64,000 bases of DNA. It comes from Eutreptiella sp. 'Long Island Sound 2002' (Eukaryota; Protista; Euglenida). The position numbers and the translations under genes are program-made. The DNA lies in contig OZ038378.1 in the NCBI GenBank assembly GCA_964036045.1, positions 180,854,001-180,918,000 on the forward strand, given 5' to 3'. Under the pieces are notes generated by a model. The model had not been told where the DNA came from, searched no databases, and worked only from the letters and a program-made list of their open reading frames with translations. The stretch's first letter is position 1. Every line of letters starts with the position of its first letter. Below are positions 1 through 64,000 of the stretch, one piece after another.

Positions 1-2520
1 AAATACTTTGCAGTTTGTGTCCAAGGCCCCTAGCACAATGTAAAGTCACAGGTCAGTGTCGTTCAGGCCGTTGCCCAGTATGGGGGAGTGAGTAGCTCTG
101 AGAATGAGGGTTCCTACTGAGTTGCCCAAAGGGGTTGGGTGGGTCCTATGAGACCCAGCCACCCCCACCCCTGTGCCCAACACCCCCCTGTGCTTGTTCC
201 CCCCAACCCCACTGCCTCTGCCTCTATGTCCCAGCCCCACCACCCCTGTGCCCAACACTGTGCTTGTAGCCCCACCCCCACTGCCTCTGCCTCTTCACAA
301 GGTGTCATCTATTCAGAGCATGCCAGCTGCTCATGTTTCAAAGGACCTGAGGGCAAGGCAGTGAGGGTGAAGCCCATAGGAAACTGGGGTGGACAAGCAA
401 ACTGGCACAACACAACTGTCACAACCATTTGGTTTAGGGAGAACATGGTGCAGAAAAGCATTGCTGAGCACATCAGAATTTGTGTGTAATCGTGTTCATG
501 TTTGGCTTGCTATGCCTTACCACATTGGCCTTGAGGTAACACTTGAAGGTGTAGAAAGTGCCTCACATGTTTTGAGTGGTCACACCATCTAACAATTGTG
601 ACTCAGTGTATCCCATCCTTGATGAAGAGACCACATTTTTTGTACATGGTGGTCCAAGCTACACCACCTGGCAGTGGCAACTTTTCCAACACTACTCTGA
701 ACTTCTGTTGGAAGCAAAGGACTCTCCTGAGCTCATGTTGCAATACAAAATGGCCGACAATTCAATCCCAGTACGATTCCCAAATGTGAAGGGTCTGAAA
801 TGCCATCCTCATTCGTGCGCAAAGGTAACGGGAGACAGCGGAGAAAAATTGCAACCCGTGCTCAACACTATGGCCATGTATCAATCGTCCACCATATCTT
901 GCTACTTTTATGTGGCATGGAAGGTCCTGCTGGCCATGTCGCAGTGTTTTCCACTAAACAGCATTTTTTCCATCTGGATGTTACCATTTGTTGCAAGGGT
1001 TTCTCTTGATCCGTCTGCTATCATCAACTTCACTTTGCATGCTTCCTGGTATTATGGCACTGTGCATGTGCTTTGTCTTTTGATTGACCACCAATTGTGC
1101 AGTGGCTTCAAATGCAAGGCAGTCCCAGGGAGGGGTGGGGGGGGGGGGCGCCCCGCCAGCGCCCTATTCTCCTCAGATGATCTGTTGGACACCACCAGTC
1201 GCTTACCCTTGCCCTTTCCTAAATTTGCTTTGATAGGCCCCTAATCTTTGATCGTGGCCTCCTGGCGACATGTGCTTTGTGCATGCTTCGGAGTCCAGGG
1301 CAAGTTCCACAAAAGGAGTTCCTCCTTGCGGTCTCATTGGTCGGAACGGTAACCCCAACCTGAGCCAGGGTGTAGTCGGTTGGCATGGTTGCTCATTGCG
1401 CATTTGCTTTTTGGTCTGCCATTGAAACTGGTAGTAGCGGTGGTACATGGGCCATGGTGAAATAAACCATAGTCGGGGATGGATGCTAAGGTAGCTTTGT
1501 TGTTGGACCTACGGGAAATAACATACACATGCAGGCGAACAAGCAGGCTGAATGAGAACGGAATATCGATATGCAGTTCTGTGCGACAGATGTGCACATA
1601 TGCATAGCCTCGCAAAGGCGTTATAATGGAAACCTCCTCAACATGGGAGGATAGAGTGTTATGGCACATAAAATTGTCCGACTGACATAAACAAGGGCAG
1701 ACAAAAGTACCCGGCACAGGCAGGGGGTGCATGTGTGTGTGCATGGCCAGATGTGATGATGTGATGCGAAGCTGGTGGTTCATGCCATATGATATGAAGA
1801 TCTTGGATTCAGGCTTTCGGAATTGCACTGCACGCTCGTGCACCAACATCTTGTACAGGATAGACTCGCTCCAAAAAAACCTAGAATCACAACCTTCACG
1901 TGCAATGACGAGGTGGAACCTGCCCCACGTCTGTCCTCCGTACCGCTGGCATGTCTTTGGGTGGTAGCACTGTACCAGGAGGCAACGGTTGATGGGCAGT
2001 CGCAGGGGCTGGTTCGTGGCAAGAACAAAGCAGCACAAGCCGCAGGGCGAATCGATATTGGTATTGGTGTACTGGTACCACCCCTGACCAATCATGAAAC
2101 AAACAAACAGGGCACATACAGAGACTGCCACACGTCAGTGCACAGGGCTTGTGGCAGGTGGGATGGGAGGACCACGAGGAGCGGGTCTCCTGGATGGGGG
2201 TCCCTTGCTGGAACCTCAGTGATGGGTCCAGGTGTGTGTGTATGAGGGCGGGAGTGCTCCCCTGATGGCTGCGGACTGCAAACCGGTTGCGTCTCGCTGC
2301 CACTTCAGAACTGGCCCTGAATCGTCGATCTATCTGCACTCACTGCCTGTACAGGTCATGTCACAAATCAGATGCATGGCGCTCCGTTTGTGCATGGTTC
2401 ATAGGATAGCCACACATCTCCTAAACTGGTTGGCTGGATGATGAAAACCAGCCTCGCTTCATGCCGTTCGTCATACCCATTTACATGGGCACAACGCAAC
2501 ACCAACGGGTTGGTTCGTGG

Positions 2521-3864
2521 TTAATCCTTTCCCAGCAGCTGTGCCAGGGTGGTAACCCCGAAGCGCTGCGGGGCATTGGTTTCCTTGACGTCCTTGCCCA
2601 CCAATTTGCCTTTCACAACGTACTCCTTGCCCATGTGGGTCTGCGCCCAGGACATCACCATGTCCATGACGGGGGTGTCGTAGCCGACAATGTCAGCAAT
2701 GCCCTTGTAGATGCAGAGACCCAAGGGGATGTCTTCCGTAAAGTAGCGGTTCTTGAAGTCGGGCACCCAGCCACCACCCTCCTCCTTCAATGGGGAGCGG
2801 AAGCCCTTGTAGCAAGGGGCGGTGGCAAAGAAGGTCTTTGTACTTGTAAGGTCCGGCTTGTCATCCTCGTAGACCCATCCGAGGAAGTCTTTGATGTGCG
2901 GGATCTTGAGGTCCACACCCGACTGCTCCTTGATGGTCTCTCCGATCATCTGCAGCTCCAAATTGACAGCGTCCATCAGTCCAGCGCTGGCCTCATCAAT
3001 GGCCTCATAGAATAGAGGATTCTCCGGCAGTGTTTTACCCGGGCGCCACTTGTCGCAGATGCGGAACACGCGCTGGGGATGGATGATGGCATTGATGGGG
3101 TACATTGTGGCTGCCAACAAGTGGGCCAGGGGTTCGGAGCTCGCCTGGAACATGCACGCCGTGATCTCGCAGCACTCCGCAGTCTTTGTGGGTGGCAGGG
3201 CTCCCACGCGGTACTTCTTCTTAAGGACCTGCACATGCACCTGCTTCCCAAAATCCGTGATACGGCAGTTCAGGGGCATGGGCATGACGGCAAAGAAGAT
3301 CAGTTCCTTCATCTTTGGCCCTAGCACCTCACGAGCCACCCAGTCAAAGCCGCCCTGGCCGGGGGTTATGCCCACGTATGTACCGGGCTTCACGTGGTCT
3401 TTGAGGTCCTTAAGTACGCTGGGATACGCAAACGAGGGCAGTGGCATGATCAGCACATTGCACTCCGGCACCACCTCTGCAGGGTCCTTGGAGATCTTAT
3501 CAGGCTTGCCCATAGTGATGGTGTCGTCTGACCAGTGGACCTTCATGCCGCCCTGCTCATTGATCCCCTTTCGGATCCTCTCCGCCTCGTCACCGAACCC
3601 GCACCACATATTGCACGGGATCCCGAACGAGGGCAGGATGCAGGCGAAGGCCTGGGCGGCGTTCCCACCACCAACAATGCACACCTTTTTGATCAAGGGG
3701 CTAATGGGAACCTTGGGCCTTTCATGCATAGCCTTCTTGGCCATCCAGTCATGCAAATATGGCAGAGCTGCTGCCGGTTGATCCTTCACAAGGCCTGTGA
3801 TCATGTCGTTGATCAACTGTGGTACGTTGTGCTGGACCAAATAGCTGAGGTCTTCGGTACTCAT
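2521..3864 (-). CDS. odh: D/D (RIIa-like) domain + NAD-dependent opine dehydrogenase (octopine/tauropine DH family), copy 1, 447 aa
   Basis: Starts MSTEDLSYLVQHNVPQLINDMITGLVKDQP..ALPYLHDWM (PKA-R D/D pattern). Then Rossmann motif VCIVGGGNAA, PLPSFAY, PGQGGF, AIIHP and RYFTEDIPLGL, the conserved Gln/His/Arg/Asp motifs of opine dehydrogenases. ATG at 3864 is preceded by a pyrimidine tract and CACACAG acceptor. The ORF-track extension to 4005 runs through a (GT)n microsatellite that is frameshifted in copy 5, so it is non-coding. Confidence 0.93.
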   Translation of the reverse strand: MSTEDLSYLVQHNVPQLINDMITGLVKDQPAAALPYLHDWMAKKAMHERPKVPISPLIKKVCIVGGGNAAQAFACILPSFGIPCNMWCGFGDEAERIRKGINEQGGMKVHWSDDTITMGKPDKISKDPAEVVPECNVLIMPLPSFAYPSVLKDLKDHVKPGTYVGITPGQGGFDWVAREVLGPKMKELIFFAVMPMPLNCRITDFGKQVHVQVLKKKYRVGALPPTKTAECCEITACMFQASSEPLAHLLAATMYPINAIIHPQRVFRICDKWRPGKTLPENPLFYEAIDEASAGLMDAVNLELQMIGETIKEQSGVDLKIPHIKDFLGWVYEDDKPDLTSTKTFFATAPCYKGFRSPLKEEGGGWVPDFKNRYFTEDIPLGLCIYKGIADIVGYDTPVMDMVMSWAQTHMGKEYVVKGKLVGKDVKETNAPQRFGVTTLAQLLGKD

Positions 3865-3885
3865 GGTGACAAGATCAAAAATAGC

Positions 3886-3962
3886 CTGTGTGCAGTGGTA
3901 CATAAAAAATTCAGATTGACATACACGAGGGGAGACAACAGGAGATGGCACAGGCAGGGGTT
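3886..3962 (-). promoter_or_regulatory. Putative SL trans-splice (or 3' splice) acceptor of odh copy 1, same in all copies
   Basis: Minus strand reads cccctgcctgtgccatctcctgttgtctcccctc...tttttatgtaccactgcacacAG|gctatttttgatcttgtcaccATG, with the AG 21 nt upstream of the ATG. Confidence 0.65.
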
Positions 3963-4337
3963 GCATGTGTGTGTATGTGTGTGTGTGTTCATGGGCCAAA
4001 CCCAAATTTGCTTATGACAAACATCAATTTGTTTCTGTGGGGGAGGCGCTCAATACCCTTTTTGGCTTCTGTCTGTATGACGGCCGCTGGTCTTTCATAA
4101 GCTACTTGTGCCACTTTCCCTTTTTGATTCTTTGTACCTATGTTCATATCTCAGATGTGGATGCAGTGGTCATTGTGAGAGAGTCCAAAGGATTTATTGC
4201 ATAGGATATGTCTCTCGTGACGGTGCATGCATATCATGGTCCAGCTTGTGACCTAAATGCCACACAGCAGGAGCAAAACATATGGTGACACCCTGAAAGC
4301 TAGCTTGCATCCCAACAATCTGGTAAGATCCGGAAAT

Positions 4338-4518
4338 TCTCCCTCCATCTCCCTACCATCTCCCTACCATCTCCCTGCCATCTCCCTACACTTCCCTTCA
4401 TCTCCTTCATCTACTTCCAGTATACTTCATCACTCAGCCATCTCCCTTCATCTTTGTGCATCTCTGTGGATCTCTCTACATCTCCCTACATCTCCTTACC
4501 ATCTGCCTACATCTCCAC
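4338..4518. repeat. CT-rich (ATCTCCCTAC-like) microsatellite; copies near 11490, 18105, 26140 and 31968
   Basis: Degenerate CCATCTCCCTAC units with copy-number differences between array units. Confidence 0.85.
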
Positions 4519-5320
4519 TATAACGGAGAATGTATTCCTAAAGTCCATGGGGGGGGTAGGAGATATGCCTCCAAATGCAAAACTGTACTAACGATCCAGG
4601 CCGTTGTTTGATTCTGCAGATGAGTTGCGGTGGGGCTTTTTTTGGTTGGCTTTTTTGGGGGGGTGGATTTTTTTTTTGAAAATGTGGGTTCCTTGTCAGG
4701 GACCCTCACTCACCCAACCGTCAGCATACACTGTGGGTCTGCTGGCTGGGTCCCATACTGCTGGTGCCAGGGGCGCAGGAAGAGAATGTTTCTTTTGATT
4801 TTCCTTGTGTTGGTCAGTCAGACAGCTAGTGGGTCTCTCTGGGCACGCACCGTGCGCCGTGTGAAATTTTGGACACGTTTTCTCCGCTCGCCTAGGGAGC
4901 TGTAGACCTGGCAGTGCTTTCCACCAAACTGTTTAACACAGATGAAATGTAAATTCAGCCCTTGTGCCCAGAGGAGGGCATGCAGAGATCCAAGTTGGCT
5001 GAAGTGATTGGGACAGTGGGCAGAAGCCCTGCTGTTCAAGAGCAGAGAGTTATCAACAGCTCCACCACAGTGCTTATGGTAACAGAGGAATCACAGATCT
5101 TTGGCTGCCTGCAAAACTTGTGTCCCGATGGGCCACTGGGTGATGTGTGTTTGCAATGTTGGGTGATAACTTGGCGACTTGGAATTCTTCAGCAGCACCA
5201 TTGGGGCTCCTGTGATGGGCTCTCATGCTTTCCTCATTGCCCTCTCACCAACAGTAGCAGCTAGTGGCAGCTGAGTACGTGTCAATATGATCAACATCCA
5301 CGGCTGAAATTGCGAAAAAC

Positions 5321-6942
5321 ATGTCGTGTTCTCAGAATTATCCAATGTCCAAAACAATGCAATGTAGACAATGAAATTGTCTTGCAGGTGTTACTCCTTG
5401 ATACCCGTAGCCTCGGAATCCAAGTCCACGTTGATATATGAACGGATGAATTGAACGAAAGGAGTCCGGAAAAAAATAGACACTCAGAAAGTGGAGTGAT
5501 GGACTCCTTCCCCGATCGTCAGGCAGCGGCGAAGGGTACATACACGCAAGAAGGGGGAGGGTTGATGCTACAAGGATACACAATGGCAATAGTACCCTGC
5601 GGCAATCCTACACCCAAAAAACTGCCTACCGGTGGTGGAGAATGGCCTACTTTTCGCACAGCGCGCGCACAGCGCACGGTACGCCCCCCAATAGGGGGGG
5701 GGGGGGGGGCAACCGGTGGTACCTAGAGATAGAGCCCGGGAGCCCCACCATTGGTTATGGGGTTCATTGACAAGAAAAAAGTGGAATGGGACCTGCTTCC
5801 CGTATTGACAGCACCGCGCACTGCACCGCGCGCACCGCGTGCGTCAGAGGATGCAACGCTTTAGTGCAATGTACACCCTTTCAGAAGGTAGGAGAAAATA
5901 CATTGAAATGGGAAACTTTTGTGCATGCATTATCACCACTTCCCCCAGATTCTGCCCCCAAAGCGTGTTTTACCCGTACACACCAATAGCATCACCTAAC
6001 CATTGCATACAATGCACACTGGCCAAGTTTCAGCAACTTTTAGTGTGAGCATATATTGTGTGCGCCGGGCTGACATCGCACCGCGCGCTGCACTGCGCGC
6101 ACCGCGGGGGCACCCTCATTGATAAGTATCGGCCCACCCAAGTTTTGCCCACCATGGTGCAAATAGGCCCAAAACGGTGCTACTTGGGGCCAACAGGCAG
6201 CACTAGGAGGGCCCCATCTGTGCTCCATAGCTCCCCATGTGTTTATATGTCGTTCCATTGTCACCACATGATTACCCAAGCCTGGACCAAGTGTTCCAGG
6301 CGGTCGCCATGGGTCACCAAAATAGCGCATTTTTCAGCCAACCAATCCGGGGCAATTTCAAGCAAAAACGGTGATTTTGTGTCTTCCAAAGGAGCGATGA
6401 GCAGCCCAAGACAGAGCTACAACAAGGAACAACAACGAGGCTGCAATAAACATCCCTTTACATTCTAGCATTGATAAACTGTCAGAACACCCCAAGTCCC
6501 ACCCCTCCAGGGGGATACCACATGGTCATTAAAACCGCCAAAACTGCCAACATAAGAAAAATGATTGTAAACTGCATAAACTACATTAGCGCTCACCCAC
6601 ACCGCCTAGAAACAAAGCCATGGAGTTGGGCCCAAGGCCAAGTTCTTGCACTGGGTGCGCACTGCGTGCATATTGCGCACGCAGAGGTAGGGATACTCAC
6701 TCAAGAATACCTGTCACCTATCTAGTACCACGGCGAAGCAACAAAGCCCACATGAGAACAACGAAACTGCCTTCAACTTGGCAATCAACTGTCATTATGA
6801 ACAAGCCACTCAGCCTTGTAGAATACAACTATGCAAGGGCATGCAAGATGCACACATGTTCAAGTGGCAAGTGCCACACTCCGATACATTAACAGGACAG
6901 TGGCCACACAATTGGCAACAAAACACCGTCAGGAAGGCCCCG
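5321..6942. other. 1.6-kb foreign segment replacing ~170 bp of spacer 1; contains the SL relic and GCAC/GCGC-rich repeat fragments
   Basis: Spacers 2-4 read ...gcgaaaaac taagcgttc...ccac tggaaacacaagg, whereas spacer 1 reads ...gcgaaaaac atgtcgtg...ccccg tggaaaacacaagg. No TSD. Confidence 0.85.
5467..5492 (-). other. Euglenid spliced-leader exon sequence, as a genomic relic rather than an SL RNA gene
   Basis: Minus strand ACTTTCTGAGTGTCTATTTTTTTCCG, one base different from the Euglena SL as I recall it (ACTTTCTGAGTGTCTATTTTTTTTCG). It is followed by GACTCC, not the GT donor expected in an SL RNA gene. Confidence 0.85.
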
Positions 6943-7614
6943 TGGAAAACACAAGGGTGGGTGTTTCTCAAGGGGGAAGGAGGGTACACTAACACTGGTT
7001 CTCCATGCCCTTTAGATGCCACTGCATTTTGTTCAATAACTTGTGTATGCTGTGCCATATGCCATGGCCAGGATGCATTTGGCCCATGCCCATCGTACCT
7101 GATTGCCCAGTTACACTTCCCACCACCCATGAAGGCTGGTGTTTGCCTAATGACCTGCTGAAAAATGTCCTTCACAATGTTGCATATTTGTTCTACCTCA
7201 TCCAGGTGTCGCAGCACCTGTTGACACTGCCGGTGCCACATTTGGGATCGCCGACTGCGTTAGTCTGAGAGCAAAATTGCACGTTCACTGACCTTTGTGT
7301 TTCTCCACAAAGGTGATCACTGTTTCACATTCCACTGGACAGGGACCAACACAGGGCTAACTGCATTCAGAGCAAGAGTTGCAGTGAACAGGGAGGCAGG
7401 CTCCTGCCGTCTCGGCAGCCATGGAATGGGGAAGACTCAAGAAGGCTACACAACACGCTACCCAAAGCAGGAAAGACTCAACATGGTGAAACCCTACCAT
7501 CTTAGGTTTTGTACTGCAAGGAGGACTGAAATTTGCCATAAACCTACCCAATTTTGCACAAGGTGCCCATTTCTGTACCCCCCCACTCAGGGTTTTTCTT
7601 AACCACAGGGTCAC

Positions 7615-8248
7615 TTGGAGGGTCTCTAGGGAGGGTCCGGGTTGCCCGTGAGGGTCTTGCGGGAAGTTGTGAGTCTTTCTAGATGGTCTCTGCGGAGGGT
7701 CTTCCTAGAGGGTCTCTGAGTAGGGTCTCTGTGGAGGGTCTCCATAGAGGGTCTCTGAGGAGGGTCTCTGTGGAGGGTCTCTGTGGAGGGTCTCTCGAGA
7801 GGTCTCCCTAGGATCTGCTTGGAGGATCTCTGCAGAGAGTCTCCCTAGAGGGCCTCCCATGGGGTTCCCCTGGGAGGGTGTCTTGGAGGGGTCTCTGTAG
7901 AGGAGCTCATGGGAGGGTCACCTAGAGGGTCTCCAAGGAGGGTCCGGGTCTCCTGGGAGGTTGTGAGTCTCCCAAGATGGTCTCCATGGAGGGTCACTGT
8001 GGAGGGTCTCCATGGAGGGTCCACTTGGAGGGTCTCTCGGGAGGTCTCCTGAGAGAATCTCCTTGGAGGATCTCCGCAGAGGTTCTCCTTGAAGGGTCTC
8101 CCTGCAGGCTCCCGGGAGGGTCCAGGTCGCCTGCGAGGGTATCCTGGGAGGTTGTGAGTCTCCCTCAATGGTCTCCCTAGATGGTCTTGATAGATGGTCT
8201 CTGTGGAGGGTCTCCTTAGAGGGTCTCTTGGGAGGTCTCCCTGGAGGA
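7615..8248. repeat. G-rich GGAGGGTCTC-type satellite, spacer 1
   Basis: Dozens of degenerate GGAGGGTCTC / GGAGGATCTC units with strong G skew. Confidence 0.9.
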
Positions 8249-8251
8249 TTT

Positions 8252-8555
8252 CCGACACACAATAAGAAAATCCCTGCTCCCACTACCCTTGCAAGAACAA
8301 TGGTAAAAGCACTGAAAATGAGAGAAACAACGCCTCCTGTTGTACTGACAAGGGCGTTGTTTGCGCGCACCGTGAACTGACACAAGCAGCAAAGCAATGC
8401 ATCACTGAGGCCCAGACAGCCATCCCTATGGAGGTGCATCAAAGTCATGTACTGAAGAGAGGAGCAAAAAGTAGCAGGACAGTCATCAATGAAAAGAGAA
8501 AAATGGCGGAAAACACCTGGTGTTGTTCTGACAAAGGCATTGTTCTCACAGGGGA
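8252..8555. repeat. Dispersed repeat with core GTGTTGTTCTGACAAGGG; in spacers 1-4 and also at ~45448-45549, ~61499-61550 and (reverse) ~57815-57850
   Basis: Shared motif actgaagagaggagcaaaaagt...gaaaacacctggtgttgttctgacaa(a/g)ggcattgttctcacaggg recurs outside the array. Confidence 0.75.
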
Positions 8556-9671
8556 TTTGCTTTTTGGCCTGCCATTGAAACTGGTAGTAGCGGTGGTACA
8601 TGGGCTGTGGTGAAATAAATCATAGTCGGGGATGGATGCTAAGGTAGCTTCGTTGTTGGACCTACGTGGTACACATGTGAGTGAAAAAGGAATGTCGATA
8701 TGCAGTTCTGTGCGACGCGATCATGTGTGCATAAGGCAAAAGCGTTTTAATAGAATCCTCCTCAACATGGGAGGATAGAGTGTTATGGCACATAAAATTG
8801 TCCGACTGACATAAACAAGGGCAGACAAAAGTACCCGGCACAGGCAGGGGGTGCATGTGTGTGTGTGTGTGCATGGCCAGATGTGATGATGTGATGCGAA
8901 GCTGGTGGTTCATGCCATATGATATGAAGATCTTGGATTCAGGCTTTCGGAATTGCACTGCACGCTCGTGCACCAACATCTTGTACAGGATAGACTCGCT
9001 CCAAAAAAACCTAGAATCACAACCTTCACGTGCAATGACGAGGTGGAACCTGCCCAACGTCTGTCCTCCGTACCGCTGGCATGTCTTTGGGTGGTAGCAC
9101 TGTACCAGGAGGCAACGGTTGATGGGCAGTCGCAGGGGCTGGTTCGTGGCAAGAACAAAGCAGCACAAGCCGCAGGGCGAATCGATATTGGTATTGGTGT
9201 ACTGGTACCACCCCTGACCAATCATGAAACAAACAAACAGGGCACATACAGAGACTGCCACACGTCAGTGCCACGGCAGTGCATCGTGCCTGACAGGGCT
9301 TGTGGCAGGTGGGATGGGAGGACCACGAGGAGCGGGTCTCCTGGATGGGGGTTCCTTGCTGGAACCTCAGTGATGGGTCCAGGTGTGTGTGTATGAGGGC
9401 GGGAGTGCTCCCCTGATGGCTGCGGACTGCAAACTGGTTGCGTCTCGCTGCCACTTCAGAACTGGCCCTGAATCGTCGATCTATCTGCACTCACTGCCTG
9501 TACAGGTCATGTCACAAATCAGATGCATGGCGCTTCGTTTGTGCATGGTTCATAGGATAGCCACACATCTCCTAAACTGGTTGGCTGGATGATGAAAACC
9601 AGCCTCGCTTCATGCCGTTCGTCATACCCATTTACATGGGCACAACGCAACACCAACGGGTTGGTTCGTGG

Positions 9672-11015
9672 TTAATCCTTTCCCAGCAGCTGTGCCAGGG
9701 TGGTAACCCCGAAGCGCTGCGGGGCATTGGTTTCCTTGACGTCCTTGCCCACCAATTTGCCTTTCACAACGTACTCCTTGCCCATGTGGGTCTGCGCCCA
9801 GGACATCACCATGTCCATGACGGGGGTGTCGTAGCCGACAATGTCAGCAATGCCCTTGTAGATGCAGAGACCCAAGGGGATGTCTTCCGTAAAGTAGCGG
9901 TTCTTGAAGTCGGGCACCCAGCCACCACCCTCCTCCTTCAATGGGGAGCGGAAGCCCTTGTAGCAAGGGGCGGTGGCAAAGAAGGTCTTTGTACTTGTAA
10001 GGTCCGGCTTGTCATCCTCGTAGACCCATCCGAGGAAGTCTTTGATGTGCGGGATCTTGAGGTCCACACCCGACTGCTCCTTGATGGTCTCTCCGATCAT
10101 CTGCAGCTCCAAATTGACAGCGTCCATCAGTCCAGCGCTGGCCTCATCAATGGCCTCATAGAATAGAGGATTCTCCGGCAGTGTTTTACCCGGGCGCCAC
10201 TTGTCGCAGATGCGGAACACGCGCTGGGGATGGATGATGGCATTGATGGGGTACATTGTGGCTGCCAACAAGTGGGCCAGGGGTTCGGAGCTCGCCTGGA
10301 ACATGCACGCCGTGATCTCGCAGCACTCCGCAGTCTTTGTGGGTGGCAGGGCTCCCACGCGGTACTTCTTCTTAAGGACCTGCACATGCACCTGCTTCCC
10401 AAAATCCGTGATACGGCAGTTCAGGGGCATGGGCATGACGGCAAAGAAGATCAGTTCCTTCATCTTTGGCCCTAGCACCTCACGAGCCACCCAGTCAAAG
10501 CCGCCCTGGCCGGGGGTTATGCCCACGTATGTACCGGGCTTCACGTGGTCTTTGAGGTCCTTAAGTACGCTGGGATACGCAAACGAGGGCAGTGGCATGA
10601 TCAGCACATTGCACTCCGGCACCACCTCTGCAGGGTCCTTGGAGATCTTATCAGGCTTGCCCATAGTGATGGTGTCGTCTGACCAGTGGACCTTCATGCC
10701 GCCCTGCTCATTGATCCCCTTTCGGATCCTCTCCGCCTCGTCACCGAACCCGCACCACATATTGCACGGGATCCCGAACGAGGGCAGGATGCAGGCGAAG
10801 GCCTGGGCGGCGTTCCCACCACCAACAATGCACACCTTTTTGATCAAGGGGCTAATGGGAACCTTGGGCCTTTCATGCATAGCCTTCTTGGCCATCCAGT
10901 CATGCAAATATGGCAGAGCTGCTGCCGGTTGATCCTTCACAAGGCCTGTGATCATGTCGTTGATCAACTGTGGTACGTTGTGCTGGACCAAATAGCTGAG
11001 GTCTTCGGTACTCAT
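9672..11015 (-). CDS. odh: D/D-opine dehydrogenase fusion, copy 2
   Basis: Translation identical to copy 1; CAT at 11013-11015. Confidence 0.93.
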   Translation of the reverse strand: MSTEDLSYLVQHNVPQLINDMITGLVKDQPAAALPYLHDWMAKKAMHERPKVPISPLIKKVCIVGGGNAAQAFACILPSFGIPCNMWCGFGDEAERIRKGINEQGGMKVHWSDDTITMGKPDKISKDPAEVVPECNVLIMPLPSFAYPSVLKDLKDHVKPGTYVGITPGQGGFDWVAREVLGPKMKELIFFAVMPMPLNCRITDFGKQVHVQVLKKKYRVGALPPTKTAECCEITACMFQASSEPLAHLLAATMYPINAIIHPQRVFRICDKWRPGKTLPENPLFYEAIDEASAGLMDAVNLELQMIGETIKEQSGVDLKIPHIKDFLGWVYEDDKPDLTSTKTFFATAPCYKGFRSPLKEEGGGWVPDFKNRYFTEDIPLGLCIYKGIADIVGYDTPVMDMVMSWAQTHMGKEYVVKGKLVGKDVKETNAPQRFGVTTLAQLLGKD

Positions 11016-13298
11016 GGTGACAAGATCAAAAATAGCCTGTGTGCAGTGGTACATAAAAAATTCAGATTGACATACACGAGGGGAGACAACAGGAGATGGC
11101 ACAGGCAGGGGTTGCATGTGTGTGTATGTGTGTGTGTGTTCATGGGCCAAACCCAAATTTGCTTATGACAAACATCAATTTGTTTCTGTGGGGGAGGCGC
11201 TCAATACCCTTTTTGGCTTCTGTCTGTATGACGGCCGCTGGTCTTTCATAAGCTACTTGTGCCACTTTCCCTTTTTGATTCTTTGTACCTATGTTCATAT
11301 CTCAGATGTGGATGCAGTGGTCATTGTGAGAGAGTCCAAAGGATTTATTGCATAGGATATGTCTCTCGTGACGGTGCATGCATATCATGGTCCAGCTTGT
11401 GACCTAAATGCCACACAGCAGGAGCAAAACATATGGTGACACCCTGAAAGCTAGCTTGCATCCCAACAATCTGGTAAGATCCGGAAATTCTCCCTCCATC
11501 TCCCTACCATCTCCCTGCCATCTCCCTACACTTCCCTTCATCTCCTTCATCTACTTCCGGTATACTTCATCACTCAGCCATCTCCCTTCATCTTTGTGCA
11601 TCTCTGTGGATCTCTCTACATCTCCCTACATCTCCTTACCATCTGCCTACATCTCCACTATAACGGAGAATGTATTCCTAAAGTCCATGGGGGGTAGGAG
11701 ATATGCCTCCAAATGCAAAACTGTACTAACGATCCAGGCCGTTGTTTGATTCTGCAGACGAGTTGCGGTGGGGCTTTTTTTGGTTGGCTTTTTTGGGGGG
11801 GTGGATTTTTTTTTTGAAAATGTGGGTTCCTTGTCAGGGACCCTCACTCACCCAACCGTCAGCATACACTGTGGGTCTGCTGGCTGGGTCCCATACTGCT
11901 GGTGCCAGGGGCGCAGGAAGAGAATGTTTCTTTTGATTTTCCTTGTGTTGGTCAGTCAGACAGCTGGTGGGTCTCTCTGGGCACACACCGTGCGCTGTGT
12001 GAAATTTTGGACACGTTTTCTCCCTTCGCCTAGGGAGCTGTAGACCTGGCAGTGCTTTCCACCAAACTGTTTAACACAGATGAAATGTAAATTCAGCCCT
12101 TGTGCCCAGAGGAGGGCACGCAGAGATCCAAGTTGGCTGAAGTGATTGGGACAGTGGGCAGAAGCCCTGCTGTTCAAGAGCAGAGAGTTATCAACAGCTC
12201 CACCACAGTGCTTATGGTAACAGAGGAATCACAGATCTTTGGCTGCCTGCAAAACTTGTGTCCCGATGGGCCACTGGGTGATGTGTGTTTGCAATGTTGG
12301 GTGATAACTTGGCGACTTGGAATTCTTCAGCAGCACCATTGGGGCTCCTGTGATGGGCTCTCATGCTTTCCTCATTGCCCTCTCACCAACAGTAGCAGCT
12401 AGTAACAGCTGAGTACGTGTCAATATGATCAACATCCACGGCTGAAATTGCGAAAAACTAAGCGTTCTGCATGGCACAGGGTACAGCATAATGCCTTGCA
12501 TACAATAAATTCACAGCAATTCACCAATAATACCAGCTTGCCCAACCAGACAGACACACGGAAGAACCTCACCATCCAACCCGGTAATGAAAATTGGAAC
12601 ACTCAAAGTTGGTGGTATCCCTGCCACTGGAAACACAAGGGTGGGTGTTTCTCAAGGGGGAAGGAGGGTACACTAACACTGGTTCTCCATGCCCTTTAGA
12701 TGCCACTGCATTTTGTTCAATAACTTGTGTATGCTGTGCCATATGCCATGGCCAGGTTGCATTTGGCCCATGCCCATCGTACCTGATTGCCCAGTTACAC
12801 TTCCCACCACCCATGAAGGCTGGTGTTTGCCTAATGACCTGCTGAAAAATGTCCTTCACAATGTTGCATATTTGTTCTACCTCATCCAGGTGTCGCAGCA
12901 CCTGTTGACACTGCCGGTGCCACATTTGGGATCGCCGACTGCGTTAGTCTGAGAGCAAAATTGCACGTTCACTGACCTTTGTGTTTCTCCACAAAGGTGA
13001 TCACTGTTTCACATTCCACTGGACAGGGACCAACACAGGGCTAACTGCATTCAGAGCAAGAGTTGCAGTGAACAGGGAGGCAGGCTCCTGCCGTCTCGGC
13101 AGCCATGGAATGGGGAAGACTCAAGAAGGCTACACAACACGCTACCCAAAGCAGGAAAGACTCAACATGGTAAAACCCTACCATCTTAGGTTTTGTACTG
13201 CAAGGAGGACTGAAATTTGCCATAAACCTACCCAATTTTGCACAAGGTGCCCATTTCTGTACCCCCCCACTCAGGGTTTTTCTTAACCACAGGGTCAC

Positions 13299-13932
13299 TT
13301 GGAGGGTCTCTAGGGAGGGTCCGGGTTGCCCGTGAGGGTCTTGCGGGAAGTTGTGAGTCTTTCTAGATGGTCTCTGCGGAGGGTCTTCCTAGAGGGTCTC
13401 TGAGTAGGGTCTCTGTGGAGGGTCTCCATAGAGGGTCTCTGAGGAGGGTCTCTGTGGAGGGTCTCTGTGGAGGGTCTCTCGAGAGGTCTCCCTAGGATCT
13501 GCTTGGAGGATCTCTGCAGAGAGTCTCCCTAGAGGGCCTCCCATGGGGTTCCCCTGGGAGGGTGTCTTGGAGGGGTCTCTGTAGAGGAGCTCATGGGAGG
13601 GTCACCTAGAGGGTCTCCAAGGAGGGTCCGGGTCTCCTGGGAGGTTGTGAGTCTCCCAAGATGGTCTCCATGGAGGGTCACTGTGGAGGGTCTCCATGGA
13701 GGGTCCACTTGGAGGGTCTCTCGGGAGGTCTCCTGAGAGAATCTCCTTGGAGGATCTCCGCAGAGGTTCTCCTTGAAGGGTCTCCCTGCAGGCTCCCGGG
13801 AGGGTCCAGGTCGCCTGCGAGGGTATCCTGGGAGGTTGTGAGTCTCCCTCAATGGTCTCCCTAGATGGTCTTGATAGATGGTCTCTGTGGAGGGTCTCCT
13901 TAGAGGGTCTCTTGGGAGGTCTCCCTGGAGGA
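13299..13932. repeat. GGAGGGTCTC satellite, spacer 2
   Basis: Appears identical to 7615-8248. Confidence 0.9.
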
Positions 13933-16287
13933 TTTCCGACACACAATAAGAAAATCCCTGCTCCCACTACCCTTGCAAGAACAATGGTAAAAGCACTGAA
14001 AATGAGAGAAACAACGCCTCCTGTTGTACTGACAAGGGCGTTGTTTGCGCGCACCGTGAACTGACACAAGCAGCAAAGCAATGCATCACTGAGGCCCAGA
14101 CAGCCATCCCTATGGAGGTGCATCAAAGTCATGTACTGAAGAGAGGAGCAAAAAGTAGCAGGACAGTCATCAATGAAAAGAGAAAAATGGCGGAAAACAC
14201 CTGGTGTTGTTCTGACAAAGGCATTGTTCTCACAGGGGATTTGCTTTTTGGCCTGCCATTGAAACTGGTAGTAGCGGTGGTACATGGGCTGTGGTGAAAT
14301 AAATCATAGTCGGGGATGGATGCTAAGGTAGCTTCGTTGTTGGACCTACGTGGTACACATGTGAGTGAAAAAGGAATGTCGATATGCAGTTCTGTGCGAC
14401 GCGATCATGTGTGCATAAGGCAAAAGCGTTGTAATAGAATCCTCCTCAACATGGGAGGATAGAGTGTTATGGCACATAAAATTGTCCGACTGACATAAAC
14501 AAGGGCAGACAAAAGTACCCGGCACAGGCAGGGGGTGCATGTGTGTGTGTGCATGGCCAGATGTGATGATGTGATGCGAAGCTGGTGGTTCATGCCATAT
14601 GATATGAAGATCTTGGATTCAGGCTTTCGGAATTGCACTGCACGCTCGTGCACCAACATCTTGTAATACTGGCAATGTCGCAGTGTTTTCCACTAAACAG
14701 CATTTTTTGCATCTGGATGTTACCATTTGTTGCAGGGGTTTCTCTTGATCCGTCTGCTATCATCAACTTCACTTTGCATGCTTCCTGGTATTATGGCACT
14801 GTGCATGTGCTTTGTCTTTTGATTGACCACCAATCGTGCAGTGGCTTCAAATGCAAGGCAGTCCCAGGGAGGGGTGGGGGGGGGGGGGCGCCCCGCCAGC
14901 GCCCTATTCTCCTCAGATGATCTGTTGGACACCACCAGTCGCTTACCCTTGCCCTTTCCTAAATTTGCTTTGATAGGCCCCTAATCTTTGATCGTGGCCT
15001 CCTGGCGACATGTGCTTTGTGCATGCTTCGGAGTCCAGGGCAAGTTCCACAAAAGGAGTTCCTCCTTGCGGTCTCATTGGTCGGAACGGTAACCCCAACC
15101 TGAGCCAGGGTGTAGTCGGTTGGCATGGTTGCTCATTGCGCATTTGCTTTTTGGTCTGCCATTGAAACTGGTAGTAGCGGTGGTACATGGGCCATGGTGA
15201 AATAAACCATAGTCGGGGATGGATGCTAAGGTAGCTTTGTTGTTGGACCTACGGGAAATAACATACACATGCAGGCGAACAAGCAGGCTGAATGAGAACG
15301 GAATGTCGATAAGCAGTTCTGTGCGACAGATGTGCACATATGCATAGCCTGGCAGAAACGTTACAATAGATACCTCCTCAACATGGGAGGATAGAGTGTT
15401 ATGGCACATAAAATTGTCCGACTGACATAAACAAGGGCAGACAAAAGTACCCGGCACAGGCAGGGGGTGCATGTGTGTGTGTGTGTGCATGGCCAGATGT
15501 GATGATGTGATGCGAAGCTGGTGGTTCATGCCATATGATATGAAGATCTTGGATTCAGGCTTTCGGAATTGCACTGCACGCTCGTGCACCAACATCTTGT
15601 ACAGGATAGACTCGCTCCAAAAAAACCTAGAATCACAACCTTCACGTGCAATGACAAGGTGGAACCTGCCCAACGTCTGTCCTCCGTACCGCTGGCGTGT
15701 CTTTAGGTGGTACGACTGTACCAGGAGGCAACGGTTGATGGGCAGTCGCAGGGGCTGGTTCGCGGCAAGAACAAAGCAGCACAAGCCGCAGGGCGAATCG
15801 ATATTGGTATTGGTGTACTGGTACCACCCCTGACCAATCATGAAACAAACAAACAGGGCACATACAGAGACTGCCACACGTCAGTGCCACGGCAGTGCAT
15901 CGTGCCTGACAGGGCTTGTGGCAGGTGGGATGGGAGGACCACGAGGAGCGGGTCTCCTGGATGGGGGTTCCTTGCTGGAACCTCAGTGATGGGTCCAGGT
16001 GTGTGTGTATGAGGGCGGGAGTGCTCCCCTGATGGCTGCGGACTGCAAACCGGTTGCGTCTCGCTGCCACTTCAGAACTGGCCCTGAATCGTCGATCTAT
16101 CTCCACTCACTGCCTGTACAGGTCATGTCACAAATCAGATGCATGGCGCTCCGTTTGTGCATGGTTCATAGGATAGCCACACATCTCCTAAACTGGTTGG
16201 CTGGATGATGAAAACCAGCCTCGCTTCATGCCGTTCGTCATACCCATTTACATGGGCACAACGCAACACCAACGGGTTGGTTCGTGG

Positions 16288-17631
16288 TTAATCCTTTCCC
16301 AGCAGCTGTGCCAGGGTGGTAACCCCGAAGCGCTGCGGGGCATTGGTTTCCTTGACGTCCTTGCCCACCAATTTGCCTTTCACAACGTACTCCTTGCCCA
16401 TGTGGGTCTGCGCCCAGGACATCACCATGTCCATGACGGGGGTGTCGTAGCCGACAATGTCAGCAATGCCCTTGTAGATGCAGAGACCCAAGGGGATGTC
16501 TTCCGTAAAGTAGCGGTTCTTGAAGTCGGGCACCCAGCCACCACCCTCCTCCTTCAATGGGGAGCGGAAGCCCTTGTAGCAAGGGGCGGTGGCAAAGAAG
16601 GTCTTTGTACTTGTAAGGTCCGGCTTGTCATCCTCGTAGACCCATCCGAGGAAGTCTTTGATGTGCGGGATCTTGAGGTCCACACCCGACTGCTCCTTGA
16701 TGGTCTCTCCGATCATCTGCAGCTCCAAATTGACAGCGTCCATCAGTCCAGCGCTGGCCTCATCAATGGCCTCATAGAATAGAGGATTCTCCGGCAGTGT
16801 TTTACCCGGGCGCCACTTGTCGCAGATGCGGAACACGCGCTGGGGATGGATGATGGCATTGATGGGGTACATTGTGGCTGCCAACAAGTGGGCCAGGGGT
16901 TCGGAGCTCGCCTGGAACATGCACGCCGTGATCTCGCAGCACTCCGCAGTCTTTGTGGGTGGCAGGGCTCCCACGCGGTACTTCTTCTTAAGGACCTGCA
17001 CATGCACCTGCTTCCCAAAATCCGTGATACGGCAGTTCAGGGGCATGGGCATGACGGCAAAGAAGATCAGTTCCTTCATCTTTGGCCCTAGCACCTCACG
17101 AGCCACCCAGTCAAAGCCGCCCTGGCCGGGGGTTATGCCCACGTATGTACCGGGCTTCACGTGGTCTTTGAGGTCCTTAAGTACGCTGGGATACGCAAAC
17201 GAGGGCAGTGGCATGATCAGCACATTGCACTCCGGCACCACCTCTGCAGGGTCCTTGGAGATCTTATCAGGCTTGCCCATAGTGATGGTGTCGTCTGACC
17301 AGTGGACCTTCATGCCGCCCTGCTCATTGATCCCCTTTCGGATCCTCTCCGCCTCGTCACCGAACCCGCACCACATATTGCACGGGATCCCGAACGAGGG
17401 CAGGATGCAGGCGAAGGCCTGGGCGGCGTTCCCACCACCAACAATGCACACCTTTTTGATCAAGGGGCTAATGGGAACCTTGGGCCTTTCATGCATAGCC
17501 TTCTTGGCCATCCAGTCATGCAAATATGGCAGAGCTGCTGCCGGTTGATCCTTCACAAGGCCTGTGATCATGTCGTTGATCAACTGTGGTACGTTGTGCT
17601 GGACCAAATAGCTGAGGTCTTCGGTACTCAT
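16288..17631 (-). CDS. odh: D/D-opine dehydrogenase fusion, copy 3
   Basis: Translation identical to copy 1; CAT at 17629-17631. Confidence 0.93.
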   Translation of the reverse strand: MSTEDLSYLVQHNVPQLINDMITGLVKDQPAAALPYLHDWMAKKAMHERPKVPISPLIKKVCIVGGGNAAQAFACILPSFGIPCNMWCGFGDEAERIRKGINEQGGMKVHWSDDTITMGKPDKISKDPAEVVPECNVLIMPLPSFAYPSVLKDLKDHVKPGTYVGITPGQGGFDWVAREVLGPKMKELIFFAVMPMPLNCRITDFGKQVHVQVLKKKYRVGALPPTKTAECCEITACMFQASSEPLAHLLAATMYPINAIIHPQRVFRICDKWRPGKTLPENPLFYEAIDEASAGLMDAVNLELQMIGETIKEQSGVDLKIPHIKDFLGWVYEDDKPDLTSTKTFFATAPCYKGFRSPLKEEGGGWVPDFKNRYFTEDIPLGLCIYKGIADIVGYDTPVMDMVMSWAQTHMGKEYVVKGKLVGKDVKETNAPQRFGVTTLAQLLGKD

Positions 17632-20121
17632 GGTGACAAGATCAAAAATAGCCTGTGTGCAGTGGTACATAAAAAATTCAGATTGACATACACGAGGGGA
17701 GACAACAGGAGATGGCACAGGCAGGGGTTGCATGTGTGTGTATGTGTGTGTGTGTTCATGGGCCAAACCCAAATTTGCTTATGGCAAACATCAATTTGTT
17801 TCTGTGGGGGAGGCGCTCAATACCCTTTTTGGCTTCTGTCTGTATGACGGCCGCTGGTCTTTCATAAGCTACTTGTGCCACTTTCCCTTTTTGATTCTTT
17901 GTACCTATGTTCATATCTCAGATGTGGATGCAGTGGTCATTGTGAGAGAGTCCAAAGGATTTATTGCATAGGATATGTCTCTCGTGACGGTGCATGCATA
18001 TCATGGTCCAGCTTGTGACCTAAATGCCACACAGCAGGAGCAAAACATATGGTGACACCCTGAAAGCTAGCTTGCATCCCAACAATCTGGTAAGATCCGG
18101 AAATTTCCCCCTCCCTACCATCTCCCTGCCATCTCCCTACACTTCCCTTCATCTCCTTCATCTACTTCCAGTATACTTCATCACTCAGCCATCTCCCTTC
18201 ATCTTTGTGCATCTCTGTGGATCTCTCTACATCTCCCTACATCTCCTTGCCATCTGCCTACATCTCCACTATAACGGAGAATGTATTCCTAAAGTCCATG
18301 GGGGGTAGGAGATATGCCTCCAAATGCAAAACTGTGCTAACAATTCACGCCATGACGTGAGAGGCCAATGAGGAAAGCATGAGAGCCCATCACAGGAGCC
18401 CCAATGGTGCTGCTGAAGAATTGCAAGTCGCCAAGTTATCACCCAACATTGCAAACACGGATCACCCAGCGGCCCATCGGGACACAAGTTTTGCAGGCAG
18501 CCAAAGATCTGTGATTCCTCTGTTACCATAAGCACTGTGGTGGAGCTGTTGATAACTCTCTGCTCTTGAACAGCAGGGCTTCTGCCCACTGTCCCAATCA
18601 CTTCAGCCAACTTGGATCTCTGCGTGCCCTCCTCTGGGCACAAGGGCTGAATTTACATTTCATCTGTGTTAAACAGTTTGGTGGAAAGCACTGCCAGGTC
18701 TACAGCTCCCTAGGCGAAGGGAGAAAACGTGTCCAAAATTTCACACAGCGCACGGTGCGTGCCCAGAGAGACCCACTAGCTGACTAACTGACCAACACAA
18801 GGAAAATCAAAAGAAACATTCTCTTCCTGCGCCCCTGGCACCAGAAGTATGGGACCCAGCCAGCAGACCCACAGTGTATGCTGACGGTTGGGTGAGTGGG
18901 GGTCCCTGACAAGGAACCCACACTTTTCAAAAAAAAAATCCACCCCCCAAAAAAGCCAACCAAAAAAAGCCCCACCGCAACTCGTCTGCAGAATCAAACA
19001 ACGGCCTGGGCCTGATGATGTACCCATAGAGAGCAAAGTGAAACAGATGTAATTGCCCAATCCGCCCATTGCCCAACTACCATGGGAGCACAACTATGTG
19101 TCCCCACAGTGCCACAGGGCTCATGTGATGGACCAGTAGTCAGCACCACACTCTAATGGTCCCAGAATCTTGGCAAGCACAGCACTGCCCTGTGACCGTT
19201 GGAAATCGACAACAGTAGCAGCTAGTAGCAGCTGAGTACGTGTCAATATGATCAACATCCACGGCTGAAATTGCGAAAAACTAAGCGTTCTGCATGGCAC
19301 AGGGTACAGCATAATGACTTGCATACAATAAATTCACAGCAATTCACCAATAATACCAGCTTGCCCAACCAGACAGACACACGGAAGAACCTCACCATCC
19401 AACCCGGTAATGAAAATTGGAACACTCAAAGTTGGTGGTATCCCTGCCACTGGAAACACAAGGGTGGGTGTTTCTCAAGGGGGAAGGAGGGTACACTAAC
19501 ACTGGTTCTCCATGCCCTTTAGATGCCACTGCATTTTGTTCAATAACTTGTGTATGCTGTGCCATATGCCATGGCCAGGTTGCATTTGGCCCATGCCCAT
19601 CGTACCTGATTGCCCAGTTACACTTCCCACCACCCATGAAGGCTGGTGTTTGCCTAATGACCTGCTGAAAAATGTCCTTCACAATGTTGCATATTTGTTC
19701 TACCTCATCCAGGTGTCGCAGCACCTGTTGACACTGCCGGTGCCACATTTGGGATCGCCGACTGCGTTAGTCTGAGAGCAAAATTGCACGTTCACTGACC
19801 TTTGTGTTTCTCCACAAAGGTGATCACTGTTTCACATTCCACTGGACAGGGACCAACACAGGGCTAACTGCATTCAGAGCAAGAGTTGCAGTGAACAGGG
19901 AGGCAGGCTCCTGCCGTCTCGGCAGCCATGGAATGGGGAAGACTCAAGAAGGCTACACAACACGCTACCCAAAGCAGGAAAGACTCAACATGGTAAAACC
20001 CTACCATCTTAGGTTTTGTACTGCAAGGAGGACTGAAATTTGCCATAAACCTACCCAATTTTGCACAAGGTGCCCATTTCTGTACCCCCCCACTCAGGGT
20101 TTTTCTTAACCACAGGGTCAC

Positions 20122-20717
20122 TTGGAGGGTCTCTAGGGAGGGTCCGGGTTGCCCGTGAGGGTCTTGCGGGAAGTTGTGAGTCTTTCTAGATGGTCTCTGC
20201 GTAGGGTCTTCCTAGAGGGTCTCTGAGTAGGGTCTCTGTGGAGGGTCTCTGTGGAGGGTCTCTCGAGAGGTCTCCCTAGGATCTGCTTGGAGGATCTCTG
20301 CAGAGAGTCTCCCTAGAGAGCCTCCCATGGGGTTCCCCCGGGAGGGTGTCTTGGAGGGGTCTCTGTGGAGGAGCTCATGGGAGGGTCACCTAGAGGGTCT
20401 CCAAGGAGGGTCCGGGTCTCCTGGGAGGTTGTGAGTCTCCCTAGATGGTCTCCATGGAGGGTCACTGTGGAGGGTCTCCATGGAGGGTCCACTTGGAGGG
20501 TCTCTCGGGAGGTCTCCTGAGAGAATCTCCTTGGAGGATCTCCGCAGAGGTTCTCCTTGAAGGGTCTCCCTTGAGGATCTTTAGGAGGGTCCAGGTCGCC
20601 TGCGAGGGTATCCTGGGAGGTTGTGAGTCTCCCTCAATGGTCTCCCTAGATGGTCTTGATAGATGGTCTCTGTGGAGGGTCTCCTTAGAGGGTCTCTTGG
20701 GAGGTCTCCCTGGAGGA
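20122..20717. repeat. GGAGGGTCTC satellite, spacer 3 (shorter variant)
   Basis: Lacks a ~36-bp internal block present in spacers 1 and 2. Confidence 0.9.
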
Positions 20718-22140
20718 TTTCCGACACACAATAAGAAAATCCCTGCTCCCACTACCCTTGCAAGAACAATGGTAAAAGCACTGAAAATGAGAGAAACAAC
20801 GCCTCCTGTTGTACTGACAAGGGCGTTGTTTGCGCGCACCGTGAACTGACACAAGCAGCAAAGCAATGCATCACTGAGGCCCAGACAGCCATCCCTATGG
20901 AGGTGCATCAAAGTCATGTACTGAAGAGAGGAGCAAAAAGTAGCAGGACAGTCATCAATGAAAAGAGAAAAATGGCGGAAAACACCTGGTGTTGTTCTGA
21001 CAAAGGCATTGTTCTCACAGGGGATTTGCTTTTTGGCCTGCCATTGAAACTGGTAGTAGCGGTGGTACATGGGCTGTGGTGAAATAAATCATAGTCGGGG
21101 ATGGATGCTAAGGTAGCTTCGTTGTTGGACCTACGTGGTACACATGTGAGTGAAAAAGGAATGTCGATATGCAGTTCTGTGCGACGCGATCATGTGTGCA
21201 TAAGGCAAAAGCGTTGTAATAGAATCCTCCTCAACATGGGAGGATAGAGTGTTATGGTACATATAATTGTCCGACTGACATAAACAAGGGCAGACAAAAG
21301 TACCCGGCACAGGCAGGGGGTGCATGTGTGTGTGTGTGTGCATGGCCAGATGTGATGATGTGATGCGAAGCTGGTGGTTCATGCCATATGATATGAAGAT
21401 CTTGGATTCAGGCTTTCGGAATTGCACTGCACGCTCGTGCACCAACATCTTGTACAGGGTAGACTCGCTCCAAAAAAACCTAGAATCACAACCTTCACGT
21501 GCAATGACAAGGTGGAACCTGCCCAACGTCTGTCCTCCGTACCGCTGGCGTGTCTTTAGGTGGTGTGACTGTACCAGGAGGCAACGGTTGATGGGCAGTC
21601 GCAGGGGCTGGTTCGCGGCAAGAACAAAGCAGCACAAGCCGCAGGGCAAATCGATATTGGTATTGGTGTACTGGTACCACCCCTGACCAATCATGAAACA
21701 AACAAACAGGGCACATACAGAGACTGCCACACGTCAGTGCCACGGCAGTGCATCGTGCCTGACAGGGCTTGTGGCAGGTGGGATGGGAGGACCACGAGGA
21801 GCGGGTCTCCTGGATGGGGGTTCCTTGCTGGAACCTCAGTGATGGGTCCAGGTGTGTGTGTATGAGGGCGGGAGTGCTCCCCTGATGGCTGCGGACTGCA
21901 AACTGGTTGCGTCTCGCTGCCACTTCAGAACTGGCCCTGAATCGTCGATCTATCTGCACTCACTGCCTGTACAGGTCATGTCACAAATCAGATGCATGGC
22001 GCTTCGTTTGTGCATGGTTCATAGGATAGCCACACATCTCCTAAACTGGTTGGCTGGATGATGAAAACCAGCCTCGCTTCATGCCGTTCGTCATACCCAT
22101 TTACATGGGCACAACGCAACACCAACGGGTTGGTTCGTGG

Positions 22141-23484
22141 TTAATCCTTTCCCAGCAGCTGTGCCAGGGTGGTAACCCCGAAGCGCTGCGGGGCATTGGT
22201 TTCCTTGACGTCCTTGCCCACCAATTTGCCTTTCACAACGTACTCCTTGCCCATGTGGGTCTGCGCCCAGGACATCACCATGTCCATGACGGGGGTGTCG
22301 TAGCCGACAATGTCAGCAATGCCCTTGTAGATGCAGAGACCCAAGGGGATGTCTTCCGTAAAGTAGCGGTTCTTGAAGTCGGGCACCCAGCCACCACCCT
22401 CCTCCTTCAATGGGGAGCGGAAGCCCTTGTAGCAAGGGGCGGTGGCAAAGAAGGTCTTTGTACTTGTAAGGTCCGGCTTGTCATCCTCGTAGACCCATCC
22501 GAGGAAGTCTTTGATGTGCGGGATCTTGAGGTCCACACCCGACTGCTCCTTGATGGTCTCTCCGATCATCTGCAGCTCCAAATTGACAGCGTCCATCAGT
22601 CCAGCGCTGGCCTCATCAATGGCCTCATAGAATAGAGGATTCTCCGGCAGTGTTTTACCCGGGCGCCACTTGTCGCAGATGCGGAACACGCGCTGGGGAT
22701 GGATGATGGCATTGATGGGGTACATTGTGGCTGCCAACAAGTGGGCCAGGGGTTCGGAGCTCGCCTGGAACATGCACGCCGTGATCTCGCAGCACTCCGC
22801 AGTCTTTGTGGGTGGCAGGGCTCCCACGCGGTACTTCTTCTTAAGGACCTGCACATGCACCTGCTTCCCAAAATCCGTGATACGGCAGTTCAGGGGCATG
22901 GGCATGACGGCAAAGAAGATCAGTTCCTTCATCTTTGGCCCTAGCACCTCACGAGCCACCCAGTCAAAGCCGCCCTGGCCGGGGGTTATGCCCACGTATG
23001 TACCGGGCTTCACGTGGTCTTTGAGGTCCTTAAGTACGCTGGGATACGCAAACGAGGGCAGTGGCATGATCAGCACATTGCACTCCGGCACCACCTCTGC
23101 AGGGTCCTTGGAGATCTTATCAGGCTTGCCCATAGTGATGGTGTCGTCTGACCAGTGGACCTTCATGCCGCCCTGCTCATTGATCCCCTTTCGGATCCTC
23201 TCCGCCTCGTCGCCGAACCCGCACCACATATTGCACGGGATCCCGAACGAGGGCAGGATGCAGGCGAAGGCCTGGGCGGCGTTCCCACCACCAACAATGC
23301 ACACCTTTTTGATCAAGGGGCTAATGGGAACCTTGGGCCTTTCATGCATAGCCTTCTTGGCCATCCAGTCATGCAAATATGGCAGAGCTGCTGCCGGTTG
23401 ATCCTTCACAAGGCCTGTGATCATGTCGTTGATCAACTGTGGTACGTTGTGCTGGACCAAATAGCTGAGGTCTTCGGTACTCAT
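22141..23484 (-). CDS. odh: D/D-opine dehydrogenase fusion, copy 4
   Basis: Translation identical; one synonymous change seen near 23212 (GGT to GGC, Gly). Confidence 0.93.
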   Translation of the reverse strand: MSTEDLSYLVQHNVPQLINDMITGLVKDQPAAALPYLHDWMAKKAMHERPKVPISPLIKKVCIVGGGNAAQAFACILPSFGIPCNMWCGFGDEAERIRKGINEQGGMKVHWSDDTITMGKPDKISKDPAEVVPECNVLIMPLPSFAYPSVLKDLKDHVKPGTYVGITPGQGGFDWVAREVLGPKMKELIFFAVMPMPLNCRITDFGKQVHVQVLKKKYRVGALPPTKTAECCEITACMFQASSEPLAHLLAATMYPINAIIHPQRVFRICDKWRPGKTLPENPLFYEAIDEASAGLMDAVNLELQMIGETIKEQSGVDLKIPHIKDFLGWVYEDDKPDLTSTKTFFATAPCYKGFRSPLKEEGGGWVPDFKNRYFTEDIPLGLCIYKGIADIVGYDTPVMDMVMSWAQTHMGKEYVVKGKLVGKDVKETNAPQRFGVTTLAQLLGKD

Positions 23485-24261
23485 GGTGACAAGATCAAAA
23501 ATAGCCTGTGTGCAGTGGTACATAAAAAATTCAGATTGACATACACGAGGGGAGACGACAGGAGATGGCACAGGCAGGGGTTGCATGTGTGTGTATGTGT
23601 GTGTGTGTTCATGGGCCAAACCCAAATTTGCTTATGACAAACATCAATTTGTTTCTGTGGGGGAGGCGCTCAATACCCTTTTTGGCTTCTGTCTGTATGA
23701 CGGCCGGTGGTTTTTTCATAAGCTACTTGTGCCACTTTCCCTTTTTGATTCTTTGTACCTATGTTCATATCTCAGATGTGGATCAAGCCTTTTTTGTGAT
23801 ATGGGAGGGGGGGGATGAACTCTTGGAGGAGGCAGGCACTTTTTCAGGGCAGGCACTGCTTTTGTCCTACCCCTACCCTAGGGGGGGGGGGGGTCCAGTC
23901 AAGGAGGCAGGCACCCACTCACCGTCTTGTCCACAGTACCTACCCAATATCAAACCAACCGCCTGGTTACCGGCAGAGCTGCTGCTTGATGCTTGTGCAG
24001 CTGCTGCTGCTGCTTCAAGATGCTGCCTGGGTGTTGGCGGAGCAGGCTTCCTAACCAGAAGGGCAGCCAACTTGGAGCCTTGTGCGGCATTACTCAGCCG
24101 ATTGCCATGCGCCGGGGACTTCAGATGCTCACGCATGGCATTCGGGTGGTCATCCACCCTCATACCACATTTGCAAAGTACTTTAATGATGAGCTGTCAA
24201 AATAAAAAGACAGAAAAATTTTGACCACTGTGGCACACACCTCAGCCTCCTGATCCCTTAC

Positions 24262-24335
24262 TGACGCACCCTGGAATTTGAACCAGGTTCACAGCACTTG
24301 CAAGCACAGCATCTTACCACTAACACACCCATCAC
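24262..24335 (-). pseudogene. Degenerate tRNA-like sequence (Gly-like) / SINE head inside the TIR element
   Basis: TGATGGGTGTGTTAGTGGTAAGATG...CTTGCAAG...CCTGGTTCAAATTCCAGG has A- and B-box-like motifs and a T-stem; the anticodon stem is broken. Confidence 0.55.
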
Positions 24336-24440
24336 CATCTTATACCCACCTCAGAAGTGGTATAGATATTTTACTTTGAATCTATTCCCTCAAAGAATCT
24401 AAGCCTGGCGCAGACTGCCGACAGTGGCGCATTAATTACC

Positions 24441-24510
24441 ACAGCGCCAGGGTTCGAACGCACGACCTGTAGAACGCAGGTGCAGTGCAGTACCGCTTGG
24501 GTACTGACCA
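24441..24510 (-). pseudogene. Second tRNA-derived head inside the TIR element
   Basis: GGTCAGTACCCAAGCGGTA...CAGGTCGTGCGTTCGAACCCTGG with B-box GTTCGAACC; no intact cloverleaf. Confidence 0.45.
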
Positions 24511-27500
24511 GATCTGGTACCCCCTTCTCAGGGGCAGAATGAAAATTTTGCTTACAAATATTGTCCCCCAAAAAGGCCAACCCACTCTTGGCCTACCCCC
24601 ATCGGGGGGGGGGGGGGTTGGGTTGGGTTGGGCTGGCGGCCTCATGCAGGAGCAGGCCCTCGGGTGTGGGCTTCCTTCCCTGCCCCACCACGAGGCTGAA
24701 CAACCTGACTGTCCGGTTCCAAGGCCGAGCGGACTATCGACAGCCACCAGACCCCACCGAAGCGCAGGTGGGCGGAAGATGCCGTCGTCCTGTGTGTAGG
24801 CGCGCGCGCGGGCAGGGGTGTGGGCGGGGGCTGGGCCTTGCGTGTGGGGGGCAAGTGTGGCCTGGTGCTCCAGGCCCGGTGGGGCAGGCCATGGGAGCCC
24901 GACGCTGAGCCCACCGGGGAGTAGTGGGCCAGGGCATCGCATCCTCCTGGTCACAGAGACACGCTGCCCGCCCGTCCCACGACTGCGTACGCACGGAGAC
25001 GGGTGTGCGCCGGGCACGACTGGGGGGGACCCGCGCTCCTTGACTGCCTGTTGGCACAGGTGGCGCTGCTGTACTAGCTGGGTCCCGCACTCCCACGGCC
25101 TGGGGCGCTGGTGGCAGGTGGAGGGGTCCCTGGGCGCGCTGAGTGCTTCCCTGCCCTGGGACCTTCCCGTTAGTCCTAGGGGCCCGTAGGGCACACCACC
25201 GGACTGGCCCCTCCAAGGGAAGGGGGGGGTAGGGGGCAGGGGTCGGCAGGTGGCTGTCTGGCCTCCAGGGGTCGCCCACAACTGCACTGCAGTGCACGGG
25301 GCTGTGCTGGCCTAGGCGTCTGTGATGAGGTTGGAGGGGCGCGTGCACACCTGGAGGTTCCCTGGGCAGGTCGCCCTAGGGATGCCCACAGCGGTCAAGC
25401 TGTGAGCCCTTCACAGCCTCCACTTTTCAGGCCCTGAGGGCGCCGACTCCGTGCACCCCTCCCGTCGGGGGCGCAGGCTGGGGGGGTTGAGTGGTGGATG
25501 GGTCTACCTGTCCGTTCATTGGCCCATGGTGTTCACTTGTTTGGGAGAGGAGGACCACCTGCTGGGTTACCATGCGGGTCCCAGATCCCGACATACTCGT
25601 CATTCAGCGTCCGCCCCTTTTCCGCGAGGGGAGGGACCTCGTTCACCATGTGCCGGCCTGCAGTGAGGGTGCGAGGGCATGCTGGGGGCGAGGGGGCGGG
25701 TCTCCTTTTGGTCCCGCCCCATTTCTGTTGGGGGGGGGGGGTAGGGGCAGCAAAAAGTCTGCTCCCCAGTTTCCTGGTCCCCAAGGGGAACCAGCCCACG
25801 GCCTGCACCCTCGCTTTGTGGTGGCTGAAATTTGGGCCCACTGAGTGGGGGGGGGGGGGAGGGTGTTTCTGCTGAGGGCACCCAGAATTTCCAAAAAGGC
25901 AGGCAGGCACCCCCAACCCTGGGGGAGGGTGTGCGCGCCACTAAAAAAAGGCTTGATGTGGATGCAGTGGTCATTGTGAGAGAGTCCAAAGGATTTTTTG
26001 CATAGGATATGTCTCTAGTGATGGTGCATGCATATCATGGTCCAGCTTGTGACCTAAATGCCACACAGCGGGAGCAAAACATATGGTGACACCCTGAAAG
26101 CTAGCTTGCATCCCAACAATCTGGTAAGATCCGGAAATTCTCCCTCCATCTCCCTACCATCTCCCTACACTTCCCTTCATCTCCTTCATCTACTTCCAGT
26201 ATACTTCATCACTCAGCCATCTCCCTTCATCTTTGTGCATCTCTGTGGATCTCTCTACATCTCCCTACATCTCCTTACCATCTGCCTACATCTCCACTAT
26301 AACGGAGAACGTATTCCTAAAGTCCATGGGGGGTAGGAGATATGCCTCCAAATGCAAAACTGTGCTAACAATTCACGCCATGACGTGAGAGGCCAATGAG
26401 GAAAGCATGAGAGCCCATCACAGGAGCCCCAATGGTGCTGCTGAAGAATTGCAAGTCGCCAAGTTATCACCCAACATTGCAAACACGCATCACCCAGTGG
26501 CCCATCCGGACACAAGTTTTGCAGGCAGCCAAAGATCTGTGATTCCTCTGTTACCATAAGCACTGTGGTGGAGCTGTTGATAACTCTCTGCTCTTGAACA
26601 GCAGGGCTTCTGCCCACTGTCCCAATCACTTCAGCCAACTTGGATCTCTGCATGCCCTCCTCTGGGCACAAGGGCTGAATTTACATTTCATCTGTGTTAA
26701 ACAGTTTGGTGGAAAGCACTGCCAGGTCTACAGCTCCCTAGGCGAAGGGAGAAAACGTGTCCAAAATTTCACACAGCGCACGGTGCGTGCCCAGAGAGAC
26801 CCACTAGCTGACTAACTGACCAACACAAGGAAAATCAAAAGAAACATTCTCTTCCTGCGCCCCTGGCACCAGAAGTATGGGACCCAGCCAGCAGACCCAC
26901 AGTGTATGCTGACGGTTGGGTGAGTGGGGGTCCCTGACAAGGAACCCACACTTTTCAAAAAAAAAATCCACCCCCCAAAAAAGCCAACCAAAAAAAGCCC
27001 CACCGCAACTCGTCTGCAGAATCAAACAACGGCCTGGGCCTGATGATGTACCCATAGAGAGCAAAGTGAAACAGATGTAATTGCCCAATCCGCCCATTGC
27101 CCAACTACCATGGGAGCACAACTATGTGTCCCCACAGTGCCACAGGGCTCATGTGATGGACCAGTAGTCAGCACCACACTCTAATGGTCCCAGAATCTTG
27201 GCAAGCACAGCACTGCCCTCTGACCGTTGGAAATCGACAACAGTAGCAGCTAGTAGCAGCTGAGTACGTGTCAATATGATCAACATCCACGGCTGAAATT
27301 GCGAAAAACTAAGCGTTCTGCATGGCACAGGGTACAGCATAATGACTTGCATACAATAAATTCACAGCAATTCACCAATAATACCAGCTTGCCCAACCAG
27401 ACAGACACACGGAAGAACCTCACCATCCAACCCGGTAATGAAAATTGGAACACTCAAAGTTGGTGGTATCCCTGCCACTGGAAACACAAGGGTGGGTGTT

Positions 27501-28149
27501 TCTCAAGGGGGAAGGAGGGTACACTAACACTGGTTCTCCATGCCCTTTAGATGCCACTGCATTTTGTTCAATAACTTGTGTATGCTGTGCCATATGCCAT
27601 GGCCAGGTTGCATTTGGCCCATGCCCATCGTACCTGATTGCCCAGTTACACTTCCCACCACCCATGAAGGCTGGTGTTTGCCTAATGACCTGCTGAAAAA
27701 TGTCCTTCACAATGTTGCATATTTGTTCTACCTCATCCAGGTGTCGCAGCACCTGTTGACACTGCCGGTGCCACGTTTGGGATCGCCGACTGCGTTAGTC
27801 TGAGAGCAAAATTGCACGTTCACTGACCTTTGTGTTTCTCCACAAAGGTGATCACTGTTTCACATTCCACTGGACAGGGACCAACACAGGGCTAACTGCA
27901 TTCAGAGCAAGAGTTGCAGTGAACAGGGAGGCAGGCTCCTGCCGTCTCGGCAGCCATGGAATGGGGAAGACTCAAGAAGGCTACACAACACGCTACCCAA
28001 AGCAGGAAAGACTCAACATGGTAAAACCCTACCATCTTAGGTTTTGTACTGCAAGGAGGACTGAAATTTGCCATAAACCTACCCAATTTTGCACAAGGTG
28101 CCCATTTCTGTACCCCCCCACTCAGGGTTTTTCTTAACCACAGGGTCAC

Positions 28150-28745
28150 TTGGAGGGTCTCTAGGGAGGGTCCGGGTTGCCCGTGAGGGTCTTGCGGGAA
28201 GTTGTGAGTCTTTCTAGATGGTCTCCGCGTAGGGTCTTCCTAGAGGGTCTCTGAGTAGGGTCTCTGTGGAGGGTCTCTGTGGAGGGTCTCTCGAGAGGTC
28301 TCCCTAGGATCTGCTTGGAGGATCTCTGCAGAGAGTCTCCCTAGAGAGCCTCCCATGGGGTTCCCCCGGGAGGGTGTCTTGGAGGGGTCTCTGTGGAGGA
28401 GCTCATGGGAGGGTCACCTAGAGGGTCTCCAAGGAGGGTCCGGGTCTCCTGGGAGGTTGTGAGTCTCCCTAGATGGTCTCCATGGAGGGTCACTGTGGAG
28501 GGTCTCCATGGAGGGTCCACTTGGAGGGTCTCTCGGGAGGTCTCCTGAGAGAATCTCCTTGGAGGATCTCCGCAGAGGTTCTCCTTGAAGGGTCTCCCTT
28601 GAGGATCTTTAGGAGGGTCCAGGTCGCCTGCGAGGGTATCCTGGGAGGTTGTGAGTCTCCCTCAATGGTCTCCCTAGATGGTCTTGATAGATGGTCTCTG
28701 TGGAGGGTCTCCTTAGAGGGTCTCTTGGGAGGTCTCCCTGGAGGA
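28150..28745. repeat. GGAGGGTCTC satellite, spacer 4 (shorter variant)
   Basis: Matches spacer 3. Confidence 0.9.
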
Positions 28746-30147
28746 TTTCCGACACACAATAAGAAAATCCCTGCTCCCACTACCCTTGCAAGAACAATGG
28801 TAAAAGCACTGAAAATGAGAGAAACAACGCCTCCTGTTGTACTGACAAGGGCGTTGTTTGCGCGCACCGTGAACTGACACAAGCAGCAAAGCAATGCATC
28901 ACTGAGGCCCAGACAGCCATCCCTATGGAGGTGCATCAAAGTCATGTACTGAAGAGAGGAGCAAAAAGTAGCAGGACAGTCATCAATGAAAAGAGAAAAA
29001 TGGCGGAAAACACCTGGTGTTGTTCTGACAAAGGCATTGTTCTCACAGGGGATTTGCTTTTTGGCCTGCCATTGAAACTGGTAGTAGCGGTGGTACATGG
29101 GCTGTGGTGAAATAAATCATAGTCGGGGATGGATGCTAAGGTAGCTTTGTTGTTGGACCTACGTGGTACACATGTGAGTGAAAAAGGAATGTCGATATGC
29201 AGTTCTGTGCGACGCGATCATGTGTGCATAAGGCAAAAGCGTTGTAATAGAATCCTCCTCAACATGGGAGGATAGAGTGTTATGGTACATATAATTGTCC
29301 GACTGACATAAACAAGGGCAGACAAAAGTACCCGGCACAGGCAGGGGGTGCATGTGTGTGTGTGTGTGCATGGCCAGATGTGATGATGTGATGCGAAGCT
29401 GGTGGTTCATGCCATATGATATGAAGATCTTGGATTCAGGCTTTCGGAATTGCACTGCACGCTCGTGCACCAACATCTTGTACAGGGTAGACTCGCTCCA
29501 AAAAAACCTAGAATCACAACCTTCACGTGCAATGACAAGGTGGAACCTGCCCAACGTCTGTCCTCCGTACCGCTGGCGTGTCTTTAGGTGGTGTGACTGT
29601 ACCAGGAGGCAACGGTTGATGGGCAGTCGCAGGGGCCGGTTCGCGGCAAGAACAAAGCAGCACAAGCCGCAGGGCAAATCGATATTGGTATTGGTGTACT
29701 GGTACCACCCCTGACCAATCATGAAACAAACAAACAGGGCACATACAGAGACTGCCACACGTCAGTGCACAGGGCTTGTGGCAGGTGGGATGGGAGGACC
29801 ACGAGGAGCGGGTCTCCTGGATGGGGGTCCCTTGCTGGAACCTCAGTGATGGGTCCAGGTGTGTGTGTATGAGGGCGGGAGTGCTCCCCTGATGGCTGCG
29901 GACTGCAAACTGGTTGCGTCTCGCTGCCACTTCAGAACTGGCCCTGAATCGTCGATCTATCTGCACTCACTGCCTGTACAGGTCATGTCACAAATCAGAT
30001 GCATGGCGCTCCGTTTGTGCATGGTTCATAGGATAGCCACACATCTCCTAAACTGGTTGGCTGGATGATGAAAACCAGCCTCGCTTCATGCCGTTCGTCA
30101 TACCCATTTACATGGGCACAACGCAACACCAACGGGTTGGTTCGTGG

Positions 30148-31491
30148 TTAATCCTTTCCCAGCAGCTGTGCCAGGGTGGTAACCCCGAAGCGCTGCGGGG
30201 CATTGGTTTCCTTGACGTCCTTGCCCACCAATTTGCCTTTCACAACGTACTCCTTGCCCATGTGGGTCTGCGCCCAGGACATCACCATGTCCATGACGGG
30301 GGTGTCGTAGCCGACAATGTCAGCAATGCCCTTGTAGATGCAGAGACCCAAGGGGATGTCTTCCGTAAAGTAGCGGTTCTTGAAGTCGGGCACCCAGCCA
30401 CCACCCTCCTCCTTCAATGGGGAGCGGAAGCCCTTGTAGCAAGGGGCGGTGGCAAAGAAGGTCTTTGTACTTGTAAGGTCCGGCTTGTCATCCTCGTAGA
30501 CCCATCCGAGGAAGTCTTTGATGTGCGGGATCTTGAGGTCCACACCCGACTGCTCCTTGATGGTCTCTCCGATCATCTGCAGCTCCAAATTGACAGCGTC
30601 CATCAGTCCAGCGCTGGCCTCATCAATGGCCTCATAGAATAGAGGATTCTCCGGCAGTGTTTTACCCGGGCGCCACTTGTCGCAGATGCGGAACACGCGC
30701 TGGGGATGGATGATGGCATTGATGGGGTACATTGTGGCTGCCAACAAGTGGGCCAGGGGTTCGGAGCTCGCCTGGAACATGCACGCCGTGATCTCGCAGC
30801 ACTCCGCAGTCTTTGTGGGTGGCAGGGCTCCCACGCGGTACTTCTTCTTAAGGACCTGCACATGCACCTGCTTCCCAAAATCCGTGATACGGCAGTTCAG
30901 GGGCATGGGCATGACGGCAAAGAAGATCAGTTCCTTCATCTTTGGCCCTAGCACCTCACGAGCCACCCAGTCAAAGCCGCCCTGGCCGGGGGTTATGCCC
31001 ACGTATGTACCGGGCTTCACGTGGTCTTTGAGGTCCTTAAGTACGCTGGGATACGCAAACGAGGGCAGTGGCATGATCAGCACATTGCACTCCGGCACCA
31101 CCTCTGCAGGGTCCTTGGAGATCTTATCAGGCTTGCCCATAGTGATGGTGTCGTCTGACCAGTGGACCTTCATGCCGCCCTGCTCATTGATCCCCTTTCG
31201 GATCCTCTCCGCCTCGTCACCGAACCCGCACCACATATTGCACGGGATCCCGAACGAGGGCAGGATGCAGGCGAAGGCCTGGGCGGCGTTCCCACCACCA
31301 ACAATGCACACCTTTTTGATCAAGGGGCTAATGGGAACCTTGGGCCTTTCATGCATAGCCTTCTTGGCCATCCAGTCATGCAAATATGGCAGAGCTGCTG
31401 CCGGTTGATCCTTCACAAGGCCTGTGATCATGTCGTTGATCAACTGTGGTACGTTGTGCTGGACCAAATAGCTGAGGTCTTCGGTACTCAT
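30148..31491 (-). CDS. odh: D/D-opine dehydrogenase fusion, copy 5
   Basis: Translation identical from MSTEDL; the upstream (GT)n tract has one extra unit. Confidence 0.93.
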   Translation of the reverse strand: MSTEDLSYLVQHNVPQLINDMITGLVKDQPAAALPYLHDWMAKKAMHERPKVPISPLIKKVCIVGGGNAAQAFACILPSFGIPCNMWCGFGDEAERIRKGINEQGGMKVHWSDDTITMGKPDKISKDPAEVVPECNVLIMPLPSFAYPSVLKDLKDHVKPGTYVGITPGQGGFDWVAREVLGPKMKELIFFAVMPMPLNCRITDFGKQVHVQVLKKKYRVGALPPTKTAECCEITACMFQASSEPLAHLLAATMYPINAIIHPQRVFRICDKWRPGKTLPENPLFYEAIDEASAGLMDAVNLELQMIGETIKEQSGVDLKIPHIKDFLGWVYEDDKPDLTSTKTFFATAPCYKGFRSPLKEEGGGWVPDFKNRYFTEDIPLGLCIYKGIADIVGYDTPVMDMVMSWAQTHMGKEYVVKGKLVGKDVKETNAPQRFGVTTLAQLLGKD

Positions 31492-32406
31492 GGTGACAAG
31501 ATCAAAAATAGCCTGTGTGCAGTGGTACATAAAAAATTCAGATTGACATACACGAGGGGAGACAACAGGAGATGGCACAGGCAGGGGTTGCATGTGTGTG
31601 TATGTGTGTGTGTGTGTTCATGGGCCAAACCCAAATTTGCTTATGACAAACATCAATTTGTTTCTGTGGGGGAGGCGCTCAATACCCTTTTTGGCTTCTG
31701 TCTGTATGACAGCCGCTGGTCTTTCATAAGCTACTTGTGCCACTTTCCCTTTTTGATTCTTTGTACCTATGTTCATATCTCAGATGTGGATGCAGTGGTC
31801 ATTGTGAGAGAGTCCAAAGGATTTATTGCATAGGATATGTCTCTCGTGACGGTGCATGCATATCATGGTCCAGCTTGTGACCTAAATGCCACACAGCAGG
31901 AGCAAAACATATGGTGACACCCTGAAAGCTAGCTTGCATCCCAACAATCTGGTAAGATCCGGAAATTCTCCCTCCATCTCCCTACCATCTCCCTACCATC
32001 TCCCTGCCATCTCCCTACACTTCCCTTCATCTCCTTCATCTACTTCCGGTATACTTCATCACTCAGCCATCTCCCTTCATCTTTGTGCATCTCTGTGGAT
32101 CTCTCTACATCTCCCTACATCTCCTTACCATCTGCCTACATCTCCACTATAACGGAGAATGTATTCCTAAAGTCCATGGGGGGTAGGAGATATGCCTCCA
32201 AATGCAAAACTGTGCTAACGATTCACGCCATGACGTGAGAGGGCAATGAGGAAAGCATGAGGGCCCATCACAGGAGCCCCAATGGTGCTGCTGAAGAATT
32301 GCAAGTCGCCAAGTTATCACCCAACATCGCAAACACGGATCACCCAGCGGCCCATCGGGACACAAGTTTTGCAGGCAGCCAAAGATCTGTGCTTCCTCCG
32401 TTACCA

Positions 32407-33270
32407 CATTTCTCCCCACGTGTGGGCCCCCGAGAAGGCATTGGTGAGGCAGCCAATTCTGATTTTGTCCCCTTGTTGGGGACCCTTGAGAAAGCAGGGT
32501 TTATGTAGCATTTCCGCCCCCTTGTGGGCCCCCGAGAAGGTCGGGTGAGGCAGCCAATTCTGATTTTGTCCCCTTGTTGGGGACCCCCAAGAATGTAGGG
32601 GTTATGTAGCATTTCCACCGACTTGTGGGCCCCGGAGAAGGCAGAGGTGAGGCAGCCAATTCTGCTTTCGTCCCCTTTGTTGGGGACCCCCGAGAATGTA
32701 GGGGTTATGTAGCATTTCCGCCCATGTGTGGGCCCCCGAGAAGGCAGGGGTGAGGCAGCCAATTCTGATTTTGTCCCCTTGTTGGGGACCCCCGAGAATG
32801 TAGGGGTCATGTAGCATTTCCACCGACTTGTGGGCCCCTGAGAAGGCAGAGGTGAGGCAACCAATTCTGATTTCGTCCCCTTTGTTGGGGACCCCCAAGA
32901 ATGTAGGGTTTTGAAACATACATGAACTCCTTCTTAAAAACAAGCACGGTTCGGCTTGGGTGGGGGGCCACTGGCAACTGTGGCCGGGAATTGACTCGGG
33001 GGTGCTATGCCATTAAACACAAGTACCAACTACCCCCCCCCCCCCCCTGGCCTTCCCCACCCCAAGGAAGACGGCCCCCCACCGCCACCTGGGGTTATGT
33101 GGCATTTCCGCCCATGTGTGGGCCCCCGAGAAGGCAAGGGTGAGGCAGCCAATTCTGATTTGGTCCCCTTGTTGGGGACCCCCAAGAATGCAGGGGTTAT
33201 GTAGCATTTCCACCGACTTGTGGGCCCCTGAGAAGGCAGGGGTGAGGCAACCAATTTTGATTTTGCCCCT
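32407..33270. repeat. ~102-bp tandem/dispersed repeat (GTGGGCCCCGAGAAGGCA..GGTGAGGCAGCCAATTCTGATTTTGTCCCC..GGGGACCCCCGAGAATGTAGGGG), ~7 copies; related pieces at ~44190-44320, ~49080-49125 and ~50720-50875 (reverse)
   Basis: GTGGGCCCC starts at 32422, 32524, 32625, 32728 and 32830, then again near 33118 and 33220 after an interruption. Confidence 0.9.
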
Positions 33271-33989
33271 CTTCCTCTTTTGAGCTAGCCATCAATGTAT
33301 ATTGTCATGCCTACTGCTTTGCTTTGAAGCTTTGAAGCACGCAATGGCATATGTATTAAGAAATCGGCCACAATGAGTCCCTTTGGCAAGGATGATACCT
33401 CATTGTAAAACACACACTTGTGTGCTAGTCAGAGGTGGTGCACTCTTTTGTCAACCCCGATCTTCGGGCTTTTGGAGCAAATGGCCTGAATGTCATGGTT
33501 CGCGAAAAAGGGCCACACTCTATGGCTTCGTATGCAAGTCGGGGGCTAATCATTTGGGGGCAGCAGTGTGAAAGCGTCCGCCAATTTTTCTTGGTGCCGG
33601 CCATAGAGAAACTCATGCCTGGGGAGAGGGCGTGGTCCTTGGGCACCCAGGCACGTCGGCCGAAGCCTTGCCCCCTATGACGAGGTGGATGCCGAAATGG
33701 AGCTCTAGAAGGCCTAGAGAGTTTTGGTGAGCCTTCCTTTCCGGCTTGTATTGTTGTTGCATGATATGGGACTATCCAACCCATGGCATCTGCCGAAATC
33801 TAGACACCATCTTTCCCAAAGAATGGCACAGAGAGAGGCTCTAAAATGATATGAGCCACGATGCAACATATGTGGAAAGAAAGGGGTGCACAAGAGAAAT
33901 GTGAGGCCTATTCCGTCTCCTACCACAAAAAATGCGGGCACACGTGAATCCCCGTTCCACAACAACCCCATCCAGCCCCCGTTCCCAAC

Positions 33990-36900
33990 TATAGCATTGC
34001 TCTTACACTTTGGCTCTTGAAAGCCCCATCGACGGTGGCCGCCTGCCAGGGTCTTTGTGGACACCCAACGGCAGTTACTAGGCTGTGTGGTTGTACGCCA
34101 CAACAATGTGGTTGCGGGCATCACTTCAACAACATTGTGGCCGCCGCGGAGCGGCGGCAACACTTCGAATTATCCAAGAAGCATAAGGCTTGGAAAGCCC
34201 CTAGTGCCCTAGTTGAAACACTAGCCAAGGCCGGGCCCATGGATGGCTTCGTCAATGTGTTCTCCCCTAAGCCGCCCCCTGAGGAGACCCCAATCTTGTG
34301 CCCTCCGCCGCCGCCACCTTCCACATCCATCCCCGCCAATCCTGAGATGCCTCCGAGGCCGGACCCAAACACATGTACAAATGCAGCGGGACTCTACTTG
34401 GGTGAGCTCGTGGTTGGCTCATTCCCAACTACCTGCACCTACGTTACGCAAAACGTCATCTTCACCGATGGAGGCGTGACATGGAGTGCTTGGAGATGTG
34501 GACTGTACGGAGATCAGTGCAAAAATTTGCTCAGAGCTTGAAGATTGGAAGCCATTGTCTCGGATGCTCTCCATTGCATCATCACCGAAGCCGCACACCC
34601 CAATGCAGCACCGCGGCATGTAGGCAATGTGCAATGCCCTTGTGAACCAACGTGAAGCACGGGGAAAGGAGTTCATGAGGGTTTGGAACCTCCAACGGCA
34701 AATGGCACCTCTCCGGGAACATGTTGTCTTTGTATGAGCGTTTGGTTGCCGCCGTTGCGAGCTGGGATTGCAACGCATAACTACCATTATCCACACGGCA
34801 CGCCGTCGGGGTTTTGGGCTCAAGCGGATGGTGGGACTCCTTGAGGATGCAGCGCCGGCGAACCACACACGGTACCACAACGAGAGTGTGCAATGGCGGT
34901 ATTGTTATACCGTGTTGGTGGCCCTACCGCGGTGCAAATTTGGCATGGTGCAAATTCACTTCCCTCTGCGGCACACACAATGACTTGCGGCACACATTAC
35001 GCAACGTGTGACCCAAGAGTTGTGTATCCGAATCGCCGACCAAGCTTGGGAGGAATTGCAAAGGGCGCCCGTGACAGTGCACTTTGACGAGATCTCCATT
35101 GTGCAGCGATTTGTATTGGGCCCGGACGATGAAGGTTTAGGGCTATGTGAGCATGCCCCACGTGCCGTGGTTCAAGTCCATGTCCGATTTAGCTCCCATC
35201 ATCACCAACGTGCAAAACGGGACATGGCACGTTGCCAAGTATGCTCGTGTTGTTTCGGTCGCCACTCAGACCGGAACTATGCTGCCGTGCCCATAGCGTG
35301 CATCGCGCCGTGCAACCGATTCACGTCCGAAGAGGCTAGTGCTTAGACGGAGAAGGTGCGCAACCTTTCGGATGAGGTGAAGGACAAGGTTGGTCCTATC
35401 ATGAGCTGCGCAACAGATGGAGATGCAAGGAAGCGAAAGGCGTTGAATGAGATGGTCCAAGTTGGGACCAACATCCGTGGTTGCCCACTCCTACAATATC
35501 TTTGTACAAAAGAGGGGGCCACCATCTCCAAAGACCAACGCCACATCACCAAGCGGTGCACGCGCAAGGTGTGCAGCCGTTGGCCTTGGAAATCACAGGT
35601 GTCGCCGTCTCAGTGACTATCCTAATATTGGTCTGGCGGCCAAGCTGGGGACCACCAAGGAGATCAGCGTGGCAATCAGGGAGACGGATTTTATGTCAAT
35701 AGTCAATGCGTTGCACATTATATGTGGCATAGTGGACATTGCGGAAGCGGACCATAGTGCATTGGACCCTTCCCGGCATGGGCAAGCATCTGCGGTTAAA
35801 GGAATGCACTTGTTCTTGAGGCAAACGGACAACTACTACTTTGCTAATTACCGAAGCCTTCAAGACCGGCTGACGTTTGCCGCAGCTGCTGCGATTCACT
35901 TGTACCACTTGCAGCAACAACACAACTCGTTCTCCAAGGCTTTGTACATGGACATCTAGTGCAAGTTCTCCGGTGTCTTTGTTGACGTCGAGTTCATGCA
36001 GAAACATTTTCCCACCCGCCAAAACTTCATCTGCTTGCGGGGCAACGACCGGATCGAGACGCTCTTCAGCATTGTGCGCACGGCACGTGGGACGGGAGGT
36101 GTCTTAGACATCCTTCAATTGCGCCATCACTTGGACATAGCCACCCAACTTGAGGAGTTGTTCGCCCTTGACCCGAAGTGGTGTCTCAATCGGAAACAAG
36201 CATGATACAATGACAACATGACCCCAGCCACGGCGGGCCCTTGTTATGTTGTGGATGTTGATCTTTGCTCGGCGTGGGTCAATGGATTGGCGATTGCTGA
36301 ACGAGAACTCGGCATAGCTATTGCAGTGAAGGAGGAATTTGGGTTGTTCTCTCCTTATGGGACCATCCTTGAGGTCGACATCAAGGATTTGCAAGAGGAC
36401 GACCGCATCGATTCCGATGAAGATGACGAGGATTCGGATGACACTTCCGCAGAAGGAACTGATGAAGCCGAACAAGCTTTGCAGCTGACATCCGCCATTG
36501 CGTACAAACTGACGACTTGATCAACAACTCCTTTGGGAAGCTAGGCCACGACCGGTTGGCCGCCGCCCTCAGCCAACCGAGGCCGGGTCACGTTCTTGAT
36601 GTCCCCACGAAGGCACATTGTGAACACCTACCTATTGCTGTGGACTTGGTGGCCACGGCAATATGCTACGGTACCGTCATCTCCCTCGCTATCTTGTACA
36701 TGCGAACCATCACGGACGCTAGCGGCCGCCAAGCTATGCATCATAGCTACAACGTCATTGAGTCATCAAATAGCCTCATGGTCCATGGCCAATTAATGCC
36801 ATTTGAGCATTGCCCCGGCCCCGATTTGCATGTTTGGAATGGCATGCTGAACCCCCGGATTGCGCAAGTGCACGGCGAGCATTGCCAATTTGTGACCCTT

Positions 36901-37889
36901 GAGAGCAACGTGGAGAATAGGTGGTGCCAGCAAACTAGCACTTTGAAGGCATTGGTTGAGTGGTGCATTCATTGTGCTCCCTCCGCAGTGCCACTGTTCC
37001 ACGGGATCCCTATACCTGCATGCCCATTGCACCTACTCATGATAAGGTGGCAACGGAAAATGGCCCAAACAGTGTGGAATGCCAGATTTGCCAGGAGAAC
37101 GTGCCACATTGAGTGCTTCGCACACACATTGGGCAACACATTCTATGTGGTCACCACATTGAAGGACAGGTGGCCCGGTCATGCGCCAATATTTGCAGTT
37201 TTTGTGGAGCACGGGATGAGTGCACAATCCGCTTGCCGTTGCAATCGCGGTCTACACGTAACCGCATGGTGGTGGTGGTCAGCTCTTGCCCATCGCAGCC
37301 ATCGGCAATCTCTTGGAGCCGAATGTCAACGGCAACCAAGGCCAACCCTTGCACCCACCAACCGGCGAATTGCCCGCAATGCACAACCATGGTTTGGTTG
37401 TACAGAATGACCGCCCATTTTGCTGCCCTCCATTCCAATGATCCCATTCCACATGGCATTCGTGTCACTGAGGAGGAGGAAGCATGTGTCCGCAGATGGA
37501 ACATTGGTGCTCTAAAGAGCGGGTCAAAGAGGCAAAAAGTGGCTGGTGATGTGCCTACTCCTTCCATCACAACTTTCACCATTACCTCTGCCAACAGTAA
37601 CAGCTCCTCGTCCTGCTCCTCTTCGTCCTCCTCCTCCACCTCGTCCTCCTCCTCTACAAATCTCCCGATGCCACCAACAACATCTCATACTCCAACCATG
37701 CCACCCTTTGAATCGAAGGCCACTACAGATTGTCGGACACGGCCATTGAAATCCACCGGGAAGCGGGCAAGAGACCGGAAGCATCTAGACGCACTTCTCA
37801 ACGCCCAAAAGAAGAGAACCCATCCAGCAAGTAATTCGTCTAGTGACGACGAGTACTACTTTGATCGTCCGATGGACAAGCGCTCTTAG
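33990..37889 (+). pseudogene. Decayed P-element/THAP9-like DDE transposase with acidic linker and C-terminal Cys/His zinc-finger region
   Basis: Ordered motifs VHFDEISI (D at 35086), ATDGDARKRKAL, KDQRH (DxxH), ALYMD and GNDRIETLFSIVRT..G...DILQL (E). Then a D/E-rich linker and CSFC...CP...NPCTHQPANCPQC..VWLYRMTAHFAALH. In-frame stops at 35344 and 35957, and frameshifts near 35600, 36210, 36515 and ~37120-37400. Confidence 0.75.
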
Positions 37890-39034
37890 CGCCCCTTTCA
37901 TTGCCTTCCTTAACTCCACCACTCCAATCACCCATATTTTGAGACCCCAAAGAGGAGAACCCCATGAAGGGCACACAGCACGTTGGTGCACACGATGTGC
38001 AACCAGTGTGCGGGCATAGTGTGTGCGCACGTTGTGGACACATAGTGCGCGGAGAGAACTTTTTTTAAAAAAAGAACGTAGTGCGCAGGGGACGGTCACC
38101 AAGTGACGCCCCCCCCCCCCCCCCCTCTGGAACCGCACTGCCACCGTACACGCACATTTGCAGGAGAATTCAGCACAAGATACATTCAAAGGGCTGCCAA
38201 TGTACGGAGACCTACTCCTTGACCAGCTCGGTGTAAATTTTCTTGGTCCTGCTCCACTTGACCTTGAACTCTTGCACATGCTCACCACTTTCCACTGGAA
38301 TGCTTTGGGCAGCACTTTTGGGTGGTGGTTTTGCCACAACAACACAGTAAGCTGCAACGAAAAATTTTGGGTTGAGCAAGTGACCGTCCCCCACCCCCCC
38401 TGGGGAACAACAAGGGGTGGGGAAGGACAGGGGGGGGGGGTAACCATCCCCCCCCCCCCTGTTGCAAATTTTTTTGCCAACATACATACCACAAAAATGA
38501 TCAGCGCGATCAGGGGGTCATTTTTAAGCCATATATGTTGGGTGGGGTCTGGGTGCCCCCCTCCCCTTCAGCTGGCCCAGACCCCCAGACCCAGCCCCCC
38601 CCCCCCCCCTGAAATTGGCTGGAAAGTGGGAGGGAGCTGGCGTATGGCTCGTTGCGACGCCCCCCCCCCCCCCTGCAAATTGATGATGCGTAGGCACTGG
38701 AGTTTGTTTGCTTTGCCTGGACTAAAGGTCTGTGGTACTTGTGCTGCAACCGCAATCCTGTTGGTATCCCTGTGAGTGCTTTCTGTTTGCGCAAGGGGTG
38801 GTGGGGATGTACTATCTGCCAGGCGGACCCCCAGTGCCCATCGCCGTCTGCTGATGCAGTGATGGCAATCATGCGTCCAGTCCGGATAGGAATCCTGTTG
38901 CTCACGCACTAACCTCAACGAATAGTGCAGCACGTCAGCTTGGCCGCAGCAGCAGTATAACTGGCCTTAAAAGCCGCTTCTACATCCATCTTGGAGCCAA
39001 GCAATGGCAAATGTAGCGAGGGGAGCCATGAAAA

Positions 39035-39817
39035 TTACGGTCCATCTGCATCTGGGACAATCCAAAACACTTGCACATGGAACACCTCTGGCACACTCAT
39101 GCTGGGGTTGTGGTACCAAATATAGTCCGCATGTGTAAATTCTGTGGTGTCCAATAACGCCTGCAGCTTCTTGCGCACATCCCTTTCAATCTGTGCATCA
39201 GTGGGATCAGCCAAATCCTCCCAAGGAAAGTGAAAATACCAAAGAATCCAGTGCTGCGCCCTCCTCTGCCAAGCGTGTGACCCCTCTTTCTGTGAGTGCT
39301 CAGGCAATTGGTACGGGTAGCGGTTGGCTGCAAAGACCGGCGAGGGTCGCTGCAACCCTTGTGCCTTGAAGGTGTCCCAATCGGCCTCCGTCCACTGTGC
39401 ATCGACAATTTGACCCTCCAGATTTTCAAACTGGAGTTTTCGCACTTCCGGCCCTACAGGCTTCATTGGGATATCAAAAAGGGTATCGCAGAGGTAATCG
39501 TAGTGTGTGACACGTGGTGGGTCACCGAAGTCGTCAGGTTGTCTGTAGTGCAACAGAATACTCAGGCGGTCTGCTTGCTTCAGTTGTGCTGCCTCGGGTG
39601 TTGGTCGCGTATCATAGCCACCAATTGTCCAGCCCAACAAATGTTGTAGAGCCTGCAAATGGGCTCTATCAGGATTCACTTGGCAACCTCGAATGGGTGG
39701 CCCACTCGTTCTGGTCAACTCTTCAAGTGCTTGGACGACATCTACAGAGCCACTTGCCGCCTCAATGGCGACAATGGATTCCGGATCATCCTTTCTCGCT
39801 TTCCTCACACCATCCAT
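39035..39817 (-). CDS. DUF3605 / HIT-like protein, ~260 aa, intronless
   Basis: Motifs FAANRYPY, QHWILWY and YIWYHNPSMSVPEVFHVQVFW resemble the DUF3605 pattern N.xPY...HxxxW...W..N...S+P.+.H+xV. The first ATG (39817) lies 11 nt after a TTGCAG acceptor; the ORF-track start is a TTG. Confidence 0.75.
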   Translation of the reverse strand: MDGVRKARKDDPESIVAIEAASGSVDVVQALEELTRTSGPPIRGCQVNPDRAHLQALQHLLGWTIGGYDTRPTPEAAQLKQADRLSILLHYRQPDDFGDPPRVTHYDYLCDTLFDIPMKPVGPEVRKLQFENLEGQIVDAQWTEADWDTFKAQGLQRPSPVFAANRYPYQLPEHSQKEGSHAWQRRAQHWILWYFHFPWEDLADPTDAQIERDVRKKLQALLDTTEFTHADYIWYHNPSMSVPEVFHVQVFWIVPDADGP

Positions 39818-40451
39818 GCAAAAGGATTCTGCAATGCCACACACGGAGTCAATTGAGGGACCACTCAAGTGGTCTAGTGGCAATGGCTTCAAAAATTTTG
39901 CATCTAGGTTGTGTTTTCGGTTGTACGTCTATGAAGGTTCTCAGACGGGCCATTGTGGGGTCACCCTCACCGGGAGTACGTCTAAATGGCGGTAAAACTT
40001 GTCTTGCTAGGAAGCATACAATGCTTTGTATGTTAGGAAGATTTTATAAGAATAGGCTAGGTTTTCTTGTTTTTCTCATTCACTGAAAATTAAGAATATG
40101 TCCTGGCCCAGGGATTCATAATAGAGAGAACGTACTGGGAGCGAAGAAATAGATGGGCTTTCGATTGTTGTGGCATCAGCTCCATGCTAGTTGTCACCAA
40201 CTCCAATGCCCTGACACTACAGACGGTACACCCTGTACGCAATTTATCCTTGAGGACAGTCTCAGATTACAATGTCATTCCCACATGGCAAACTTGCAAC
40301 CGTGACGATTTGAATCAACTGAAACCATGGCACAACTGCATGCTATGGATGCGACAGGAGCAGCAATTTGTATAATTGGTGTGCAGCTTTCAGCATGGAA
40401 CACTAGGGGCAATGGGGGCGGTCTGTTCGAATATTGAACCCCAACCGAGTA

Positions 40452-40933
40452 CAGGGGGGGGGGGGAATTTCTGTACGGGGATTTTTCCGCAGGGGAAAAT
40501 TCCGCATGGGGAAAATTCCGCACCTGTCCCAAAAAATCAAGGGGAAAATTCTGCACCTCCCAAATCTTCAGTGCATTGGAAGCAAAAGGGATCCTGGGAT
40601 TGCGATCCCCAAAAGATCCTGGGAGAAGGCAATGACCATTGTGCCTGAGATCACCTCTGTAGATGGTGGGGCCCGCCATTCACAAATTATTCGACTTCCT
40701 GCCCCCCCTTCCCTGTTAGTTGACAACAACTGCAGAAGAGCGGGAACAAAACAAATGGAAGCGCGCGGCGAAGCACAAGGCATACGGTGGTACGGTGGCT
40801 TACATGGACAAAATTCCGCACGGGGAAAATTCCGCACCTCCCCTCGAAAAATGAGGGGAAAATTCCGCACCAAGTTTAAATACGGAATTTTCCCCGCGGA
40901 AAAACCCCCCCGCGGAATTCCCCACCCCCCCTG
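40452..40933. mobile_element. MITE, ~480 bp, poly-G TIRs, TA-flanked (Tc1/mariner-like)
   Basis: gTA CAGGGGGGG..GAATT ... AATTCCCCACCCCCCCTG TAc, with multiple subterminal GGAAAATTCCGCA repeats at both ends. Confidence 0.7.
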
Positions 40934-41913
40934 TACGAAAACTTTTGGGATTCTGGAGGAGGGGGGGGGGGGGGTAGGTGGGCAGCCGCTGGGGTCATGA
41001 GGCTGGCTGCCTCCTGCTTTGCCTCCTGTTCTCCTCCTGTTGGACAAGAGGCAGCCTCTGATTTCAACAACTTGCCTCCGATCCAAAGAGGAGGTTGCCT
41101 CCGGTCCAACAAGGCAACACACGAGTGCAGAAGAGGAGGCAGCCACCTAAAAATGACACACTTCCATGGTATATGGGTGGGTAAATTACTTCCCTTTTTC
41201 TTCCATGTGCCATTGGTGTCCAATTTCCTACAGTTTGATTGGCATCCACGGAACAGAAATTCATAGCAAACATCTAGGGGTGGAGAGGGGGGGGGGGGCT
41301 AGACCCCCCCTCCAATTTTCTAGCACATCCCTTGGGTGGGGTCCTCAGGGACAACTTCTGGAACACTTTTGGGGGGGGGGTAGCCCAAAATTGTTCGGTG
41401 TCAACTGTTCCATGGCAGGGTGGGGGTGGAGGGAAGTATTTAGGATTGGGGATTTCGCGGAACGGAACAGAACGGAACGGCGTGCCTAACACCCTTTAGC
41501 ACATAGCTGATCTTACATGTGCCACACTTCAGTATGATGCAAATGTGAGATCTTTGTCAGTAGCAGTGCAGCCTTTTCTGAAGACACTTGTCCCTCGGAG
41601 CTATTAGATGGTGTTTCTCAGGGTAATGCACAGAATGTGTTGCATGATATGTTACATATAATATGTTGTGTTTTGACAAATGTTGGGGGTGCTTGTAGAA
41701 GGTGTACTGTGATGCTGTCGCGTTACATCAGTGGACCTCGGTGAGTCATGCTGAAGTGGCTACATGTATGCCGATAACACGCGGTATCTTTTCCATTGAG
41801 CACAGCAGGCAGACCACCAGCTAAGCAAACGTGCTGGCGCCAAAGACGCTGAAAAATGTTTTCGCCTCTTGAGGGGAGACTTTTTTTCCCATATGTGTCT
41901 ATACTCAAAGTAC

Positions 41914-42718
41914 TCAGAATTTTGTGGAGAATTCAAAAATGGATGACCCAATCTCAGGGTTGATCCTTGGCTGATGGGGAGCCTGAGCTGATGGGCAGAT
42001 TTTTTCTGTGGAGAATTCAAAAATGGATGACCCAATCTCAGGGTTGAACCTTGACTGATGGGGAGCCTGAGCTGATGGGCAGATTTTTTCTGTGGAGAAT
42101 TCACAAATGGATGACCCAACCTCCGGGTTGAACCTTGACTGATGGGGAGCCTGAGCTGATGGGCAAATGTTTTCTGTGGAGAATTCAAAAATGGATGACC
42201 CAACCTCTTGGTTGATCCTTGGCTGATGGGGAGCCTGAGCTGATGGGCAGATTTTTTCTGTGGAGAATTCAAAAATGGATGACCCAACCTCTTGGTTGAA
42301 CCTTGACTGATGGGAAGCCTGAGCTGAAATGTTTTTCTGTGGAGAATTCACAAATGGATGACCCAACCTCTTGGTTGAACCTTGACTGATGGGAAGCCTG
42401 AGCTGAAATGTTTTTCTGTGGAGAATTCACAAATGGATGACCCAATCTCAGGGTTGAACCTTGACTGATGGGGAGCCTGAGCTGATGGGCAAATTTTTTC
42501 TGTGGAGAATTCAAAAATGGATGACCCAACCTCAGGGTTGAACCTTGACTGATGGGGAGCCTGAGCTGATGGGCAATTTTTTTCTGTGGAGAATTCACAA
42601 ATGGATGACCCAACCTCCGGGTTGAACCTTGGCTGATGGGGAGCCTGAGCTGATGGGCAAATTTTTTCTGCGGAGAATTCAAAAATGGATGACCCAACCT
42701 CTTGGTTGAACCTTGGCT
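41914..42718. repeat. 84-bp tandem satellite, ~10 units (two 75-bp variants)
   Basis: Unit TTTTTCTGTGGAGAATTCA(A/C)AAATGGATGACCCAA(C/T)CTCnnGGTTGA(A/T)CCTTG(A/G)CTGATGGGGAGCCTGAGCTGATGGGCA. Confidence 0.93.
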
Positions 42719-42849
42719 GCAAGCAACAACAACCAGCAGTACCCCAATCAGAAGCAGTCAGCGGCAGCTTGTAGCAAGCAGCAGCAGTAGCCAGCAACGC
42801 AGCAAGCAGCAACAACAGCAGTAACAGCAAGCGTGCTGTGAAGTCGCCC

Positions 42850-43200
42850 CCAATAAATTCTTTTGTGGCTCTTGCAAACAAAAAAGGGCTGCTTGATAGG
42901 AATCATGCCTGTGATGCAGACACCCAGTCTGGCATAGGGTCTGCCCCAACCACCAACTCATACAACACCTTGGCTGTTGTGTTGGGGACTAAGGAGGGAT
43001 GTAGCTTCTTGTTCACCAGCACCGGCAGTTCGAAATGCTGCCAATATAGCACTTGGAACACCTTTTGTTCTCGCAAATCGCGGGACAATGCTATCAACCT
43101 CGCAGATACTCACAAGGAGGTTGCATCAAACACAGTGCAAGCATGCACAATGCACCTCTTGCATTAACCCAGGGAGGTGTTGGCTTTGCACATATTGCTT
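42850..43200 (-). pseudogene. Possible decayed non-LTR retrotransposon endonuclease (APE) fragment
   Basis: Pieces LGLMQEVH and VLVNKKLHP resemble the APE LQET and GVAILV.K motifs; interrupted by stops. Confidence 0.3.
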
Positions 43201-44365
43201 TTATCAGAGACAGCAGCTAGCAGCTGCAGCATCTGTGTTAATGCTGGCATTTGTGTCAATGCTGACAGGCTACTCACCAAGCTCCTCATCATTGAGCCTT
43301 GGGGTTTTCCGTTTGCTGTGCGATTGCTGTGCAGGTCAGTGTTCGTGGAACTTGTGGTTGACGGCCGTTTTGTAGGCTTTTTGGGAGCACTGCGACTAGG
43401 TGTTTTGTCATCAAATGACCCAGGTGCCCAAACATGGTTACAATCAGGACCCTTACTTTTGGAACCTCTTAGGAGAGGCCCCTGCTACCTAAATGGCTAC
43501 AAGCCTCTCCAGTGACGGACGAATGCATGTCAATTTTCCAAGGCGGGGTAGTGGGCTGACGCGGCGCCATTGAGAACGGTGAGAATGGTGGTAAAGTTGG
43601 TTTGGTCTAGGGGTACACACGCACATAGGCACGCACACGCGAGCACAAAGCCAAGAGAAGGGACGTCGATATGTAGACCAGGGGCGTGATGCCAGGTGGA
43701 CAAGGCAACGCGTGCCAAAGAAACAATCTCTAGGTGCGCGGGTAGGGCGTCATCTCTCAAACATTAAAGGACGACTGACACACAAAGGAGCAAGCGTAGA
43801 AAACTCGTGTGCCTAAACACCTGTACAGACCAAACTTGAGTATGCCTCGGGCAAACCTCATTTTGGTCTAAGGGTGCACGTAGGCACACACGAGAGCACA
43901 AAGCCAAGAGAGGGGGCGTCAATATGCAGACTATGGGCACAAAAATTCCCCCTGCACCGACATATTCTCGCCCTTGCACAGGCTGAAATTGTCCCCGCAC
44001 AGCCCAAGCATGTCCACACTGCAACACACCCCAGCACCCACACAAAGCCAGCCAACATACCACATTCCTAGATAAAATTCGCTGCTACACCCAGGGGTTG
44101 CCATAAAAAAAAAACTCAAAGTGTCCAATACGCCCTACCTCACCAAAGCCCTTGCACTAAGAGACACGCACAACACAGCGTGGCTACGTCACCCCTGCCG
44201 TCTCGGGGATCCCCACCGCTGCAGAGCGGGGGGCAAAATCAGAAGTGGCCCACTTGTGGGCAAGGTGGCTACGTCACCCCTGCCGTCTCGGGGATTCCCA
44301 CCACTTCAGAGCGGGGGGCAAACATGAAGACATAAAAAACACCAAAAAAGCGAAGGCAAAAATAT

Positions 44366-44440
44366 TCCAGGCCGTTGGGTTTGAACCCAGGACCTCTGAA
44401 ATTAGCGCCTAGTGCTACTACCAACTAAGCTGTGCCAGGA
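44366..44440 (-). pseudogene. tRNA-derived pseudogene / SINE head (Ile-AAT-like loop)
   Basis: TCCTGGCACAGCTTAGTTGGTAGTAGCACTAGGCGCTAATTTCAGAGGTCCTGGGTTCAAACCCAACGGCCTGGA: acceptor stem 6/7 paired, A and B boxes present, anticodon stem unpaired. Confidence 0.65.
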
Positions 44441-45609
44441 TCTGCTGAGCTTGACACATCAGAGAGTGTCTGCCTTAGTAAAAAAAAAAAAACTCTGAGC
44501 GTCCTTATGGCAACCCCTGGCTACACCAGAGCGCACAAGGGCACATATATCTTCCCCCGGCTCCATCAATTACAAGCTCCATAAAGAATAAAAAAACAAA
44601 AGAAAAACAGACCTTGGCCTTGTCGTGCCCTTCCCACCAGCCCAGGCAGAGAACCCCCGTAGTGTAAGGTAGCTGCGGCAAGGTGGGATGGAAGAAAAAG
44701 CAAAACAGAGAGCAAATCTCCACTCAAGAGATCTCCGTGTGTGGTACATCCACAAACTGTTGCACCAGTGTGTGTTTGGCTATCTAGTCTTTCAGTACCC
44801 TACGGATGACCCGCATGAGGTGGAATCGTCCCACAGTCCAATCCCAACAAGGCAAACTCGGCCCTGCCACAACCGCCGGTGCCGGGCCCCCCACCAATTC
44901 GGTGGGGGAAAGGACAAAATGCCACACCTCCCACGAAACATTGGTGGCCACCCCCCGGATGTCCTCCCCCATCGCGAGGACCCCAAAGCGAGGGCACACT
45001 AGCCTCCCGTCCAAACTAACCCCCACTGCATGCACACTATCCCCCGCTCGTACCCTAGGCGTCCAACCCTACATGATGAGCAACCTGTGCCTGTGGTCCT
45101 CTGATCACAGAGGCAGGGCTTGTTGTTGCTCCCCTTAAAACCAACCCCCTCCCCCTCATCCCACGCTGGGGCCATCAAACTGGCCTAGGAAAAAATCGAA
45201 GGTGCCCATGAAGATATCAATCAGCGTGAGCGCCCCGGGACAAGCGTAGTACAGCAATGCAAACAAAGTGCAGGCAACGGTGGTGACGCCGTGCAGATTG
45301 CACAGTCCCTCGATGCACCGAGACAAAGCCCGCGCCCAGGACCGCACCATCGGCGCGGGGTTCATTTGCACCCATGCCCGTGTGAAGTGCTGCGACCACC
45401 GCCCCTCGTCGTTGCGGCGGTGGCGCCTAGCACCATCAAAATCACGTACTGAAGAGAGGAGCAAAAAGTGGCAAGACAATCATCGGTATCGAGAAAAATT
45501 GCAGAAAACACCTGGTGTTGTTCTGACAAGGGCATTGTTCTCACAGGGATATAAAACAAAAACCTACACATACCTCTTGCACCCCCAAACACCTGCCCCC
45601 CAAATTGTA

Positions 45610-46374
45610 CCTCCCCCCCTTGTAATAGCTACGCAAAAGTACGGAATTAATACGGTCCCTACGCCTACTAGACAAAGGCGTGGCTTGCGCACGACACATA
45701 CAACTACCGACACACACGTGAGTGAGTGCATGGTATGAGTGCACCTGAACCTCCACCCACGTTCCCAAAGGCATGTCAACACTAGAAGGTGTTTGAAACA
45801 TGAACTTCAGGTTCACACCCATGTTCCTACAGGCAATGAGGAATGAGAAGCCTGCAAATGTTTGGCTTGGAAACCCTTCTTGCAATCATACACCATGCGG
45901 AACAACTGTCCATGCTCACCACTTGAAGATGCCTTTGAAGATGCCTTTGCCCGAGGTTTAGGGGCTGGTTTGGGCTCGGGAAACTTCAAATTCTTGGGAA
46001 TGAAATTGCCTTGCGTGTGGTCTCTTGTAAAGTACAACTTCCCATCAAAGACATTGGCCATTCCCCACACACCCTGGGCAGCACTAGCCCAAATAACTTT
46101 ATCCGGATTAAAGAGAAGATTGCATGATGAACTGGTGCAAGAAAAGGGATAGTGCAGACGTATCCCCAAAATCAGAGCAATGTGGGTTCAAGTGGGCAAA
46201 CATCACAACAAATGTGTCTGTGACCCCATGTAACGAGCAAATTTGTCACCAAACCCATGTCTTATGTGGCTGCACTACATTTGGTACCGAATCAAAATTA
46301 GGTACCAAATTAATACGGTCCCTATGCCTACTGTAGCTTGGACAAGGGCGTGGCTATTACAAAGGGGGGGGGGG
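45610..46374. mobile_element. TA-flanked TIR element (~765 bp) carrying a decayed coding fragment
   Basis: Left gTA CCTCCCCCCCTTGTAATAGC and right GCTATTACAAAGGGGGGGGGGG TAc; internal direct repeat AATTAATACGGTCCCTA.GCCTACT. Confidence 0.55.
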
Positions 46375-47411
46375 TACCAAGAAAAAACCCACCAAGTACC
46401 AAAACAATGCCGGGATGTTAAACAAAAACTCAACTGATACCAACAAAAAAAAACAAAGCCCCCGCCCCCACCGCCACGCACCAAAAAACATCCCAAGACT
46501 GCAACCTGCCTTTTCCATTGCCATTGTGGCATACAACAGTACCTGCACACCCCCACAGGAACATGCTTCAAATGGCCAAAAACAACGCTTCCTGTGCCCG
46601 CCACACACAAGGGATTTCAAGCAAGGCACGGCACACACAAAGACATGCACAACACAGGCATAGCATGCAAAAAAAAAAACACCATGAAAAACACTATTAC
46701 GGTCGGTGCTTTGCTCTATTGCTAAACGGGTTCTGTGTGCCACTTTTTCCGGTCGGAATACTTGACCTTAAAGAGCTTAACATGCTCAAGATGGGCCACT
46801 GCCTGCAGGGCACCTTTTGGGAGGGGGCTTAGCAGCGGATTGAGCAGGGGGATTGAGCACTTGTGGCAAACTATTTGCCTTTGGAACGTCTCGAGTAAGG
46901 TACAACTTCTCAAAATGTCGGCCAAACCCCATACCCCATGGGCCACACCACCTCGGTGTCCGACTCATGTGCCACTGGACCAGAGTGTACCGGAGTGTTG
47001 ATAGGCAATGGATCAGTGGTCGACACAACGCGCTTAGGGGTCATGAACCTGGGCAAGCACAACAGTGCCCTCTGAACTTTTGAATAGACAATAGGATAAG
47101 CCTTGTACCTGTCAGCATGATCAACATTCATGGTGATATGGCAGGAAATGGAGTGATCGGCATTGCTCATAGAAATATGTATCACCTTGGAAGCAATCAA
47201 TGCATTGGCATCACAACACATAAATGGGCACTGCCACCAAAACGTCAAAACCCGAAGAGCGCGAAATTCCGCATACGATGATCAAAAGTGCCGCGCGTTT
47301 GGGGGCCCCTAAAACGAGCTATGGCCATTTTAGTCACCCAGCCGGCCACGGCCGGGGGAAGTTTTCAAGCCGAAAAACACCCAAAATGGCAATAAATCGC
47401 GATTTCCCGGG

Positions 47412-47620
47412 GTGGAAACGCTAGGAATTTGGGTGGAAACGCTAGGATTTGTGATGGAAGCGCTAGGATTTGGGGTGGAAACTCGAGGATTTGGGGTTGA
47501 AACACTAGGATTTGGGATGGAAACGCTAGGATTTGGGGTGGAAACGCTAGGATTTGGGATGGAAACGCTAGGATTTGGGATGGAAACGCTAGGATTTGGG
47601 ATGGAAACGCTATGATTTGC
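47412..47620. repeat. 21-bp minisatellite, 10 units
   Basis: (G/A)TGGAAACGCTAGGATTTGGG repeated. Confidence 0.95.
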
Positions 47621-48189
47621 ACGGGCCCTGTGTAAAATAAAAATGTCAAAGTGACGGTTCGTGTGCCCCACCGAAGGGACTGCAAGGGGGTAGGCATTAC
47701 AAGGGGGGGGGGGGGGGTACCAGAAAACCCATCGAGAGTGGGGGCCATGCTAGCACCCGGAGCCAACCAAGGCAACACAGTGAAGCTCATAAAAAATGTG
47801 AACAAATGAAATGTACACATGTGGGCAATCAATGCACCAGAGCTATGCACAGTTGTGTTGTCCAACAATGAGGGAATCCTTGCACTGCGCGCTACTTTTA
47901 GACTATGTTCCCCCTGATGAGCCCCTAGACACACCCCTTGGAAACACCCTTAGAATTAGGTGACCCAAACTGCCCCAGCTCAAGAAAGTTGCAAACTACC
48001 TTCCCTTCACATAACACACATCATGCACAACTGGAAAAGCCATGAAAAGCGCATTGGTCGCCACCCTCAACAACACACAAATGTCTTTCTGTTCCATTGT
48101 CAACTAAGTACAAATTGAGAATACCTAACTTGTGTGCACAACATGACACAGTTGCAAAATGAAAGAAATGTCACATTGTCACATGTGTG

Positions 48190-48780
48190 TGTGTGTGTGT
48201 GTGTGTCAATGCAATCCGTACAATATTGCAGTTCACACTTGTTTACACATGGACATCTTTTCGCGGTTAGACTTGGTGCAACAAAGAGCATAGACATCCC
48301 CGTCATCACCCACAACATCCTCATCATCATTGTCCTCCTATGTAGGTGCGGTCCATACATGTGCAGGTACGTGCTCCTACGGACCATATGGAGGGTACCG
48401 TACTTGCCTTTGAATCAAAAATTGCGTGCGAACAAGTGCTCAATATGTGCCCTATAGAAACCATGAACATCATTGTACTCCTTTTGTTGTTTGGTCAAAG
48501 TCTTTTGACCGATAAATGGCCCTACCACATGGAGGCGCCCCTTGTATGCACCATCCATGGAGCCAATCTCATAATCCATATAATGCCCCTTGCTCATTTG
48601 GGCCCTTGATCCTAAATGAGAACATCCGCCGATGTCCCGGGGGCCAATGTTATATACACAACCAACATATTTTGGATTGAAGAGGACATCACAAAGGATG
48701 CCTCCTATGGAAGCGATGGGCATGCTGTCCACGTAATGTGTAACAAAATACAGAAAGTGTGGGACGTGGTTCCACTCCGA
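48190..48780 (-). pseudogene. PIF/Harbinger (IS5-like) transposase remnant with acidic linker and C-terminal Cys-rich finger
   Basis: MDGAY...GPF...LTKQQKEYNDVHGFYRAHIEHLFAR matches the D(x)AY..P....LT..Q..YN..H...R..IE..F pattern. It is followed by YGP, EDNDDED and C..C...YCTDCIDTH, with stops and a frameshift. Confidence 0.65.
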
Positions 48781-48785
48781 CAATC

Positions 48786-48980
48786 CGTATCCCCAACTCA
48801 AGGGGCCACACCTAAGCGTGGGAGTTCGTATCCCCAACTCAAGGGACCACACCAAAGCGTGGGAGTCCGTATCCCCAACTCAAGGGGCTACACCGAAGCG
48901 TGAGTCTGTATCCCCAACTCAAGGGGCAACACCGAAGCGTGGGAGTCCATCACCCCAACTCGAGGGGCCTCCAACGTGGA
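48786..48980. repeat. ~41-bp tandem repeat, 5 units
   Basis: CGTATCCCCAACTCAAGGGG..ACACC.AAGCGTGGGAGT repeated. Confidence 0.9.
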
Positions 48981-49759
48981 GCAGAGAACTGTGAACCGGT
49001 TATCCTCAATAGCACCGGAAGGTTAACAATAATTGGCCCGGTTTCCTCAATAGCAAGTTGAAGGCCCACAATTGGGCTGATTGGCTACATCACCTCTGCC
49101 TTCTCGGGGTTCCCATGGTGGGGAGAAATCGACGAAGAAAAAGAGTGGATGTGGTGAAAATGCGCAAAAAAATGTGTGTAAAAAGGTAGAAAGGGGTGAA
49201 ACAGGGTGAAATTCCAAAAATGCCATATCCCCAATACATCAGAACCTACTGCCAAACAACAATGATGCCCAAAGTAACACAAAGTATGGGTTTCTACTAC
49301 GGCTAGACGCCCAAATACTTGCACTACACGCCCAAAATCACCCTAGAACTTGCTGAAAACGGTCAAATGAAGGGAAACTCTATACATGCAGCTAGACTTC
49401 CCCGTGCCGAAGGGCTCTCTAACTCCACAATATGTCTGCGAACCGCCCCAAAAGGCCCCCAAAAGCCCCAGAATTTGTGCACATTGGCCGTCGGCAACCC
49501 CAAACCAAAAACACACCATATCTTGGGCTACATGGCTCAAAACGCGATTTTGAGCGCACCTAATCCACCCGCAACCACCCACTTTTGGTGGTTTCCACCC
49601 CTCAAAATTGCCCTAACCGACGCCTAGACCCCCGTACCTAGGCCCAGTGGGCTGCGGCAAGCTGCAAGAGGTAGCCCAAAGAGGTGGGTGCCCAAATGGG
49701 TCAACAAGGTCCACCGGGTGCCCAAAAAAAAAGACTTTTTTCCAAAATGACCCCGGACC

Positions 49760-50300
49760 ACATGGAATGCCAAAACAAGTGTTTTTGGCGCGTTTTGAGC
49801 TTGTGGTGGCCCACTTTGGCCCTCCTAAAATCTCAAAATGCCTTAAAAATGGGTTGCTTTGGGACAAAAAATGGGTCAAAATTGGATTAAAAATGTGTTT
49901 TTCCAAAAATGATCCTAGACCATTTGGGGTGCACAAACAAGTGAAATGATCCCATTTTGAGCCCATTGCAAGCCGTTTTGGCCACTCCAAAGTCCCAAAA
50001 TGCCTTTAAAATGGGCAGTTTTGCGACCAAAAATGGGTCAAAATGGGTTAAAAATGTGTTTTTGCAAAAATGATCCTAGACCATCGGGGGTGCACAAACA
50101 AGTGAAATCAGCCCTTTTTGAGCCCATTGCAAGCCATTTTAGCCACTCTAGAGTCACAAAATGCCTTGAAAATGGGTTGTTTTGAGACCAAATATCAGTC
50201 AAAAATGGATCAAAAATGTGTTCTTCCAAAGATACTTTTGGACTATTTGGGGTGCACAAAAGAAGTGGAATGAGCCCATTTTGAGCCCATGTTGAGCAAT
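49760..50300. repeat. ~162-bp AT-rich tandem/dispersed repeat, ~3.5 units; further partial copy at ~51075-51200
   Basis: CCCATTTTGAGCCC at ~49951, ~50112 and ~50275 with conserved AAAATGGGTCAAAA..AAAAATGTGTTTTT..AAAAATGATCCTAGACC. Confidence 0.85.
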
Positions 50301-50519
50301 GTTGGCCCCTCTCAGGGGGGATGTTTGCCCGGCGCCACCCGGCGCGCTACTTTTCTATTAAGTATCCCGACTTCAGCCCCATATTTACCCTCTCATGGAT
50401 AAGCCCCCCGAGTAGACCACGTTGCACTGCACACCTTCCCTACAAAGCACGTTGCATAATAAAGCAATAGCTGTGAATTCAACCACTCCAACTGTCATTT
50501 ATATTGTACTTAACAAAAA

Positions 50520-50715
50520 ACATTGCACCCACAAGTGTGGGTGTCAATACATTCAGTACAATAGTGCTCCTTACACTCATCACAAACTGCGACGGTGGAG
50601 CGCTTTTGACAAGACAACATGCACACTTCTGCCTCATCCTCTGCTTCATCTTGCGTGGCGGCTGAGTTGCTTTGGTAAGTCCAAACATGAGGTGGGACAT
50701 GCTCCCATGGTCCAT
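50520..50715 (-). pseudogene. Second remnant of the same transposase 3' end
   Basis: GPWEHVPPHVW...DEAEDEAEVCMLSCQKRSTVAVCDECKEHYCTECIDTHTCG. Confidence 0.55.
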
Positions 50716-51294
50716 AGGGTCCCCTGCATTCTCGGGCGTCCCCAAACAAAGGGGGACAAAATCAGAATTGGCTACCTCACCCTTGCCTTCTCGGGGGCCC
50801 AAAACAGGGCGGAAATGCTACATCACCATTGCATTCTCGGGGGTCCCCAACAAAGGGGGACAAAATCAAATCGCAAAACCTACGCTAGGGGTAACAATGA
50901 TGCCCCTAGTATCTCAAAATATGGGTCTCTAGTACGGGCAAACACCCAAATAGCTGCAGTGCGCTAATTGTGCCCCCTTAGTGCACCCCCAAAAAGGTCA
51001 CCGGTGGGACACGGGTAAAAAAACATGCCCGGCGTGCTAACGCTCCCCCTCAAGGCCGAAAGGGCCTTGAAAATGAGCCAATTTGGGACCACAAATGGCT
51101 CAAAAACGGGTCAAAACCATGGTTTTCCAAAAATGATCCCAGTCCAGTTGTGGTACACGAACAGATGAACACAAGTCATTTTGAGCCCCTTTTGAGCCGC
51201 TCTCATCCACTTTCCAGTGCGTACCTCATTTGTCGTTGAAGTCTCTTAGACGATGTTCCTTCCCCCGCCAGCTTGATCCCAATATTCAATCGTG

Positions 51295-51382
51295 GTTAGG
51301 GCCAGGGCTAGGCCTAGGGCTAGGGGAAGGGTTAGGACGAGGCTGAGGGTTGGGGTGGCTGTTGGGTTTAGGGTTGGGTTTA
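51295..51382. repeat. Degenerate interstitial telomere-like (TTAGGG/CTAGGG) tract
   Basis: TTAGGG CCAGGG CTAGG CCTAGGG CTAGGGG AAGGG TTAGG...TTTAGGG TTGGG. Confidence 0.6.
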
Positions 51383-53369
51383 TGGATAGTGCTGGGGTGC
51401 AAAGTGGACAAAATTTTCCTTTGGGTGGCTTTGGTGCCCATGGAGCGTCGGGCGCCTTCGGCGCCCATGGACTCCTAAGGGTGGCACCTTTGGCAACTAA
51501 CTGTTGGCCAGGGGCCCCTAAGGGGGGGGGGAGGGGTAGTTGGCGTCCTAGGACCCGTAGAGTCGCCCCCCCCCCCCCCCTCTGGCTGTGTCCACAATAA
51601 GACAATATCAATTCATGACAGTCCATTTTCATAGAGACATACTATTCAATGTGAACAACTAACTCACACCCTGAACACGACCCTGAGGAACACACAGTAC
51701 ATTGGCGCCAAAGGCGCCAAAGAAATTTTTTTTTCACGTGACTTGAAAAGGGGAGGAGGGGGGTGGGGGTTGGGGGTTTGGAACCGGGGGAGGGGGGGCT
51801 CCTCCTTACAATCTTTCATTCCAATGTGCCCCTGGCCATGTGTCCGACAGAACACTGAGAAAAAACTCTTTGCGAGGCAAATTGAGGCGAAGAAAGTGGT
51901 TGTCACTCCGAATCCATGGGTGCCCTTTCTCTGTAGTGTAGACTGTCGTGGCGCTTGCATCACCATCCCTGTCCCCTCGTGCGCATCCCGAGCCGTCGTT
52001 CCCCTTGGTCAATGGGCTTGGACAGGAGGGGGCAGAACCATAAAAACGGAGTCAGTTTGCCAGTAGGTAAATCCGATTTGACGTACTTGGGTGTGTGTTG
52101 TGGAGGCAGCAGAGGGCTGACGCCTGGCAGTGCAGTGTTTCCTCTGGTCGCCGGTCACGGGGTCAGTTTAGTTTGTGTCTGTGCAGATTGGTCTCGCAGG
52201 ATGTGTGTGTGTGGGGGGGGGGGGGGGGGGCTCTCAATACCAAACAATGATCCAAATTGGTTCTTGTGCAAAACTTTCGTCCTGAAGACTTTTTTGCTGG
52301 AACCTCCCCCTTAGGGACTTGCCTGAAAAACCTTCCGGTACAATGCATCACTGGTCAGAGGTGTGGGAGAGGCAAGCCACGCTGCAGCCGACCACCCACC
52401 CACCCGGTGTTGGCCAGAGAATCGTAAAAAACGAAGCTTACCAAAAGAGGCGGGAATTCAAGGCCGATTTTTGGGGACACACTTTTTGCATTTAAACATG
52501 TGACCCATTCATCCCACGCCCCTCGGCATTACACAAGCTACATCAGATGCCGCGGGGAGCACCCGCCTGGCTTCACGTTCTGGCAGGGACTGCATGTGAC
52601 GCCTCGGCCGGCGCTGGCAGGGGGACGGACGCCGCAGGGGCGGTGTGGTGCCATGCTCAGCAGTGGGAGCAACCTTCCAATGTGACCCATCAAACCATGC
52701 TGCCCCCCTCCCCAACTCCTGGTAGACCCACATGACGTCGGCCAACAAGCAGGTCCAACAACCAACATGACACTGGGCACCAATTGTGCTACGCAGCAAT
52801 CTCTACTGGCGTCCATGGAATCCTCCCCCTCCTCGGCCGAGCCCCCCTTGGATACGACCCACCCACCCACCCACCCAAGAATCCTCGCATCCCAAATGGC
52901 TAGCCCATATGCAGTGTCGGCAGGGACGCCATTGTGCCACCCCCCAGGCATCCTGTGAGCCTTAAGATCGGCCACCAAATCCAAATCCAAATCCAAATCC
53001 TCGTGTCCTGATGCGGGTGTCAGGGTCCGACCCCCCCCCCCCCCCCACACAAAAGCAATGTAGACAAAACTCAAACCAGTGCGCACACCCAGAGTTACCA
53101 ACCTACACACTCACTGAGTCTTTGTGGCAAACTCCTGCATTCCGATTGCCCCCCAGAACGGACCTCAAGAAACAAAAGCAGGTCAAACAAGAGACATGGC
53201 ACTGGACACTTGCCGTACTGCACGGCACCCACCCACCTTATGAAGAATCCCCCTGCTGAGGGGTACAGATATTGCTGAACCTTACGCTGCAACGCACAGG
53301 CTGCAAGCAACAGTCAGAACCAGAAGCTCTCCAGTGCAGGGGGGGGGGGTTGCGGTCTGTAGGGTTCGA

Positions 53370-53930
53370 ATCCAATTGCGAAAAATTGCAGAAAAAATGC
53401 GGGAAATTGTGGGAAAGTGGCAATACGGTAAGCAACCCTCCTTAACCCTCAAGGAGCAACAGTTCTGGACAGGTGGCTCAGATTTTTTCTTTCGGTCATA
53501 CAACAGGCCCACAGGCAGCACAATCACAGGAGGCACCCCTCAATACCACCATGGAATTGAAGCATGAACCGAAGGTGGCGGATGTTGTCATCCAATTTGT
53601 GCTGCCGCCCTGAAACCGTCCCACACTGTGAGAAAAAGCGGTCCACATCACCTCCAGAAGTGGGCACACCAGCAAATGACAGTTGTCAGACACACATTGC
53701 AGCATGGCCCTGTGACACAGGAAGGAACCGTTGAGTCAATTTTCAAGCGGTAGCAAAATTGAGTCTCATCGTTCTGCATCGTTGTGCACATTAGCATGGT
53801 TCACCATTGACAGCAAGGGGCAACAGGCACATAAGATGGGCAAGTCAGAAAATTGCAAAAAAAAAACTTGCGGAAAATTGCGAAAAATTGAGCAATTTCG
53901 GAAAATTGCGAAAAATTGCGGACCTCAATC
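53370..53930. repeat. Repeat element with clustered AAATTGCG motifs at both ends
   Basis: AATTGCGAAAAATTGCAGAAAAAATGCGGGAAATTG at left and multiple GAAAATTGCG at right. Confidence 0.5.
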
Positions 53931-54105
53931 CCCCGACACCCCCTGTTCACTGACATTGTCATAGGCGCCTTCCACTGTGACACAGAAGTACCCCGAAATA
54001 GTGTTCCTGAGGGCTCGTTCAAGAAGAACTCCCCCCACCCCCCGAAGACGTTCACCCCCCCCTTCCGCAATCCCATGCTCATATACGCCGCCTCTCTGTA
54101 GAGTA

Positions 54106-54436
54106 TCACAGGGGCGACGAATTGGTCCCGCCGTCCTTGTTCCGAGGCAGGCACACGCCCATGAGCCCCGCCAGAGTGCCCACGGGCCCCGCGTGGCCCT
54201 CCTGCGCATCGTAGGACCGCAGCCAGTTCTGCGCCAGGCCGTACCGCAAGGCGTCCTCCTCCGCCTCCCCCCCCTCCTCATCAAGCTCAGGACCGTCCGT
54301 CCCGAAACCACCGGAGGCCCGGAGCTCGGCATCGAGGGTCCGCATGTACTCCCGCATTTGGGCCGAGACCGCCGTCGCCTGGTCCTCCTCGTCGCTCTCC
54401 CCGGAGTCAGAGCCCTCCGGCGGCGCAGCCCCGGCG

Positions 54437-54469
<33 letters not shown>

Positions 54470-55328
54470 GCCCCGGCGCCCATGGCAAACAACCGCCGCC
54501 GGGCCCGGGCACGCTCCTGCGAAGACAGACTCTTAGTCACCGCCGGTCGACCGGACTCCAGACCATCGCTGCTCCGGTCCGCCCCTGCCCCTGCCCCTGC
54601 CCCTGCCCCTGCCCCTGCCCCCGCCTCAACCCCCGCCGCATCCACCGCCGCTGCAGCGGTCGCCCGAGGGGCGGCGACAGAGGCAGCCTCGTCGGCCAAT
54701 GCCGCCCTCGGCGCAGGGCCGTGCGGGGCCCACGGTGTCTCTACGCCCTCCAAGTCCGACTGTCGCGTCATGAGGCTCTCAACGCCATCGACAAGGGCCG
54801 AGACGTGCACCGCCTGCGCCGCGGCCTCGCCGTCCTCGTCCTCCGAGGGATAGTGCCGCCGCAGCTCCGCGTCGAGGCCCTCCGGCGAGAGGTAGAGCCA
54901 CTTGTCCGAGTCCTCGGCGAAGGTCCGGAAGTCGCGCTGGCACAACTCCGCGGGGCAGTCGGTCAAGATGCGTTGCACTTGTTCGGAGAAGTTGCGGTAG
55001 CGGTCCTGGAGTGTCAGCGGCGGTGCAGCGGCGGGTGGAACAGCGGTCGAATCCGGGGCCGCGCCCTCCGCATCCGAACGCACGTGGGAAGCGGCCCCGG
55101 CACCCGCATCCCGCCGCTGCAAAGCCTCGGCTTTGATGCGCAGGAACTGCTCCTTCGCCTTGCGCTCCTGCTCGCGATAGACCACACTGCCCTCCAACTC
55201 GTCCCGGAAGTACCCCAGGCTCTTCAATTTGGCCACGTACCGCGCCCACTGCCGGTCGGACTCGAAGTCGTACAGATCCGCGGCTGCCGACGCACCCGCA
55301 TTCCCGTCGTCACAGCGCCCCGGCTCTG
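54106..55328 (-). CDS. ECD: Ecdysoneless (ECD), exon 2
   Basis: W..Y..KLKSLGYFRDELEGS, DSDKWLYLSPEGLD, MREYMRTLDAEL and NWLRSYDAQEGHAGPVGTLAGLMGVCLP. Acceptor ccgcAG at 55330-55329 with upstream CTGAC is phase-compatible with the exon 1 donor. Confidence 0.88.
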
Positions 55329-56309
55329 CTGCGGTGCGGGGCGTAGGGTCAGTGGAGGGGCACGGGCCAAATGGCGGCCTCGATGGCGTCAGACCTGAAC
55401 CAGTGCAGAGGCCGCAAATGCAAGAGGCGGTGATGAGCGAAGCAGAGGAGAGGGCTGGCAGCACTGGGCAATGTGTTTGAGCGGTTGATGAAACCTGCGT
55501 AAAGAATCTTTGCACGGGCCCTTAATCAATGAATTCATTAATAATGGTGCGTGGGGCCAGCGGTGTCCTTCAATGCACTGCCACACGATTACATCCCCGG
55601 TCCTGCAGGTTTCGTCCAGGGAGGCATCCCGGTCCGCTGGTTGCCAGCCCACCCGCATTCCTGGAACACACCCACCGGGCCGACCAGAGCCCCTGCACCA
55701 TAGCGTCGGGCAGAAGGCGGGCATGTGCGGGCCATTAGTACAAGGCGCCAGGCAGGGGGGCAGGGGGGGGGGGGGGGGCAGACCGAAAGATATGGCAAAG
55801 CACGATCGCTGCAAGTGGTCACTCCGCGCATCAGGATTGTATTGTGGGTATTGTAGAGAGCGATCAATTCATCATGCGCTGCATTACCCGGGAACAACAT
55901 GCCAAGCAATGTCCAACTTGCATACTGGGTCTGCTTTCAGCAGTTCGGGCGAAACACAAACTGCGAATCGTGCAACTGCAATGAACCAACTCAGCAAGCA
56001 AAGCCCCAACGTCTATGCTACAGTGCGTGCTCGCTGCGTGTTGGTGGTTGACAGGTGTGTGACTGACAGAATGAACAGGGGGATCCAAGGCAAAACTTTT
56101 GGGGGGCGGCATGGTTGGGCGTGAGAGTCGACAGGAGACATAGAGAGGACGGCCTGAAGATGAGAGCATTGGGGGCAGGGGAGAGGAGTGAGGTTAAGGA
56201 GTGGGGGCAAAGGCGAGGGCGAAGGCGAGGAAGAGGCACGGGGCCAGAAGCAGAGGGAGATGGCGAAGGAGAGGGCGATGGCAAAAGACGTGGGAGCATG
56301 AGGCGATAC
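55329..56309 (-). other. 981-nt GT-AG intron of ECD
   Basis: G|GTATCG donor, CTGAC branch-like motif and tandem CAGCAG acceptor; the joined frame reads SA-A-EPGRCDD. Confidence 0.7.
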
Positions 56310-57396
56310 CCGCGCTCGTGCTGGTCCCGGGGTCAGTCCCACTGCCGACAGGAGCACCACCGCCGTGAGCCCGGCCCACGGCATTATGTGTCGCTGGAGC
56401 GGCAGGGTCCCCCTGGAGCTGCTCCTGGTCCGTCTGAAACGCAATCTCAAACCCAACCGCCAGTTTCATGCCCAATGACTCCATGCGGTACAGCCGCGGG
56501 TCGTCCTTGTGCATGTGGCGCTGGAAGCACGGGGGCGCGGGGAACTGCTGCTGCAGCGCCATGGCATACATGCAGCGCGTGAACTCCACCATACAGTGCA
56601 CCAGGCCTTTGTCCGGGTGAAAGCGCTGCATCGCCTGGCACTTTTTGAGAGTTAATGGGTCCCTTTCGTAGAACGCCCTCACGGCACGGCCCACCAAATG
56701 TTTGCATTCCGAGAGACAATACGCCACGTGCACAGGCACGATGCACTCCACCGTGTGCTTACAAAAGTCGTGGGACAGTCCTTTGGCCGGATAGCCCCCA
56801 ATGCGGCTCCGGATGCATTTTGTGACTCGGGGCGCAACAAAATCAGCCCCGCTCCTGAGAACTCGGACGGCGTCCGCGGCGCACAACGGGGGCACACCGC
56901 CACTTTCTTGGCCGCATGCGGTGCTGGCGGCAGAAACAGGGAAGAAAGCGGACAGCTGGCCAGGGTTTTGTGGGAAGGGCGGGACCACGACGACCCGGCC
57001 TTCGTGGATGAAGACGCGGTTCGCGGTGGTGTCGGGCTGCATCCATCCATCCACCACATCCCCTGCCTCAATCAGCAGGAAATCCCCGTCATTGTCCGTG
57101 ACCTGGCAAAAGGTCGAAGGCAAGCGCTCTGAAATGGCGAACAGCAGGCTCACGATGAACCACTCGTCCTCGATGTTGTCGCCGAACCGCGTTTTCCCGA
57201 CCAAACGGTTGCCGGCAACATCGACAGAGAGCACGAAGGGGTCCTGGTGCCAGAGGTAGTCATCCACAAAGGCCCAAACGATCTCCATAACTGCGACACA
57301 TAACTCATGAAGGCTCTCGGGCGTCTGCACATCATCAACGTGGATGCTGTAGTGCACCGCATTTTCTTGCTTTTCTTCCAATTGGCTGAAATCCAT
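56310..57396 (-). CDS. ECD: Ecdysoneless (ECD/hSGT1, SGT1 family), exon 1
   Basis: ATG at 57396 (MDFSQLEEK; the ORF-track start is a TTG). Motifs YLWHQDPFVL, TRFGDNIEDEWFIV, DNDGDFLLIEA, NRVFIHEG, FTRCMYAM and LGMKLAVGFEI. Phase-1 GT donor at 56309. Confidence 0.92.
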
Positions 57397-59512
57397 GTCA
57401 GATGGCAAGTCTCAAAGACATCAGCGCTTTTGGAAGAAGAAACACAACAGTACTGCAGCGAGGCCATGCTACTGGCTGGCAATCATCTCAAGGGGAGCAT
57501 TTGCGCCGTGGGCGCACCACATGCACCTTTTGAGGGGTATCCTGGGAATGGCCCGACTAATTACCACTATTTCCCACTTTCCACGATGCCCTTTCTACTG
57601 CAGCCGGGTCTCTGTTTTCGTTGCCTGTTCTGCACCCACAGTGTAAAGATGCTGAATAACATATTTGTGACGGGGTTTTGGATTTTTCTTTGTGTTTTTG
57701 GCTCCTGCATCCATGTGAAATTGGCCCTGCATTGCCAGAATGGACAACCATAGCGCCGTCTCGTATGACCATTGCATGGCACCAGCACAGCAACCCCCCC
57801 CCCCCCCCCCGGGAAACAACCCCCTTGTCCAAACAACACTAGGTGTTGTTTCAGTCAATTATGCACCGTGGATTTTACACTGAAAGTGTCAGCAATGAGA
57901 GACGTCACTCATAGAAAGTGCCGCCCGCGCACCACATGCACGCTGCATCATTGTAACAGGGTTCCACGCCATACTGCAGAAAATAGCCCTAGGACTTCAA
58001 AACAGAGCGGCTTGGTGACCTGCAGCGCACATGTGCACCAGGGCTCATGCATGCAGCCAAACAAATGTGCCTTGATGCACTGCACACTGTGCGGGCAGCA
58101 CCCCCCCCCCCCCTGTCATAACCCCCTTCCCCCCATGTCAATGGCCCCTGAGGGGGGGGTCCATTGGCATGGGCATAGGGAGTCCAATGACTCGAATTCT
58201 CGTCGAAAGTCTAGATAAACAGTTTGTGTAAGCACTTTCTAGCTTGTGCCATTGCTTCGAAAATGGTCTGGACATAAGATTTGTACCTCTTGCATCTTTG
58301 TGATGGCTGTCAATGTTCATGTCGCAAATTTTGCCAGATTCTTTGGGGTGGGTTGCGGGTAAGACCGGGCCTCCTGCCCCATGGCTGCGGTTGCAGTCGC
58401 CATGCCGACCGTATTCATTGGGGACCTTATTTGATTCGGACCCGTTATTGCTTTTGTGGCCCATTTCTGGCGTCTCTGTGTCCCCATGGCGTGTATTGTT
58501 GGGTGCGCGCTGAGATGATGGCCATAGCTGGCCAGTCGCGCGACAGCTTGATATCAAGATCCGGGTACACCTCAGGTGGCCAATTTTCGAAGCATGACGA
58601 CCCTGTGTTGCCGTCTTTTTTGGAACTGCCATCTTTTGTGCTGCAGAATGTAAGGTCACAAGAATGTGAGTCCATTTTTGTGTGGGAGGACAGAAGACAA
58701 GGAAAGAGGGGCTGAAGCAGCAGGTAAGACTTGCTTCTGCCATGACAGCGATGGACTTTGGGATGCAGGTCGTTTTAATTGGTTTTGGATGTGATCGGGA
58801 GCCATGGCTACTTTTGTCGCACCCAACATGCCCCCCCATTTAAGTCCCTGCGTCCGCACAGTCCTGTCTAAGGACGGTGACTGGGTGTTATTGTCGGTTT
58901 CCGGAACTTGAACTCTGCGGCCTTCAGGCAGGCAGCACGGACTGTGTCCATTTCTTGGTTGGGATGCTGCACTATGTATCATGCAGGAGCCGTTGACACT
59001 ATTCTACAAATGAGTTGAAACCTGGTTTCCTGCATTGCGGTGCAGCACCCCTGTAGCTGTCACGTGGCTGGGCTAATCCACACCTAAAAGCTCATCACAG
59101 CAAAAACATGCGGGAAGGGGCTGGCTGGTCACTGTGAAGAAGAAACGTTCGCCCGGGCGCACCCTACACCGCACACCACACGAGCAAAGTGCGTGCTCGT
59201 TGATGTTCTGGATAACGCCCAGATGTGCAGACTCTACTGCAAAAATCAGGGGTCAGACAGCAGCAGAAACAGGTTGGCGTGGGCAGAGCCTCCTGCAAGC
59301 AGACCCTGTTTAACAGAGCCATCCACCAGGTGCAGACTGGATATGATTCAATCCATAACCGACATACATATCTATACATATGAGTGTATGCTTTCTGCCA
59401 TCATACCAGCAAGATGGGCTCACGCCTGTGTGCAGCCTGCCACAGACTTCATGGAAATGGCAACCTGACAATGCAAGCAGGAAAGAAAAAGACAAGAAAC
59501 CTGGATGCAGAA

Positions 59513-59554
<42 letters not shown>

Positions 59555-59864
59555 AGGAGGAGGAGTAAGACTCTTCCTGCCCCCAGTCATTGGGAACGCA
59601 CTTCCATGACTCACTGCCGTGAGCTTGATGCAGTGGCGAGTCCTGACTCTTGAGGGAAAGTGTTTGCCCGGGTGCACACAGCATGCTGCTTTTGTACCAA
59701 ATATCGCGACTTTAGCCCCAGCTTTACCCTACCCTGGAGAAGCCCCCAAAGCAGACCAGAATCAACCCCAAACCCTTCCCTACAGAGCACACAACATAAG
59801 ACCAAAGCCATGAGTTTCACTTCCTCAACACATGTGACATACATTGTGCAAATAAACAGTTTTG

Positions 59865-60070
59865 CCCCCACAAGTGTGTGGATCAGTACACTTAGCACCA
59901 TCATTTTCATTACATTCACCACAAAGTGTGGTGGTGTGCATCTGGGAACACAATGCAAAAACGTCAGCCTCATCTGCTCCATCACCTTGCTTGCAGCTGA
60001 GTTGCTTGCATCATCAACAACAGTATTCGAAACATGAGGGGGGACGTGGTTGCATGGTCCATACATGGGG
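59865..60070 (-). pseudogene. Third remnant of the same transposase 3' end
   Basis: MYGPCNHVPPHV...(frameshift) DGADEADVFALCSQMHTTTLCGECNENDGAKCTDPHTCG. Confidence 0.5.
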
Positions 60071-62904
60071 TGACAGACCTGAAACTAAAACTGAAACTTA
60101 AATGGTTGCATAACCCCTGCGTTCTCAGGGTCTCCAGTGAAAAGAGTAATAACATGGGCTGGGCAACCTCAATAGCATCGGAAGAATGAGCAGATGAAAT
60201 CAAAGTAGCAGCGTGTCCGTTGGTGTCTTGATTTTCCACAGCAAAGAGGAATCAAAGTGGTTACATAAACCTGCCACCTTGGGGATCCAGCGCACGGTAG
60301 AAATGCATATTAAGGAGCATAGCCTTTGGTTGCTTAGTATAGTGTTGGTCAGAGGCATTTCAGCCTAAAGAGATGCCCGGCACTGGGCACGCACCCGGCA
60401 CACTAAGTTCCCTGTGAGTGCTTCTCAAACCTTTCGGCGACTAGTTCTGTGCTCCCCCAGTACTGACTGGAAGCACTTTCCCCAGTACTGACCGTTCTCA
60501 AACGGATCATGGGATTCGCTTAAATGTGGTTCCTCAGACCGGATCTTGTCACAGCCCTCTGAGGCAACCAGGCCTCACCAGTCCTCCCTCAGATCAGTTG
60601 CTGACTCCGTGTTGTGGGATCTTATGCAGCTGGGGTTCGACTTGGGACCAGGCCGAGTCCTACCGTGCTCCGTGCAGTGTGGGTGGGCAGGACACCGAAG
60701 TGGGATGCCCCGGAACACGGACATGGTCGTGCGTGCCCACACACACAAATATATACATAGACACACACACACATATATTCATCCAATTCTCCACACCAAG
60801 ACCACTGTGGAACATTTGAATGTCTGCGTGACGTTGGCGCTCAAGAATGTTGTTGCACACTCGGGGGGCACCATCTGGTCTTGATGCAAGACCTGCATAC
60901 ACCTGTATGCAGAATCTGTATACAGGGCATGCAACATTCTCAACACCTCAGGAGAAATGATGCCCTCCGACACCAGCCCAAATATGCTCCAAAACCAGCC
61001 AGCCACCAGCCAATGTGCACAGAAAAGAAGCAAAACAAAAAAATTGTGAATGCTTCACGTGACTTGAAGCAAGCCTGTATGCCATCATTCAGCATGTCTC
61101 GTGGCCAAGGCAAGAATTGCACTGCATTTACAGTTTAGAGCTGAGTGATTCCGCAATGGCATCATCCTCATAGGGGTGCTCATAGGAGGGACCAGGACAG
61201 CAAGCGCACATGCTTAAGAGGCATCATTTGTCATTGGGGACTATTCAATATGTATGAAAGCTCAGCACTTCAGCATCAAAACCACGGCTGCTGACAATAG
61301 TGGCTACCACTGTAGTACACAGTCCTGCCTCGTGTGGTCCAGTTCATGGATATGCTGGTTGTGAGACATCTGCAAGGAGCAAGGTGCATAAGCCTCTAAA
61401 CACAGGCCCATCATACCTTCAAGGCTTTCAAGAGTGGGTGAGAAATTGCCTCTTGTGCACCCCCCCCCCCATCCCCGTGCGAGAACGACAGTAAAACTAC
61501 AAAAATTGCGGAAACAAGTCGGTGTTGTTCTGACAAGGGGTTGTTCGCAAGAGGGGGGAAGGGCAGGGGGGGGAATTGGAGCATTGGAACTGGTTCTGTT
61601 GTTCTGCCACGTCCCCATCCCCATCCTTGACAACGCTGCTTGAATGCCTTCACTTTTACATGTAGTGCACAGGACCTCTTGCACGGATCCCATACTAAGG
61701 CATGAGTGCAAACACTCTGCCATGGCGGAGTGCCCCGCAGCTCAACAGGACCACAAATAGCGGTGCGGTCTTGCGCCAAATCCGCAGTCAGCGCCTGGGA
61801 CGTCACCGGCACCCTGAAATTCAGAAAAGGGTCTGACGCATTGTTGGACAAGGAGGGGGTCTGGAACAGTCATCAAGGGCCTTGCATCCAGTGCAAACTT
61901 TCTTCAGCCGTTGTGAACGCCCCAAGACCCCCTGTGGCACCGGATTTTACTGCGGTTCGTTTGAGCCCCCCCCCCCCCCCCGCAACACAATATTTTCCCT
62001 GCACCCTGTTGCCTCTGTCGCACCCCTCTGAAGTCCCCTGCTCATGAACAACGGCTGAATATGTCAGTGCCCAACACCAGCTCCCGCACATTGACCATTT
62101 TGGCCCCCATCTGAAGCCCCCATCCTGAGCCATTGGCGCCAACGGCGAGCGTTGAAAGTTGGCGCCGCAAAGTCTTCGCTCACCCGGCGGACGCAGATTG
62201 ATGAACACAAACCTTTTCCCGGTCTAGAGGCGCCCTCAAAGACGCCCTCGTTCCTGTCCAACTGCCGTCTGCTACCCTCGGCGGTCAAATGCGGTCGGTC
62301 CAGAGGTTGAAGCAACCGTCCCTGGCCCGACAGTATTGTGTGAATGAGTTGACCGGCCCCGGTGGTGTGTCGAGAGTGGGATGTTGATCCCACTGCTCAC
62401 TGCACTGTACAGTGCCCCGTAGCACCCACTCCCGCACAGGCGCCGGCAGAGGCTTCACGCGCCGTCAATCACACGGCCGTGAAGTGCGGAGGGTGCTCTC
62501 CACCACGTCTCATTTGAGAAGCGTAACACACGGCCCGATGGCTTGGGATCCATATCCAGCCCCCGTTTGCGCAGGAGGGCAGGTGTCTGGCCGTCCGCAG
62601 TCCAGCACAGCGTGACCAACGGACCCCCCTGGCCGCCTCCTGCACCGGATGCAATGATTCGACAAGTGCCCTGGCAGGCCCAATGTGTCATAGAATGCCT
62701 CTCCGTTCAGTCCCCTCACAGCCACGCCACATTGCCCGATCAACGCAAGGCCGGTCAAGGATGCACTTGAGGGGGGCTGGAGGCGGAAGGCGGAGTTCAA
62801 AAAACGGTTGCGGTTACTGGCGGTTGGAAAAGCAGCTGGGGTGGGTCTGGCGGTCGGTGCGCCGGTGGGCCGGTGGGGGTGGGGTGGCCCCTCGGCCGCT
62901 GTGA

Positions 62905-63941
62905 TCAGATCTGCGGGTTCTGCAGCAGCTCCTGGTCGTCGCTCTGCTGCAGGTCCATCACGCTGTCGTGGCCCTGCCCCAAGTGCCACGGCACCGGGTC
63001 CCCGACGGACGACGCGGACTCCGAGCCCCCGGGGGTGGGGCAGCACTCCGCACACGCCCGCAGCCCCGGGCCCCGCGGCCGGGCCAGGGGGCGGCGGGGC
63101 CGGTGGCGGCGCGCGGGGCAGAGGAGGTACAGCACGAGGCTGCCCAAGAGGAACGCCGCGGTCCCCACGTTCACGATCAGCATGTGCGGCCCGGCGCCGC
63201 AGCGCGACGGCGTGGAGTTGTACACGGCGATCTCGCACACGGAGAACGCCGCGAAGCTGCCGACGAACTTGCGGCGCAGGCGGTCGTGCCACGCGCCGCG
63301 CGCGCACAGCGCGGTCGTGTACGCCAGCATCCACAGGCCGCCCAGCAGCAGCTCCCCCCACAGCAGCAGCGGCACCAGCGGCGGGCACCGGTCCAGGCGG
63401 TCGCGGTCGCCCGCGAGGCACCGGCCGATCGTGAGCAGCTTCTCGGCCCAACAGCCCCAGACCAGGAACGGCAGCGCGGTCGTGGCGGGGCTTGGGAGAG
63501 CGTTGGGGTGCTGGGGCTCGGAGTCGAAAGGCTGCACGCGGAGGCTGCGCAGGTACTTCTTCCGCAGGGCCGCGCCCGACAGCGCCTCGGTGCAGATCTT
63601 CGACAGCACAAGGCCGTTGTCGGTGCCGATGGCCAGCAGGTACCCGTCGGTACCCGCCCCCGCCCCAGCGCCCCCCCCGCCCCCCGCGCCCCCCGCGCCG
63701 AAATCCGCGGGCAATGCGGTGCAGGCCAGGGCCCAGGCGCGGCCCATCTCCGGCACGCGGCAGTAGTAGGCCTTCTGCAGCGTGGCCTCCTGGGACACGA
63801 GGACGCTACCGTCCTCGGCCCCGCTGACGACGAGGTGCGGGATCAGGCACAGCGCCGTGATGGGCGCGTCGTGCGCCGGGAAAATGCGCAGCACCGCCGC
63901 CCGCCCGGGGGCGGAGGCGTCCCAGACGATGACCACCGCGT
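62905..63941 (-). CDS. Terminal exon of a WD40-repeat protein with C-terminal transmembrane segments (5' exons outside window)
   Basis: Acceptor ctctccacAG at 63943-63942. VIVWD...FPAHDAPITALCL...VVSGAEDGSVLV (WD40), LLAIGTDNGLV, then hydrophobic stretches LLLWGELLLGGLWMLAY, FVGSFAAFSV and LIVNVGTAAFLLGSLVLYLL. GC-rich codon usage like ECD. Confidence 0.8.
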
Positions 63942-64000
63942 CTGTGGAGAGCGTTGCAGAGGGTGGGCGGGGGCAAGAGTGCCGTGCGGGGCTGCAGAGG

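What the first reader, a model, noticed from the sequence alone, without database searches (positions are those of the whole stretch)
2521..3864. Opine dehydrogenase fused to a PKA-type docking (D/D) domain: a candidate anchored, possibly flagellar, NAD+-regeneration module
Seen: residues 1-45 (YLVQHNVPQLINDMITGLVKDQP..ALPYLHDWM) follow the pattern of the PKA RI D/D domain (YVQKHNIQALLKDSIVQLC..RPERPMAFLREYF). They are joined by a short basic linker to a full opine dehydrogenase with intact GxGxxA, Gln (PGQGG), His (IIHP) and Arg/Asp (RYFTED) motifs. Established: D/D (RIIa) domains dimerize and bind AKAP helices, and outside PKA are typical of axonemal proteins (ropporin, Sp17, CABYR, radial-spoke subunits). 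Octopine dehydrogenase regenerates NAD+ from pyruvate plus the arginine released from phosphoarginine during burst work in molluscan muscle, and euglenozoans use arginine kinase. Inference: a euglenid may tether an opine-fermentation enzyme to the flagellum or cytoskeleton for local ATP supply under hypoxia or burst motility. I know of no described D/D-opine dehydrogenase fusion.
Basis: partly seen in the sequence, partly recalled or inferred. Interest (0 to 1): 0.85.

Follow-up and report, generated by a model that had tools for sequence, protein, structure and literature searches.

The report
Docking-domain-tagged opine dehydrogenase, tandem array
A marine euglenid alga carries at least five identical tandem copies of an expressed gene that joins a PKA-RI-type dimerization/docking domain to an intact opine dehydrogenase, and since the same tag sits on the lineage's GAPDH, part of glycolysis and its NAD+-recycling step may be tethered to one scaffold, possibly the flagellum.

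Summary
Window 3864..2521 (minus strand) is an uninterrupted 447-codon gene.

- **Transcript:** RNA-run contigs match it without gaps and continue into the euglenid spliced leader just upstream, so the proposed ATG is the first AUG of the mature mRNA.
- **Enzyme:** Residues 59-447 are an opine dehydrogenase (Pfam PF02317; Pecten octopine dehydrogenase E 8e-61). The catalytic His, Arg, Asp and Gln are conserved.
- **N-terminus:** Residues 1-47 are a D/D domain closest to PKA RI-alpha. Profile E-values against the PDB were 5e-4 with 3 orthologues and 1.5e-9 with 30 relatives. The predicted three-helix fold matches RI-alpha D/D at TM 0.8, Z 7.8.

New here:
- The window holds five tandem copies encoding identical proteins.
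- Eutreptiella relatives also have a paralogue without the tag.
- The same D/D subtype heads other euglenid enzymes, including transcript-confirmed GAPDH in Euglena and Eutreptiella.
- Unchecked scan notes report D/D-tagged TPI and GPI elsewhere in this genome.

Not shown: dimerization, docking partner, flagellar location, substrate. The arginine/octopine reading is weakened because the guanidinium-binding Glu142 of the Pecten enzyme is Met here.

It is a new architecture of a known principle: D/D-tagged axonemal enzymes such as AK7, AK8, NME5 and algal enolase.

The parts
2521..3864 (-). Copy 1 of the D/D-opine dehydrogenase gene: 447 codons plus stop, no intron
   Evidence: ORF and translation. 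RNA-run contigs are collinear with 0 gaps.
3724..3864 (-). Residues 1-47: RI-type dimerization/docking (D/D) domain, predicted helices 3-11, 14-28 and 33-47
   Evidence: Profile matches to the PDB. AF2 model pLDDT 88.5. Foldseek and VIA-align give RI-alpha D/D as best match, TM 0.78/0.82 and Z 7.8. Leave-out profile scores 69.8 bits.
3691..3723 (-). Residues 48-58: short basic, Pro-rich linker (HERPKVPISPL), conserved in the three orthologues
   Evidence: Alignment A2. Low pLDDT in the full-length model.
2524..3690 (-). Residues 59-447: opine dehydrogenase body, a Rossmann domain plus the Octopine_DH helical domain. Conserved residues are Q170, H262, R373 and D378. M194 stands at the Pecten Glu142 position.
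   Evidence: Pfam PF02317 at 101 bits. PDB 3c7a at E 8e-61 with alignment. AF2 pLDDT about 97. Invariant columns.
3865..3888 (-). Trans-splice acceptor (AG at 3887-3886) and 21-nt 5'UTR. The spliced leader is added here.
   Evidence: Contigs of runs X1, X3 and X8 leave the genome at 3886 and run into the spliced-leader sequence. Sequence context. The context is identical in all five copies.
2203..2520 (-). At least the first 318 nt of the 3'UTR. Transcript contigs run on beyond the stretch that was laid.
   Evidence: table 8 and loose ends.
9672..11015 (-). Copy 2, CDS DNA identical to copy 1
   Evidence: tblastn and CDS comparison.
16288..17631 (-). Copy 3, CDS DNA identical to copy 1
22141..23484 (-). 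Copy 4, one synonymous difference (codon 91, GGT to GGC)
30148..31491 (-). Copy 5, CDS DNA identical to copy 1

Best explanation
The gene encodes a catalytically competent NAD(H)-dependent opine dehydrogenase, which condenses pyruvate reductively with an amino acid and regenerates NAD+. Its N-terminal 47 residues form a PKA-RI-type D/D domain.

Shown:
- The gene is expressed, SL-trans-spliced and intronless, and is present as at least five homogenised tandem copies.
- The D/D homology and fold assignment hold.
- The catalytic residues are intact.
- A D/D-less paralogue exists in the Eutreptiella lineage.
- The same D/D subtype heads GAPDH and several other enzymes in euglenids.

Inferred:
- The D/D pairs two enzyme molecules through an X-type four-helix bundle.
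- The groove of that bundle docks on an amphipathic helix of an AKAP-like scaffold.
- D/D-GAPDH, and possibly D/D-TPI and D/D-GPI, would be addressed to the same scaffold. NADH made by GAPDH would then be re-oxidised on the spot, keeping local glycolytic ATP production running.
- The untagged paralogue would serve the bulk cytosol.
- The most likely scaffold is in the flagellum (axoneme or paraflagellar rod), by analogy with D/D-tagged enolase, AK7, AK8 and NME5. This location is not shown.
- The amino-acid substrate is unknown and is probably not arginine.
For: - Gene and transcript.
- OpDH identity and catalytic residues.
- D/D assignment.
- Restricted distribution: only the Eutreptiella-lineage orthologues among 130 OpDH homologues carry the tag. 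These form one clade with the untagged paralogues, with the tag needing a single change on the tree.
- Same tag on other euglenid enzymes: one search gave 45 hits, among them E. gracilis GAPDH P0166 and Eutreptiella GAPDH, as gene L001 and as the transcript-derived protein P0184. Others are SnoaL, DJ-1/PfpI, a protein kinase, an Arf-like GTPase and a cupin protein.
- Precedent for axonemal anchoring through this domain: FAP385, NME5, DPY30, EFCAB10, Chlamydomonas central-apparatus enolase and AK8 all match the profile in solved axoneme structures. The D/D superfamily survey lists enolase, AK5 and AK8 as RI-type (PMC8339350).
- Tandem amplification with CDS homogenisation suggests high demand for the product.
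Against: - There are no localisation, interaction or activity data of any kind.
- Pfam's own RIIa and Dpy-30 models do not reach threshold on this sequence.
- D/D domains also act outside flagella, for example PKA itself and DPY30 in COMPASS, so the tag does not by itself specify the flagellum.
- The D/D-versus-untagged split in the tree has only 76/54 support.
- The TPI and GPI fusions are unverified: scan notes only, plus a D/D exon 1.9 kb upstream of TIM exons in a related genome with splicing not shown.
- The Euglena flagellar proteome paper could not be read.
Confidence: 0.6

Rival explanations
1. The D/D domain acts only as a dimerization, or enzyme-to-enzyme pairing, module in the cytosol. 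It makes OpDH dimers, or OpDH-GAPDH hetero-complexes, without anchoring to any fixed structure.
For: D/D domains are obligate dimerizers. Pecten OcDH has no such domain. The OpDH and GAPDH tags are similar, 46% identity over 43 aa. No scaffold partner was identified.
Against: In every solved structure matched by the profile, the D/D dimer is bound to a partner helix or is part of a larger assembly (AKAP peptides, radial spoke, central apparatus, COMPASS). Functionally unrelated enzymes (kinase, DJ-1, SnoaL, Arf-like) carry the same tag, which fits a shared address better than pairwise pairing.
Confidence: 0.2
2. The enzyme is anchored, but to a non-flagellar structure such as pellicle microtubules, the eyespot/paraflagellar body region, Golgi or a nuclear complex.
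For: RI-type D/D domains bind AKAPs at many cellular sites. Some tagged partners (kinase, cupin, DJ-1) have no obvious flagellar role.
Against: Outside PKA itself, most PDB matches to the profile are axonemal components. The survey PMC8339350 links the superfamily to flagellated organisms.
Confidence: 0.15
3. One reading: an arginine-using octopine dehydrogenase coupled to phosphoarginine/arginine kinase during burst motility.
For: The best solved homologue is Pecten octopine dehydrogenase. Trp278, one of its guanidinium contacts, is conserved as W330.
Against: Glu142, the acidic guanidinium contact (PMC2924402), is Met194 here. No acidic residue occurs at that position in any of the 122 homologues (of 130 examined) where the anchoring motif was found: M 69, L 26, V 15 and others. 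In Diplonema the single OPDH goes with beta-alanopine, tauropine and saccharopine, not octopine (PMC8611851).
Confidence: 0.12
4. The N-terminal extension is an organelle-targeting presequence (mitochondrion, plastid or peroxisome-like) rather than a folded domain.
For: It is N-terminal and absent from the paralogue. The Diplonema OPDH is reported to carry a glycosomal signal.
Against: It starts with acidic residues, has no hydrophobic signal segment, is predicted to fold as three helices at pLDDT 88.5, and is homologous to D/D domains. The C-terminus (LLGKD) is not PTS1-like.
Confidence: 0.03

Closest known systems
Pecten maximus octopine dehydrogenase (PDB 3C7A/3C7C/3C7D, 3IQD)
   Same: Two-domain OpDH fold. 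E 8e-61 over residues 59-444. Gln118, His212, Arg324, Asp329 and Trp278 are conserved as Q170, H262, R373, D378 and W330.
   Different: It has no N-terminal D/D domain. Its guanidinium-binding Glu142 is Met194 here. It is an animal muscle enzyme.
PKA RI-alpha D/D domain (PDB 2EZW, 3IM4, 5HVZ)
   Same: Best sequence-profile match (E 1.5e-9) and best structural match (TM 0.78/0.82, Z 7.8, all 49 residues aligned). It shares the extra N-terminal helix and the Pro-flanked inter-helix loop.
   Different: Here the domain is attached to a dehydrogenase, not to cAMP-binding domains. The two Cys of the RI-alpha disulfide are absent. In the window's protein the second loop proline is shifted by two residues; orthologue P0002 keeps the RI spacing.
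D/D-tagged axonemal metabolic enzymes: Chlamydomonas central-apparatus enolase (7N6G), AK8, AK7, NME5/RSP23
   Same: A housekeeping nucleotide or glycolytic enzyme carries an RIIa/Dpy-30-clan D/D module and is seen docked in axonemal complexes. All match the euglenid D/D profile. Enolase, AK5 and AK8 are classed as RI-type in PMC8339350.
   Different: None is a terminal NAD+-regenerating dehydrogenase. No opine dehydrogenase or GAPDH is listed in that survey.
Euglenid D/D-GAPDH (Euglena gracilis P0166; Eutreptiella P0184 / locus L001)
   Same: Same D/D subtype at the N-terminus, joined by a short basic linker directly to the first Rossmann strand. Same lineage.
   Different: It produces NADH rather than consuming it. 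This fusion is shared by Euglena and Eutreptiella, whereas the OpDH fusion was found only in the Eutreptiella lineage.
Diplonema papillatum opine dehydrogenase (PMC8611851)
   Same: A euglenozoan OPDH thought to regenerate NAD+ and reported to be co-addressed with glycolysis.
   Different: There the reported address is a glycosomal targeting signal, not a D/D domain.

Membership tests
Opine dehydrogenase (Octopine_DH, PF02317; OcDH/CENDH family) | Pfam PF02317 above the gathering score | tested here: met
   101.3 bits against a cut-off of 30, residues 246-410.
Opine dehydrogenase (Octopine_DH, PF02317; OcDH/CENDH family) | N-terminal Rossmann dinucleotide motif GxGxxA/G | tested here: met
   VGGGNAAQA at residues 64-72. 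G65, G67, N68 and A69 are invariant in the 21-sequence alignment. The model has pLDDT about 98 here.
Opine dehydrogenase (Octopine_DH, PF02317; OcDH/CENDH family) | Catalytic His-Asp dyad and Arg sensor (Pecten His212, Asp329, Arg324) | tested here: met
   H262, D378 and R373 align with them and are invariant in 84 homologues. Their roles are described in PMC2924402.
Opine dehydrogenase (Octopine_DH, PF02317; OcDH/CENDH family) | Measured reductive condensation of pyruvate with an amino acid | not testable with these tools
   Needs a recombinant enzyme assay.
Octopine (arginine-specific) dehydrogenase in the strict sense | Guanidinium-binding side chains Glu142 and Trp278 of Pecten OcDH | tested here: not met
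   W278 is kept as W330, but E142 is M194. There is no acidic residue at that position in any of the 122 homologues (of 130 examined) where the anchoring motif was found.
RIIa/Dpy-30 clan D/D domain (RI type, 'R1D2') | Significant sequence-profile similarity to known D/D domains | tested here: met
   Three-orthologue profile: RI-alpha E 5e-4, top 16 PDB hits all D/D. 30-member profile: RI-alpha E 1.5e-9, FAP385 3.9e-8, NME5 5.9e-5, DPY30 9.5e-5.
RIIa/Dpy-30 clan D/D domain (RI type, 'R1D2') | Pfam RIIa (PF02197) or Dpy-30 (PF05186) above the gathering score on this protein | tested here: not met
   No hit on the window's own N-terminus at E up to 10. One orthologue hits Dpy-30 at E 0.001, below the cut-off. 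Of the 30 family members, 15 hit Dpy-30 and 9 hit RIIa at E up to 0.1.
RIIa/Dpy-30 clan D/D domain (RI type, 'R1D2') | Helix-turn-helix fold with an extra N-terminal helix | tested here: met
   AF2 gives helices 3-11, 14-28 and 33-47 at pLDDT 88.5. Best structural matches are RI-alpha D/D at TM 0.78/0.82, rmsd 1.1 A and Z 7.8. This rests on a prediction only.
RIIa/Dpy-30 clan D/D domain (RI type, 'R1D2') | Prolines at both ends of the loop between helices I and II (RI hallmark, PMC8339350) | tested here: met
   P30 is invariant in all 30 members. The second Pro is at residue 35 in the window's protein and at the RI spacing in orthologue P0002. The hallmark is quoted.
RIIa/Dpy-30 clan D/D domain (RI type, 'R1D2') | Homodimerization into an X-type four-helix bundle and binding of an amphipathic (AKAP) helix | not testable with these tools
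   Only monomer prediction was available. This needs multimer modelling, SEC-MALS or pull-downs.

The most novel reading that the evidence does not exclude
Euglenids address much of a glycolytic/fermentative pathway to one amphipathic-helix scaffold through a shared RI-type D/D tag. GAPDH and opine dehydrogenase are shown to carry the tag; TPI and GPI are suggested. This would be a scaffold-based counterpart of the kinetoplastid/diplonemid glycosome and of fibrous-sheath glycolysis in mammalian sperm. The NADH-producing and NADH-consuming dehydrogenases would be held together so that redox balance is closed locally, probably in the flagellum.
Probability: 0.3. Interest if true: 0.8.

Novelty: new variant of a known kind. 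Interest (0 to 1): 0.62.

Why it matters
How long flagella are supplied with ATP, and how glycolysis keeps its NAD+/NADH balance away from mitochondria, is known for only a few systems: the sperm fibrous sheath, the Chlamydomonas central-pair enolase, and trypanosome flagellar kinases.

A docking-domain tag shared by GAPDH and a terminal NAD+-regenerating dehydrogenase gives a directly testable hypothesis for euglenids. It also offers a sequence signature, the euglenid D/D profile, with which the whole set of tagged enzymes and their scaffold can be searched for.

It adds two enzyme classes, opine dehydrogenase and GAPDH, to the D/D superfamily. It also shows that current Pfam thresholds miss this subtype, so such fusions go unannotated.

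Finally, it sets up a contrast inside Euglenozoa. Diplonema is reported to address its opine dehydrogenase by a glycosomal signal, while Eutreptiella uses a D/D tag.

Tried and rejected
- Pfam on the N-terminus alone gave nothing. The assignment needed profiles built from relatives.
- A word-indexed search restricted to residues 1-58 returned only the query and so says nothing.
- An exact look-up of orthologue P0003 found no contig.
- The representative-library search cannot show other OpDH fusions, because 50% clusters are represented by untagged enzymes. I therefore scanned 130 OpDH homologues with a leave-out D/D profile. Only the Eutreptiella-lineage orthologues are positive. The other long N-termini (P0016, P0024, P0037, P0052, P0074, P0112, P0115, P0118) are unrelated.
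- The Euglena flagellar proteome paper (New Phytol 232:1323) is not held. The transcript id of the Euglena D/D-GAPDH occurs in no held text.
- A targeting-presequence reading was rejected on composition, predicted fold and homology.
- Arginine specificity was considered and marked down (Glu142 to Met).
- A D/D-TPI fusion in a related genome could not be confirmed. The D/D exon and the TIM exons lie 1.9 kb apart on one strand and an in-frame GT...AG join is possible, but no transcript was available.
- The Foldseek E-values for the 52-residue model are not significant on their own (best 0.11). Weight rests on the ranking, the TM scores and the sequence profiles.
Full report
**1. The gene**

The minus strand of window 2521-3864 carries an uninterrupted ORF. 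From the ATG at 3864 it gives a 447-residue protein.

The longer ORF from a TTG at 4005 is not used. Contigs assembled from RNA runs X1, X3 and X8 match the genome with no gap and no mismatch up to position 3886. They then continue with letters whose reverse complement reads CTGAGTGTCTATTTCTTTTC. From my own knowledge this is the core of the euglenid spliced leader, which itself ends in G. The acceptor is therefore the AG at 3887-3886, and the genomic 5'UTR is the 21 nt from 3885 to 3865.

That UTR holds no ATG, so the mature mRNA starts translation at MSTEDLSY. Two of the holders are estuary metatranscriptomes, so the gene is expressed in nature. All runs laid were contigs, so expression level and copy of origin cannot be judged.

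**2. The enzyme body**

- Residues 246-410 match Pfam Octopine_DH at 101 bits against a cut-off of 30.
- Residues 59-444 align with Pecten maximus octopine dehydrogenase (3c7a) at E 8e-61.
- In that alignment Gln118, His212, Arg324 and Asp329 of the scallop enzyme correspond to Q170, H262, R373 and D378. The last three are invariant in 84 homologues; Q170 is invariant in the 21-sequence alignment.
- The roles of His212 and Arg324 and the His-Asp relay are given in PMC2924402.
- AlphaFold2 models residues 55-447 at pLDDT about 97.

The body is therefore a complete, presumably active opine dehydrogenase.

The amino-acid substrate is open. In the scallop enzyme the guanidinium group is held by the Glu142 and Trp278 side chains. 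Trp278 is kept (W330), but Glu142 is Met194. Of the 130 homologues examined, the anchoring motif was found in 122, and none of them has an acidic residue at that position. This argues against arginine as the preferred substrate.

**3. The N-terminal domain**

Sequence evidence:
- Pfam finds nothing on residues 1-58 of the window's protein.
- Against the PDB, the single sequence ranks the Dpy-30 domain of the radial-spoke protein NME5 first (E 0.068) and the PKA RI-alpha D/D domain second (E 0.22), out of 177,635 sequences.
- A profile of the three orthologous N-termini gives RI-alpha 5e-4, NME5 1.9e-3, FAP385 3.1e-3 and DPY30 3.3e-3. The top 16 hits are all D/D domains.
- The same profile, run against 1.84 billion representative proteins, found 45 proteins at E of 1e-3 or better.
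- A 30-member alignment of those domains matches RI-alpha D/D at 1.5e-9. It also matches FAP385, NME5, DPY30, EFCAB10, the Chlamydomonas central-apparatus enolase (residues 3-45, E 0.008) and AK8.
- A profile built from the 26 members that are not opine dehydrogenases scores this protein 69.8 bits. The best of 2000 shuffles of its N-terminus scores 14.6, and the untagged paralogues do not score at all.

Structural evidence:
- With the 30-member alignment, AlphaFold2 predicts three helices (3-11, 14-28, 33-47) at pLDDT 88.5.
- Foldseek ranks RI-alpha D/D complexes first (TM 0.78/0.82, rmsd 1.1 A), and 18 of its 19 hits are D/D domains.
- VIA-align gives Z 7.8 over all 49 residues of the RI-alpha chain, against 5.9 for RII-alpha and 4.8 for DPY30.
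- The invariant Pro30 and a second proline after the loop fit the RI-type hallmark described in PMC8339350.

**4. Distribution and origin**

- Two other orthologue groups (P0002; P0003 from Eutreptiella gymnastica) share the whole architecture at 80% identity.
- Closely related 395-396-residue proteins (P0004/P0179 from Eutreptiella braarudii, and P0005) start exactly where the linker ends and lack the tag.
- In a maximum-likelihood tree of the enzyme bodies, the nine Eutreptiella-lineage sequences form one clade (100/100). Tagged and untagged sequences separate with one change, though that split has only 76/54 support.
- None of the other homologues examined carries the tag.

The fusion therefore looks like a lineage-specific product of duplication followed by gain, or loss, of a D/D module.

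**5. Genomic context**

The window holds five tandem copies, with ATGs at 3864, 11015, 17631, 23484 and 31491, all on the minus strand. All five encode the identical protein.

- Four coding sequences are identical in DNA. The fifth differs by one synonymous base.
- The spacers run from 5.9 to 8.0 kb. They are 88-99% identical where alignable and differ by insertions and an inverted segment.
- The untagged paralogue is likewise a tandem array in assembly ERZ25074135.
- Tandem arrays of this kind are typical of highly expressed euglenozoan genes (my own knowledge).

**6. The same tag on other enzymes**

Hits include the N-termini of several other proteins:
- A 405-residue Euglena gracilis GAPDH, P0166.
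- A Eutreptiella GAPDH, seen both as a gene with the D/D and the start of the Rossmann domain in one exon (L001) and as a transcript-derived full-length protein, P0184.
- A SnoaL-like protein (Eutreptiella), a DJ-1/PfpI protein (Jenningsia), a protein kinase (Entosiphon), an Arf-like GTPase and a cupin-repeat protein.

Among the 120 closest GAPDH relatives listed, only P0184 carries the tag, as the query P0166 does itself.

In the Eutreptiella assembly, further D/D exons lie upstream, on the same strand, of triosephosphate isomerase exons (L009), a Kelch gene (L002) and a 5'-nucleotidase/EF-hand gene (L007). Whether they are spliced together is not shown. Two unchecked first-stage notes of this scan report D/D-tagged GPI and TPI elsewhere in this same genome.

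**7. Mechanism**

D/D domains dimerize and present a groove for an amphipathic helix. In the solved axonemal structures matched here, they fix NME5, AK8, enolase and others in radial spokes and the central apparatus (PMC8339350; PMC3494852, listed).

GAPDH makes NADH and opine dehydrogenase consumes it. A shared address would close the redox loop of glycolysis locally. From my own knowledge, LDH does this beside GAPDHS in the sperm fibrous sheath.

I therefore consider a scaffold-anchored NAD+-regenerating isoform, most likely flagellar, to be the best explanation (0.6). Dimerization, docking and location are inference. The rivals are:
- a purely cytosolic dimerization or pairing role (0.2);
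- anchoring elsewhere in the cell (0.15);
- a targeting presequence (0.03).

**8. Comparison and novelty**

D/D-tagged metabolic enzymes are an established kind. A D/D-tagged opine dehydrogenase was not found in the literature searched, and no dehydrogenase appears in the D/D survey. Databases annotate the orthologue only as an opine dehydrogenase domain protein.

Diplonema is reported to address its opine dehydrogenase to glycosomes by a targeting signal (PMC8611851). That makes an instructive contrast within Euglenozoa.

I class the finding as a new variant of a known kind, with interest 0.62.

Noticed in passing
window 1382-32229: The gene sits in a tandem array of at least five units with spacings of 7151, 6616, 5853 and 8007 bp. 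The coding sequences are homogenised (0-1 differences), while the spacers are 88-99% identical and differ in structure. The array may continue beyond the left edge of the window.
   Followed up: partly
window 4596-5248 versus 18357-19009 and 26385-27037: A segment of about 650 bp in the spacer upstream of copy 1 occurs in inverted orientation in the spacers of later units, at 97-98% identity.
   Followed up: no
window 7673-8247 and 4338-4516: Minisatellite arrays lie in the spacers. One has a 13/26/39-nt period with unit GGTCTCTGTGGAG-like; the other has a 10-11-nt period with unit TCTCCCTCCA-like.
   Followed up: no
window 54109-57408, minus strand: Two adjacent ORFs match the N- and C-terminal parts of Pfam SGT1 (PF07093, E 3.9e-79 and 2.9e-22). 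This is probably one SGT1/ecdysoneless-like gene split by an intron.
   Followed up: no
L006:1575-1817: In a relative's genomic contig, a near-identical D/D coding stretch is followed, right after the domain (after ...KAV), by GT and non-coding-looking sequence. That gene may therefore have an intron at the domain boundary, whereas the window's gene is intronless. The downstream exon was not on the contig.
   Followed up: partly
L003-L005 (ENA ERZ25074135 ctg10013): The untagged opine dehydrogenase paralogue of Eutreptiella is itself a tandem array, with copies 4.1-5.2 kb apart.
   Followed up: no
L009:3501-3833 and 5715-6480: A D/D exon lies 1.9 kb upstream of triosephosphate isomerase exons on the same strand. 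An in-frame GT...CAG join to IRKFIVGGNWK is possible but unproven. This agrees with scan note s1-199760.
   Followed up: partly
P0166 / P0184 (euglenid D/D-GAPDH): The GAPDH body is about 80% identical to type I GAPDH of bacteria (Brevinematales, Fibrobacter, Omnitrophota). This points to a bacterial-type enzyme that gained a eukaryotic docking module.
   Followed up: no
L007 and L002 (ENA ERZ25074135): Further D/D exons lie upstream, on the same strand, of a 5'-nucleotidase/EF-hand gene and a Kelch-repeat gene. Whether they are fused is not shown.
   Followed up: no
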